From Heptranchias perlo (lineage: Eukaryota): a DNA stretch of 64,000 nt. Position numbers and translations under genes: made by a program. The notes beneath the pieces are model-generated. The model was not told where the DNA came from, made no database searches, and saw only the letters and a list, made by a program, of their open reading frames with translations. The first letter of the stretch is position 1. Every line of letters begins with the position of its first letter. Where the stretch lies: assembly GCF_035084215.1 (NCBI RefSeq), contig NC_090335.1, positions 47,678,001 through 47,742,000 of the forward strand. The letters run 5' to 3'. This document shows, piece after piece, positions 1 to 64,000 of this stretch.

Positions 1-383
1 AGGCCTCCCCATTCAGGTGCAGGGATTAATCCTTGCACCCAGCAAGTTGGCACACATGAATTTGTAGGCCATTATTTTTGGTTCCATATTTATGAATATA
101 CTTGGGAGCTAATGTTTGCAATATAAGAATTTGAAGTAGGACTTTTAGCCTGGTTTCGATTTACAAACATGAGTTTTCTTGTTACTGAATGTGACTTTGC
201 TGCTCTGTCTGAGGAATCTGGACAGATTGAATTACTGTAATCAGAAGTGATGGCTGATGCTGAAAACGTCAACCCATATTTGGATGGATATATTTAAAGT
301 AAATGTTAATTATAGGAATATGTATTCTGACGGATGTCCCATTATTAACGCCTTAACAACTCTGGCTTCAGGTACTTCTGGAG

Positions 384-429
384 CTCTTGCCTTGTCTAGT
401 GCAATCAATTGCACTAGACAAGGCAAGAG
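384..429. repeat. Perfect 22+22 bp inverted repeat with 2-nt spacer
   Basis: ctcttgccttgtctagtgcaat-ca-attgcactagacaaggcaagag. Confidence 0.95.
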
Positions 430-1470
430 ATTAAAAATATCATTAATTTATTTCCTTTAGCCGAAGCCATCGGCCATGCTATGCCACAGCAGCCATTGCA
501 AACATTTCCCTCCCTCCAGCTCAGGCAGGAACCCAGCAGTGATGTAAATTTTGTTGGGAGGCTGCCAACCACATAGAAATGACCTTGACCCTAGGAGATC
601 TGTTGGGATTAGCATTGACTGGAATGGCCAGGTGAAAAGCCCATCCCACCACTGATTCAGCAGCATTCCCGCTGGATCAGAAAACCCTTCTCACAGTATC
701 ACAACTACATATGGCGATATGTGACCTTATCCCTGATTTTGCAATATATTGTAAGCAGCAAATTGGAAAATCAGATGCCCTGTGAATCAATAGTGTGAGA
801 TCAACTGCAAAATTTTCTGATGGATGATTAGGGATGTGAGGTTTGAGAGCCTTTTTGCGCCGTGGAGTTGGGCATTCTTGCATATCTGTACACTAAAGAC
901 ACTGTAAGACGAGAGTTAAAACTCTTTTTGATATTGTGACATTCAGGGAAAGGGTTAACTTTGTCCCTTAAACCTGCAGAACAAGCTTTTGGTTTGTAAA
1001 AACATTGGAACTTAGCCGGGACAGTGAAGGCAGACAGCTCGGCGATGATCCACATAGTGTGTGGAAAGGATCCCATTTTTTTCTGAGGTGTGTTAATACC
1101 AGAGACCAGCCAGAACAATGGAGGAGCAGAAATTGGTAGATAGCTTTTTCAATGTTACATTTGAACATTTAGGCAATCAATTTAAAAACTGCGAACAGGA
1201 ACTACCAGAAATCGTCTAACAGGTTTTTGATGTGCAAAATTCATTGATGGCCACAGACCACAACATCACACCAGGCCATGAAGAGACTATGAATGTAGTC
1301 AAGTCTCCAACACACACAATAATTAGGCAATAGAAGTTTGAAGCACCAACAGGACTATTGAAGACCAATTCTCTGCCATATGAGATCATGGCATCTAGTT
1401 TTAATTGACTTAACTGTCAATCATTGAAGTATGCTAATGATCAAAGCCTAACCTGTCAATCATGAGGTCT

Positions 1471-1607
1471 GCTCCAATCAAAAGCAAAATATTGCAGATG
1501 CTGAAATCTGAAATAAAAACAGAGAATGCTGGAAATACTCAGCAAGTCAGGCAGCATCTGTGAGAAAGAAACAGAGTTAACGTTTCATTTTGATGACCCT
1601 TCATCAG
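1471..1607 (-). mobile_element. Short Penelope-type terminal fragment with decayed hammerhead core
   Basis: Minus strand reads CTGATGA-agggtcatcaaaat-GAAACGTT..cagatgctgcctgacttgctgagtatttccagca. Homologous to 18942-19065. Flanked by atcatgaggtct (1459-1470) and atcctgaggtct (1608-1619). Confidence 0.7.
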
Positions 1608-4600
1608 ATCCTGAGGTCTAATGGTGGTTGAAGCCTAATAAGAGAGGCGATTGGACATGGGTGATGCCTCCCCCAATTCTACATCGCCTTGTTCTAAAAC
1701 AACATTAAAGGAGGCCTCAGGGCAAAAGCTTGGTGTCTCTTACTATGACTGCTGTCAAAGAGCTACAACATCAAAGAAGGAAAAAATCAAAGAAGAACAA
1801 CAGCCTTGAGTGAGGCAGAGTGATCACCCGGTAAACTCAATAACCACTCTTTACTGCGAAAAGGTTATATGAACTTGTACTTGTAATCATTTAAATAAAA
1901 TTGTGTTTAGTCTTAAAGCGATTTGTTCATGTATTTCTTTTCCAAAATTTACCGTCTAGAGTTCAACAACCCCTGGGCACTGGTAGGGACCGGTCTTTGG
2001 ATTGTGTAGTGACAGACCCTACAGGGACCAAAAACTGAGGCCACTCTACAGCCAACTTCATTTTAATCTGTGCATATATCTAAAAAGGATCCCATGTCAA
2101 ACCTTGTTCATGCAGGTGAACGTTTGCTTCCAGTCTTCTGCTTGTCGATAAAAATTGCACGTGGGGGCGAGGGGCGGGAGGGGGGCGGGTGCGGGGTTCA
2201 CCATGGACTGGCAGCTCATGTAGACCTCTTGGAGGGTGAATTCCCTTGCTGTTTTCAGTGCATAAATGGTGCAGGAAATATTTTCAGGCTGGAAAATTGG
2301 GTGGAAGCCGTTTCAGCTACTTACACTCTCAGGCAAATATGGCACAGGTCAAATTTCCTAGGCAAGCTTTTCAAATTAGAGAAGAACTCCCATCAGAAAA
2401 TTTGGCAGGGCTTTCCCTCTGAACTGCATGCCTATGCCATGGGCCAACTCAACTCCATTTTTGTCTTTTTCAAAAAAATAGGGCTAAGTGTACAGGCAAT
2501 GTCATTACCTTCTTTTCAGTGTTGCTACGTCTCCATTTCAATTAGACTACTTTAGGCCAGCCTAAAAGGTCTGCTGGACAATTGTGCAAATGGTGCTGCT
2601 CAGTTGCAGTGGTGCGGATCCACCTAATTGGATCTGAGTCATATATTCTGGCTCCCTGGTACCTGTTCCACTCCTGTGCTGCCAGTATTAGAGGCTGGAA
2701 AATACACTCTATGGTCTACTGATTTGGTGATAAAGGGTCAATTTTGGGAGCCCTGCACCACCAGTACGGCCTAGCACTCAGTGCTTGTGATTTCCCAATA
2801 CAGACTGGCTGTGCTGTGAGGCCCCTTCAGTGGCACTGAGCCTCACAAAATTTACCTTTACAGCTCGGGATTGTGTTTGTTTTGCTGGTAGCTGCTCCTT
2901 CAGTGACTAGACGTGGTAACCTAGATTTTCTGACTAGGCATTAGCCTGACCAGAATTGGGGGCGGTGCTGGATTAACACCCGTCTGACACTCCAGCTTAG
3001 ATTTTCCACTGGTGTCTGCCTGATTTGGAGCAGCAAGCAGGTGGGTGGGAGTGGGAAATAAAGCAGAGATCCGTCAAACTGAATTTCCATCCACATTAGT
3101 ACCCAACCCATTTTTCGCCTTAATTTGTGGCAGCTGGGCGAAGTGCCGATGTCAAACTATAAATTTGATTTGTTATTCATTGGTACAAGGCATTAATACA
3201 GGTAACACACACAACAGTTTGGACTGTGCTGGGAGTGTAGTGCAATAATACCCCAGAAAAACTTAGCAGTTCAGTAATGTTGAGTTGCACATTGCACAAC
3301 ATAGTCACGGAAAGAAGCACACCCTTCTTGGAGATGAAGAACAGTAAACCACAGTGGCAGAGGGTGAGGAGGTGGGTGATGGCAAGGAGTTGGCAGAAGT
3401 AGAGCAGCCACTGCAAAAATCATTAGTTCGCCAGGGCTTGATTCAGGAGTTGTTTTGTGGAGGCCAGTCTTTAGGCTTTATTGGATGTTCTTTGTGTTTC
3501 TTTTTTAAACTCCACCATTCGTTAATGCTTTTATTTATGGGGAAAATGTGAATGTCAGCCTCCCCCGCTGGCAGCGCATACTGGAAATCCGGATGCTTTG
3601 GAAAATTATGGGTAGTGCACACCCAAATTTCTGATATGCACAGCCGGTGGTGAGACTTCCCAATAGTGAAGGTGTCCTGTTTATTTAATGTGATGTGCTG
3701 CTGTGCTTCCCTCTTGTGCTGAGTACTAGTGCACCATGGTCTTTCTACAGTACCATTTCTATAGGATGTATCATTGGGAGGAGTAGCTTTGGAGGTCTGC
3801 TGATGATGTGCTTGTCGTCCACCTCTACATTCTGCAAACCTTGATGGTCGTGCTTTTGTGCCAGAAATAGCAGTTTTAGTATCCGGTACATTATGGGCAC
3901 AGATGGGGTGTACTGGACTGCAAAATCCAGCAGAAATCATTTCCATCATATTGCTACCCAACTTGGGCTTCTCTCCATTTTCCGGGCAGGGCTGGAGCAA
4001 GTGTTGGAAGTTCCTATCTAAAGCAGGCAGAAGGCTCATTAAGATATTCAAAAGAAGCAGGGAAGAAAGCTACTGCATTTCCCAGGCATGCTGAATGTCA
4101 GGTCCACAACATGCCCAGGAAACCTGGTGGGAAGAGAAGCTTAGGGCAGTCCTTCAGGCAGAGGGCCTTTAAAATGTATTTTTTGGACTTTTCTGTGCTC
4201 TTCTTGTTAATTTTTTTCTATTTTCTTTCTGTCGGCACTTAGGCTTTCATGAACCTTCGTGCCAGTTAATTTTTTTTAGCCCCCATCAACCCTTCTTGGC
4301 ATCAATAGATTTGCCAATGGGAATCATCTGAATTGAAGTGTTTGGAAGAAGAGAATGACCTACAGGGGGATGCCAAGCAGGTCAGTCAGCCTGAGAAGTG
4401 CTGTGTGTGCATCTTGCTAGCAGTCAAACACCCATATCTGCAGATGGGGGTGAAATGACCTCCGACGGAGCTCCGAAGGCACATCCTGAAGACATCACTA
4501 TCGTGAATAATTGTTCTCCTGGAAGGTTCTTCAGATGCACCCAATCACAACATATCACGCTTTATGTGGTATTACATGAAAGAAGGCATACCAAGGCAAT

Positions 4601-4889
4601 CAAGAGCCAGCTTTACCGGATTGGCCGCAGCCAACAAGATGCCCCTCACCAATTCTGCAGGCCCTGGCACACCTACCTGCCAATAACCATGCAGATCTGT
4701 CTCCTCATAGCCTGGGTCAGCAGAGAGGCAGAAGTCAAGCAGTGCGATCTGCTGCAAGGACGCCTGAAACTACAACGCAGCATAAAGACTGGCACATGCT
4801 GGGACAATAACCATCACCTGTGGCCTGAAACTTGGTTGCATTTCCTTGTGACCGTGATACAAAGTTGACCTATAAGAATGGTTCTATTT

Positions 4890-5022
4890 ACATGGGTAAG
4901 ATGGGTATAGAGGGATATGGGCCAAGTGCAGGCAATTGGGACTAGCTTAGTGGTATAAACTGGGCGACATGGACATGTTGGGCCGAAGGGCCTGTTTCCA
5001 TGTTGTAACTTCTATGATTCTA
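4890..5022 (+). mobile_element. CR1 LINE 3' end fragment
   Basis: gagggatatgggccaagtgcagg..ggccgaagggcctgtttccatg..tctatgattcta, a typical CR1 3' terminus. Confidence 0.7.
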
Positions 5023-6319
5023 AGTGGCAGAGAGAGCAATCCTCCTCATTAGCATTTCATGTAGCACCCATCACCAGCCATTAAATAGGGGGTCAAGTAC
5101 TGGGCTCCTCCGTACTTTCATTTTTGCCTGCTACTATTTAATCCCCTGTCCCTTTAGTCTTGGCAAAGGCTGCTAATGAGTTGAAAAGCCTTTAAATATT
5201 TTGAAATGCTTGCTGAATTTTTGTTCTCTCATGGTGATACTTCCCTTTAATTGTTCCCCACTCTTTATACTTCATGGAATGCAATTTTCCCCTTCCACCA
5301 CTAATGTCTTCCATAAATCCGTCTGAGTTTGCACCTGGAGTTGTGAATAATGATTCAAATTAGTGTAGACAGGAAATTGAGTACTATTTTGCACTTGATC
5401 TTTCAGGCAGAATTAACATCCTCTCTAACCCAACTTGGAAGAGGGCCCAGCTCGCTTCTATGGTGTTTGCTTCTGGAGTTTGTCTTATCTCTTTTTCAGA
5501 GGCAGTTGCCGACAAAGGAAGTGGTGAAATTTGAGACCAGCTTGCCTGTCCCTGTCTATTTTCCCACATAACCTTGCTGGAGGCTGAGTCATCACTTTGG
5601 TCACTGATCTATGTGAGCGCAGACTGTTTGCATTGCCACCAGGTCCAAATGGTGCTCGGGTGTCTGTCTATGAGTGTGTTAAAGCTGCCTGTTATCACAT
5701 CATTGAGTGTAAATCTCAATGTCTCAACGGCATCAATGTGAGCATTCCTGAGAGATGCTCCGACTGTGCTCAGCAGCCATGCCAGAGGTTGTCCTTGAAG
5801 AAGACTCTAATGCTGCATGTTGCTTAATGACAGAACAGAGAATCTTTGGTGTAAGATATCACCCAACTGGCTACCAGCTGCTTACATTGCTCTCTTCCAA
5901 GAAGGCAAGTAACTGATGCATCTGTTCATGTTCCTGAAATATCTTCCATTCCATAGCTGACCCCATGAGGTCTGTGTCATGAATCAGCTCAAAACAAATT
6001 GACAATATTATCAGCCGGACCTTCTTCAAGCCTCGCTTCCGTCCCTCTCACATCTGTGACTTGTCCTATTTTCTTCCTTTAAATCTTCCGGAGTGAGTGA
6101 CTCTGGCATGGTGCCTGCTTCAAGACATGATGATGCAGAGTGCTATGGCACTGATTGCTTGTTGCTCAGACGGTCTGGCTTGCTGCTCCTGGAGTTCTGA
6201 AATATCTTTAACAAGAAGTAAAGACTACATGTTAAGTACACTTGCATTGATAGGCATGTTGTTGGTATGCAGACAATACATAACACATCTATTAATATCC
6301 ACTAAAATGGGTTAAACAT

Positions 6320-7065
6320 TAGGACGATTGAAGTCATCATCTTCAGCCTCCACCACAAACTCCATACCTATGCCACCAATTCCAGCCCCCTCCCTGGCCA
6401 CTGTCTCAGTTTAAACTAGACTGTCCGCAACCTTGGCATCATCCTATTTGACCCTGAGCTGAACTTCCGATCCCATGTCCTCTCCATCACAAAGAGTGCC
6501 TACTTCCACCTCCATAATATCGTCCTCCTCCACCCCTGCCTCAGCTCATCCATGCCTTTGTCACCTTCCAGACTTGTCTATTGATCTCCTGGCTGGCCTT
6601 CCATGCTCCACACTCTAAACGTCATCTCATCTAAAATTCTTCTGTCCATATCCTATCCCACTCACCCATCACCTCTGTCCTTGCTGACCTACATTGCCCC
6701 TCCCCATCTCTGTAACCTCCTCCAGCCCTACAATATCCCCTCTGCGCACCCCCCACCCCCCACCCCCAAACTCTCCATTTCTCTGACTCTGGCCTTTTGT
6801 GCATTCCTTCCTCCCATTGGTGGCCGTGCTTTCAGCCACATAGGCTCCATGCTCAGTAATTTCCTCCCTAGACCCACCAGCCTCTCGATCTTCCTTCCTC
6901 CTTTAAGACCCTCATTAATACCCATCTCTTTTACTAAGCTTTTGGTCACCTCTTCTAATATCTCCTTCTTTGCTTTGGCATCCACTTTTGTCTGATTATG
7001 TCTCTGTGAAGTGCCTTGGGATTTTTTTTATGTTAAAGACGCAATATAAATGCAAGTTATTGCTG
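6320..7065 (+). mobile_element. Degenerate L2-type LINE 3' fragment
   Basis: gcaaccttggcatc..tttgaccctgagctg..tacttccacctc RT C-terminal remnants, and tail gtgaagtgccttggga..atataaatgcaagtt shared with the SINE tails in this window. Confidence 0.65.
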
Positions 7066-7345
7066 TCATTGCTTCGCTATTTCAGCAGTATCTGTGCAAA
7101 TGCTTTTCAATTGAACACTTAGTTTTGCATTTTTTGTAGTGCACCATAGTTTCGAGAAAGCACACTCAGTGAAACTCTGCATTCCCGTGAGTTAATTAAA
7201 AAAAAGGACAAACAATTTAATTCCATTCAATACGTCGATTGTGTGCTAATAGGAATCGCACTACAAGAAGTTCACTTCTCCTTGAGCTTTGAGACAAATG
7301 ATCCAAGACAAGGTTGTTCTCCTTCGAGATGAGAAGGTTAAGAGG

Positions 7346-8520
7346 CTCTACGTGGCCAGGGTCTGGCCCATTCCCCACCCATTCATCTTCATAGTCACCC
7401 AAGCTATCTTCCACTTTGTCTGGAGTTCCAAGGTAGAACATGTCCGCAGGGACACCATGTACGAACCCCCAGACAAATGGGGGAAGGACATCCCCAATGC
7501 CGCTCTGATCCTGATTGCCACCTTTGTGTGTGGCTGCCTCAGGATATGTGTAGAGTCCCAGTACGTAAACACCAAGTGTCACTAGGTGCTGAGTTTCTAC
7601 CTGTCCATCACACTGAGAAGGCTGTGTCTGGCCACGCTGGCCGAGCAGACGCAGGATATCCCGTCCAGCTGGACCGTACCCCTCCACCTGTCGCAGGTGG
7701 AGAAGTGCCTGAAGGGAAACCCATTCGACCATAAGGCCGTCAGACTGTGGTCGGCACGGAACGTTCTGAGAGTCCTGCAGGGAAAGGGGAGGGTGGACGC
7801 AATCACTTTCTTCCCCGACCAGACAGTAAACGACATTTGGCAGAACGTCCCGTCGCCAAAACTGACCAACAGGCATCAGGATGTAGCCTGGATGGTGGTG
7901 AGAAGGACCCTCCCAGTGCGGTCCTTCCAACATGCATGGAATCTCAGTGCCACCGCGAGCTGCCCTCGAGGCTGCTACGGGGACGAGACTGACGGGCTCG
8001 TCCACCTCCTGATGGGCTGCCCCTTCGTGCAGAAGGTGTGGAGAGAGATGCGTTGATATCAGTCCCGGTTCATCCCAAACAGCTCTGTACCAGAGGTCGC
8101 TGTGCTCTACGGGCTGTTCCTCGGGGCGCACACCAAGACAGACATTACCTGCTGCTGGAAGACCATCAACTTAGTGAAGGAGGCCCTTTGGTCCGCCCGA
8201 AACCTGCTGGTCTTCCAGCTGAAGGTGCTGTCCACAATCGAGTGCTGCCGACTGGCACACTCCAAGGTTCAGGAGTACATGCTGTGGGATGCACTGAGGC
8301 GAGGTGCGGCCTACGCAAAGGCTCCATGGGGAAAGGCCACCGTGTAAGGCCACCCCACCTTGTATTGTACAGATATATTAGAAGATATTCTGAATTGAAA
8401 TAATGAGATCATAATGTACACAATCTGCACTATATTGCTTGAAATTGTGTCTTTTTACATTGAACTGTGTGTATCTTTAAATTTTATGAAATAAGGTATA
8501 TTTTGAAATATAAAAAAAAA
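7346..8520 (+). mobile_element. Tx1-like (L1 clade) LINE, 5'-truncated, disrupted ORF2 C-terminus
   Basis: Broken ORFs with WQNV..LTNRHQDVAW..LPVRSF..CPRGC..ET..HLLMGCPFVQKVW (zf-RVT type zinc knuckle) and ALWSARN. Ends in an A-tail at 8512-8520. Confidence 0.8.
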
Positions 8521-8862
8521 GTGATAGAGGTGTTCAAAATCATGAACGGTTTTGATAGAGTAAATAAGTAGAAACTGTTTCCAGTAGCAGAAGGTTCAGT
8601 GACCAGAGGACACAGATTTAAGGTGATTGGTAAAAGAACCAGAGGCGACATGAGGAAACATTTTTACGCAGAGAGTTGTTATGATTTGGAAAGCATTGCC
8701 TGGAAGCAGATTCAATAATAACTTCAAAACGGAATTGGCTAAATACTTGAAGGGAAAACATTTAGAGGGCTATGGGGAAAGAGCGGGGGAGTGGGACTAA
8801 TTGGATAGCTCTTTCAAAGAGCCTCCTTCTGTGCTGTAATATACTATGACACTATGATACTA
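8521..8862 (+). mobile_element. CR1 LINE 3' fragment (continues from 7311-7345, interrupted by Tx1)
   Basis: Collinear with the CR1 at about 24570-24980 (gatagag.tgttcaaaatcatgaa.ggttttgatagagtaaataag...). Ends in atactatg repeats. Confidence 0.85.
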
Positions 8863-9744
8863 TAACAGTCTTTAATCTAGCGGGAGTGCCTTGATTTCAA
8901 ACAGAATGATAAAGTGTTTAGCAGTCATTGTTGAGAAAGATAAGATAAGCACTGAGTATCCCTATTCGTTATAAGGTCTAACAAAGACAACTCAAGATTC
9001 AATTCTAGTTTAAACCTGAAAAAGCTGCAATGCTACTTCATATTTTCAGCTCTGCAGCATCTTTGATATAACACATTGCTTTCCAAAGTCAAGAGCTTGC
9101 ATGTTTTAGACACAAAATTGTAGATTGCAATGTGAGTAACAAACACAGGTTAGAGGTTATCTTTCTCACATTCTTCTTCTGTCCTTCCAGCTGAGATTTT
9201 CTGCTGCTGGCTTCATATTGTAAATTGTGTGGTAATTCTGTCCTGTCCCCGTCTTCTACGGAAAGGGTGGGGGTGTAGGGACCAGTGGAATAGGAAGAAC
9301 CCGCCTCAAACAGGCAGGACTTTATTTAGGTATCTATCAGGGAGCAAGGACATTCTGCAAGCCATTCTTCAACATCAGGCATGCAGTTTGTTTTTTAACA
9401 TATGAAATGGCCATCCACTGTTACTAAACAATCGGCTGTGGTGGTAGTTGATTTAAAAGCTGCAGGTTTGTACAGAGATCTGGATCATTTTAGTCATTTT
9501 TTATATGCTTTTGCTGTTTATCTCTCCTGCCCAGCACCTCAATACGTATCTCCCGAACTGAGGTGTTGATAGCAGCAGGTATGGACGGGGAGATCAGGCT
9601 GCATCAGAGGTGCTCTGTGCCCCCCATTCATCAGGGCACTCACACCGACATCGACAGACACTCCCTCCCAACATAGACTGAGCTTCCCACCCCCCCCCAA
9701 ATAGACCGAGCTTCACCGCCCCCCCAAACACAGACGGCTAATTC

Positions 9745-11495
9745 CACCCCCCCCCCACAGACTCCTCATTCCCCCCCCAACAGACTCCTCATTCCCCCCC
9801 CAACAGACTCCTCATTCCCCCCCCCACAGACCCCTCATACCCCCCCCACAGACTCCTCATTCCCCCCCCACAGACTCCTCATTCCCCCCCCACAGACTCC
9901 TCATTCCCCCCCCACAGACTCCTCATTCCCCCCCCCACAGACTACTCATTCCCCCCCCCCACAGACTGCTCATTCCCCCCCCACAGACTCCTCATTCCCC
10001 CCCCCCCACAGATTTGTCATTCCCCTCCCCCACAGACTCCTCATCACCCCCCCCCCCCACAGACTCCTCATTCCCACCCCACAGACTCCTCATTCCACCC
10101 CCCCACAGATTTGTCATTCTCCCCCCCCCACAGACTCCTCATCACCCCCCCCACAGACTCCTCATTCCCCCCCCACAGACTCCTCATTCCCCCCCCAACA
10201 AACTACTCATCCCCCCCCGCAGACTCCTCATTCCCCCCCCCACAGACTCCTCATTCCCCCCCCCACAGACTTCTCATTCCCACCCCCAACAGATTCGTCA
10301 TTCTCCCCCCCCCCCACAGACTCCTAATCACGCCCCCCCCACAGACTCCTCATCACCCCCCCCCACAGACTCCTCATTCCCTCCCCCACAAACTACTCAT
10401 CCCCCCCCCCTGCAGACTCCTCATTCCCCCCCCACACAGACTCCTCATTCCCCCCCCACACAGACTCCTCATTCCCCCCCCCACAGACTCCTCATTCCCC
10501 CCCCACAGATTCGTCATTCTCCCCCCCCACAGACTCCTCATCACCCCCCCCACAGACTCCTCATTCCCCCCACCCACAGACTCCTCATCCCCCCCCGCCA
10601 CAGACTCCTCATTCCACCCCCCCCACAGACTACTCATTCCCCCCCCACAGACTCCTCATTCCCCCCCCATAGACTCCTCATTCTCCCCCCACAGACTCCT
10701 CATCCCCCCCCCACAGACTCCTCATCCCCCCCCGCCACAGACTCCTCATTCCCCCCCCCACAGACTACTCATTCCCCCCCCCCACAGACTCCTCATTCCC
10801 CCCCCACAGACTACTCATCCCCCCCCCCACAGACTCCTCATTCTCTCCCCCCCACAGACTCCTCATTCCCCCCCCACAGACTACTCATCCCCCCCCCACA
10901 GACTCCTCATTCCCCACCCCCACAGACTCCTCATTTCCCCCCCCACAGACTCCTCATTCCCCCCCCACAGACTCCTCATTCGCCCCCCCACAAACTACTC
11001 ATTCCCCCCCCCCACAGACTCCTCATTCCCCGCCCCCCACAGACTCCTCATTCGCCCCCCCCACAGACTACTCATTCCCCCCCCCACAGACTCCTCATTC
11101 ACCCCCCCCACAGACTACTCATCACCCCCCCCCACAGACTCCTCATTCTCCCCCCCCCACAGACTCCTCATTCCCCCCCCCCACAGACTCCTCATTCGCC
11201 CCCCCACAAACTACTCATTTCCCCCCCCCACAGACTCCTCATTCGCCCCCCCACAAACTAATAATTTCCCCCCCCCACAAACTCCTCATTCCCCCCCCCA
11301 CAGACTCCTCATTCCCCCCCCACAAACTACTCATTCCCACCCCCCACAGACTCCTCATTCCACCCCCCCACAAACTACTCATTCACCCCCCCACAAGACT
11401 GATCATTCCCCCCCTCCCACAGACTCCTCATTACCCCCCCCCCCCACAGACTGATCATTTCCCCCCCCCCACAGACTGCTCATTCTCTCCCCCCC
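9745..11495. repeat. Minisatellite A, about 21-23 bp unit C(n)ACAGACTCCTCATT
   Basis: Direct tandem repeats with variable C-run length. Confidence 0.97.
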
Positions 11496-11689
11496 TTATA
11501 AAGGTTGGGTCCCCTGTAGTTGAGAATCTTTGCTTGTGGTGTCACGCCAGCAACTGATGTGCCTCAAGTCATAAGAACCAGGAAGCCATCTGTGAGCAGG
11601 CAAGAGGGGAAACTGAGGGCGGGGTGCAGGGGAAATGGAGGCTGGGGAAAAGGGGAAACCGAGGGTAGGGAGGAGGGGAAACGGAGGGC

Positions 11690-14220
11690 GGAGAAGAGAG
11701 GAAACCCTGGGGGGGAAGAGGGGAAACCCTGGGGGGGAAGAGGGGAAACCCTGGGGGGGAGGAGAGGAAACCCTGGGGGGGAAGAGAGGAAACCCTGGGG
11801 GGGGGAAGAGAGGAAACCCTGGGGGGGAAGAGGGGAAACCCTGGGGGGGGAAGAGAGGAAACCCTGGGGGGGGGAAGAGAGGAAACCCTGGGTGGAGAAG
11901 AGAGGAAACCCTGGGGGGGGAAGAGAGGAAACCCTGGGGGGGGAAGAGGGGAAACCCTGGGGGGGAGGAGAGGAAACCCTGGGCGGAGAAGAGAGGAAAC
12001 CCGGGGGGGAAGAGGGGAAACCCTGGGTGGAGAAGAGAGGAAACCCTGGGGGGGGGAAGAGAGGAAACCCTGGGGGGGGAAGAGAGGAAACCCTGGGGGG
12101 GGAAGAGGGGAAACCCTGGGGGGGAGGAGAGGAAACCCTGGGCGGAGAAGAGAGGAAACCCGGGGGGGAAGAGGGGAAACCCTGGGGGGGAGGAGAGGAA
12201 ACCCTGGGGGGGAGGAGAGGAAACCCTGGGGGGGGAAGAGGGGAAACCCTGGGGGGGAAGAGGGGAAACCCTGGGCGGAGAAGAGAGGAAACCCTGGGGG
12301 GGAAGAGAGGAAACCCTGGGGGGGAAGAGAGGAAACCCTGGGGGGGAAGAGAGGAAACCCTGGGCAGAGAAGAGGGGAAACCCTGGGGGGGAAGAGAGGA
12401 AACCCTGGGCAGAGAAGAGGGGAAACCCTGGGGGGGAAGAGGGGAAACCCTGGGGGGGAAGAGAGGAAACCCTGGGCAGAGAAGAGGGGAAACCCTGGGG
12501 GGGAAGAGGGGAAACCCTGGGCGGAGAAGAGAGGAAACCCTGGGGGGGAAGAGAGGAAACCCTGGGTGGAGAAGAGAGGAAACCCTGGGCGGAGAAGAGA
12601 GGAAACCCTGGGGGGGAAGAGAGGAAACCCTGGGGGGGAAGAGGGGAAACCCTGGGCGGAGAAGAGAGGAAACCCTGGGCGGAGAAGAGAGGAAACCCTG
12701 GGGGGGGGAAGAGAGGAAACCCTGGGGGGGGAAGAGGGGAAACCCTGGGGGGGAAGAGGGGAAACCCTGGGGGGGAAGAGGGGAAACCCTGGGGGGGAAG
12801 AGAGGAAACCCTGGGGGGGAAGAGAGGAAACCCTGGGGGGGAAGAGGGGAAACCCTGGGGGGGAAGAGGGGAAACCCTGGGCGGAGAAGAGAGGAAACCC
12901 TGGGCGGAGAAGAGGGGAAACCCTGGGGGGGAAGAGGGGAAACCCTGGGGGGGAAGAGAGGAAACCCTGGGGGGGAAGAGGGGAAACCCTGGGCGGAGAA
13001 GAGGGGGACCCCTGGGCGGGGAGGAGAGGAAACCCTGGGGGGAAGAGGGGAAACCCTGGGGGGGAAGAGGGGAAACCCTGGGGGGGAAGAGGGGAAACCC
13101 TGGGGGGGAAGAGGGGAAACACTGGGCGGAGAAGAGGGGGACCCCTGGGGGGGAAGAGGGGAAACCCTGGGCGGAGAAGAGAGGAAACCCTGGGGGGGAA
13201 GAGGGGAAACCCTGGGCGGAGAAGGGAGGAAACCCTGGGGGGGAAGAGGGGAAACCCTGGGGGGGAAGAGGGGAAACCCAGGGCGGAGAAGAGGGGGACC
13301 CCTGGGCGGGGAGGAGAGGAAACCCTGGGGGGAAGAGGGGAAACCCTGGGGGGGAAGAGGGGAAACCCAGGGCGGAGAAGAGGGGGACCCCTGGGCGGGG
13401 AGGAGAGGAAACCCTGGGGCGAAGAGAGGAAACCCTGGGGGGAAGAGGGGAAACCCTGGGGGGGAAGAGAGGAAACCCTGGGGGGGAGAAGAGAGGAAAT
13501 CCTGGGGGGGAGGAGGGAAAACCCTGGGCGGGGAAGAGAGGAAAATCAGGGCGGGGAAGAGGGCAAAATCAGGGCAGAGAAGAGGGGAAACCCAAGGCGG
13601 GGAATAGGGGAAACCCTGGGGGGGGAATAGGGGAAACCCTGGGGGGGGAAAGGGGAAACCTAGGGCGGAGAAGAGAGGAAACCCTGGGGGGGAGGAGAGG
13701 AAACCCTGGGGGGAAGAGAGGAAACCCTGGGTGGAGAAGAGAGGAAACCCTGGGGGGGAAGAGGGGAAACCCTGGGGGGAGAAGAGAGGAAACCCTGGGG
13801 GGGGAAGAGGGGAAACCCTGGGGGGGGAAGAGAGGAAACCTGGGGGGGAAGAGGGGAAACCCTGGGGGGGAAGAGGGGAAACCCTGGGGGGGGAAGAGAG
13901 GAAACCCTGGGGGGGAAGAGGGGAAACCCTGGGGGGGAAGAGAGGAAACCCTGGGCGGGGAAGAGAGGAAACCCTGGGGGGGGAAGAGGGGAAACCCTGG
14001 GGGGGAAGAGAGGAAACCTGGGCGGGGAGGAGAGGAAACAGAGGGCGGAGAAGAGAGGAAACCCGGGGGGGGGAAGAGGGGAACCCCTGGGCGGAGAAGA
14101 GGGGAACCCCTGGGCGGAGAAGAGGGGAACCCCTGGGCGGAGAAGAGGGGAACCCCTGGGCGGAGAAGAGGGGAAACCCTGGGCGGAGAAGAGAGGAAAC
14201 ACAGGGCAGGGAAGAGAGGT
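11690..14220. repeat. Minisatellite B, about 22-24 bp unit G(n)AAGAG(A/G)GGAAACCCT
   Basis: Direct tandem repeats, G-rich on the + strand, with variant GGGCGGAGAAGAG. Confidence 0.97.
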
Positions 14221-14454
14221 TCCGTATGAAGCTGACAACTCTGAACTGTGAACCTCAGTCAGAGCTGATCTGAACTTAGACTTCACACTTCAAAACCGGG
14301 CAGCACAGAGTGACCTGAACCAACCAAGAAATCACACATAGGGCAGCAGGCTCTGTGTTTGGGCACTTCTTACAGGGCACATTGTCCTAAATTCAGTCCA
14401 GCGCCAACATTTCTAAACCACTCCCTGCGCTCAGACTCGATAAAGGAAAGTTTT

Positions 14455-14780
14455 TCATAGAATTATAGAAAATACTGCACAGGAGGAGGCCATTAAGCCC
14501 CCGGTTCTGGCACTCTCTCCTGTAACCCCATTCCCCTCTCCCCCATCCCCAAAGATCTTTTCATATTCCTCTTTTTCAAATATATATCCCATTCCCTTTG
14601 AAATGAAGTTTTAGTCTCTACCTCAATAGCCACGTGTGGTGAAGTATCCCACGGTCTAATAGCCCTCAGTTCAAGCACTTTCCTCCTCCCTTTCCCCTTG
14701 TTTCTTCCAGTGAGAATCCTTGGTTTCTGTTCCCTAGCTCCCCATTCGCCCACCAGTGGAAATAATCTTTCACTATTTGC
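14455..14780 (-). mobile_element. Old CR1 LINE 3' fragment
   Basis: catagaattatagaaaatactgcacaggaggaggccatt..tatatatcccattccctttgaa is a reverse-complement CR1 tail. Confidence 0.65.
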
Positions 14781-14954
14781 CCACAGTAAGGTCACTATTG
14801 ACTGCTCCTCTCTCACTACGTTGCTGCTGCTGCTCCCGGCTCTGCAGTAAATGCTGGTCCCCACGCCCACCCCCACCACATTCTCCCCCCCCGCCCCCCC
14901 CCCCCCACCGGCTGCTTGAGCTCCAAACCCCCGACCCAGTATCCTCTTCGCTCC

Positions 14955-15610
14955 CCCATTCTCCATCCCATCTCCCTCTCCCCGAGCTCCTATTCCCCAT
15001 TCTCCATCCCCAGTCTCCCTCTCTCTGAGCTCCCATTCCCCAATCTCCATCGCCCCGAGCTCTCATTCCCCAGTCTCCCTCTCCCCGAGCTCCCATTCCC
15101 CAATCTCCCTCTCCCCGCGTTCCCATTTCCCATTCTCCATCCCCAGTCTCTCTTGCTCCCTGAGCTCCCATTCCCCAATCTCCATCTCCCCGAGCTCCCG
15201 TTCCCCAATCTCCCTCTCCCCGAGCTCCCATTCCCCAATCTCCCTCTCCCCGAGCTCCCATTCCCCAATCTCCCTCTCCCCGAACTCCCATTCCCCAGTA
15301 TCCCTCTTCCCGATCTCCCATTCCCCAATCTCCCTCTCCCCGAGCTCCCATTCCCCAGTCTCCCTCTCCCCGAGCTCCCATTCCCCAATCCCCCTCTCCC
15401 CGAGCTCCCATTCCCCAGTCTCCCTCTCCCCGAGCTCCCATTCCCCAATCTCCCTCTTCCCGAGCTCCCATTCCCCAGTCTCTCTCTTCCCGAGCTCCCA
15501 TTCCCCAGTCTCCCTCTTCGCGAACTCCCATTCCCCAATCTCCCTCTTCCTGAGCTCCCATTCCCCAATCTCCCTCTCCCCGAGCTCCCATTCCCCAATC
15601 TCCCAATTCC
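14955..15610. repeat. Minisatellite C, 30 bp unit CCATTCCCCA(A/G)TCTCCCTCTCCCCGAGCTC
   Basis: Direct tandem repeats with a fixed 30-bp period. Confidence 0.95.
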
Positions 15611-15719
15611 CGGTCTCTCCCTGATCCTCCAGTCCCAGTCTCTCTCTCTTCTCCCCAACTCTCAAGCCCCCCTGAGACTGCCCATTTCAGCCCCTCTCAT
15701 TCAGTGACCTCAGAACCAC

Positions 15720-16200
15720 CCCCTATTTCAGAACCCCCTCCACCCTGATTTCAGCTCCCCCCATTTCTGACCTCCCCCATTTCTGAGGCCCCTATTTCAG
15801 AGCTCCCCCTAATTCGGAGCTCCCCTATTTCAGAGCTCTCCCGATTGCTGAGACCTCCTATTTCAGATCTCCCCCCAATTTCAGAGCCCCCTATTTCAAA
15901 GTTCCCTATTTCAGAGCCCCCCATTTCAGAGCTCCCCCTAATTCAGAGCTCCCCCTAATTCAGAGCCCCCCCAATTTCAGAGCCCCCCCCGATTTCAGGA
16001 CCCCCATTTCAAAGCCCCCCTATTTCAGAGCCCCCCCCCCAATTTCAGGACCCCCAGTTCAAAGCCCACCTATTTCAGAGACCCCCTCCCCGATTTCAGA
16101 ACCCCCATTTCAGAGCACCCCTGATTGCTGAAACATCCCTTATTCAGAAACCCCCTCTCCAAATTCAGAACTACCCCCCCACAATTTTAGAGATTCCCCC
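15720..16200. repeat. Minisatellite D, degenerate about 19-21 bp unit ATTTCAGAG-C(n)
   Basis: Repeated tttcagagc/tttcagaac followed by C-runs. Confidence 0.85.
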
Positions 16201-16444
16201 CTCCCATTGCCGAGACCTCCCCCCGAATGCCAACACCAGCGATTCCCGAGCCCTCCCGATTACAGACTCTTCAGAGCCCTCTCCCTGGCAGCACCATGTG
16301 GTCCCAGCTCTTTGCGACGTGTCATGGGGTGGGGGCACACTCCGGTGGGAAATTTAAATTGCTGATCTCCCGGGCTGCTGGAGGCAGTGCTCAGGGGAGA
16401 TAGCCCCAATTCCGGGGAAACTTCAGACGGGTTGGGAGCCCTTC

Positions 16445-17600
16445 CCCCCAACACAGACTGATCATTTCCCTCCCCCCACAGACTCCTCATCCCCCCCCCC
16501 CCCCCAACACGCAGACTGTTCATTCTCCTCCCCCCCCACATAAAGTCTGCCCATTCTCCCCCTCACACGGACTGCCCATTCTCCCCCTGACACAGACTGC
16601 CCATTCTCCCCCCCCACACGGACTGCACATTCTCCCTCTCCATACAGACTGCCCATTCCCCCCCCACACAGACTGCCCATTCTCTCCCCCCCCACAGATT
16701 GCTCATTCTCCCCCTGACACAGACTGCACATTCACCATCCCCCCACAGACTGCCCATTCCCCCCCCACACAGACTGCCCATTCTCCCCCCCCCACAGATT
16801 GCTCATTCTCCCCCCCCCCACAGACTGCACATTCACCATCCCCCCACAGACTGCACATTCACCATCCCCCCACAGATTGCTCATTCTCCCCCTGACACAG
16901 ACTGCCCATTCTCTCCCCCACACAGATTGCTCATTCTCCCCCTGACACAGACTGCCCATTCTCTCCCCCACACAGACTGCCCATTCTCTCCCCCTGACAC
17001 AGACTGCCCATTCTCTCCCCCACACAGACTGCCCATTCCCCCCCCACACAGACTGCACATTCACCATCCCCCCACAGATTGCCCATTCTCCCCCTGACAC
17101 AGACTGCCCATTCTCTCCCCCACACAGACTGCCCATTCCCCCCCCACACAGACTGCCCATTCTCTCCCCCACACAGACTGCCCATTCCCCCCCCCACACA
17201 GACTGCCCATTCTCCCCCTGACACAGACTGCCCATTCTCTCCCCCACACAGACTGCCCATTCCCCCCCCACACAGACTGCACATTCACCATCCCCCCACA
17301 GATTGCTCATTCTCCCCCTGACACAGACTGCCCATTCCCCCCCCACACAGACTGCACATTCACCATCCCCCCACAGATTGCTCATTCTCCCCCCCCACAC
17401 AGACTGCACATTCACCATCCCCCCACAGACTGCCCATTCTCCCCCTGACACAGACTGCCCATTTTCTCCCCCCACACAGACTGCACATTCACCATCCCCC
17501 CACAGACTGCTCATTCTCCCCCTGACACAGACTGCCCATTCTCTCCCCCACACAGACTGCCCATTTTCTCCCCCTCCCCACACAGAGACTGCTCACATTT
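16445..17600. repeat. Minisatellite E, about 25-28 bp unit CACAGACTGCCCATTCTC-C(n)
   Basis: Direct tandem repeats; core cacagact..catt shared with array A. Confidence 0.95.
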
Positions 17601-17889
17601 CTCACATACACTCCCTCATTGACAGTGTCACACTCGAAGATCCCCGGACAGCCACTCCCTATATTAATAAATATCCAGCACTTAAATTCTTTATTGACTC
17701 TGTGCCAGCTTAGAACTACAGCTGCTATTATATTGTGACCCATTTACGTAACAGCTCAAATTATAACGAAGACAAACCTGACAATACAATGCACACCCAA
17801 TGGAGGTTTGCTTTCTGTCTACTGCTCGCATCATAGTTTTTCTTTAAATGAATCAGCATTTGAATTTACATGAACTTTACCCAGCACAT

Positions 17890-18075
17890 GGAAGGAAGTA
17901 TCTGTGTCTTGGCTGATTTCTTCAAATGTTAGAACGTTGAAAATGTAATATTGGACTTAAACCACTGCTGCTTTAGTGGTTTACCCTTTCGCTAGACTTC
18001 TGCTGAAAACTGCGGTTGTAAAAAAAAATTACATTTCCCAGTTGCCTGAGTTGTTAAACTTTGTTTGCAGCTGAG
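17890..18075 (+). promoter_or_regulatory. Putative proximal promoter with ETS (GGAAGT 17894-17899), RUNX (TGCGGTT 18011-18017) and E-box (CAGCTG 18068-18073) motifs
   Basis: Short motif matches just upstream of the ATG, fitting a leukocyte gene but common by chance. ttgtttgcag at 18061-18070 could instead be a splice acceptor after an upstream UTR exon. Confidence 0.2.
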
Positions 18076-18109
18076 TTCTGGTCAAACTGCAGCTCGAGCT
18101 CAGAGTGAG

Positions 18110-18185
18110 ATGGAGCAGCCCTGTTTTAAAGAGACACCTTTGAAGATTGGAATGTTTCTTGTATTTTCTTTGATTCTCTCATTCG
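18110..18185 (+). CDS. CD101: EWI-family Ig receptor (CD101/IGSF3-like), coding exon 1: signal peptide MEQPCFKETPLKIGMFLVFSLILSF
   Basis: ATG at 18110, hydrophobic stretch, phase-1 donor G|GTGAGT at 18186. Splices in frame to 32947 to give ...LSFDLCTA-QRQV, a typical signal cleavage region. A second in-frame ATG lies at 18152. The symbol is tentative (see findings). Confidence 0.8.
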
Positions 18186-18420
18186 GTGAGTAATCAGCTC
18201 GTTCATTATTCTTTATTTGTTATGTGGAATCAGTGCTGCTAGCTTCTCTGTTACAAAATGCCACACCTAGCTGTAGCTAAATCCAATCCAGAATTTCTAA
18301 AAGCCGCACCTCTTTCAGAATTGCTCAACCAGAAATGATTAACTTGGAGCAATTGTAAATCAGCAAGTAGCAGCAGCAAAAAGCGAAAGGCTCCTGCCAT
18401 GGTAAATTTTATACACTTCA

Positions 18421-18850
18421 GAAAGAAAGAAGGATTTGTATTTATATAGCACCTTTCATGATCTCAGGGCATGCCAAAGCGTCTTACTTTGAATGAAGTA
18501 CTTTTGAAATGTAGTCACTGTTGTAATACAGGAAACACTGCAGCCAATTTGCACACAGCAAGGACCCACAAACAGCAATGAGATAACGACCAGATAATCT
18601 GTTTTAGTGATGTTGGTTGAGGGGTAAATATTGGACAGGACACCGGGGAGAACTCACCTGCTCTTCTTCGAAATAGTGCCATGAGATCTTTTACATCCAC
18701 CTGAGAGAGCAGACGGGGCCTTGGTTTAACATCTCATCTAAAAGACGGCACCTCTGACAGTGCAGCGCTCTCTCAGTACTGCACTAGAATAAGTGCTCAA
18801 GTCTCTGGAGTGGGACATGAATCCACAATCTCCTAACACAAGGACAGACC
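18421..18850 (-). mobile_element. DeuSINE-like SINE (SacSINE1/AmnSINE1 type) with L2-like tail
   Basis: Reverse-complement tail aagaaagaaggatttgtatttatatagcacc; conserved central gacggcacctctgacagtgcagc..cagtactgcact. Homologous + strand pieces at 25670-25908 and 25930-26170. Confidence 0.75.
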
Positions 18851-18941
18851 ATTTGGACCAACTCACTCCAATTGAGGCATCTTTCACATTACAGAGGGAA
18901 ACATGTAATAGATGACAGCAACAGGCCGTGTGCAATTGTAA

Positions 18942-19065
18942 ATAAAAACAGACAAAAATGGAAACACTCAGCAGGTCAGACAACACCTGTGGAGAGAGAA
19001 ACAAAGTTAACGTTTCAGGTCGATGACCTTTCATCAGAAATAGGTCGATGACCTTACATCAGAAA
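18942..19065 (-). mobile_element. Short Penelope-type terminal fragment with minimal hammerhead ribozyme core
   Basis: Minus strand 19037-19009 reads CTGATGA-A-AGGTC-ATC-GACCT-GAAACGTT. Flanked by tgcaattgtaa (18931-18941) and tgcaattttaa (19066-19076). Confidence 0.75.
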
Positions 19066-19301
19066 TGCAATTTTAATCTTTGTTCTGAGATTTACCTGGG
19101 TCTGTACCCTGGCACACTGGATTTAATTTAAATGAATGGAAGGAAAATCAGGCGGGTTCCCTTACAGGCATATACTCCAATCTGCTTAGTTTTTCTATAT
19201 TTGCTATGTCCAGGAGATCCAGTGCACCAGGGTGCAGACCCAGGAAAATTGCCCCAAAAATTTCAAAATCCGAGCGCAATGCACAGTGGCCACAGTGGCC
19301 A

Positions 19302-21216
19302 GATCAACCCTGGTTCAATGAGGAGTGTAGAAGAGCATGCCAGAAGCAGCACCAGGCGTACCTAAAAATGAGGTGCCACCGAGTGAAGCTACAACTCAGG
19401 ACTACATGTACGCTAAACAGCGGAAGCAACATGCTATAGACAGAGCTAAGCGATTCCACAACTAACGGATCAGATCAAAGCTCTGCAGTCCTGCCACATC
19501 TAGTCGTGAATGGTGGTGGACAATTAAACAACTAACGGGAGGAGGAGACTCTGTAAACATCCCCATCCTCAATGATGGCAGAGTCCAGCACGTGAGCGCA
19601 AAAGACAAGGCTGAAGTGTTTGCAACCATCTTCAGCCAGAAGTACCGCTCCACATGATATCAAGAAATGGCTGAGTGCACTGGATACAGCAAAGGCTATG
19701 GGCCCCGACAACATCCCAGCTGTGGTGCTGAAGACTTGTGCTCCAGAACTAGCCGCACCTCCAGCCAAACGGTTCCAGTACAGCTACAACACTGGCATCT
19801 ACCCAACAATGTGGAAAATTGCCCAGGTATGTCCTGTCCACAAAAAGCAGGACAAATCCAATCCGGCCAATTACCGCCCCATCAGTCTACTCTCAATCAT
19901 CAGCAAAGTGATGGAAGGTGTCGTCGACAGTGCTATCAAGCGGCACTTACTCACCAATAACCTGCTCACCGATGCTCAGTTTGGGTTCCGCCAGGACCAC
20001 TCGGCTCCAGACCTCATTACAGCCTTGGTCCAAACATGCACAAAAGAGCTGAATTCCAGAAGTGAGGTGAGAGTGACTGCCCTTGACATCAAGGCAGCAT
20101 TTGACTGAGTGTGGCACCAAGGAGCCCTAGTAAAATTGAAGTCAATGGGAATCAAGGGGAAAACTCTCCAGTGGCAGGAGTCATACCTAGCACAAAGGAA
20201 GATGGTAGTGGTTGTTGGAAGCCAATCATCTCAGCCCCAGGACATTGCTGCAGGAGTTCCTCAGGGCAGTGTTCTAGGCCCAACCATCTTCAGCTGCTTC
20301 ATCAATGACCTTCCCTCCATCATAAGGTCAGAAATGGGGATGCTCGCTGATGATTGCACAGTGTTCAGTTCCATTCGCAACCCCTCAGATAATGAAGCCG
20401 TCTGTGTCCGCATGCAGCAAGACCTGGACAACATCCAGGCTTGGGCTGATATGTGGCAAGTAACATTCGCGCCAGACAAGTGCCAGGCAATGACCATCTC
20501 CAACAAGAGAGAGTCTAACCACCTCCCCTTGATATTCAACGGCATTACCATGGCCGAATCCCCCACCATCAACATCCTGGGGGTCACCATTGACCAGAAA
20601 CTTAACTGGACCAGCCATATAAATACTGTGGCTACAAGAGCAGGTCAGAGGCTGGGTATTCTGCGGCGAGTAACTCACCTCCTGACTCCCCAAAGCCTTT
20701 CCACCATCAACAAGGCACAAATCAGGAGTGTGATGGAATACTCTTCACTTGCCTGGATGAGTGCAGCTCCAACAACACTCAAGAAGCTCGACACCATCCA
20801 GGACAAAGCAGCCCGCTTGATTGGCACCCCATCCACCACCCTAAACACTCACTCCCTTCACCACCGGCGCACTGTGGCTGCAGTGTGTACCATCCACAGG
20901 ATGCGCCTCCCAAACCTGCGACCTCTACCACCTAGAAGGACAAGGGCAGCAGGCACATGGGAACAACAACACCACCTGCACGTTCCCTTCCAAGTCACAC
21001 ACCATTCCGACTTGGAAATATGTCACCGTTCCTTCATCGTCGCTGAGTCAAAATCCTGGAACTCCCTTCCTAACAGCACTGTGGGAGAACCTTCACCACA
21101 CGGACTGCAGTGGTTCAAGAAGGCGGCTCACCACCACCTTCTCAAGGGCAATTAGGGATGGGCAATAAATGCTGGCCTCGCCAGCAACGCCCACATCCCA
21201 TGAAAGAATTTAAAAA
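19302..21216 (+). mobile_element. CR1/L2-group LINE family A, 5'-truncated, RT pseudogene
   Basis: KAMGPDNIP, NYRPISLLS, QFGFR, ALDIKAAFD*, GVPQGSVLGP, LADDC. In-frame stop at 20106-20108 and internal deletions relative to the 28.2 kb copy. A-rich tail. Confidence 0.92.
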
Positions 21217-23109
21217 ACGCTCCGAAAACTGGAGCAAAACCTTCAGAAATAAAAGCACCTTTAAACATTCTTGTTGCCTACACCTCATTTCTTACATATC
21301 CAGCATAGATCGTCCATATTAGACCTTATTGAACCAGCAGTGAACTTAATATTGCAATCATTAGCTGTCTTGTTTGAATATCACTGCACATTGGATCACA
21401 AAGTGGAGAGTTGCTGTCTGCACTGACAGCTGTTGTTTGAAACAAAACTGACAAAAAGTTTAAAAGTTCCCACATAACATGAATATCATTGATATATGGA
21501 GAGCGATTTCTAGGCTGCAATAAGTTTTTGGGGTACAGGTAACAATCATGAACTACTAAAGTTTCCAGTTTGCAGTTTGAAACCATTTGAACCATCGGTG
21601 CTCTGCACCAGGATAGATAAATCATAACATTTACCACGTTATTAGCAAAAATATGTTATTTTTTGAAGTAAGTTACTGTAATTGATTGATTAAGAGAATG
21701 GTTGAAAGTAATTTTAAAGTGGTTATCTACAGCCTTGTTCAAAGTGTTGGATATGTTGTAACCTGTTGTGTGTGTACTACAATACGTTATGTATTATGTT
21801 ACATACATGTATTATTATGTCACTGCAATATAAATTCTGAGTTCATAGTATTATTAGCGCTGAGTGATTATGATGTTCCAAGGTTCATTTCAGCTGTTTG
21901 AATCTGCCAGGCTGAATGGTTAGGATTGGACAATGAATGGAGAAGGTTTTCCTATGGAGAAGGAGCTGAGTGTGAGACAGTGCAGAAGCCTGAGAATCCC
22001 TGGATTGATGGAAAGAGAGATCAACTTCAGTGCAGATAAAGTGGTTTGAGAGAAAAGTAGATAACCAAGAACATAGCATTGGGGGAGGCCATATTACGGT
22101 AACTTGTTTAGAAGTTCACAATGCCGGACCCTGTCAAAGAATTTGGACATGTACAAGTGCAGGCGAAATGCCCTGGAATTGCCTGGGACGTGTCCTCAAA
22201 ATTAAATTTCAAGCTTAAAGTTGTCCTCAAAATAGAATCAGTAGTTAAACTGAGTTCTAGGAGTCAAAAGATATTAAACTAATTAAAACCATATATGAAC
22301 AAAACATTCCTTACTAGTGAAAGAAAACCAACATCAAGTACACCAGCTTGGAGCTAGCTCATTAGTGGCATATAAATATGTCATGCCTTATCTGTACCTG
22401 CATAAAACCCAGTGTTAGGGGAGGATTGAGGAGCAAGGGAGTAGGATTATGATCTGGCATGCCTAAGTACCCATGCCTCATTAACTTGGAGGTCCTCAAG
22501 GCTGCTTGAAGTGATTGATACCAAAAGAGATAAACTCTTCTAACATGTGTCACTCAGATTGGTCAATTGAATGAGAGAGGGGGTTTTCTGTAAAAATCAA
22601 GGTATATAAGAGGGATTTGGTACACCACTTAACAGATTTTCTTTGTTCTCTTTTGTCTTCTTTCTCTTCTGTTTGTTTTTTAGTCTTTACCTAGCGTATG
22701 CAGAAGGGTGCCTCTAAAGGGGTCAAAGTGCCTCCAGTACAAAGAGGAAGAGGTTATAAAAGTCAGATTGTAAGGCTATACCAGCCAGTTATAGGCAGAG
22801 ATAGTGTGTTACTTAGATATACAAGTTTTCTTGACATCAAGGAAGGTGAGATTTAAGCCAGCTAATCCAGATACAATTACCAGTATGTAAGGTGGATTTA
22901 GCAAGGAGCAAGGAATGGATAACCCCTCTACAGAAGGAGGCTTATCAACCATACAGTCCAGAAGCCAACATCATTGTCCCAGAGGAAGGCAAACAATCAG
23001 CTTAATCATACTGCTCATAACGATGAAGTCATACAAGTTCTGTTCAGCACATTGGCTACCAGCATGGCATGGACTCCAATCTATCTAATAGACTGGGTAT
23101 CTAATGCTG

Positions 23110-24980
23110 TTAACTTGGAAAAGTATGGGTTAATAAATGAAAGTTAGCACAGATTTGTTAAAGGAAAATCGTGTTTGACTAACTTGATTGAGTTCTTTGA
23201 TGAAGTAACGAAGAGAGTTGATGAGGATAGTGCGGTTGATGTTGTGTATATGGACTTTCAAAAGGCATTTGATAAAGTATCAAATAATAGACTTGTTAGC
23301 AAAAATAAAGCTCATGGGATTAAAGGGACAGTGGCAGTGTGGATACAAAATTGGCTAAGGGACAGAAAGCAGAGAGTAGTGGTGAACGGTTGTTTTTCAG
23401 GCTGGAGCGAAGTATACAGTGATGTTCTCCAGGGTCAACATTAGGACCACTGCTCTTTTTGATATATATTAATGACATGAACTTGGGTAAAGAGGGAATA
23501 ATTTCAAAGTTTGCAGATGACATGAAACACAGAAATGTAGTTAACAATGTGGAGGATAGTAACAGACTTCAGGAAGACATAGACAGACTGGTGAAATGGA
23601 CAGACACGTGGCAGATAAAAAATTTTTTTATTCGTTCATGGGATGTGGGCGTCGCTGGCAAGGCCAGCATTTATTGCCCATCTCTAATTGCCCTTGAGAA
23701 GGTGGTGGTGAGCCGCCTTCTTGAACCGCTGCAGTCCGTGTGGTGAAAGTTCTCCCACAGTGCTGTTAGGAAGGGAGTTCCAGGATTTTGACCCAACAAC
23801 AATGAAGGAACGGCGATATATTTCCAAGTCGGAATGGTGTGTGACTTGGAGGGGAACGTGCAGGTGGTGTTGTTCCCATGTGCCTGCTGCTCTTGTCCTT
23901 CTAGCTGGTAGAGGTCGCGGATTTGGGAGGGACTGTCAAAGAAGCCTTGGCGAGTTGCTGCAGTGTATCCTGTGGATGGTACACACTGCAGCCACAGTGC
24001 GCCAGTGGTGAAGGGAGTGAATGTTTAGGGTGGTGGATGGGGTACCAATCAAGCTGGCTGCTTTGTCCTGGATGGTATCGAGCTTCTTGAGTGTTGTTGG
24101 AGCTGCACTCATCCAGGCAAGTGGAGAGTATTCCGTCACACTCCTGACTTGTGCCTTGTAGATGGTGGAAAGGCTAACACAGAGAAGTGTGAAGTGATAC
24201 ATTTTGGTAGGAAAAATGAGGAGACGCAATATAAACTAAATGATACAATTTTAAAGGGAGTACAGGAACAAAGAGAACTGGGGTGTATGTACACAAATCT
24301 CTGAAGGTGGCAGGACAAGTTGAGAAGGCTGTTAAAAAAGCATATGCGATCCTGGGCTTTATTAATAGAGGTATAGAGTACAAAAGCAAGGAAGTTATGC
24401 TAAACCTTTATAAAACACTGGTTAGGCTGCAGCTGCAGTATTGTGTTCAATTCTGGGGACCACACTTTAGGAATGATGTCAAAGCCTTAGAGAGGGAGCA
24501 GGAGAGATTTACTAGAATGTTACCAGGGATGAGGGACTTCAGTTATGTGAAGAGACAGGAGAAGCTGGGGTTATTCTCCTTAGAACAGAGAGGGTTAAGG
24601 GGAGATTTGATAGAGATGTTCAAAATCATGAATGGTTTTGATAGAGTAAATAAGGAGAAACTATTTCCAGTGGCAGAAGGGTCGGTAAACAGAGGACACA
24701 GATTTAAGGTGATCAGCAAAAGAGCCAGTGGTGACATGGGAAAACATTTTTTTACGCAGCGAATTGTAATGATCTGGAATGTGCTGCCTGAAAGGGTGGT
24801 GGAAGCAGATTCAATAGTAACTTTCAAAAGGGAATTAGATAAATACTTGAAGGGAAAAAATTACAGGGCTATCGGGAAAGAGCAGGGGAGTGGGAGTAAT
24901 TGGATAGCTCTTTCAAAGCGCCGGCACAGGCATGATGGGCCAAATGGCCTCCTCCTGTGCTGTACCTACAATGATACTAT
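23110..24980 (+). mobile_element. CR1 LINE (vertebrate type), 5'-truncated, interrupted at 23623-24175
   Basis: SCLTNLIEFF, VDVVYMDFQKAFDKV, SKFADD, then LGLFSLEQR.LRGDLIE and the CR1 3' tail. Confidence 0.9.
23623..24175 (-). mobile_element. LINE family A 3' fragment nested in CR1
   Basis: Reverse complement of about 29905-30438, starting with a T-run (the A-tail). Confidence 0.92.
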
Positions 24981-25669
24981 GAACTTGTTAGCTTTGTAAG
25001 GAGTTTAATCCTAAATTAATCTCACCAATCTATATCAGTCTTAGACACTGATTGATCATCAGCAATTCAGTTAATGCTGATTTACTGTGATACCGCTGAC
25101 CTGCCTTTATAATATTTATTATTCAAATTGCTAGGTGACCCCGTCTATGACTATTACATACTTAACGCTCATCAGAGGGACCTGACTGCAGTGTTAACTT
25201 GTGGTATGAGTGGAGAAGTTGCTGTGGCTTTCCCGCCAGAGGGAAGAGTATCCGGGGCCAGAAGAGTGCGCCTCCAGGCCCCACAAGGAAAACTTAGACC
25301 ACCCCTGCTGTCGACTCCCCCCCCGCCTTCTCAAACACAAGGTCCCAATGAGACAGTCCCTGAAGCTGAATCTGCCACTTACCATGGTGTTGGCGGGCGG
25401 CCCCTGTGCCGCATGGTTTTCCGCCACTTCCTGCCAACCTCCCGCCTGTTCCAGCAGGAAGTCTGCCAGCAGGATTTAAATGAGGCCTGGCTGTTAAAAT
25501 CAGTCTGGTCTTTACTCTACCGCTGGTTGACAGGAAATTAACTCACCAGCACTGTTTTCCACCAGCAATCCACTGACAGTTACAATCCAGGCCTTAATCT
25601 TTTTTTGATAGACACAGATTATTACAATATGATAAATATATGACATAATAAGTGAATACTTACGCACAA

Positions 25670-26170
25670 GCATGGGAGTTCTCCCAGTACCCCGTCCAAT
25701 ATTTATCCCTCAACCAACATCACTAAAATATTATCTGGTCATTTATCTCATTGCTGTTTATGGGACCATGCTGTTCACAAATTCTCTGCTGTGTTTCCCT
25801 ACATTACAACAGTGACTACATTTTTTTTAAGTACTTCATTGGCTGTGAAGCTCTTTGGGATGTCCTGACGTTGTGAATGGTGCTAAATAAATGCAAGTTC
25901 TTTCTTTACACATATGGATGCATTTCATTATAACTCAGTTAGTAGCATTCTCTCCTCTGAATGATGGATGTGGGTTCAAGCTCCAGATCTTTAACAAATA
26001 AACTAGGCTGACACTTCAGTACAGAAGTAAGGGAATGCTGCATCATTGGAGATGCTGTCCATTGTCTGAGATGTTAAACTGAGAATCTGTCGATCTATTG
26101 GTTTAGATGGACATTGAAGATCCCATGACGCTATTTAAAGAAAGTGGAGGGATTGTGTTAGTTGTCCATG
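25670..26170 (+). mobile_element. Two DeuSINE-like fragments (3' half 25670-25908; head and core 25930-26170)
   Basis: Reverse-complement homology to 18421-18850. tRNA-like head taactcagttagtag..gggttcaag in the second piece. Confidence 0.65.
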
Positions 26171-27529
26171 TCCTCTTCAAGGCTTTGTGCTGTAAATATC
26201 CTAGTGGATAATTTATGGCAGATGACAGAAATGCAACTAATGGAGGTTCCATTTTAATAGTCACCTCTTCTCATTATAACGTCAAATATTTTGCAGATTA
26301 AAAGCCACAATGTAAGATCAAGGGCATAAGTTTCCAAGACCCTGTGCTGGTGCACTGTCCATAGAAAACAATGGATGGAAAACTGTGGGCAGTGCACTTG
26401 TGATTTTTTTTGACAAGCCATCCACTGAGTGTGCAGGGTCTTGGAAAACTTTCCCCTCAATATCAACTATTATTTGTATCTTTGTAATAAAATCTCTAGG
26501 CATCGACAAGCAACAGGAGTGCAACTACAACTGACACAACTTCGTCACTCTTTGTTTTAACTTTAGTTGTTAAATGTACTCGTCAAGCAGTATGGGGACC
26601 TGAATCAATCAGTGACACTTTAAAATCAGATCAAATGCTGAGCCTCAGCTGTATTAAGACTGTTGTGACGATAATCTCATCCCAGCCTTGGATCAGCAGA
26701 ACAATTGAGAAAAAAGCTATAGTTGAAATCAAGTCCAAGCGTGCCCACCCAGGGAAGTCAATTTAAGTCTGATTGAAGCAAAATTGGATTTAACTCTATA
26801 AAGTTGACCATTTGCATTCAGTATTTATTGCCTCCATATCCAGGATGTCTCTGTGCGTATAATATTTATCTTGAGGGCTTGTTTCAAGAAGAGAAAGTTC
26901 AGATCTAAATGTAACCAAAAATATATCTGGCACTAAGGTACAATATTGTTTATGACTGTCTGAATGGTGTTATTAATGCCAGAAAGCTTTATTTACAATC
27001 TACTACTCAAATAAGGATATACTTTTCCGCCATTTTCTCCTTTATATGTTTTTATCAGTGCCTAGTCACTACGAACATTTCAGACTTCTCCGTGACTTCA
27101 ACCAATAAGAGGGGCATCTGACCGATGCAAATGAATGAAGTATAATTTCTTCCCCTACTGCCACTTCCTTTCCTAATCTTAACTGTCACGCCAGCCAATC
27201 TGCTCTTTCAGCAAGCAATTCCTGTTTCAGCAGCCTCCTCCGCACAATAGGGTAATGAGTTGTCTCATTCTGACCTGATCACAAACAATTCTTTCAGGTT
27301 TTGTAAACTCTGCATCTACAAGCAGGGTTGTCTAACCACAAACACAAGAAGCACAATTTTTAACATGCTGACAGGAAGAGTCCGGGGTTAGGGGGTAATT
27401 GACAGGCTGACTGCCGACAGGAGCTGTACATCCTTCAGGGGAAAGGGGGGAGAAAGAGAGAGAGAGAGAGAGATCATCGGCAGTCAGGATAGAGATGGAG
27501 GGGGCGGGGGGTACAAAGATTAAAGTGGA

Positions 27530-28200
27530 GACATTGGACATTGGGATCAGAGAGCAGACATTGGACATCGGGTTCAGAGGGCAGACATCGGACATCAGGA
27601 TCAGAGGGCAGACATCAGACATCGGGATCAGAGGGCAGACATCAGACACTGGATCAGAGGGCAGACATCGGACATCGGGATCAGAGGGCAGACATCAGAC
27701 ACGGGATCAGAGGGCAGATATCGGACATCAGGATCAGAGGGCAGACATCAGACACGGGATCAGAGGGCAGATATCGGACATCGGGATCAGAGGGCAGACA
27801 TTGAATATCGGGATCAGAGGGCAGACATCAGACACTGGATCAGAGGGCAGACATCGGACATCGGGATCAGAGGGCAGACATCAGACACGGAATCAGAGGG
27901 CAGATATCGGACATCAGGATCAGAGGCAGACATCAGACATCGGGATCAGAAAGCAGACATCAGACATCAGGATCAGAGAGCAGACATTGGATATCGGGAT
28001 CAGAGAGCAGACATTGGATATCGGGATCAGAGAGCAGACATTGGACATCGGGGTCAGAGGGCAGACATCGGATTTCGGGATCAGAGAGCAGACATCGGAC
28101 ATCGGGGTCAGAGGGCAGACATCAGATATCAGGATCAGAGAGCAGACATCGGACATCGGGGTCAGAGGGCAGACATCGAACACGGGATCAGAGGGCAGAC
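27530..28200. repeat. Minisatellite F, left part; 27 bp unit GGGATCAGAGGGCAGACATCGGACATC with shorter variants
   Basis: Direct tandem repeats up to the LINE junction at 28200. Confidence 0.95.
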
Positions 28201-30438
28201 CACCGCACAGTCCTCGTGGAGATGAAGTCCCGTCTTCGCACTGAGGACACCATCCAACGTGTTGTGTGGCACTACCACCGTGCTAAATGGGATAGATTCA
28301 GAATGGATCTAGCAGCTCAAAACTGGGCATCCATGAGGCGCTGTGGGCCATCAGCAGCAGCAGGATTGTATTCCAGCACAATCTGTAACCTCATGGCCCG
28401 GCATATCCCTCACTCTACCATTACCAACAAGCCAGGGGATCAACCCTGGTTCAATGAGGAGTGTAGAAGAGCATGCCAGGAGCAGCACCAGGCGTACCTA
28501 AAAATGAGGTGCCAACCTGGTGAAGCTACAACTCAGGACTACATGCATGCTAAACAGCGGAAGCAACATGCTATAGACAGAGCTAAGCGATTCCACAACC
28601 AACGGATCAGATCAAAGCTCTGCAGTCCTGCCACATCCAGTCGTGAACGGTGGTGGACAATTAAACAACTAACGGGAGGAGGAGGCTCTGCAAACATCCC
28701 CATTCTCAATGATGGCGGAGTCCAGCACGTGAGTGCAAAAGACAAGGCTGAAGCGTTTGCAACCATCTTCAGCCAGAAGTGCCGAGTGGATGATCCATCT
28801 CAGCCTCCTCCCGATAGCCCCACCATCACGGAAGCCAGTCTTCGGCCAATTCGATTCACTCCACGTGATATCAAGAAACGGCTGAGTGCACTGGATACAG
28901 CAAAGGCTATGGGCCCCGACAACATCCCAGCTATAGTGCTGAAGGCTTGTGCTCCAGAACTAGCTGCGCCTCTAGCCAAGCTGTTCCAGTACAGCTACAA
29001 CACTGGCATCTACCAGACAATGTGGAAAATTGCCCAGGTATGTCCTGTCCACAAAAAGCAGGACAAATCCAATCCAGCCAATTACCGCCCCATCAGTCTA
29101 CTCTCAATCATCAGCAAAGTGATGGAAGGTGTCGTCGACAGTGCTATCAAGCGGCACTTACTCACCAATAACCTGCTCACCGATGCTCAGTTTGGGATCC
29201 GCCAGGACCACTCGGCTCCAGACCTCATTACAGCCTTGGTTCAAACATGGACAAAAGAGCTGAATTCCAGAGGTGAGGTGAGAGTGACTGCCCTTGACAT
29301 CAAGGCAGCATTTGACCGAGTGTGGCACCAAGGAGCCCTAGTAAAATTGAAGTCAATGGGAATCAGGGGGAAAACTCTCCAGTGGCTGGAGTCATACCTA
29401 GCACAAAGGAAGATGGTAGTGGTTGTTGGAGGCCAATCATCTCAGCCCCAGGGCATTGCTGCAGGAGTTCCTCAGGGCAGTGTCCTAGGCCCAACCATCT
29501 TCAGCTGCTTCATCAATGACCTTCCCTCCATCATAAGGTCAGAAATGGGGATGTTCGCTGATGACTGCACAGTGTTCAGTTCCATTCGCAACCCCTCAGA
29601 TAATGAAGCCGTCTGTGCCCGCATGCAGCAAGACCTGGACAACATCCAGGCTTGGGCTCATAAGTGGCAAGTAACATTCGCGCCAGATAAGTGCCAGGCA
29701 ATGACCATCTCCAACAAGAGAGAGTCTAACCACCTCCCCTTCACACTCAACGGCATTACCATCACCGAATCCCCCACCATCAACATCCTGGGGGTCACCA
29801 TTGATCAGAAACTTAACTGGACCAGCCATATAAATACTGTGGCTACGAGAGCAGGTCAGAGGCTGGGTATTCTGCGGCGAGTGACTCACCTCCTGACTCC
29901 CCAAAGCCTTTCCACCATCTACAAGGCACAAGTCAGGAGTGTGATGGAATACTCTCCACTTGCCTGGATGAGTGCAGCTCCAACAACACTCAAGAAGCTC
30001 GACACCATCCAAGATAAAGCAGCCCGCTTGATTGGCACCCCATCCACCACCCTAAACATCCTGTGGCTGCAGTGTGCACCATCCACAGGATGCACTGCAG
30101 CAACTCGCCAAGGCTTCTTCAACAGCACCTCCCAAACCCGCGACCTCTACCACCTAGAAGGACAAGAGCAGCAGGCGCATGGGAACAACACCACCTGCAC
30201 GTTCCCCTCCAAGTCACACACCATCCCGACTTGGAAATATATCGCCGTTCCTTCATTGTCGCTGGGTCAAAATCCTGGAACTCCCTTCCTAACAGCACTG
30301 TGGGAGAACCATCACCACACGGACTGCAGTGGTTCAAGAAGGCGGCTCACCACCACCTTCTCGAGGGCAATTAGGGATGGGCAATAAATGCTGGCCTCGC
30401 CAGCGACCCCCACATCCCGTGAACGAATAAAAAAAAAA
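28201..30438 (+). mobile_element. LINE family A, young 5'-truncated copy with long RT ORF, inserted in minisatellite F
   Basis: ORF 28216-30387 with complete RT motifs (ALDIKAAFDRVWH, GVPQGSVLGP, MFADDC). A deletion of about 22 nt near 30058 shifts the frame. A-tail at 30429-30438. Confidence 0.95.
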
Positions 30439-32030
30439 GACATCGGACATCAGGATCAGAGAGCAGACATTGGATATCCGGATCAGAGAGCAGACATCGG
30501 ACATCGGGGTCAGAGGGCAGACATCGGACATCGGGGACAGAGGGCAGACATCGAACACGGGATCAGAGGGCAGACATCGGACATCGGGATCAGAGAGCAG
30601 ACATCAGACATCAGGATCAGAGAGCAGACATTGGATATCGGGATCAGAGAGCAGATATCGGACATCGGGGTCAGAGAGCAGACATCAGACATCGGGGTCA
30701 GAGGGCAGACATCGGACATCGGGGTCAGAGGGCAGACATCGAACACGGGATCAGAGAGCAGACATCAGACATCAGGATCAGAGAGCAGACATTGGATATC
30801 GGGATCAGAGAGCAGACATCGGACATCGGGGTCAGAGGGCAGACATCGGACATCGGGGACAGAGGGCAGACATCGGACACGGGATCAGAGAGCAGACATC
30901 GGACATCGGGGTCAGAGGGCAGACATCGGACATCGGGATCAGAGAGCAGACATCAGACATCGGGGTCAGACGGCAGACATCGAACACGGGATCAGAGAGC
31001 AGACATCGGGATCAGAGGGCAGACATCGAACACGGGATCAGAGAGCAGATATCGGACATCGGGATCAGAGAGCGGATATTGGACATCAGGATCAGAGAGC
31101 AGATATCGGACATCAGGATCAGAGGCAGACATCGAACATCGGGATCAGAGGCAGACATCGAACATTGGGATCAGAGGGCAGATATCGGACATCAGGATCA
31201 GAGGCAGACATCGAACATCAGGATCAGAGGCAGACATCGAACATCGGGATCAGAGAGCAGATATTGGACATCAGGATCAGAGAGCAGATATCGGACATCA
31301 GGATCAGAGGCAGACATCGAACATCGGGATCAGAGAGCAGATATTGGACATCAGGATCAGAGAGCAGATATCGGACATCAGGATCAGAGGCAGACATCGA
31401 ACATCGGGATCAGAGGCAGACATCGAACATTGGGATCAGAGGGCAGATATCGGACATCAGGATCAGAGAGCAGATATCGGACATCAGGATCAGAGAGCGG
31501 ATATTGGACATCAGGATCAGAGGCAGACATCGAACATCGAGATCAGAGAGCAGATATCGGACATTGGGATCAGAGAGCAGATATCGGACATCGGGATCAG
31601 AGGGCAGACATTGGACATCGGGATCAGAGGGCAGACATCGGACATCGGGATCAGTGAGCAGATATCGGACATCGGGATCAGAGGGCAGACATCGGACATC
31701 GGGATCAGAGGGCAGACATCGGACATCGGGGTCAGAGGGCAGACATCGGACATCGGGATCAGAGGGCAGATATCGGACATCAGGATCAGAGGGCAGACAT
31801 CGGACACGGGATCAGAGGGCAGACATTGGATATCGGGATCAGAGGGCAGACATCAGACACGGGATCAGAGTGCAGACATCGGACACGGGATCAGAGGGCA
31901 GATATCGGACATCGGGGTCAGAGGGCAGATATCGGACATCGGGGTCAGAGGGCAGATATCGGACATCGGGGTCAGAGGGCAGATATCGGACATCGGGGTC
32001 AGAGGGCAGACATCAGACATCGGGATCAGA
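30439..32030. repeat. Minisatellite F, right part
   Basis: The same unit resumes directly after the LINE A-tail. Confidence 0.95.
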
Positions 32031-32946
32031 GTGGGGGGGGGATCCAGGCAACATCGTTTTTAAGGTATGTTTATTTAATTTGTTCACAATGGGAAATATA
32101 ATTTTATTTAATTTATTTAGTTTATTTTTCACTGACCTGGCCCTTTCCGTTTGGTTTCACCAGGCGTGAATGGGAAGCTGTGGGAAAGTGCCCAGGTAAT
32201 GATAAAATCTTTTTAACTATCCAATACACAAAAAATAAACTACCTTAAGTACCTCAATGAGGTACATTTGCTCCTTTAATTATCAGCCTGCTGGATTTAA
32301 GTGGGGGTGGGACTTCCTGGTGACTGCTGTAGGCACACACACAGATTTGCCTGAGTCTCATTCAAAAATGTGCGGGTTCCAGCTGGGATGTCTGCCCACT
32401 CCCAAAAACAGTGATTTTGATTGTCCCCCCACCCCCAACCCACCCGTTTTCCCCTTTTAATATCATGCTCAAGGTGTCCTCCATCTCAGTCTGCACACCT
32501 GATGGTGGTTGAAGTTCCTCTGTGTGCTATTTTTTGCACATCAGTTAATGCATTCATGTCAAATTTCTGTATACACTATTTTAACAGTCATCGGCATGTT
32601 TTCAAATAAACAGGCTTAAAACTTTGTTAACATAGTACACAAATAGCAGTCCCCAGATGTAAGAATCCACTATTTATTCACTTTAGTTTAAGGTAGTGTT
32701 TGTTGGATTTGTTCATGATGCAAATGTTTGGTGACCAGCTGTTAAAATGACCATTGTTTGTAACTGAGTTCCATTAGCCATTTAAGGAGTACATCAGTGT
32801 TTCTGTACTACATTCCAAAATGAAAACTAGATTTTAATTTTTCTTGTTCTTCAGAATAAAATTCAGATTAGTTCTTTCAGAATTTCTTGTCATCACTTAG
32901 AGAAAAAAGGAACTGAAATACCTCATGTATTTATATCTTGATACAG

Positions 32947-33324
32947 ATCTGTGTACTGCTCAAAGACAAGTGAAATTACAAGAAGGGCCCCTAGTCCGAG
33001 CTGAGGGACGCCATATAACAATTCAATGTGATGTGAGTGGGTACCAGCAGTCTCCAGAGCAGAATTTCGAGTGGTCCATCTCTCGTCCGGACAAGCCTGA
33101 TCTGAAAATTCAGATTATCAGCACAAAAGATCCCAATTTCTCTTATGCCATATATGGGAAAAGAGTGATGAATAAAGAGATCTACATAGAGAGAATTAAA
33201 GGAGACTCTGTGCTGTTACACATTACAAACCTGCAGAAAAGCGATGAAGGGGTGTATGAGTGTTTCACCCCCAACACAGACAGTGTATACTGGGGATCCT
33301 ACAGTGCGGTGATGAACTTGACAG
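32947..33324 (+). CDS. CD101: CD101/IGSF3-like exon 2, Ig V-type domain 1
   Basis: Acceptor gatacag|, donor ACAG|GTGGGT, 378 nt, phase 1-1. QRQVKLQEGPLVRAEG..IQC..FEWS..IISTKD..DEGVYECFTPNTD..GSYSA matches the EWI family N-terminal domain. Confidence 0.95.
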
Positions 33325-33484
33325 GTGGGTTATTCAAACATTCTCATCTTTTATATTTCATTTTTCAAGGCTGTACTATACCTAACCATTATCAATTCTT
33401 AATTCTTATTGAAAGTACACAGAAAGACCATTGCACCATATTAAAAATGCAGCAAAAACTTGTCATCAATCCAATCCAAATTTT

Positions 33485-33720
33485 AATACACCATTCTGAA
33501 TATTAATGTACACAAAGAAATGCACAATTATAAACCCTTTTAAACACCTAGAGCAATACAACATTCTGAAACCTTATTGTACACAAGGCAATGCAGAAGT
33601 ATAATGCCCCATTAAACTCACAGCAATGCTCCATAATGAATCCCTATTAAACACACAGCACTGCTACATTACGAACCCCATGTCAAAATTTACCATTATG
33701 GAACTCTATTAAACATACAG
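33485..33720. repeat. Degenerate tandem repeat, about 36-40 bp
   Basis: Recurrent taaac(a/t)cacagca(a/c)tgc..catta.gaa.ccc units. Confidence 0.5.
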
Positions 33721-34269
33721 TTTTTTTTTAAATCCTATTAAATGTAAAGTAATGCATCATGTAAGATACCTGTACATGCAGTTTGCTTATTTACAGGGAA
33801 ATAGATTTTCTTTGTGATTTGCATGGAAGAGCGGATAGAACGGGAAACACATTCACTGACAATCAAATCAGATGAGTGATCTGCTCAAGTAACATAAGAA
33901 CAGTATTAACCTTCATTGTTTGTAATGTTCAAAATGCTTTTTGTTTGCAGCTCTCCTTGGCCTAGTGAGCAATGGCAATGCCGACTGTAGTACTGAGCCC
34001 TAGAGATCACACAGTTCAATTGGTCTCCAACTGGCAGGAGACTTGCAGAACCCCCCATCAGCACCACCCCCTGCCCACCCCCCCTCCCCCGCAGGGCAAT
34101 GGCGGAGTCGCTTGGTTTCCTTGGTGCCTAATGAGGGCTGGATCATCCATGAGATTGTCCATTTAATGCCAAATGATTTAGATCATTTCCAGTTATATTC
34201 TGCGGGTTTGAATTTGCCGGGAACTGGACTGACATTCTTCAAAGTGACTGCAGTAGGACCTTTAACAAA

Positions 34270-34470
34270 CCCCTAGTTGCCCTGAGAAGTTGGTGGTGGG
34301 CTGCCATCTTGAACCGCTGGGTAGCAGTTTTGAGTGGCTTGCCAGGCCACTTTAGAGGGCAGTTAAGAGTCAACCACATTGGTGTGGGACTGGAGTCACA
34401 TATAGGCCAGACTCGTTAAGAATGGCAGGTTTCCTTCCCAAAAGGACATTAGTGAGCCAGTTGGGTTGGC
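34270..34470 (-). mobile_element. Old LINE/SINE remnant
   Basis: ttgccctgagaag..ggtggtgggctgccatcttgaaccgctg resembles the family A 3' end reversed, followed by gggcagttaagagtcaaccacatt repeat sequence. Confidence 0.5.
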
Positions 34471-35091
34471 AGTTTGAGCAGACTATTCAAGCTTCAGATG
34501 CATTGCAGCCAAGCACAATCTAATTCTTAACCAATGTCCATACACATGCACTTTCCAGCAGGGATAACTAGATAGTTATCAGGAGCAGGATCCCTGTCTG
34601 ATTATTCCCATCCTAGCCAAGGGGTTCTGAGGACAACAATGGTGTTCATCAGTGTCCCAGATGTGACCTATAACCATCGTGGTGTGTACAGCGCAGTACC
34701 ATACAATACAGTACACTTATCCATTGAGCCCTCGGGGGCATGTAGGACGAAGCATACTTTAATACATTATGCTACGTAAAAACTGCTCTTCTTGGAAATC
34801 TCCCATCTCCTCTATCTAAGATTGATTTGAATGTAAGTCCAAATGATGAAACGCTAAGGGCCTGTAAATCACCATGCCAACTAATCCCCGTGAAGTATTA
34901 GATTTTTATTTGTTTTTCTATGTTGTTATTCAAAATGCCATACTGCGGAAGAGCTGAACATCTGATGATATGAATTGAGTTAAGGTAGCTTTAAGACAAG
35001 TAAGATTGTGGAAGTATTGCATTCTTGTCCACAACCTATGAATATCCAGTGTGGATCCTGCAAACCATGCTGAAAACATATGTTCTTACAG

Positions 35092-35499
35092 TTATTTCAG
35101 ACACACTCAGTGCAACATCAGTACCCCAGACCCTGAATAAAGTGGAAGGTGACTCCCTGGAACTGGTCTGTGAAGTATCCAAACAAACATCACAGCACAC
35201 ACACGTGGCTGTCACATGGTACCTACAGAAGGGAGATCAGAATCTCACGGTCATCTCTCTAACAAGGGATTTTGTCCTATATTCTGGAGAGGCGTACAAA
35301 CAGAGACAGGCATCAGGAGATGTACGACTGGACAAGATTGGAGCCACTTCATTCAAACTAACCATTTACAAACTGCAAACGTCAGACCAAGGGGAGTTTT
35401 ACTGTGAAGGCACAGAGTGGATCCAAGACTTAGACAAATCTTGGCAAGTCATGACTAATAAACGTACTGAAAAAACCACGGTGAATGTTAAAAGCATAG
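35092..35499 (+). CDS. CD101: CD101/IGSF3-like exon 3, Ig domain 2 with the EWI motif
   Basis: Acceptor ttcttacag|, donor ATAG|GTAAGG, 408 nt. VISDTLSAT..LELVCEV..HTHVAVTW..DQGEFYCEGTEWIQD contains the family-defining Glu-Trp-Ile. Confidence 0.95.
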
Positions 35500-37018
35500 G
35501 TAAGGCTCATAAGCATAGAAATGTATGTCCTTTAAACAGCCACAATTTCATAATCTGATTGTTACATCCATTATGGTCAGAACATTATGTGCAGCACATG
35601 CCTGAATTTCCGATATGCACTCTGGCAGGGTGGGGTGGTGTTGAGAAAGGCCATTTGGCTGGCAAATGCATGATCACTATCTGTTCTTACTGTACATATA
35701 CTAATGCAAGCTGGGAAGAAATGTAGCAGTACAGAGGATGCCCACCATTTTAGAATGGGGCTTTATGAAGCTGTTGGCTCTGTTTGGGAGGGAATGACAC
35801 AGTTGCCCAGATGAGCAGCACAATGCGAATGGCATGAGATAGGTACGACCAAAATGGAGCATTTTTGTCTCTGGTATATCATATAAATGTCCCAGCTTGT
35901 TTTGACACCCACAATCTAGACAAATACTCAGAATTTAAGCTGATCTTTCAATTCCTGTACCTGTTGAGTTTGGGTGGATCTGGGGTAGGTGTGGGGAAAT
36001 TCATGTGGTGAACTGTTCTACGGGCTCCCGGTGGTCTGCTGCTACTTCCAGGATTATCTGCCGGCAGATGTTGAAGATGTCCATCCAAATATGGGCGTGC
36101 ATATTCAAATGACATGTTAATGATGGGAAAACATCATATGGCACATGTCTTGTTAATAACACCATAATTAAGGCAGGATGGTAGGAACAACATTCCTTGT
36201 GTATAGTGTTGCTATGGAGAGGGGAGAGAGATTTAAAATTTAAATTCTCCCACGGGAGCGGGGCAAATGATTATATCCTCTGTCCAGCAAATTTAAAAAT
36301 GAAAACATATATATTTTGTCTTCAGCCATCCCAGAGGAGGCTGGCCCTATTTCACTGTTTTCCACCTTCCCTCAGACGCTGGATCCCTGTTGCAGATGGA
36401 AATCCACTGGGAGTCGGCCCAAATTATTTAACTGAGGCTCACCCCAGAAAATCAGGGATCAGCACGGGCCATTGGGACTGACGTTGTGGTGGGATTCCAC
36501 CCAACCAGAAAATACTGCCTATTAAGTCTGCATGGCAGTAAAAATGTTAAAAGTTTGGAACGGGAACGAATCCCGGCTCCAACCTGCCAGCTTCCGCGTT
36601 TCACCCAGACGTACCTAGCCACACACACGCTTCAGAAACCCAGCCCGCCAGCACTTACAGCCGGCCAGATGACATTTAAAGGGGCAATTAAGGTATTTGA
36701 AGCAGTTAAGGGAATTACATTATAGTGTATTGAGGCAGACAAATGACTTTAACTCTACCTGAACATGTCTCCCGTGGCCTCTGAAACATGCCATGGAAAC
36801 GGAGGCGAGTTGCAGCCAGCAGCCATTTGGATATTTAAACCATTCAACACATGTGAAGAAAAGGTGAGTTTTTGCAGCAGGGCAATCAGTTCTTTCAGAC
36901 AAACCTATGGCTGGGAGTTCTTTGTGTTTAGATTGAGATTTCTTTGTTCACATTCAGAATTATTGTGTTCACGCATATCTACCTACATTTTGGGCCCCCT
37001 CAAACTGACATCATCAGG

Positions 37019-38490
37019 ATGGGGGGGAGTGCGCAGTAGATGTATTCAGCACTACATCTGAGGAGGAGGCACATCAGCATCTGTAGCAGGCACGGCGTGC
37101 AGTTCTGGGAGTTGCAGCTCCACAAGGCAGAGGTGCACCACAAGAAACTGCAGAAGAGCAGAGGGGGGAAGAATAGAAGGCCCGAGGTCGCAGGAGGCAC
37201 TAGCCTCGTGAGAGGGTCTACAGGCAGAGGCTGAGCTTCCTGGACCTCTCAGAGGAGCAGTGCCTACGAAGGCTCAGATTGAGTCGCCAGGTGGTCGCAG
37301 ACGTCTGTGCGCTCCTTCATGCAGAGCTGCTCCTGGATGGGCCCGATGGCCACGCATTGCCCGTTTCAGTTAAAGTCACCACTGCCCTCAACTTCTTTCC
37401 CTCCGGATCCTTCCAGGGTGCCACCAGTGACATCACCAGGATCTCTCAGTCATCTGCACATAAGTGTATACGACAGGTCACGGATGGCTTGTTTGCCAGG
37501 GTATCCGACTACGTCAACTTCCCCATCAACAACATCAGCCAGACTGAGAGGGCAGTGGGTTTCCACTCTCTGGCTGGCTTCCCAAGGGCACAGGGTGCAA
37601 TTGATTGCACACACGTAGCAATCCGAGGACCTCCACATGAGCCAGGACTGTTCATCAACCGAAAAGGATATCATTCCACCAATGCGCAGCTGGTTGCGAC
37701 CACCGGAAGAGGTTTCTGCAGGTTTGTGCCAAATTCCCGGGCAGCTGCCGTGATTCCTTCATTCTGCATGAATCCAACATCCCGGCCCTCTTCCACACAC
37801 AAAACAGACTTAAGGGCTGGCTCCTTGGAGACAAGGGATATTCCCTGCAGACATGGCTCATGACACTTGTGAGGAACCCCTCCAACAAGGCACAGCTGTG
37901 GTACAACGAGTCACATCACCACCAGGTCTGTCATTGAACAAGCCATAGGAATGCTGAAGATGCGCTTCAGGTGCCTGGATCGATCTGGGGGAATCCTTCA
38001 GTATTCACCGGCAAGGATGTGTAGAATAATAATCTGCAGGGAGTATCCCTTGTCTTCAAGGAGCCAGCCCTTAAGTCTGTTTTGTGCGTGGAAGAGGGCC
38101 GGGATGTTGGATTCACGCAGAATGAAGGAATCGTGGCAGCTGTCAGGGAATTTGGCGCACACCTGCAGAAACCTCTTCCGGTGGTCGCAAACCAGCTGTG
38201 CATTTATGAAGTGATATCCCTTTCAGTTGATGAACAGATTGCTACGTGTGTGCAATAATCGTGTGTTGCGTCCTGCACAACATCGCTCAACAGAGAGGGT
38301 TACAGGTGGATGAGGTCCCATGCGCTCGTGAAGCAGCTGCACCTGCCATCAACATTGAAGAAGACGAGGAGCAGGAGGAGGAGGAGGAGGGGGTCGGTGG
38401 ACGATGGGTGAACCATCGGCAGAGCAACATCTCGCCTGGCTGCTCGTGATGCCAGGAAGTCACTCATATTTGATAGATTCTCACAGGGAG
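37019..38490 (+). pseudogene. Harbinger (HARBI1-like) DDE transposase pseudogene
   Basis: GSFQ, AGFP..GAIDCTH (D1), NRKGYHS.N.QLV, GWLLGDKGY (D2), TRSVIEQAIGMLKMRFRCLD (E), CCVLHNIA and an acidic tail. Frameshifts and an inverted insertion at 38033-38256. Confidence 0.9.
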
Positions 38491-38808
38491 ATCTGCAAAG
38501 TGACAATAGTCAAGGACACAGACCACCTGGAATGAGCACCATCACCACCACCAACACCACCCACAGGTTGCATAAAACAGTCCTAAAACCACACAAATAC
38601 CCATTGTAAATGCACCCAATGGGTGGCATCAAGTCTCGCCATTTATGATGAAGCACATGAAAGGGCGCTTTCTCAAAAGGGACTCAAGAATGGGCAAGAA
38701 GTGGCAGCGGTGGTGAGAATCATAACATTTAACGTGCATTTAACCAAAGCCAAATATAATTGAAAAAGATGACAGTCTGTCAGGCACCCTTGTGCATACC
38801 CGTGGTGA

Positions 38809-40051
38809 TCACAAAACCTTCCACTTCCTCTTCCTACCGCTTCTACTTGGTGCATCCCATGTGGCTGTAGCAGAGGTAGTGGCAGGTTGCTCAGAATCAT
38901 GCCCGGACTGCTTAAATGCTTTCGGCTTATGCCCTCTGGGTTTTGGAGCCTGTGAGGGACCCGCCAAAGACTGCTCCACCTGCACCTGTGCAGGGGCAGA
39001 CTCAGCCATCTGGAGAGGAGGCAGCTTTGCGGGTACCGATTATGGGGGGGGGGGGCACCGGATGAGACATGGGGGCGCTTTGAGTGGAGTCTCCATTTCC
39101 ATGGCACCTTTCGCCACCATCTCTCCCCCAGGCCAGGCCCACATCACTCCTACCACTCTGTTGGACCACAGTTTGGAGGACATGTGTGACACCTTGTAAG
39201 GCCAGTGCTAATGTTTCAGTCTGCCTGTTTAAGGCGGCCGCATGTTGTTCACCCTGAGTCCGCACGGCTGTTGCCAGGGCCTGAATGGAGTCATTTGTGA
39301 GCCGTGCATGAAACGCAATGGAGGCTGCCATTCCATCCATTGCAATCATTCCCACACTTACCTGCAACATCAGTCCACTAATGCTGGAGGTGGACTCCTT
39401 CATCCTCTGCATCAATGTGGAAAATGTGCGTGGCATGTCTTCCAGTATGTCGCAAAGGTGCATCTGTACCTCTATCATTCTCCTTTTCAAGTATGGCCCC
39501 CGGTGTTCAGTATCTGTGCCAAGTTGAAGCTTGGAGATGAATGCGTCCACTGACACGGACTCTCTACTGCTGCCCCTGCCCCCAGTGTCTGCTCATGCTC
39601 GCTTGTGTGTGGTGACCCACCGGGTGACAACCCAACTACCTCTCTAATAGGACCCACTGAGGTGTGAGTATCTGCACTGGTGCATGACTCACTAAGATTT
39701 GGTGGATGACGTTAGAGGCATGGAGCTCCCCTGAGCAATGGCCGTCATCCACGTCTTCACTCCTTGATGACCCTGGAAGAGAACATACAGCAATATTAAG
39801 AATCAATGCAAAAGTAATGTTGCGATGAGCATACTGAGGTGGGCAACAGGTCAATCATTGATAACATCAATCCATGTTGTGTGTGAGGGATGTTAAAGGT
39901 CTGTCACCAGACATTTGTGGGGGTGCGGCCAGGCACTCCACCATTCGGCTAATTTCCAAGGCCTACTCCTTCGCCTCTGTCAGGGCCATGATTCATGGAG
40001 GCCTCCCTCCAATCTGACTCCTCTCCCTTGCATTTTGCGCTCACTTCTCCT
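38809..40051 (-). pseudogene. Harbinger accessory (Myb/SANT-like) gene remnant, C-terminal exons
   Basis: Minus-strand acceptor ccccttgtag| then EK*AQNARERSQIGGRPP (decayed R..TGGG motif). Second exon after tctcttccag| at about 39774 with coiled-coil-like and basic C-terminal (GRKRKWK) segments. Confidence 0.6.
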
Positions 40052-42293
40052 ACAAGGGGAGAAAGTACAGATGTGTGAGGGAGTCATGGTCCAGTGGAAT
40101 GTTTGTTCTACTACTTTCCAAAGTCGAGAAAGATCACGTGAGGCACGTGACATAACTACTGAGCCAAAATACAGCAATGAGGATTTTCTGTCCTATCCTT
40201 GGGTTTGTGACAAGATACCTAAATATTGAGCAGGTAAAGGCACACTTCAGGTCATAAGGCACAAAGGCTCACCCACTGAAGAGTCTGGGATGCTAAAGCT
40301 GAGAAAAATATCTTGAGTAAAACCCAACAACATAGCAGAGACTACAAGTTAGAATGCCATGAGCAACATACCACACAGCTGGAGGCAATGCCAAAAGAAG
40401 TTTCATTACCTTACCAAGCCGGCCAAGTTATGAGAACCCACTGTTACCTTCCATTAACTGAGTGTACTAAGCATCCACGGCACTTACAATTATGCACCCT
40501 TCACAGTATCTTAAAGCGCTTTCAGTACTAACCATGAACGTACATTATGTTGCAAGGTACACTTAGCAATACCATATCTGGACCTTTCAATTATTTAAAA
40601 GAACAATGCTTTCTGAGCATCAAGAGTTAGTGCTTTCATTGGCAATTGTGCTAAGCAGTATGCTGCAGTTGACGGCTTGGAGTCCACCACCCACATTGCA
40701 CAGCCTTGCATGATGGTTCATAACAGTACAGCCCATAATGAATTGGGTGGCAACTCCAGAAACACCTGCCGTAGAGCCCCCAAGTCTAAGGACAATTGGT
40801 GCTTCTCCCACGGATGTTCAGACTGCAGTCAGAAAGGCATGGTGTTCCAGGGTTGAATGGATTATCTCTTCTGGCTTTGATAGACTTGAGGATCAACTAA
40901 AGAGAGCCTTAGGGCTGGACTTTACTGATCTCATTGGTGCCAGTTGGTCTGTGCAGAACCTGTGTGGTAGTTCTCCACCCCAAATTTCAATCAGTTTCAC
41001 CCAACTTTTAGTTTTCAGATAAAACCAATCAGAAACCCTAGGCATTGGTCACATGCACTGGCAGTTAGGTCAAAGAGTACTTCTATTTAGAATAATATAC
41101 TGAACCAGGTCAAAGAGCTGAGCACATTTGGATTTCACAATTCAATGGAACCAACTCACATTTGTTTTTTTACATTTTTCAAATACAACAAAAATTGGTC
41201 ATAGATAATCTGTGCAGTTATGTTTTATGACCTAGTGGGGACCAATTACAGCCTCCATAATCAGTTATTTTGGAGACCACCTCATCGGTGCCTTTGACTT
41301 ATATATTTGTGTTATTTATAAATGTTAAAATGTTCTAAACTTTTCTATTCTTCTCTGCTCTCAGCTGAACTGCTGCTTTGGATGACAAGCATTGAACGGC
41401 TTGCTGTGACTCTGACTAATAGTGGTAATGACAGGAGAACATAAGAAACAATAATGTACTAGACAGGTTAATTACAGTGAAAATGGTCTCAAATGCATTA
41501 ACTGCAGCTCTTTTGTTGAAATTTGAAACAATGACCTTTGATGAACGTCAGTATTATATTAATACACAGAGTGAATCACTGCTATTAACCTTCAACTGCT
41601 GATGTGATCGGTTTCATCTTCAGTGGCACTCTCCAGTTTACACCAAAGGGAGTGTGTTACAATTTAAAAGTAACATTTATGCTCCAGGCTACACCATTTA
41701 AGGGCAAGTGTAATAAGTACACTTGTTGATTCACCTTGGATAACTGCCAACACTGAGCTGGTGACAGTCTCTAAATTTTGATGAGGAGAGCTTTCAGAAA
41801 TTCACATTGGTTTAATTTTACATCCCTTTGCTTCTGTCCCTTTTTGATTTCTTAATGCTGCCTCCAAGTTCCATTCCCCCTCCCTAATCCTGATGGCATC
41901 ATGCTCTTTGCCCTGGGTATCTCCAGTCGAACAGGGATGAGCATTTGGATTCATTTAAGATTAGTAGTAGACTGGGACTATCCAAAATTTAACTGACATC
42001 AGCAAAAAAGGCATGTGAGTATGTTGGGACCACCTCCCTGGACCACCAGGAAACTTATACATATCAGGAACTGTCCCCAGCATTCCCTCCACTGAAGCAG
42101 ATTCAGTGTGGTGCAAATTATATTTCTATTTATATATAATTTGCACTTGATCCTGTTTTCTCCACACCACATCCAAGTTGGCATTGAAATGGTGATCTTC
42201 CACCGGACTAAAATTATAGCAAATTTTGCTCTCTTTGTTTTTGGCTAAACCCAATACACTGACTGGCAGAGTAATGATTTTATTTCACTGCAG

Positions 42294-42674
42294 GTAAGAA
42301 GTTTCTTGCTCTGATTAAAGCCACTGCAGTCAATATTACTGTAGGTGGTTCACTGGAGATAACCTGCACGGTTGAAGCTCAGAATTTCCCAGATCGCTTC
42401 TTCTCTGTTGCCTGGTTCCTGGACAACAATGAGATAATCCGTATTGGACCAAATGCAGTACCATCCTTTCATGGTGAATATGAAATGAGAGAGACCTTGG
42501 GAAAGGTGACGGTCAGTAAGAAAAATGACAGAGACTATGTTCTGAAAATGTATCAGATTCAAGTGGAGGATGGCGGAGCATATCACTGTCAGGTGGAGGA
42601 GAGTGAGAAAATTTCATCTGGAGCATTCTCTACTAAGAAATCTAACGAGGTTACAATCACTGTTCAACGGCCAC
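42294..42674 (+). CDS. CD101: CD101/IGSF3-like exon 4, Ig domain 3
   Basis: Acceptor tttcactgcag|, donor CCAC|GTAAGA, 381 nt, open throughout: GKKFLALIK..LEITCTVEAQNFPDRFFSVAW..GPNAVP..EDGGAYHCQV. Only partly shown in the ORF track (42485..42694). Confidence 0.93.
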
Positions 42675-42959
42675 GTAAGAAACATTCAAATTGACTTTAC
42701 TCTTCTTTTTGTAGTGATTAAGATATTAGGAGCATGTTTATATTTTTATCCTGAAAAACGTCTGGTCAACGCCCAGATAATTGTAAAATCTCAAACTCAA
42801 TGGGGTAGAAATTTGTCTTGGGCAACAGTGCAAAACAGGCGATAACGAATTGGCCGTCCATTTTACACTCCGTCCAATTTTCTTGTCCATTGAAGTCAAT
42901 GGAGAACAAAATGCCTTAAAAAAAATTGCCTCCTCTTCAGGGCTCTATGATTATGACTC

Positions 42960-44520
42960 AGGCCTGGACTTCCAGGTATATCTCCTGACCCCTTTTTAAA
43001 TAGTGAACTTGTATTACCACTCTATAAATTCTCAGGAATCATTCCTCAATTTAACAAACTTACAACAATGTCTGTTAAAGTTCATTTCAATCTCTATCCC
43101 CTTTTAGACGTATGGCTGCGTGTAGCTGAATAGGTACTTTGACTTTTTTAAGAACACCCCACCTTTTTATAAGCATACCCTTTGTTATTTACATATTGTT
43201 AATCTCCCCCTCTGCAGTTTCTGGAAATCTGATATTTGACTTAGGCAACAATCCTTCTTCTTCCTGAGTAAAAACAGATTTGAAGTAACCATTTAATAAC
43301 TCTGCTATTTCTTTGTTACCATATTCTGGTTTCCAGCTATCAGTTTTAAGTGAACCAATACTTTCTTCACCATGTGTATACTACATAATAACATCTTTGT
43401 GTCTGTCTGAATGCAGACTCATAAATGAGCTTTCTGATTGGTTTGGTGTAGCCTTCTCTACATTCAGTATTTATACAGTTTCTGACTGGTTAAGAAAAGG
43501 TTTTCTGCAAGATGAAGTCAATGTGATAGTTTCCTCCTTCAACCTCCACCACCATCTCAGCAGAGATACAAAACCAAACCTAGTTTGTTTTGATAATACC
43601 TGCCAGCAGATCCCCTGCTGTTCACTCCTTGGGCCTTCCACTGCCAGCCTCCGCCTTCCCTACTGCTTGCACCATGAACCTTCCATTCTCTGGCAGGCCT
43701 CAGCCTTTACTTGCCACTCACTCCCAACCCTGCCTTGGCCCTGTCGTCCCAATCACTCCTGGGCCTCTGTGTCTACCACAATCTGCCTGACCTCATGCTA
43801 TATTTAAGTGCTGGAAATATGCAAAACAAGGTTGCAAAATATGAACCATATGTGTATTGTTCTCAGCCATCTTAAATTCAGTAGTTTTTTCACTTGCTTT
43901 GTCTTATCTTTATAATTTTATAATTTTCGCAATCCTCCTGCCTACTGAATTATTTATATATTTTGATAGCCTTCTGCCTATCCCCATGATTTTCCTTTAA
44001 TCACATTGGCCTCTGTTGCCTTTTAATCTGTTTAGATTTGATTTGATGGGAATGTCTTACGATTGTAGCTTTTGCATAACATTTGCTTAAATACTTCCCA
44101 TTTTCTACTGTAGATCCTTAATCATTATTGTGTTCCAGTTAACCTTTGTTTAACCCATTTTGCATTCCCTCAAAATCTGTTTTTTAAAAATTCCAACATT
44201 TTTGTGCCATTGTCGTTTTTACATTGGCTGTGAATATGATATTAGGATCATTAGATCGAAGATAGTACTCCATTTCTTTCCAATGTAATATACGTAGTTA
44301 ATTACTAAAGATTAGGGCCAGAAGAACAGCTAAATGTATTGCTGTTCAACAAATTGAGTAAAAGAAGCAATACTACACCACTTCAGGAAACACTCCTCTT
44401 TCATTCTTTTTCTGCTATTTTACCCAGTCAATTGAAATTCCCTATTATTAAAATGCTGTCCTTCTTACAGACATCCTTGTTTGCAAAAGCATCTCCTTGT
44501 CTACCCTTTGCTCCTGTCCA
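42960..44520 (-). mobile_element. Highly degenerate CR1-like LINE remnants
   Basis: Patchy similarity to the reverse strand of CR1 ORF2 (ccctttttaaatag..; aaaacagatttgaagtaaccatttaataactctgctattt). Confidence 0.4.
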
Positions 44521-44575
44521 TGAGATCGATAACAATAATAATTAACTTTTTCCTTCATTATCCATGATCTTAGTT

Positions 44576-46642
44576 AAGAACATAAGAAATAGGAGCAGGA
44601 GTAGGCCAATCGGCCCCTCGGGCCTGCTCCGCCATTCAATACGATAATGGCTGATCTGATCCTAACCTCAAATCTAAAGAACACAAGAAGTAGGAGCAGG
44701 ACCCGGCCACTCAGCCCCTGGGCCCGCTCTGCCACCCACAGAGCCTTGTCCGATCCGAACTCAGCTTCATGTCCAATTTCCTGCCCGCTCCCCTTAACCC
44801 CTAATTCCCTTTACTTCTAGGAAACTGTCATTTTCTGTTTTAAATTTATTTAATGATGTAGCTTCCACAGCTTCCTGGGGCAGCAAATTCCACAGACCTA
44901 CTACCCTCTGAGTGAAGAAGTTTCTCCTCATCTCAGTTTTGAAAGAGCAGCCCCTTATTCTAAGATTATGCCCCCTAGTTCTAGTTTCACCCATCCTTGG
45001 GAACATCCTTACCGCATCCACCCGATCAAGCCCCTTCACAATCTTATATGTTTCAATAAGATCGCCTCTCATTCTTCTGAACTCCAATGAGTAGAGTCCC
45101 AATCTACTCAACCTCTCCTCATTTCTCCGCCCCCTCATCCCCAGAATTAGCCAAGTGAACCTTCTTTGTACTGCCTCGAGATCAAGTATGTCTTTTCTTA
45201 AGTATGGACACCAAAACTGTATGCAGTATTCCAGGTGCGGTCTCACCAATACCTTATATGACTGCAGCAATACCTCCCTGCTTTTATATTCTATCCCCCT
45301 AGCAATAAAAGCCAACATTCCGTTGGCCTTCTTGATCACCTGCTGCACCTGCATACTAACTTTTTGATTTTCTTGCACTAGGACCCCCAGATCCCTTTGT
45401 ACTGCAGTACTTTCCAGTTTCTCGCCTTTAAGATAATAACTTGCTCTCTGATTTTTCCTGCCAAAGTGCATAACCTCACATTTTTCAATATTGTATTGCA
45501 TCTGCCAAATCTCGGCCCACTCACCCAGCCTATCTATATTCCCTTGTAGGTTTTCTATGTCCTCCTCACTCTTTACTTTCCCTCCCATCTTTGTATCATC
45601 TGCAAACTTTGATATGTTACACTCGGTCCCCTCCTCCAAATCGTTAATATAGATTGTAAAGAGTTGGGGACCCAGCACCGACCCCTGCGGAACACCACTG
45701 GCTACTGGTTGCCAGTCCGAGAATGAACCATTTATCCCAACTCTCTGCTTCCTGTTAGATAAGCAATCCTCCACCCATGCCAGAATATTACCCCCAATCC
45801 AGTGATTCTTTATCTTGAGCAATAATCTTTTATGTGGCACCTTGTCGAATGCCTTCTGGAAGTCCAAATACACTACGTCCACTGGTTCCCCTTTATCCAC
45901 CCTTTACGTTATGTCCTCAAAGAACTCAAGCAAATTTGTCAGACATGATTTCCCCTTCATAAAGCCATGCTGACTTTGTCCTATTAAATTATGTTTATCT
46001 AAATGTTCCGTTACTGTCTCCTTAATAATAGACTCCAAAAGTTTACCCACCACAGATGTTAGGCTAACTGGTCCATAATTTTCAGCCTCCTGCCTACTAC
46101 CCTTTTTAAATAAGGGTGTTACATTAGCAGTTTTCCAATCTGCCGGGACCTTTGCCGAGTCCAGAGAATTTTGGAAAATTATTACCAAAGCATCCACAAT
46201 CCCTACTGCCACTTCCCTCAAGACCCTAGGATGTAAGCCATCAGGTCCAGGGGATTTATCCACCTTGAGTCCCATTAATTTACTGAGTATCAATTCCTTA
46301 GTGATTTTAATCGTATTTAGCTCCTCCCCACCTAGAGCCCCCTGTTTGTCCAGTGTTGGGATATTCTCAGTGTCCTCAACCGTAAAGACTGAAACAAAAT
46401 ATTTGTTCAGCATTTTTGCCATCTCCATGTTTCCCACCATTAATTTCCCGGTCTCATCCTCTAAGGAACCTACGTTTGCCTTAGCCACCCTTTTTCTTTT
46501 TATATAACTGTAGAAACTCTTGCTATCTGTTTTTATATTTTTTGCTAATTTATTTTCATAATCTATCTTCCCTTTCTTAATCAATCCTTTAGTTACTTTT
46601 TGCTGTCTTTTGAAGACTTCCCAATCTTCTATCCTCCCACTA
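44576..46642 (-). mobile_element. Young CR1 LINE, 5'-truncated, near-intact RT
   Basis: ORFs 46665-45904 and 45900-44794 are in one frame, separated by a single TAA. KSPGPDGLHP, VYLDFQKAFDKVPH, GVPQGSVLGP, SKFADDTK, LRRMRGDLIE-like C-terminus; tail aagaacataagaa on +. Confidence 0.95.
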
Positions 46643-48279
46643 AGTTTACAGTGTCTCGGCTGCATATGATTTCTTTCTATTCACGCAGTGTCCTTTCTTA
46701 CCTACATTTTCAATTTTTCACCTCCTTTGTGGTGCCTATTCATTCTGTAGACTCTATACCTTGGTTTTTAATTTCCAAGTTAATGTCCTGGTTTAACTAG
46801 AGATCTATTATTCTTATCTCATTGCACGTTACCAATAATAGATGTTTCATATTTTACAAACTTGTTCTGCATATTTCTAGCAATACTATGCATTAGTTTA
46901 TCTATTTTGTCCTTTATTACCATGTAATTTTCCCTCGTGGTCTATGCATCCCACCCTCTTAATGTACTATCCCCTCATGCAATGAATGCGGGTAATACTG
47001 GTGATGCTGCGTGATTCAAAGGAAGGAGGGGATATTGCAGACACAACCTGCCGGGAAACAATAAAGCTGCATTACCACCAACTAGATTACTTGGCTCTTG
47101 GGACAGAAAGAAAGTGTAATGTCATATTGGTTTCTATGGGAAATGGGTTTCAGCAGTCTGAAACCAGCTCCAAATGGAAATGATTCTGCAGCACAAAGCT
47201 TGTTTTGAATTCAGGCTGACCCACTGAAGAAGTCAATGAGGATGGCAAAATGGAAATATCATCGTGGTGTAGTAGTTGGTGCTCTTCTGAAGTTAGAGTT
47301 GGGACAGTACAGAAAGAGTGTTACCATGTACCTAATTCATATTATTGCTAAGTTGGGAGTCCTTGATGCTGACACTTGGTGGAAAAATAGGAAACAATTT
47401 ATAGTTTCTCTCATCTTAAATAGCACAAAGTTCACTGAAGGAAAACTGGCGATACTGCCCTTGAACAAATCACGAACTCATGGATGCCAGAAATTGCGAC
47501 ATCTGTCAGTGTTATATAAATGCACTGGGATTGTCCATCTGAGAGAAAAGACCTTCATCCTCTCCCTGTTGGCTGGATATAAATCCAGGCGGTGGAGAGA
47601 AAAGTGCAGCAATTGGACATGGAGATAGAATATATAACAAATACTTAATTTTTTGATAATCAGGGGAAAAATGTTATTCAGTCCATATTGAGCTGAGGTT
47701 ATATGAGATTATGCTTGCAATTTACAATCCTTTTCACTGCCTTTCCGCCTATGTTACGCAGTCTCTACTATACACTAATGATAACTGAGAGTCAAGAATA
47801 AGTTTCTTTTCAGAAATATATCTTTTGAAAAAAGATGCACAGATATTTGATAGTGAATCAATTCTGAGGTTCTGCTGATGTTCACACACCTCTTGATCTA
47901 TATTATGTTATCTAATATGTTTGATTAAATCCAGAGTTTAGGGGGTGACTTTAACCCCCGCCCCCCGCCCCCAGGCAGGTGTGGGAGTAAGATATTAAAA
48001 ATGGGCAACCCGACCCTATACCGCCGTTTGCCTCCAATTTAACTTAATTTTAGTTTTAGTGCCTGCAGGCCGGGTTTCTTGGGCCTCAGGAAACCCGGCA
48101 GCTGAAGGGAGGCGTGAAGGGCCGGATCCAGCAGATAAGTGCCATTACAGCACTGCTTGTGGGCCAGGAGGAGCAGGAGTGCTTGCCCCCAGCCCACTAA
48201 GCTTACCTCCACAAGATTGGCCAACCCCTGCACCCCCACCCCCGCTGCGCGGGATCCCTGTGGTCAGCCGACCCCCCAC

Positions 48280-49400
48280 CGCGATGCCCAACATCCACCT
48301 GCGATGCCTGACATCTCCCCGCAATGCCCGACTCCGCCCACGATACCCGACTCCCCCCGTGATGTCTGACTCCGCCCCGCGACATCCAGCTCGTCACCCC
48401 CGTGATGCCCGACTCCCTCCCACAATGCCCGACCACTCCCCACGATATCCAACTCGTCACCCCCACGACGTCCGACTCCCCCCGCGATGTCCAACATGTT
48501 CCCCCCCCACAACTTCTGACTCGTCACCCCTGCGATGTCCGACGCCCCCCTCCCCCAACGATGTCTGATTCCCTCCCCCCCGTGATGTCCTCCAACTCCT
48601 CCCCCGTGATGTCCTCCAACTCCTCCCCCGTGATGTCCAACTCCTCCCCTGTGATGTCCTCCAACTCCTCCCCCGTGATGTCCAACTCCTCCCCTGTGAT
48701 GTCCAACTCCTCCCCCGTGATGTCCTCCAACTCCTCCCCCGTGATGTCCAACTCCTCCCCCGTGATGTCCAACTCCTCCCCCGTGATGTCCTCCAACTCC
48801 TCCCCCGTGATGTCCTCCAACTCCTCCCCCGCGATGTCCAACTCCTCCCCCGTGATGTCCTCCAACTCCTCCCCCGTGATGTCCAACTCCTCCCCCGTGA
48901 TGTCCAACTCCTCCCCCATGATGTCCAACTCCTCCCCCATGATGTCCAACTCCTCCCCCGTGATGTCCAACTCCTCCCCTGTGATGTCCAACTCCTCCCC
49001 CGTGATGTCCTCCAACTCCTCCCCCGTGATGTCCAACTCCTCCCCCGTGATGTCCAACTCCTCCCCCGTGATGTCCTCCAACTCCTCCCCCGTAATGTCC
49101 TCCAACTCCTCCCCCGTGATGTCCAACTCCTCCCCCGTGATGTCCAACTCCTCCCCCGTGATGTCCAACTCCTCCCCCGTAATGTCCTCCAACTCCTCCC
49201 CCGTGATGTCCAACTCCTCCCCCGTAATGTCCTCCAACTCCTCCCCCGTGATGTCCAACTCCTCCCCCGTAATGTCCTCCAACTCCTCCCCCATGATGTC
49301 CGGCTCCTCCCCCGTGATGTCCAGCTCCTCCCCCGTGATGTCTAACACCCCCCTGCGATATCAGACTGCCCCCCGTGATATCCGACTTCACCCTCCTCCC
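48280..49400. repeat. Minisatellite G, 21/24 bp unit GTGATGTCC(TCC)AACTCCTCCCCC with degenerate flanks
   Basis: Homogeneous core at about 48575-49340; diverged units on both sides. Confidence 0.95.
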
Positions 49401-49759
49401 CCCCGCACTGTCCAACTCCGCCCAACCCCGCAATGCCCTCCGACCTCCCCCCCCCCACAGCCGCAATGTTGGACTCATCTCTGCTCCACTCCCCAGCTGC
49501 CATCCCACCCAACAGCCAGCCAGACCGTCAAACTGGCTGGCTACAGCCAGGAAACCTGTTGAAAAAATTTTAAAGAGGTCCTGTCGTTAAATTCAGCAGG
49601 AGTTGCGGGTAAGCCATACTTCTGGGTACCCTGGCCTCAAATCCTCCCCCACTGCTCCCTTCCCACCTCATGGTTATTATCAGGGCTTATATCTCTCTAC
49701 CAAACATTCATAGCCTCAATGTATTTCTCACAGTAACACTAATTTTTGTTGTTTCACAG

Positions 49760-50164
49760 AAGCCAACCGAAATGTAGTAATCAGCAGTAATACTACCGAG
49801 GTTTTGGAAAGCGATTACCTTCAGTTTGCTTGTGGTATTCATTCAGTAACTGCAGGCTATGGTCAGCTCTCTATTACCTGGCAGTTCATAAACAAACAGG
49901 ACCTAAGCTATGATATCATTGGAATGAACCAAGATGGTACTCAGGTTACTTATCAACCTTACCACGAGCGCGTCGTTAACAGTGATGTCAGAATGGCAAG
50001 AGTGAGATCGGATTCCTTCACGTTGGTTATTTATAATGCACTGACTTCAGATGAAGGGCAGTATGCTTGCCAAGTGATGGAATGGGCAGCAGAGTCTAAT
50101 GGAAACTGGCAGCTAATCGGAGATTATGTCAGCGGCAATATGACAGTGACTATCAAATCACTTG
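49760..50164 (+). CDS. CD101: CD101/IGSF3-like exon 5, Ig domain 4
   Basis: Acceptor gtttcacag|, donor CTTG|GTAAGC, 405 nt. LQFAC..LSITWQ..DEGQYACQVMEW..VTIKSL. Confidence 0.93.
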
Positions 50165-50764
50165 GTAAGCAATTCAGTGTTGAATATCTATGATACTTCA
50201 CTTCAATGTAAGTAATTGCAGGGCTCTCTGATGGTCGTGGATCGTGTTTTTAATAGGATGGTCCTTATTCTATTATACATAGCCAAGGCACAGCATACTG
50301 CATGAAAAATGGGACTTCCATTATTTTCACTGATTTTAGTCCATTTTTGGTAACTGTCAGCTTAATGTAGTGGATTGTGGGCAGAAAATGACCATATTTT
50401 TCTTTGCTTACTTCTTTATTTATAAAATTTTAAAAATAAAATAACCCCCACTCTGGGTCTCTTTGTTCCATGCACCATTCCCAACTGAGAAAATGGGCAG
50501 GTGACTCGTGACCAGCTGCTAAGAAGGTGTGTGAGAGTTTGTGTGGGGATGAATGGCCCTCTGATTTTTCCACACGTCGTTGAAAAAAATGTCCAGTATC
50601 CACCTGCGCTCTCTTCAGCTCTGTAAGATGGGAAATCTACCATGTGGGGAATCGTGAAACATCTCACCATCCTACGGCACAGGGTGATGGAGCCCCAAAT
50701 TATGGGGCCACCATATTGCTTTGTATAGAAAATATATTAAAATTGAGCAAATAAAAAGCAAAAA

Positions 50765-50958
50765 CAACCCTTTAAATGCTGGAAATCTGAAATAAAAATA
50801 GAAGATGATGGAAATACACAACAGGGTCAATTAGCACATCTGTAGCGAGAAAATATTTGGGGTTAAAATCCTGTAATATTAACCTTTCTTTTCTCCTTAC
50901 AGATGCTAACTGAGCAGCTGTGTATTTCGAGCATCTTCCGGTTTATATTAGAATTTAA
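50765..50958. mobile_element. Inverted pair of Penelope-type ends (old, imperfect palindrome)
   Basis: aaatctgaaataaaaatagaagatgatggaaatacacaac..catctgtag..gagaaaa is mirrored by ttttctccttacagatgc..tgtgtatttcgagcatcttcc..tattagaattt. Same family as 1471-1607. Confidence 0.65.
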
Positions 50959-51244
50959 TAGATTATGGGTTAAATTTCCCAGGACTCCATGCCACTGATG
51001 GAGCCTCACACACAGTGAAAGCTTTATCTGAAAGTCGTGGGCAATGCACACATCTTTTTCCAATACCCTACTAGTGGCAATTTGGCCTGGAAACTTTAGC
51101 CCATAATTATTCCATTTTTATAGTTTTGAATAGATTAATAGAAGCCTGTCACAACCTGTGAAAGATGAAATTGCTTCATATTTCCTTTGTATTATTCATT
51201 TTGCTTTCAATAAGAAACTAAATGGCAACAAGCAATGGAGAAAA

Positions 51245-51878
51245 CTGAATTTTAACTCGGAGCGGGTTTCTGGCGGGATACCGCTCCAGCGAGTTGATTT
51301 CCCGCCTGGCAGAGGCAGAAGGAGGCTACGGTGATTTTAACCGCCAGGCTTCATTTAAATGCCACTGGTTCATTTTTGACCTACAATGGGCGTGAAGAGG
51401 GCACAGAACGGCTACCGGCATGCGAAGAGCCACCTGCCGACTTCCAGGTAAGTGGTGGGGAGGGGGTTTCGGGATGGTCTCACGGGAAGGAGGGGGGGGT
51501 GGAAACAGGGAGACCCTGGGGCAGAGGAGGCTGCGACTTTCCTTTTTGCACCCAGAGGAGCACAACAAAAGAAAGTTTTAGAATTACCTGAAGGGCCTCT
51601 TCAGACCACCTGCAAACTTGCTTCTGCCTCGTGGGAAAGCTGTGGGGGCTTCCCCGCTCAGCCCCCAATTAAAACTGTATCGGGGTCCAATTCTTGTCAT
51701 AGGACCCTGATTTGCCTAAATCTATGAGGCTTCTGCCTGCCTTAGGCGAGCATCTCATCCGCCTGCAAAACCCTGCAGGTTAATATTGAAAATGATCGGG
51801 GTCTGAATGGGTAAGTAACCTGCTCCTTTTAAACTGCTCACCCGCCTGGTTTCTGGGTAGGGTTAAAATCGACCCCAA
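51245..51878. mobile_element. MITE-like GC-rich element with imperfect inverted ends
   Basis: Begins gaattttaactc..gcggg and ends cccgcc..ggttaaaatc. Similar GC-rich islands occur at about 2930-3160, 25190-25590 and 47940-48270. Confidence 0.4.
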
Positions 51879-51904
51879 TGGCTTTACTCTAAACACTATA
51901 TCAC

Positions 51905-52130
51905 AGAAATCAAAATCGTGGACATTTCAGTGCAGAAAGAGGCCATTCAGCCTATCATGCCTGTGCTAGCTCCATATCAAAGCCATCTACTGTAATCCGA
52001 TTTCCCTGTTCTTTCCCCTTACTCTTTAATATTTTTCTTCTTTCAAATGTTTATCAAATCCCTTCTCAATGTTGTGATTAATGCAGCTTCAATAGCAACT
52101 TGTAGTAATGCATATTCTAATAACGCTTTG
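51905..52130 (-). mobile_element. Old CR1 3' fragment
   Basis: cagaaagaggccattcagcctatcatgcctgtgctagctc is a reverse-complement CR1 tail. Confidence 0.6.
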
Positions 52131-53185
52131 CATGATTTTTGTTTTAAACATTGCCCTTTTTGCTACTGGCTCCAATCCTAAATCTATAAATGAGCTTCAA
52201 AGAGGCGTAGCTTCCATTAAACGTGTTTGGCAAGTGTTTGGTAACTGTTGTTTTTTGTTTGGTGAACACTGGATACGAATTTTGCATTCAGACATATCAT
52301 TAATCATTTGCTATGATGTCAGCACACCAAGAATACTGTGCAGTATTTCTCCCCTCCCTGTTAACCAGTTCAATGCCCCTTAAAACTTACTAGTTTGATG
52401 GGGACTGAGATGGCCTGGAAATAAATAACAGAGCTTGGTTTCTAAACTCATGTCATGTAGTCAACTGCATATAGAACCTTATGTTACCTTGCAGTACTAT
52501 TTAACCATGATAATAGAATTTTAAGAGGACTAACAAAGTAATTCTGGGGTTCACCTTGTTCAACACTGCATTTCTCAAATGACTATAATGGAAATCCCAA
52601 TAAAACCAGTATTAAAATCATTTGCATTTCAATGTGACAGGATTAAAAGGACCTTAACTCTTGTAGGAAATGGGGCAAAATGGCATATAAACCACATTCC
52701 ATCTGTCTATATGGCTGGTTTGGTTGTTTGGAAAAGGAATTAAACAAAATTAGTTCCAAAAGGACAGCTGTGTCCCACAGTAAAGAATGTCTTTGTATTC
52801 TCCTTCATGATTGCTGTTTCTCATTCCATTGTCCTCCAGCAGGCATTCTTGGGGAAAATGGACAGAGGAACTTAGTCAGCACTAACATTTGGTTTTCAAA
52901 TTAGTACTGAGATATGGGGCCTTTTAGGGGTCCCTTATGACAATGTTCAAACTGCCACTGAATTGGTCAAAAGGGCACTGTTCTGGTCCAGTGAACCCAG
53001 ACCTGTTCTAGAATATGTGCCAAGGGAACTGACATTGCAATATCTTGAACAATTTTTGTCCCCTGTGGGATCGATCACCTGTGCTGTTTTCCTTCAACCT
53101 GGTACAATTTGAGATTCACTGATCTGTACTGAATAGTCTTTCTAGATTTGGCAATATCCATTAATTTCTCTTTTAATGTTTACAG

Positions 53186-53587
53186 AAAGCAGCTTTGCAG
53201 TTACTGCAATAACCCGGACACCATCTGTGAGATACTATGGTACATTTGAACTCCAATGTTTCATTAGACCTTCACACCTGACCTATGTGTCAGTATCTGT
53301 ATCCTGGAAATTCCAACCAGCCAATTCTAATGACAGCTACCACCTTGTTAATTTCACCCATGACACTGCGATTGTGTGGGGGGACAAGGTGGAAAACTTC
53401 AAAGGAAAAGCGATAGTAGTGAAAACGGTGTCCAATACTCTCCGGCTGAGTGTCTCTAGAGCCAGCAAGCTGGAAGCTGGGAAGTTCCTATGTATCGCTG
53501 AATTATGGGGAAGACATCATCCAAACCAATGGGTCAAGAAAGCCAGTGCAACATCAAACATCCTGGAAGTGAAGGTTAGGCCCCCAG
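53186..53587 (+). CDS. CD101: CD101/IGSF3-like exon 6, Ig domain 5
   Basis: Acceptor gtttacag|, donor CCAG|GTAATT, 402 nt. ESSFAVTAITRTP..FELQC..VSVSWKFQP..EAGKFLCIAELW. Confidence 0.93.
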
Positions 53588-53954
53588 GTAATTTGACGGA
53601 AAGGGCGCTTTTAGCTATTACAAGATCAAAGGTACATTAAAGTGGAACCCGTGTTCCAGTATGAAAGATATTAACCTGCCTTCTAAAAAGAAAGATAAAA
53701 TTGAAAATGAAATAATGGCCCCATTTTTTATGTGCACTGTGCAGTATGGATGTAAGGAATCTTACAACACCAGTATGGAAGTAAGCCATGCAGACCACAA
53801 GGTCCCAATTCCAATTCTGGGTCTGTGCAGTAGGAGAGAAGGGTCTCAGTGGCCCTGGGATAGGAAGGGGGTTTAAAATCTGCCAGGGTATCTACTTGTG
53901 GTTGTTATCCGGTGACTCCTACTGGAAAAGTATGTGATGTGTGGACATCAGAAA

Positions 53955-54135
53955 CCCTCAACTCATTTAAAAAGTACCTGGATGTGCGTGTGAAGTGCCG
54001 TGACCTACAAGGCTACGGACCAAGTGCTGGAAAATGGGATTAGGCTGGCTGGCTCATTTTCAGCCCGCGCGGACATGACGGGTCGAATGGCCTCCTTCTG
54101 TGCTGTTAATTTTCAATGATTGTATGATTCTATGA
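53955..54135 (+). mobile_element. CR1 3' end fragment
   Basis: catttaaaaagtacctggatg..caaggctacggaccaagtgctgg..gaatggcctccttctgtgctg..tatgattctatga. Confidence 0.75.
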
Positions 54136-55239
54136 TCAGATGAAGATAGGATCAGGCTCAAATGTGACATCCTCAACGATCAAATAGCCTGCTAACACTC
54201 ACTGTCTAGGCTCACACATGAAGAATGGTGCCATCGGCATGGTACTGGAAAGCTCAGGCAACTGTTGAGCCATTTTCCAGCAGGAGTTAGCGCATTTGTG
54301 AGCGAAGGGGAGAAAACTGAAGGGGAAGAAAGCAAAATTTGAATCGGTGAAAAACAAAATAAGTAAATACAATGAAATAGGAAGATGAGTTATAAATAGA
54401 TTGCAAAACAAACAAGAGGCAATAAAAAGACTATTTCCATCATTAGGACGCATCAATCCGTTGCAGTTACTTCTGGTCGTTCACATGCAACCAACTATGA
54501 AACGGTGCTTGTGAAAATTAGGTTACTTGTATCTATCTGAGATACTTGAGTTAAAAAAGTTATCTAAGGGGCTGTATTAAGTCATTAAGTCCACACTTTA
54601 CAAAGCTGCACAAATAGTATTTTTTATGTCTTATCCCAATATCAACATATTGCTAAAATGCAGTTTTGTTGCAGTTTTTTTGGGAGAAAACATATATTTT
54701 AAAATGTATTGGTGCTCTGTACATGTTCTGCCACTTTACACAGTGTTACAGCACTGAACCTGACATTACAACAGAAAGGAGTTAAAGTTGGCCAGTTCAA
54801 ATTAATTTTGAAAAATCTGCAATTTGTGTTTGAGCTTCTCTATCTTCATCTGTACCTTCAGAAAATAAAATTGGTATTAATAGAGTAATGAGAGAACTAA
54901 TCAAGCGTAAGGTAACCTGTTCTCTCAACTGATGGATATATAGAAGTAAGACAAATATATGAAAGAATTGGATAAAAATTAAGGTGTAAATTTACAATAA
55001 GAACATTACGAGTGCAAAGGAGGTGAGAGTGCACTGAATGATTGCTGGTGCCATGGAGCTCAACTGTGCAACATGGCCATTAATTCTGGAAGGTCACTCT
55101 CCTAAATCATAGATGAGTTTATAAAACTAAAGCAATAGTTAGGTATTGACTGATCTCTGTGATGCTTCACCTCGAACCTAAATGGTACAAAGAAATACAA
55201 TGAAATTATTTTGATATACTGTCTTTTCTACCTGTGTAG

Positions 55240-55656
55240 CAAGTCTCCTGCAGCTCACGAAGCCAGTTAGAACCATACAGAAAAGGACCAATGACATCAC
55301 TGAACTTGAATGTAGAATTTTAGCTCAAACACAAAATGATTCTGAGTTCTCAGTCACGTGGCTCTTCAGTAAGATACAGGAACCAAATGTCAAAGGGGAA
55401 AATCTTCTGAACATTGGTCGCAATAATATAGTCCAGTACTATGGAGAATTGCTTACAGATACTCAGAAGAAGATGAAATTCCGGGATGAGAAGACCTCTA
55501 ATGGTGTGTACAAGCTGATTATACAGAAAACTGGTGTGGATGACAGCGGAAGTTACTATTGTCATGTAACAGAGTGGCTTTTGGATCCCAACAGCATCTG
55601 GTACAAAGTGGGAGAGAATACGTCGGCAACAACAACTGTTCAAGTGCATAGAGCAG
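55240..55656 (+). CDS. CD101: CD101/IGSF3-like exon 7, Ig domain 6
   Basis: Acceptor cctgtgtag|, donor GCAG|GTAAAC, 417 nt, open. TELECRILAQTQNDSEFSVTW..DSGSYYCHVTEWLLDPN. Confidence 0.92.
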
Positions 55657-56393
55657 GTAAACAAATTTCCTAAATATCTCATAAAAATTGCAGGACTGGA
55701 GCAAATGGCAATTTGTTTATTTAATACTATGAGCTGTTTCTTTTCCTGCAACAAAGAATGACTTGCCTTGAAGTGCAAATAATATATGGAACTAGCAGTT
55801 GCACAGATACAATGGCCCTTGTGGAGAAAAAGATTGGCAATGATTCTAAAAGAGCAATTTCTCGACTTTGCGCTCCTGACAGGAGCTGCCTGGCAGTGGT
55901 CCATGCAGCACATGTCTTTTAGACCATTCATTTAAATGGCTGGAAAATCATAAGCAATGCACACTGGAATTTCCAATATGGGCTCACAGTAGTCTGAAAG
56001 TTACCCCTTAAGTGTAAGCTAAACAGTCTCCAAAGTGGATGAGCCAAGAAATTAAAATGGAGATAAGAAAGAAAAATTATAGAAAGCCAGTGGACGAAAG
56101 GGAGAGAAGAACTTTGGAAGTAATATAAGAAAATGTTGAAAATGAGTTATAAATGGTTTTATGAGTCCAAAAAGGACATTAGAGCAGAATGTAACAAAGG
56201 AGGCTAAGCACAATAATTCAACTTTTTTTTATTATCAGAATAGGAAAAGAGTGTTTATGGAGGAAGTGATGGGCTGGATTTTCCTTTGCTGCACTGTCCA
56301 AAATCAGGCTATATAGTGATGAAAACTAAAGAAAAATCAGGTGAGGTGGCCTACTGGCCTCACAGCACCAGTCACACTTTCCCTCCCACCCCA

Positions 56394-56533
56394 ACTGGGA
56401 GAACCGTCACCACACGGACTGCAGCGGTTCAAGAAGGCGGCTCACCACCACCTTCTCAAGGGCAATTAGGGATGGGCAATAAATGCTGGCCTCGCTAGCG
56501 ACGCCCACATCCCATGAACGAATAAAAAAAAAA
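56394..56533 (+). mobile_element. LINE family A extreme 3' end
   Basis: Near-identical to 30302-30438, including the A-tail. Confidence 0.9.
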
Positions 56534-57769
56534 CTGCAGGAAGTATGCTGCCTGACCCCAGATTGCCGCACCATGCTTAAATGCTCACCTGAGTTCACTT
56601 CCTTCCAGCGTGCTATGGCTGACCTCAGACCACAAGGAGAAGGTTGGTGGTAAACTCTGGACAGCAGTGGAGAGCCTGTTGAGCCTCCTTCCTCAATGAA
56701 AGAGCCCCATAACGGGCACCTCTCCCTCTCCCTCTCTCTCAGGCTCCAACCACTCACCAGATAAAGACCTCGACCAATTTGAGGCTTAAATTAAAAATTG
56801 TAAGCAATTAAAAAGGAAAATTATGGGGAGGTATGGTCCTGACAAAATTAGATTTTAATAACTTGTCATAAAGCTAGATTAACTATCTTCTTCTCTGATT
56901 TCATAGCGCTCTACATATTGACACAATATAAATATATTTCATCAGTTAATGCTTGGAATCATGCCATTAATATCAAGGTTGTAACTGGTGAATAATTCTA
57001 GACAGTTCTGTATTTTTCTTGCAATATATTCAGGAACAACTATTTAATTATTTATAGAGTAGCATTTTTACAGCTGTCACACAATAGTAACTGTGAATAT
57101 TTGGAAAGATGCAAAGACTATTCAGGCATCCTCTAAACATTTTTATTCATTTCTGTTGCAAAAGCTTTAAAATATTGCAGCAAACATATCTGAGGTAAAT
57201 TTGACATTGTTAACAATGTACAGTATAACATTTTTTTCTAAGAGAACAAATTCCCCATGCCTCGTCACTCATACACACACTACACTAATGAACAAAGAAA
57301 TGCAATGGGAAAGGCCATCAGGAATATGGTTCCTAAAACATGCCGGAATCCTGGAAAATCCCATAAAATAAAAATGGAATTTGACTTTTCAGTCACAATA
57401 AACCATTGAGCCACAATAAACCATTGAATAGATGAAATTATGGCAAGCCATCCCCAAAGCACTAGTTAAAATCCCAGAATCCCATGTAATAAAGATGCAA
57501 TTTGACTTATTGGGGCCAATAATGTGACACTTGCTGCCTGTAGTGCTAACATGTATTGGGCAGAGGTGACCCAAATGAATGTAACCTGCTGCTCCTACAA
57601 TGGGCCGTTGCTATGAATCATGGAGAAGAAGAGGACCAGCCTCACCCAGTGACAGAAGAGCCTGAAGAGATGTCTGCAGAAGTGAATATTCATTTACTTA
57701 AGTGCCTGCACCATCCAGTGCACATGTCATTTGCACATGTGCCCAACATCCTGGTTAAAAAAAAAGTCC

Positions 57770-57882
57770 TTTCCCTAAATGACAACAATGTCTACACTTC
57801 AAAAGTATTTAATTGGTTGTGAAACACTTTGGGATGTCCTGAGGTTGTGAAAAACGTTATGTAAATACAAGTTCTTTCTTTC
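57770..57882 (+). mobile_element. SINE/L2 tail fragment
   Basis: cttcaaaagta..ttggttgtgaaacactttgggatgtcctgaggttgtgaaa..aagttctttcttt, homologous to 25800-25908. Confidence 0.6.
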
Positions 57883-59319
57883 TATCTTGTTATTGTCCTC
57901 AGCCTTACTTCAAGATCCGTGAATACCATAGTGTTTCTCCCCAACTGTCTTATTCTGCTCCATCTTTATCAGCTTTAACTATACATTAGAATACTAGTTA
58001 AATAACTGTTATTTATCCTAAAGGTATCCCCTGAATGAACAAAATCTTAAAATAATTTATTTTTCCAAATTCAGAGACTTTTAAAATGCATAAAAAATAA
58101 CAAATGAATTTCCATTTAATTTGTATCAAGTGCTGGTTTTGTTTCTATTAGTGGCAAAGACATATTAGTGACATATAATGAATTATTTACTGATATTGAA
58201 GTACAATCAACATTGAGATTGACTCAGGGCTACACAAACATGAACCAAGTCCTAGTCTGTTGTTCTAATTGGCCATTGCCTCAAGATTTAAACAATTCTG
58301 TCCTAATGTAAGTCTGGAGTGCACATAATTATTCAGAGAGCTGTTTACTACATGTATCATTACTCAGCGGTTACATTTTGCTTTAATCATCTCTCTGACC
58401 CTGTTCCAGTAGGGACTCTATTCAATAATGCACGATGGGATCACTGAAATTTAAAAAAAATATTTTAAATTTTTTTTTATGTAGCAGTATTTGAACGGTA
58501 CTTCTGTTGTGCATTTCATCTAAAATGAATGGATGTGGGGCTTTGAAGATAGAACTTTATAATTTCATGACTGGATTTTGCATTGTGGTTAGAACAATTC
58601 CCCTCCTGGTGCAGTTGAGGTTTTTATTCTGCTTTGCCACTTCAACTTTACTTTAAATAATTATGTATATCTGCCTGTGCAACTTAGTCCTTGTGCAAGG
58701 AGCAAGCCCAATGGGGCAAGAGGAAATTCTGGCAGCAGACCAAATTAAAGGAATATGCACACTTAAAGGTAATGGCATATGCAACTGCAAATATGATGTG
58801 CTGCTGCAGTAGCTGCCTGGGATTATTTGCCATATGGCTCAGGTTAGGTCCTTTGAGTGAGGCAGATGTGTAGCACAGATGGTGAGTCATCATGAGAGAC
58901 ACCTCTTCTTATCTGCTTCCTCCAGCTGTGGCCCTGCTACTGAGCACTCTCTCAGCATGTTGGGCCATTTATTTGGGAGCAGACCACATGGCTGCTGTGA
59001 AGCTATGCCAACTCTGCATCAAAATTCTGCTCAGATGATCCGCCAGCATGGAGAATCCCTTAAGAACATACTAATGGAGCTCTGAGCCATAGTTATGACA
59101 CTCCTGAAGGAGCCCACAGCTATACTTAGGACTTCTAATAAGGGGTGTTCTGCTACAGTAACCCCTGGAGGTACCATATGCACCAGAGTGCACTGCAGTT
59201 CCATCATGTGGTCAAAAATCACTGCACAGTTGTAGGCACCTTATTGACATACAGGACTCATGTAACTTGGCATTCTTCTCCGGGGGGTTGAATTTCTTCC
59301 TGGTCGCAAGATAATTATG

Positions 59320-60170
59320 GATGGAAGGCCATTCGGCCCAGCTTGGTCCTTTATCCAGAATGATCCTAAAGTGCACCCATTGCAGCATCCAACTGGTTCT
59401 TAAGTGATTCCAGGGTTTTTGCCTCCACTACTCTATTCAGGAGTCCATTCCATGTGTTGATCATTCTTTGTGTGAAGAAGAACTTCTTTATATCAGTCCT
59501 AAATTTAACTTTAACTAGTTTAAACCTCTGGCCCTTGACCTACTCTTGCAATGTAATTGAAGGTAATTTTCCACATTTATCTTTTCTATACCATTTATAA
59601 TCTTATACGATTTGTAGTGTAATGTACATGGGTAGGGCCAACACCAAACATGTATACATCAGGCAGGGTTTAAGGCTGTTGAGCAGGAGGAAGATTTAGG
59701 TGTTATAGTATTTAAATCTCTGAAGGACAGTAGATAGGGGCCATAGGTGCATAAGTTGCACCATAATAGTAAGGGACAGGCTTGATGGACCAGATGGTCT
59801 TTATTTGTCTTCTGTTTTTGTATGTTTGTACCTCTCAGGCCGGTTTCTATTGAAGCAGAAAAGCCCATGTTTCTCCAGTCTTTTCTCATAACTCAGATCT
59901 CAAAGAACATGGATCAGCCTTGTGGCTCTTTGCACAAACTCCATTGCTTCAATGTCTACCTTATGCCTCGGTGATCAGAATTGGACATAGTACTGAAAGT
60001 GTGATCTGACCATAGCATTATACAGTTTAATCATGACTTCCTCTGACTTGTATTATACTATGTTGGTGATTATAGTTCCATGACCTGTTGACTTATTGAT
60101 TGCTGCTCTTCATTGGTTGGAACTGTTAAGTATGAGTCTATTAAGATTCCTAGGTCTTTTTCAACTTCAT
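59320..60170 (-). mobile_element. Old CR1 fragment with an internal oppositely oriented piece (about 59610-59830)
   Basis: aaggccattcggccc.., tgtgtgaagaagaacttc.., cagaattggacatagtact..gtgatctgacc are reverse-complement CR1 segments. Confidence 0.55.
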
Positions 60171-61062
60171 TTGTTTATTGCAGAAACTGCATTGACCTGC
60201 TCAGCAACTTTTCCCCAGACAGCCCTTACTGGAGCTTGCTGAGGAGAGTGCCCCTCAAATCCAGAAATGGGAATTCACCCTTCACATTACCTTCAGGGCT
60301 CTCTCTGGAAAAGGAGCTGCTTTCCCTCTCCTCTACAAATTTGCTGATTCCTGACTCATTTTACAACAAGTATCAGCAAGATCACATGAAATTGGAAAAC
60401 CAGAAGTGCAGGCACAGCTTTAAGTGCTGCTCCCGTACTTTCACTCCTCTGTGCAGAAAATCCCATCATCTGACCTCTCCGTTCCCTGCATGGAACTTCA
60501 AAAAAATAATTACTTGGATGAGATAAAGTGCTATATAAATGGAAGTTCTTTCATCATTATATTATGAAGGACTGCAATATTGAATACGAGCTCAACCTTA
60601 ATATTTAATGATAGACTAAAATGCAGAGCATGTTGTGTATTGTGAATGTTTAATAATGAACTAGAATATAGAATGTGTTATATAACTTGAATATTGAACT
60701 AAAATACAGAATGTATTGTATAAACTGAATACTGAATATTTAATGGTGAACGAGAATACAATATGTGCTGTATAATCAAAATACTTATTTGGGAACTGGA
60801 AACAAAATGTTTCCCCTTTAGGAGGAGGAAGATCTTGATGTATAGCTTGTAACTTCAACACTTAAAAATTGTCAAGTTACCTTCACTTTTATAATAAATT
60901 CTGTATTGCGCACTTCCCCATTGAGTGGCCTATAGTCCTGAAATAACTCAAATTATATTCTGATTGAGTTTTCTGTAGAATCAAAAATCTTGGCATTGTG
61001 CCTCAAACTTAACCAGTCAGAAAAACTTGCTTGAAGATCCAACCTCTACCCCAGATTGTATA

Positions 61063-61252
61063 ATTGTAAACAATTTTACAACACCAAGTTATAGTCCAGC
61101 AATTTTATTTTAAATTCACAAGCTTTCGGAGGCTTCCTCCTTCCTCAGGTAAATGTACCTGAGGAAGGAGGAAGCCTCCGAAAGCTTGTGAATTTAAAAT
61201 AAAATTGCTGGACTATAACTTGGTGTTGTAAAATTGTTTACAATTGTCAAAT
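61063..61252. mobile_element. Perfectly palindromic Penelope-type element with a hammerhead core on each strand and a 12-bp target-site duplication
   Basis: Arms 61062-61151 and 61156-61245 are exact reverse complements around the loop aatg. ccagattgtata occurs at 61051-61062 and 61253-61264. Confidence 0.9.
61156..61192 (+). ncRNA. Minimal hammerhead ribozyme-like motif
   Basis: CTGAGGA (61159-61165), A, stem II GGAGG/AAG/CCTCC, GAAA (61180-61183), palindromic AGCT in place of stem III, predicted cleavage after T61187. Stem I is only tac/gtg. Confidence 0.6.
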
Positions 61253-61333
61253 CCAGATTGTATAGTATATGATTATGTTTACATTGTTTCAAAGAACTTC
61301 ATAATTTCTAACTTTTTTGTCTTTTTTTCCTAG

Positions 61334-61533
61334 TTGCTACTCTTCACTCGAAGGCCTGTGCATCACCGTCCCTCTTCTACTTCATATTTATCTACCCGTT
61401 TATAATCTTTATTGTTCTTATCATTTTTGCTTTGTATTTTCACCGGAGGCCAAAGAAAAAGCAGAAATCTGCTAATGAAAAGAGCCTTTGGACACCGATA
61501 GAACCAATCGTTGGCGATCCTAAAGGTGAATAA
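61334..61533 (+). CDS. CD101: CD101/IGSF3-like exon 8: stalk, transmembrane helix and cytoplasmic tail
   Basis: Acceptor ctttttttcctag|. Translates VATLHSKACASPSLFYFIFIYPFIIFIVLIIFALYFHRRPKKKQKSANEKSLWTPIEPIVGDPKGE*, with TAA at 61531-61533. The C-x4-LFYF..YPF pattern resembles IGSF3/CD101 TM regions. Missing from the ORF track. Confidence 0.92.
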
Positions 61534-62167
61534 GAAGCAAATGTAATATAAGATTTTGTATTTCGATATTTTTGTTGCTATGGGAACTGTGCCTAACTAG
61601 AAATTTGTAAATATGTCTTCACTTACCACAGCTTCTCTCCCGGTTCAAACAGCTCAATTGTTTTTTTAGCTTCTCATCACAGCCAACATTCAATATTTGT
61701 GAACCTTCTTCCTCTTGAATCTTTCAGTTCCTAAATTCAAACCTAATTTTTCACAAATGATTTTATTTTTCAATCCTTCAATCCTTTCCCTATATTGAGA
61801 TCCTTGCAGCCATTGCCGCAGATACAGAGTCAGAGAGTCAAAAATAACAAAATAATCCAGGAGTATTGGATTCTAAAAATCTAAAGGGCTGAGCACTTGG
61901 AGAGTAATATACCGTTATAATAGAATTTGTGCTCTGGGTTGGACTTCACAAAAGTGCTGAACTAAATTGCAATATCAGTAGAGAACAAGTTGGTGGATGT
62001 TATTCTGAAACTATACAGTGCTCTGGTCAGACCACACCATGTATACTGTGGCCAGTTTTGATTACCGGGATACAAGGCAATCATTCAAATCCTTCAGGGG
62101 AAACTATCTTCTGTTAAATGATCTCTAGATATTGCTATTTTTGTCTGGTTTTATATGATTGTAAAAT

Positions 62168-62198
62168 GTATATATATACATACATATATATATATATA
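62168..62198. repeat. (TA)n microsatellite in the 3' UTR
   Basis: tatatatatacatacatatatatatatata. Confidence 0.85.
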
Positions 62199-62328
62199 TT
62201 GAAACCACCTTAATCTAGCAAGGTGACTTTAATGGAAAGCATTCCATTTTGTATGGCTTCTAATTTAAAAATTACAAACATTCTTTGTGTTTCCTAGGAA
62301 AAAAATGCTTAAAATTGTATCTTACCAA

Positions 62329-62334
62329 AATAAA
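62329..62334 (+). terminator. Candidate polyadenylation signal of the CD101-like gene
   Basis: AATAAA (overlapping ATTAAA) about 0.8 kb after the stop, in AT-rich 3' UTR-like sequence. Confidence 0.4.
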
Positions 62335-63464
62335 TTAAAAATGAAAGTGTGTTCAATTGCTGTCACTGATTTTAGAGAGGATAGTATTACATAAGCTGAA
62401 GGAAGATAAGTGAGAAGGGAGACTTAAGGGAAGACAACATTCGCAATGGAACATCATACCACTTTGGACTCTCAGATCAAGTACTGGGCACAGCTACTCT
62501 TACATGAAATGTGTCCAATTATAGTAGAATTCACTGGGCTAAGGGAGTGACTATGACAGAGTACCTGAGCTCTACAGCCAATCTGCTTTGCTGCGATGCC
62601 AGCACCTGTTGGCGAATCCGTTAAACACAACATCATGTTTAATTAAGTAATGGGAACTCATTTTTAAAAATACTTCATGATGTTCCCTTCATACTTTGTA
62701 AAGTAAGCAATGTAAAAACAAATAGAAACCAGGGCAGGTCTCCAACCATATACTCAAAGAGCAGGGTTTATTTTGGGAGAGGGGGCTGCGAAAGAAATTT
62801 CATCTGATGAAGCCCAGCTCCCAATTCCAGCTCAGATGGACTTTCGGTTATTCAGCAGTGACCTAAACAGCACTAGCACCTAGTAGATGGACGTTTCTAT
62901 ATTTTAATCTGCTGTTTACCAGAAGATGAAAATAACCAACAAGAGAACAAAGCGCATTTAGTGACAGCAATAACCTCTTTCCACCCACCAAGAGACAAAT
63001 ACAGACCATTATGTCCTTTGTAAGTTTTTATTATAGTGTACTTTAACTGATGCTGAAAACAGAAACATTCCCCTTGTACTATTCAAGTTCTGACTGAAAC
63101 TGCACAGTTCTCTATTGCGGTGGAGTGAATGAACATAACCTACATTTGTCATTTTGAATACTTCAGCTTCACAGAAATGAGGTCACACATTTGCTTAGCC
63201 AGGCAGCAGTGGAAACCGAGTTGTCTGATTGTGCATTAGTGTTTGTGGTTTTTAATCATGACCATAGCGTTGTGAAAGGGTTTCAGGCAGCACGCACCAG
63301 GAAGCGTGATTAGCAATTTATTTACCATCTGAGTGGAATTAACTGAGCAAGATATAAAATGAGGAAGGTAAAACATAACTTAAACTTAAAATGACAAACC
63401 AAACACAGATTAGTTTCAAAAGCAAAGATTGCAGTCCAACAGGTCAATGTGCCAGTGACTCACT

Positions 63465-64000
63465 GAACTAAAAATTCGACTGCGCTGCGCGGGTTTTTTG
63501 GGCATTAAGCAAGCGCATAAGCCTTCAATATGGCGGCCATGAAGCGTGCACTCATTTCAAGCGGGAAGTGTGCCACCCACCCTATTGGATCGGGCTTCAT
63601 AGGCGTCCACAGCGCATGCCAGAACTAATTAAAACAATGGGCGCGATGTTACCAGGGCTGCGGGTTCGCAGCGGAGGGGCTATTGGGCGCATGGGTAACG
63701 CGCCCGGTGAAATTAGTCAGCCACCCGCGCGATCGCAGCCCAATTGGACCAACTTACCTGGTCTTCCGGGTTCCCCACTGCTGATCTGAGCGTCGGGCGG
63801 GCTGCGCATGCGCAGTAAGGTCTGTCAGCTGGAGGAGCTCTATTTAAAGGGGCAGTCCTCCACTGACTGATGCTGCAACAAATAGAAAAAATTACAGCAT
63901 GGAGCAGCCCAGGGGGAAGGCTGCTCCCACTTTAATGATGCCTCACTCCAGGTATCAATAGATGGGGTGAGGAGGAGGGGGAGGGCAGAGATCTTCCCCC
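63465..64000 (+). mobile_element. Start of another Harbinger-type element with a frameshifted Myb/SANT-like ORF (runs off the window)
   Basis: CpG-rich terminus, TATTTAAA at 63841, ATG at 63899 giving MEQPRGKAAP, then after a frameshift FNDASLQVSIDGVRRRGRAEIFP, resembling the first helix of Harbinger Myb/SANT-like proteins. Confidence 0.55.

What the first reader, a model, noticed from the sequence alone, without database searches (positions are those of the whole stretch)
61051..61333. Perfect 184-bp palindrome with back-to-back hammerhead ribozyme cores next to the 3' splice site of the transmembrane exon
Seen: two 90-bp arms with no mismatch, a 4-nt loop and an exact 12-bp flanking direct repeat (ccagattgtata), which indicates a recent insertion. 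Each strand carries CUGAGGA-A-[GGAGG/AAG/CCUCC]-GAAAGCUU. Established: Penelope-like retroelements carry minimal hammerheads in their pseudo-LTRs, with stem III replaced by a palindromic tetranucleotide (here AGCU), proposed to work as dimers, and they often form inverted pLTR pairs. Inference: this is a pLTR-only, protein-free unit that presents a ribozyme whichever strand is transcribed. In the pre-mRNA it would form a 90-bp dsRNA ending 88 nt before the last exon. It could mask its own ribozyme, attract ADAR or Dicer, or alter use of the TM exon; read-through of exon 7 ends GKQIS* at 55673 and would give a soluble ectodomain.
Basis: partly seen in the sequence, partly recalled or inferred. 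Interest (0 to 1): 0.8.

Follow-up and report, generated by a model that had tools for sequence, protein, structure and literature searches.

The report
Young fold-back retroelement insertion with ribozyme
A 190-bp piece of a very abundant jumping gene, folded back on itself and carrying a small self-cutting RNA motif on each strand, landed recently in the last intron of an immunoglobulin-family membrane protein gene; it looks like an ordinary product of this class of element, and the motif is most likely locked inside a hairpin.

Summary
There are two perfect 90-nt arms (61062-61151, 61156-61245), a loop AATG, an exact 12-bp target-site duplication, and a minimal type-I hammerhead motif on each strand.

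It is one copy of a very abundant, young repeat family. In a DNA run of the same organism, 11,029 contigs lay on the 1.8-kb stretch and 8,304 of them fitted both arms. Summed depth was 0.64-2.45 million on the element against about 14 on the flanks. Other copies are head-to-head fold-backs with different arm lengths.

The layout matches what is published for Penelope-like elements (PLEs): severe 5' truncation, an adjacent inverted copy, a short extension at one end only, a TSD, and a minimal hammerhead.

This copy is cut inside helix I of the ribozyme. In a transcript the 90-bp hairpin (-162 kcal/mol) leaves helix II unformed (P about 1e-17), so self-cleavage here is unlikely.

RNA contigs from the carrier use the nearby 3' splice site. 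Editing, small RNAs, TM-less isoforms and the empty site could not be tested. No RT/GIY-YIG link was obtainable.

First readers of this scan flagged many similar elements elsewhere in this genome (unchecked). Verdict: an ordinary new member of a known kind.

The parts
61051..61062 (.). Left copy of the 12-bp target-site duplication CCAGATTGTATA (its last base also begins the left arm)
   Evidence: 12 of 12 identical to 61253-61264. X1 contig record 1 runs 60300-61084 across this junction with 0 differences.
61062..61151 (-). Left arm: the inverted copy of the element's 3' part, 90 nt. It carries the hammerhead motif on the minus strand (core to cleavage site 61148-61120; predicted cut after the base at 61120 on the minus strand).
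61152..61155 (.). Loop / junction filler AATG. Base 61156 (T) and its mirror 61151 (A) are also not family sequence.
   Evidence: In one search table 7, family contigs diverge before 61157 and behind 61150.
61156..61245 (+). Right arm: the direct copy of the element's 3' part, 90 nt
   Evidence: X1 contig record 5 runs 61224-62037 with 0 differences.
61159..61187 (+). Minimal type-I hammerhead motif. Core CUGAGGA, an extra A at 61166, helix II GGAGG/CCUCC with loop AAG, GAAA, palindromic GC, then U16.1 and U17. The predicted cut is after 61187. The 3' strand of helix I is 61188-61196.
   Evidence: The 51-nt arm folds as a three-way junction at -10.3 kcal/mol, z = -1.86.
61246..61252 (+). Seven nt, GTCAAAT, present only at the right end (a short one-sided extension; the element's 3' end)
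   Evidence: Some family contigs diverge from this copy behind 61250 and continue with other sequence (table 7: 52 contigs in X1, 18 in X5).
61253..61264 (.). Right copy of the 12-bp target-site duplication
61334..61533 (+). Coding part of the last exon: a hydrophobic transmembrane stretch, then a basic HRRPKKKQK stretch, with the stop at 61531-61533. The 3' splice site AG is at 61332-61333.
   Evidence: RNA contigs of organism A (X5 record 24: 3,497 nt, with its position 2480 falling at 61332) and of organism B (records 9 and 26) start matching at 61332.
55240..55656 (+). Upstream Ig-domain exon ending ...GCAG, followed by GT. Read-through would add GKQIS and a stop at 55671-55673.
   Evidence: read directly. 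Not tested with RNA.

Best explanation
This is a young insertion of 190 bp plus a 12-bp target-site duplication. [quoted passage not shown]

Only the last 97 nt or so of the element was copied, which is severe 5' truncation. That short copy is joined head-to-head to an inverted copy of itself. This most likely happened within one integration event. Either the reverse transcriptase switched from the RNA onto its own nascent cDNA (snap-back), or both target strands primed cDNA synthesis. The exact mirror symmetry of this copy favours snap-back; this step is inference.

The hammerhead motif is inherited from the parent element's terminal repeat. In this copy the truncation removed 4 of the 6 nucleotides of the native 5' strand of helix I. 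Any transcript also contains the motif's perfect antisense, so the RNA folds into a 90-bp hairpin and the ribozyme is not expected to cut.

For the host gene it is most likely a neutral intronic passenger. It lies 88 nt upstream of the last exon, outside the core 3' splice signals, and that splice site is used in the carrier.
For: Shown:
- Perfect arms, loop and 12-bp TSD.
- The motif meets the published min-HHR features: the core, an extra nucleotide between 9 and 10.1, G10.1-C11.1, palindromic 15.2-16.2, and no loop 3. I read the Results and Discussion of PMC4209133. The motif is read: 2 sites in the window, 0 in 400 shuffles.
- Family size. In DNA run X1, 11,029 contigs were laid on the 1.8-kb stretch at 80% likeness or more. 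By likeness (99+/95-99/90-95/<90) they split 4,329/3,780/2,099/821, and 8,304 fitted both arms. Summed depth per bin on the element was 639,702 to 2,452,670, against 12.9-19.1 on the single-copy flanks.
- Other fold-back copies. Of the 15 joints shown out of 83, 12 link the left arm to the right arm at other positions. Two of those 12 are exactly mirror-symmetric and 3 more are within 3 nt.
- Extent of the family (table 7). Loose ends show the family continuing upstream of 61157 (39 contigs in X1, 13 in X5) and downstream of 61250 (52 and 18 contigs). So this copy is truncated at its 5' side, and it ends at an internal point of longer copies.
- Masking. Hairpin -161.7 kcal/mol. Helix II pair probabilities in the full transcript are 3e-18 to 4e-17, against about 1.0 for inter-arm pairs.
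- Splicing. A spliced RNA contig from the same sample starts matching at 61332 with depth 86.9. Intron contigs have depth 5.3-7.5.

From the literature (passages seen):
- PLE insertions are highly 5'-truncated and often have an inverted 5'-truncated copy adjacent. They carry an extension at one end only and are flanked by short TSDs (PMC8557442; PMC3846280). The latter also proposes self-priming to explain palindromes at inverted junctions.
- The anole PLE protein cleaves and extends both target strands. It starts reverse transcription at two internal sites and prefers 5'-ATT-3' targets. Its hammerhead is not needed for insertion in vitro (PMC11167929). The TSD here contains ATT.
Against: - No reverse transcriptase or GIY-YIG ORF is linked to this family by any search. 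Six ORFs were scanned: 4 hit RVT_1 only, 1 hit DDE_Tnp_4 below Pfam's cutoff, and 1 hit nothing. None hit GIY-YIG, and the nearest lies about 15 kb away. The PLE assignment therefore rests on architecture and motif.
- Rfam's hammerhead models give no match even at E<=10 on a 68-nt arm.
- The isolated arm's fold is thermodynamically unremarkable (z = -1.86; 10 of 200 shuffles fold as well).
- There is no covariation evidence. The family is too uniform, with only one mirror pair of variant positions (61099/61208) listed on the element. Fourteen variant rows were not shown.
- The one-sided extension is 7 nt, against the 30-40 nt described for PLE tails.
- 7 of the 12 head-to-head joints shown are asymmetric by 7-61 nt, so snap-back cannot be the only route.
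- The centre of the palindrome at this locus is not bridged by any listed contig, and run X1 may be the assembly's own sample.
Confidence: 0.78

Rival explanations
1. A dedicated non-autonomous 'hairpin' element. On this reading the palindromic, protein-free unit is itself the replicating master form, transcribed from either strand and mobilised in trans by a PLE.
For: The family is enormous compared with what a single autonomous element usually yields. 8,304 of 11,029 X1 contigs fit both arms, though any arm-only contig does that. Non-autonomous PLE derivatives are described (passage on Chlamys/MRC1 in PMC8557442; abstract of the 2026 bioRxiv preprint 10.64898/2026.07.22.740005). First-reader notes of this scan propose the same (unchecked).
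Against: Head-to-head junctions lie at many different positions in other copies (12 joints shown, from 61089 to 61135 on the left arm). The palindromes are therefore made anew at each insertion and are not inherited. A perfect 90-bp hairpin RNA is a poor template, and its 3' end would be paired. Family contigs extend beyond both the inner and the outer end of this copy (table 7), so longer source copies exist.
Confidence: 0.1
2. The insertion has been taken up by the host gene. On this reading the 90-bp intronic dsRNA recruits ADAR or Dicer, or changes use of the transmembrane exon to give a soluble isoform ending GKQIS.
For: The position, 88 nt upstream of the last exon. A very stable hairpin. 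The read-through stop exists.
Against: The spliced RNA contig of the carrier uses the 3' splice site, with depth 86.9 against 5.3-7.5 for intron contigs. No A>G difference is listed on the element in the RNA run X5; its single A>G place is 62043, which the DNA run also shows, although contigs drop rare variants. The insertion is young and is one of a very large number of like copies. Organism B splices at the same site, and no contig of its two RNA runs lies on the element or intron, so filled versus empty could not be compared.
Confidence: 0.06
3. A DNA-transposon MITE or fold-back element whose hammerhead-like motif is a chance match.
For: A perfect inverted repeat flanked by a direct repeat. 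No Rfam hammerhead match.
Against: A 12-bp TSD and a one-sided 7-nt extension are unusual for cut-and-paste elements (established knowledge). Inner junctions vary between copies, as with 5' truncation. The motif meets all the sequence features of PLE min-HHRs, with 0 of 400 shuffled windows holding such a site. The native family sequence adds a 6-bp helix I (table 7).
Confidence: 0.03
4. An assembly fold-back artefact: the palindrome does not exist in the genome as written.
For: No listed contig bridges the centre. PLE structures are known to trouble assemblies (PMC8557442 passage).
Against: Both flank/arm junctions are each carried by a Logan contig with 0 differences (records 1 and 5). An exact 12-bp TSD brackets the two arms, which an artefact would not create. 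An RNA-run contig (X5 record 18) also reaches the left junction.
Confidence: 0.03

Closest known systems
Minimal hammerhead ribozymes (min-HHR) of Penelope-like element pseudo-LTRs (Cervera & de la Pena 2014, PMC4209133)
   Same: Type-I layout. Core CUGANGA ... GAAA. [quoted passage not shown] A G10.1-C11.1 pair closing helix II. No helix III or loop 3, only a palindromic 15.2-16.2 dinucleotide (GC) between A15.1 and U16.1, so that two copies could form helix III as a dimer. The paper also reports motifs occurring mostly as single, dispersed, truncated copies, and pairs on opposite strands 100-700 bp apart in Schistosoma.
   Different: Here the two motifs are only 10 nt apart, back to back in a perfect palindrome. 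Helix II is 5 bp, against 7-8 in the Schistosoma families. The 5' strand of helix I is truncated in this copy. No cleavage data exist, and the published min-HHRs themselves cleave poorly in vitro.
PLE insertion architecture: 5'-truncated copy plus adjacent inverted 5'-truncated copy, one-sided 'tail', short TSD (Arkhipova et al. 2013, PMC3846280; Craig et al. 2021, PMC8557442)
   Same: A head-to-head inverted repeat flanking nothing else. A TSD (8-10 bp in the rotifer examples, 12 bp here). An extension at one end only. A palindrome at the inverted junction, which those authors interpret as self-priming.
   Different: An extreme miniature: arms of 90 nt with no internal sequence at all. The extension is 7 nt against 30-40 nt. 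The family is far more abundant than the rotifer families described.
Poseidon element of Anolis carolinensis, PAc (PMC11167929)
   Same: The hammerhead in the RNA template printed in that paper has the same layout, by my eye: CUGAGGA, one extra nucleotide, helix II closed by G...C, GAAA, palindromic CG, then U and C. Reverse transcription starts at internal sites 82-89 nt 3' of the cut site; here the insertion ends 58 and 65 nt 3' of it. The protein cleaves and extends both target strands and prefers ATT targets.
   Different: No sequence alignment was run, because that sequence is neither in the window nor a stored locus and I did not type it. A by-eye resemblance of the regions downstream is only a lead. 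In PAc the ORF starts at helix II; here the arm has no ORF.
Non-LTR retrozymes (tandem type-I hammerhead repeats giving circRNAs; PMC7229834 seen as a listing and abstract only; bioRxiv 10.64898/2026.07.22.740005 seen as abstract and passages)
   Same: Short, protein-free, type-I hammerhead-bearing derivatives proposed to descend from PLE pLTRs. Monomers are dispersed through genomes, including introns.
   Different: Retrozymes are direct tandem repeats, so that two sense ribozymes can dimerise and release a circle. Here the second copy is antisense, so a transcript holds one ribozyme plus its perfect complement.

Membership tests
Hammerhead ribozyme, PLE-type minimal variant | Conserved core C3-U4-G5-A6-N7-G8-A9 and G12-A13-A14 | tested here: met
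   CUGAGGA at 61159-61165 and GAAA at 61180-61183, with the same on the minus strand
Hammerhead ribozyme, PLE-type minimal variant | Helix II closed by G10.1-C11.1, with one unpaired nucleotide between 9 and 10.1 | tested here: met
   A61166, then GGAGG-AAG-CCUCC. Helix II forms in the MFE and centroid folds of the isolated arm.
Hammerhead ribozyme, PLE-type minimal variant | A15.1-U16.1 with palindromic 15.2-16.2, no loop 3, and H17 not G | tested here: met
   GAAA-GC-UU, then G. U17 is at 61187. The feature list comes from PMC4209133.
Hammerhead ribozyme, PLE-type minimal variant | Helix I formed by the sequences flanking the core | tested here: inconclusive
   The native 5' strand (family contigs end ...CGTTC before 61157, which gives 6 bp with GUGAAU) is cut off in this copy, leaving 2 of 6 nt (table 7). 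A substitute pairing of 3+5 bp with one mismatch forms with loop and arm sequence.
Hammerhead ribozyme, PLE-type minimal variant | Match to a curated hammerhead covariance model | tested here: not met
   No Rfam hammerhead family matched at gathering score or at E<=10 on 401 nt and on 68 nt. Those models expect a helix III, so a miss is expected; that expectation is my inference.
Hammerhead ribozyme, PLE-type minimal variant | Compensatory changes in helices across family members | not testable with these tools
   Only depth tables of contigs were available. The only variant listed on the element is the mirror pair 61099/61208, which lies outside the helices. Fourteen rows were not shown.
Hammerhead ribozyme, PLE-type minimal variant | Site-specific self-cleavage | not testable with these tools
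   This needs in vitro transcription. At equilibrium, helix II probability in the palindromic transcript is 3e-18 to 4e-17.
Penelope-like element (PLE) | ORF with a PLE-clade reverse transcriptase and a GIY-YIG endonuclease | tested here: not met
   The 190-bp insert has no ORF. Of six ORFs scanned in the window, 4 hit RVT_1 only and none hit GIY-YIG. Whether longer family copies carry such an ORF could not be tested. This copy can at most be a non-autonomous fragment.
Penelope-like element (PLE) | 5' truncation with an adjacent inverted 5'-truncated copy (head-to-head) | tested here: met
   The feature comes from PMC8557442 and PMC3846280.
Penelope-like element (PLE) | Short target-site duplication | tested here: met
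   12 of 12 nt
Penelope-like element (PLE) | Optional extension ('tail') at one end only, tied to two reverse-transcription start sites | tested here: inconclusive
   There is a 7-nt one-sided extension. Some family contigs run on past 61250 with shared sequence (table 7). The published tails are 30-40 nt.
Penelope-like element (PLE) | Hammerhead motif in the terminal repeat | tested here: met
   See the hammerhead rows above. The position, 58-65 nt from the 3' end of the insertion, is comparable to PAc's 82-89 nt.
Non-LTR retrozyme | Direct tandem repeats, each with a sense hammerhead | tested here: not met
   The two copies are inverted, and there is no direct repeat of the unit in the window.
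microRNA precursors mir-4716 / MIR477 | Score at or above Rfam's gathering threshold | tested here: not met
   62.0 against 76 bits and 48.8 against 65 bits, on both strands alike. This is a generic long-hairpin effect.

The most novel reading that the evidence does not exclude
In this genome a PLE-type family has produced, by a rough depth ratio, tens of thousands of young, TSD-flanked mini fold-backs. The excess of exactly mirror-symmetric junctions would point to a stereotyped snap-back step, in which the reverse transcriptase switches from the RNA to its own nascent cDNA. That would make the still unresolved PLE integration mechanism readable from natural junctions.

Two further leads:
- Arm starts cluster 4-7 nt 3' of the predicted cut site (6 of the 15 joints shown have their right side at 61191-61194). 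This could be a first in vivo trace of template cleavage by a PLE hammerhead.
- The many perfect intronic hairpins could serve as a source of small RNAs against the family.
Probability: 0.2. Interest if true: 0.6.

Novelty: new member of a known kind. Interest (0 to 1): 0.3.

Why it matters
On its own this is one more intronic transposon insertion, with an inherited and probably disabled ribozyme motif. Its value lies in what it samples. The family is young, uniform and extremely abundant, and its insertions are miniature fold-backs with clean TSDs. How PLEs generate their inverted and tandem structures is described in the literature as undefined (PMC8557442 passage). A census of such junctions in this genome could discriminate snap-back from two-ended priming, and could ask whether the hammerhead ever cuts the template in vivo. 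For annotation, such perfect hairpins give sub-threshold microRNA-model matches and could be mistaken for microRNA genes.

Tried and rejected
- Rfam hammerhead models gave no hit at gathering score on the whole window, at E<=10 on 401 nt, or on a single 68-nt arm. The only matches were long-hairpin families below threshold (mir-4716 62 against 76 bits; MIR477 48.8 against 65). I rejected these as a generic hairpin effect.
- Looking for further copies in the window found none. I tried the exact or 3-mismatch core, gapped patterns, blastn-short of the arm (best other hit 12 nt), and a 17-nt piece of the downstream family consensus (0 matches against 0.20 expected).
- One metagenome scan with the core pattern gave 0 hits. 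That collection is not expected to hold this organism.
- The search of earlier findings by sequence was blank.
- The Lunse, Weinberg & Breaker paper on dimeric PLE hammerheads is not held. I saw only its citation and a review's summary (PMC6765202 passages).
- A search for 'shark', 'Penelope' and 'ribozyme' listed 2 papers, neither on such elements by title (listing only). So I make no claim about what is in print for cartilaginous fish. It is only my recollection, not a call, that repeats of this layout are common there. Organism names were coded and I did not determine the species.
- Naming the host gene went no further than the family. Pfam gives V-set Ig domains for 2 of the 3 exon ORFs tried, and the PDB search gives only generic antibody V domains.
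- The MAFFT alignment of this element with the second mini-element at 18931-19076 misaligned the cores. I claim no homology beyond short shared blocks seen by eye.
- The MFE fold of that second element is not a hammerhead, and Rfam gives nothing for it.
Those of PMC4209133 (family alignments, cleavage gels) and PMC11167929 (genomic ends and tails) may bear on how close this motif and its 3' end are to published families.
- Editing, small RNAs, TM-less isoforms, the empty site and polymorphism were not testable. All four runs laid were contigs, the two organism-B runs covered only exon and UTR, and read laying allows one call.
Full report
**What is there.** The arms 61062-61151 and 61156-61245 are exact reverse complements, 90 nt with no mismatch, and are separated by AATG. 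The repeat finder extends them to 98 nt at 97%. CCAGATTGTATA occurs at 61051-61062 and again at 61253-61264. The left arm starts directly at the repeat, sharing base 61062. The right arm is followed by seven extra nucleotides, GCTAAAT-like in position but reading GTCAAAT (61246-61252), before the repeat. The insert is therefore 190 bp (61063-61252) with a one-sided 7-nt extension. As RNA, the region folds into a single hairpin of -161.7 kcal/mol (z = -30.6; 0 of 200 shuffles fold as well).

**The motif.** Each strand reads CUGAGGA-A-GGAGG-AAG-CCUCC-GAAA-GC-UU, followed by G (61159-61187 on +, 61148-61120 on -). In hammerhead numbering:
- the conserved core is C3-A9;
- one unpaired A follows;
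- a 5-bp helix II is closed by G10.1-C11.1;
- G12-A13-A14 follow, then A15.1;
- a palindromic GC occupies 15.2/16.2;
- then come U16.1 and U17, with cleavage predicted after 61187.

The paper that defined the minimal hammerheads of Penelope-like elements reports these as recurrent features that were not imposed by its search descriptor: the extra nucleotide between 9 and 10.1, G10.1-C11.1, and palindromic 15.2-16.2 (PMC4209133, Results and Discussion read). A descriptor of my own encoding these features plus a helix I found only these two sites in the window, and none in 400 dinucleotide shuffles of it. The looser pattern gives 2 matches against 0.02 expected. Cut out on its own, a 51-nt arm folds into the expected three-way junction, but not unusually well (-10.3 kcal/mol, z = -1.86; 10 of 200 shuffles fold as well). 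Rfam's hammerhead models do not match at any threshold tried. I take this as expected for a motif without helix III, but it is a failed test and is listed as such.

**It is one copy of a very large, young family.** No second copy lies in the window. I laid public contigs on 60300-62100 at 80% likeness or more.

| Measure in DNA run X1 (organism A) | Value |
|---|---|
| Contigs laid | 11,029 |
| By likeness, 99+/95-99/90-95/<90% | 4,329 / 3,780 / 2,099 / 821 |
| Contigs fitting two places of the stretch | 8,304 |
| Summed depth, four element bins | 639,702 to 2,452,670 |
| Summed depth, single-copy flanks | 12.9-19.1 |

- X1 comes from the same sample as the RNA run X5, and may be the assembly's own sample.
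- Only the palindrome allows a contig to fit two places of the stretch.
- The tool warns that summed depth is not a copy number. As an order of magnitude the ratio is 45,000-174,000 arm equivalents.
- The only variant listed on the element is the mirror pair 61099 G>A / 61208 C>T, where most of the family depth carries the other letter. Fourteen variant rows were not shown.
- The two runs of organism B match the exon and UTR at roughly 94% (14 differences in 246 nt, record 9). They have no contig on the element, although they do cover two other repeats of the stretch (60483-60604 and 62008-62068). This fits a family specific to, or only recently expanded in, organism A's lineage. These are small RNA contig sets, however.

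**How the family looks, and what that says about this copy.**
- Junctions in other copies. Of the 15 joints shown out of 83, 12 connect a point in the left arm to a point in the right arm. These are head-to-head junctions of other copies with other arm lengths. Two are exactly mirror-symmetric (61098>61209, 61131>61176), three more are within 3 nt, and seven are off by 7-61 nt (note 2). Fold-backs are therefore the routine form of this family. The junction is made anew at each insertion, and symmetric junctions seem far more frequent than independent truncation of two arms would give. This rests on a selected sample of 12.
- Upstream extent. Loose ends show family contigs continuing upstream of 61157 with ...CGTTC (39 contigs in X1 and 13 in X5, with the mirror image behind 61150 in 53 contigs). 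With the retained AC, this gives GUUCAC, which pairs with GUGAAU just 3' of the cut site and forms a canonical 6-bp helix I. That supports the hammerhead reading for the family. It also shows that this copy is truncated inside helix I, keeping 2 of the 6 nucleotides. The junction letters AATGT are filler, not family sequence.
- Downstream extent. Other contigs diverge behind 61250 and run on with a shared sequence (52 in X1, 18 in X5). The 3' end of this insertion is therefore an internal point of longer copies.

**Comparison with published PLE biology.**
- Structure. PLE insertions are described as highly 5'-truncated and often carry an inverted 5'-truncated copy immediately adjacent. They have an extension present at one end only and are flanked by short TSDs (PMC8557442; PMC3846280). 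In the latter paper, palindromes at the inverted junction are interpreted as self-priming.
- Biochemistry. The purified anole PLE protein cleaves and extends both strands of the target. It starts reverse transcription at two internal sites of the RNA, and the stretch between them is the 'tail'. It prefers 5'-ATT-3' targets and does not need hammerhead cleavage to insert in vitro (PMC11167929).
- Layout of the anole hammerhead. By my eye, the hammerhead in the RNA template printed in that paper has the same layout as the one here. I did not align it, because that sequence is neither in the window nor a stored locus.
- Distances. Its reverse-transcription start sites lie 82-89 nt 3' of its cut site. 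Here the two arm ends lie 58 and 65 nt 3' of the predicted cut. The TSD here contains ATT.
- What is missing. There is no link to a PLE reverse transcriptase or GIY-YIG ORF. The insert has no ORF. None of the six ORFs I scanned has GIY-YIG (4 hit RVT_1 only), and the nearest lies about 15 kb away. First-reader notes of this scan mention PLE ORFs with hammerheads elsewhere in this genome, but these are unchecked and I could not see those sequences.

**Most likely mechanism (inference).**
- One integration event copied only the last 97 nt or so of the template.
- Reverse transcription stopped inside helix I. After a few untemplated nucleotides, synthesis continued on the nascent cDNA itself (snap-back). 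This automatically gives two arms with the same inner end. The second arm ended 7 nt short of the first.
- The alternative is cDNA primed on both target strands, as the anole enzyme can do. That explains the asymmetric junctions seen in other copies, but it needs a coincidence to explain the exact symmetry here.
- I put snap-back at about 55% and two-ended priming at about 35% for this copy.

**Will the ribozyme work here?**
- A transcript of either strand contains one sense motif and its perfect antisense, not two sense motifs, so the dimer route is closed within one molecule.
- In the 254-nt context, the helix II pairs have probabilities of 3e-18 to 4e-17, while the competing inter-arm pairs are at about 1.0.
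- The antisense arm is transcribed first, so the hairpin can zip up as the motif emerges.
- Together with the truncated helix I, and the weak activity reported for complete min-HHRs, self-cleavage at this locus is unlikely.

**Host gene.**
- The window carries V-set Ig-domain exons (Pfam V-set at 5e-11 and 9.5e-13 for 2 of 3 exon ORFs).
- The last exon, from 61334, encodes a hydrophobic stretch followed by HRRPKKKQK, with a stop at 61531-61533.
- The upstream exon ends at 55656, and its read-through would add GKQIS-stop.
- In the RNA run of the carrier, a 3,497-nt contig starts matching at 61332 from its own position 2480. It is therefore spliced, and the two extra letters AG equal the last letters of the upstream exon. 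Its depth is 86.9, against 5.3-7.5 for intron contigs. Organism B's contigs begin at the same place.
- The splice site 88 nt downstream of the insertion is thus in normal use.
- No A>G difference is listed on the element in the RNA run. Family-wide contigs swamp the locus, however, and contigs drop rare variants. Editing, small RNAs and a TM-less isoform therefore remain untested.

**Verdict.** This is a new member of a known kind and of modest interest in itself. The scan's first readers flagged many like it in the same genome: 81 notes hold 'hammerhead' and 54 hold 'Penelope', and two lie in or beside this window. The family as a whole is the more interesting object.

Noticed in passing
window 18931-19076 (minus strand): A second short insertion carries a different min-hammerhead-like motif, CUGAUGA-A-AGGUC-AUC-GACCU-GAAA-CG-UU. 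A 25-nt tandem duplication covers the core half (19017-19041 / 19042-19066, 96%). An imperfect 11-nt flanking repeat (10 of 11) lies at 18931-18941 and 19066-19076. Its MFE fold is not a hammerhead, and Rfam gives nothing. It was first flagged by a scan note.
   Followed up: partly
window 61051-61062 and 18931-18941: The flanking repeats of both mini-insertions contain ATTGTA. The anole PLE endonuclease is reported to prefer 5'-ATT-3' (PMC11167929). With only two cases this may be chance.
   Followed up: no
window 61191-61194: 6 of the 15 joints shown by read laying have their right side at 61191-61194, which is 4-7 nt 3' of the predicted hammerhead cut after 61187. This may be an alignment break in the A/T-rich run 61193-61206, or it may mark the 5' ends of cleaved templates (note 2).
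   Followed up: no
window 60483-60604 and 62008-62068: Two other repeats show raised summed depth in organism A (3,279 and 4,547 against about 14) and are also present in organism B's runs. These are older families shared by both species, unlike the hammerhead family.
   Followed up: no
window about 10000-17600, 27500-32200, 48000-49600: There are long stretches in which ORFs on several frames and both strands give periodic low-complexity translations (for example PPHRLLI..., GGEEGKPWGG..., GIRGQTSDI..., SSPVMSN...). These look like large tandem-repeat arrays. They were not analysed.
   Followed up: no
window 19620-21155, 28216-30387, 44794-46665 (minus), 37279-37863: There are reverse-transcriptase ORFs (RVT_1, E from 8.5e-39 to 2.2e-4) without GIY-YIG, probably LINE fragments. 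One ORF has a weak, sub-threshold DDE_Tnp_4 match.
   Followed up: partly
window 61115-61192, both strands: The palindrome scores 62 bits against Rfam mir-4716 (gathering score 76) and 48.8 against MIR477 (gathering score 65). Perfect TE fold-backs of this family could be mis-annotated as microRNA precursors.
   Followed up: partly
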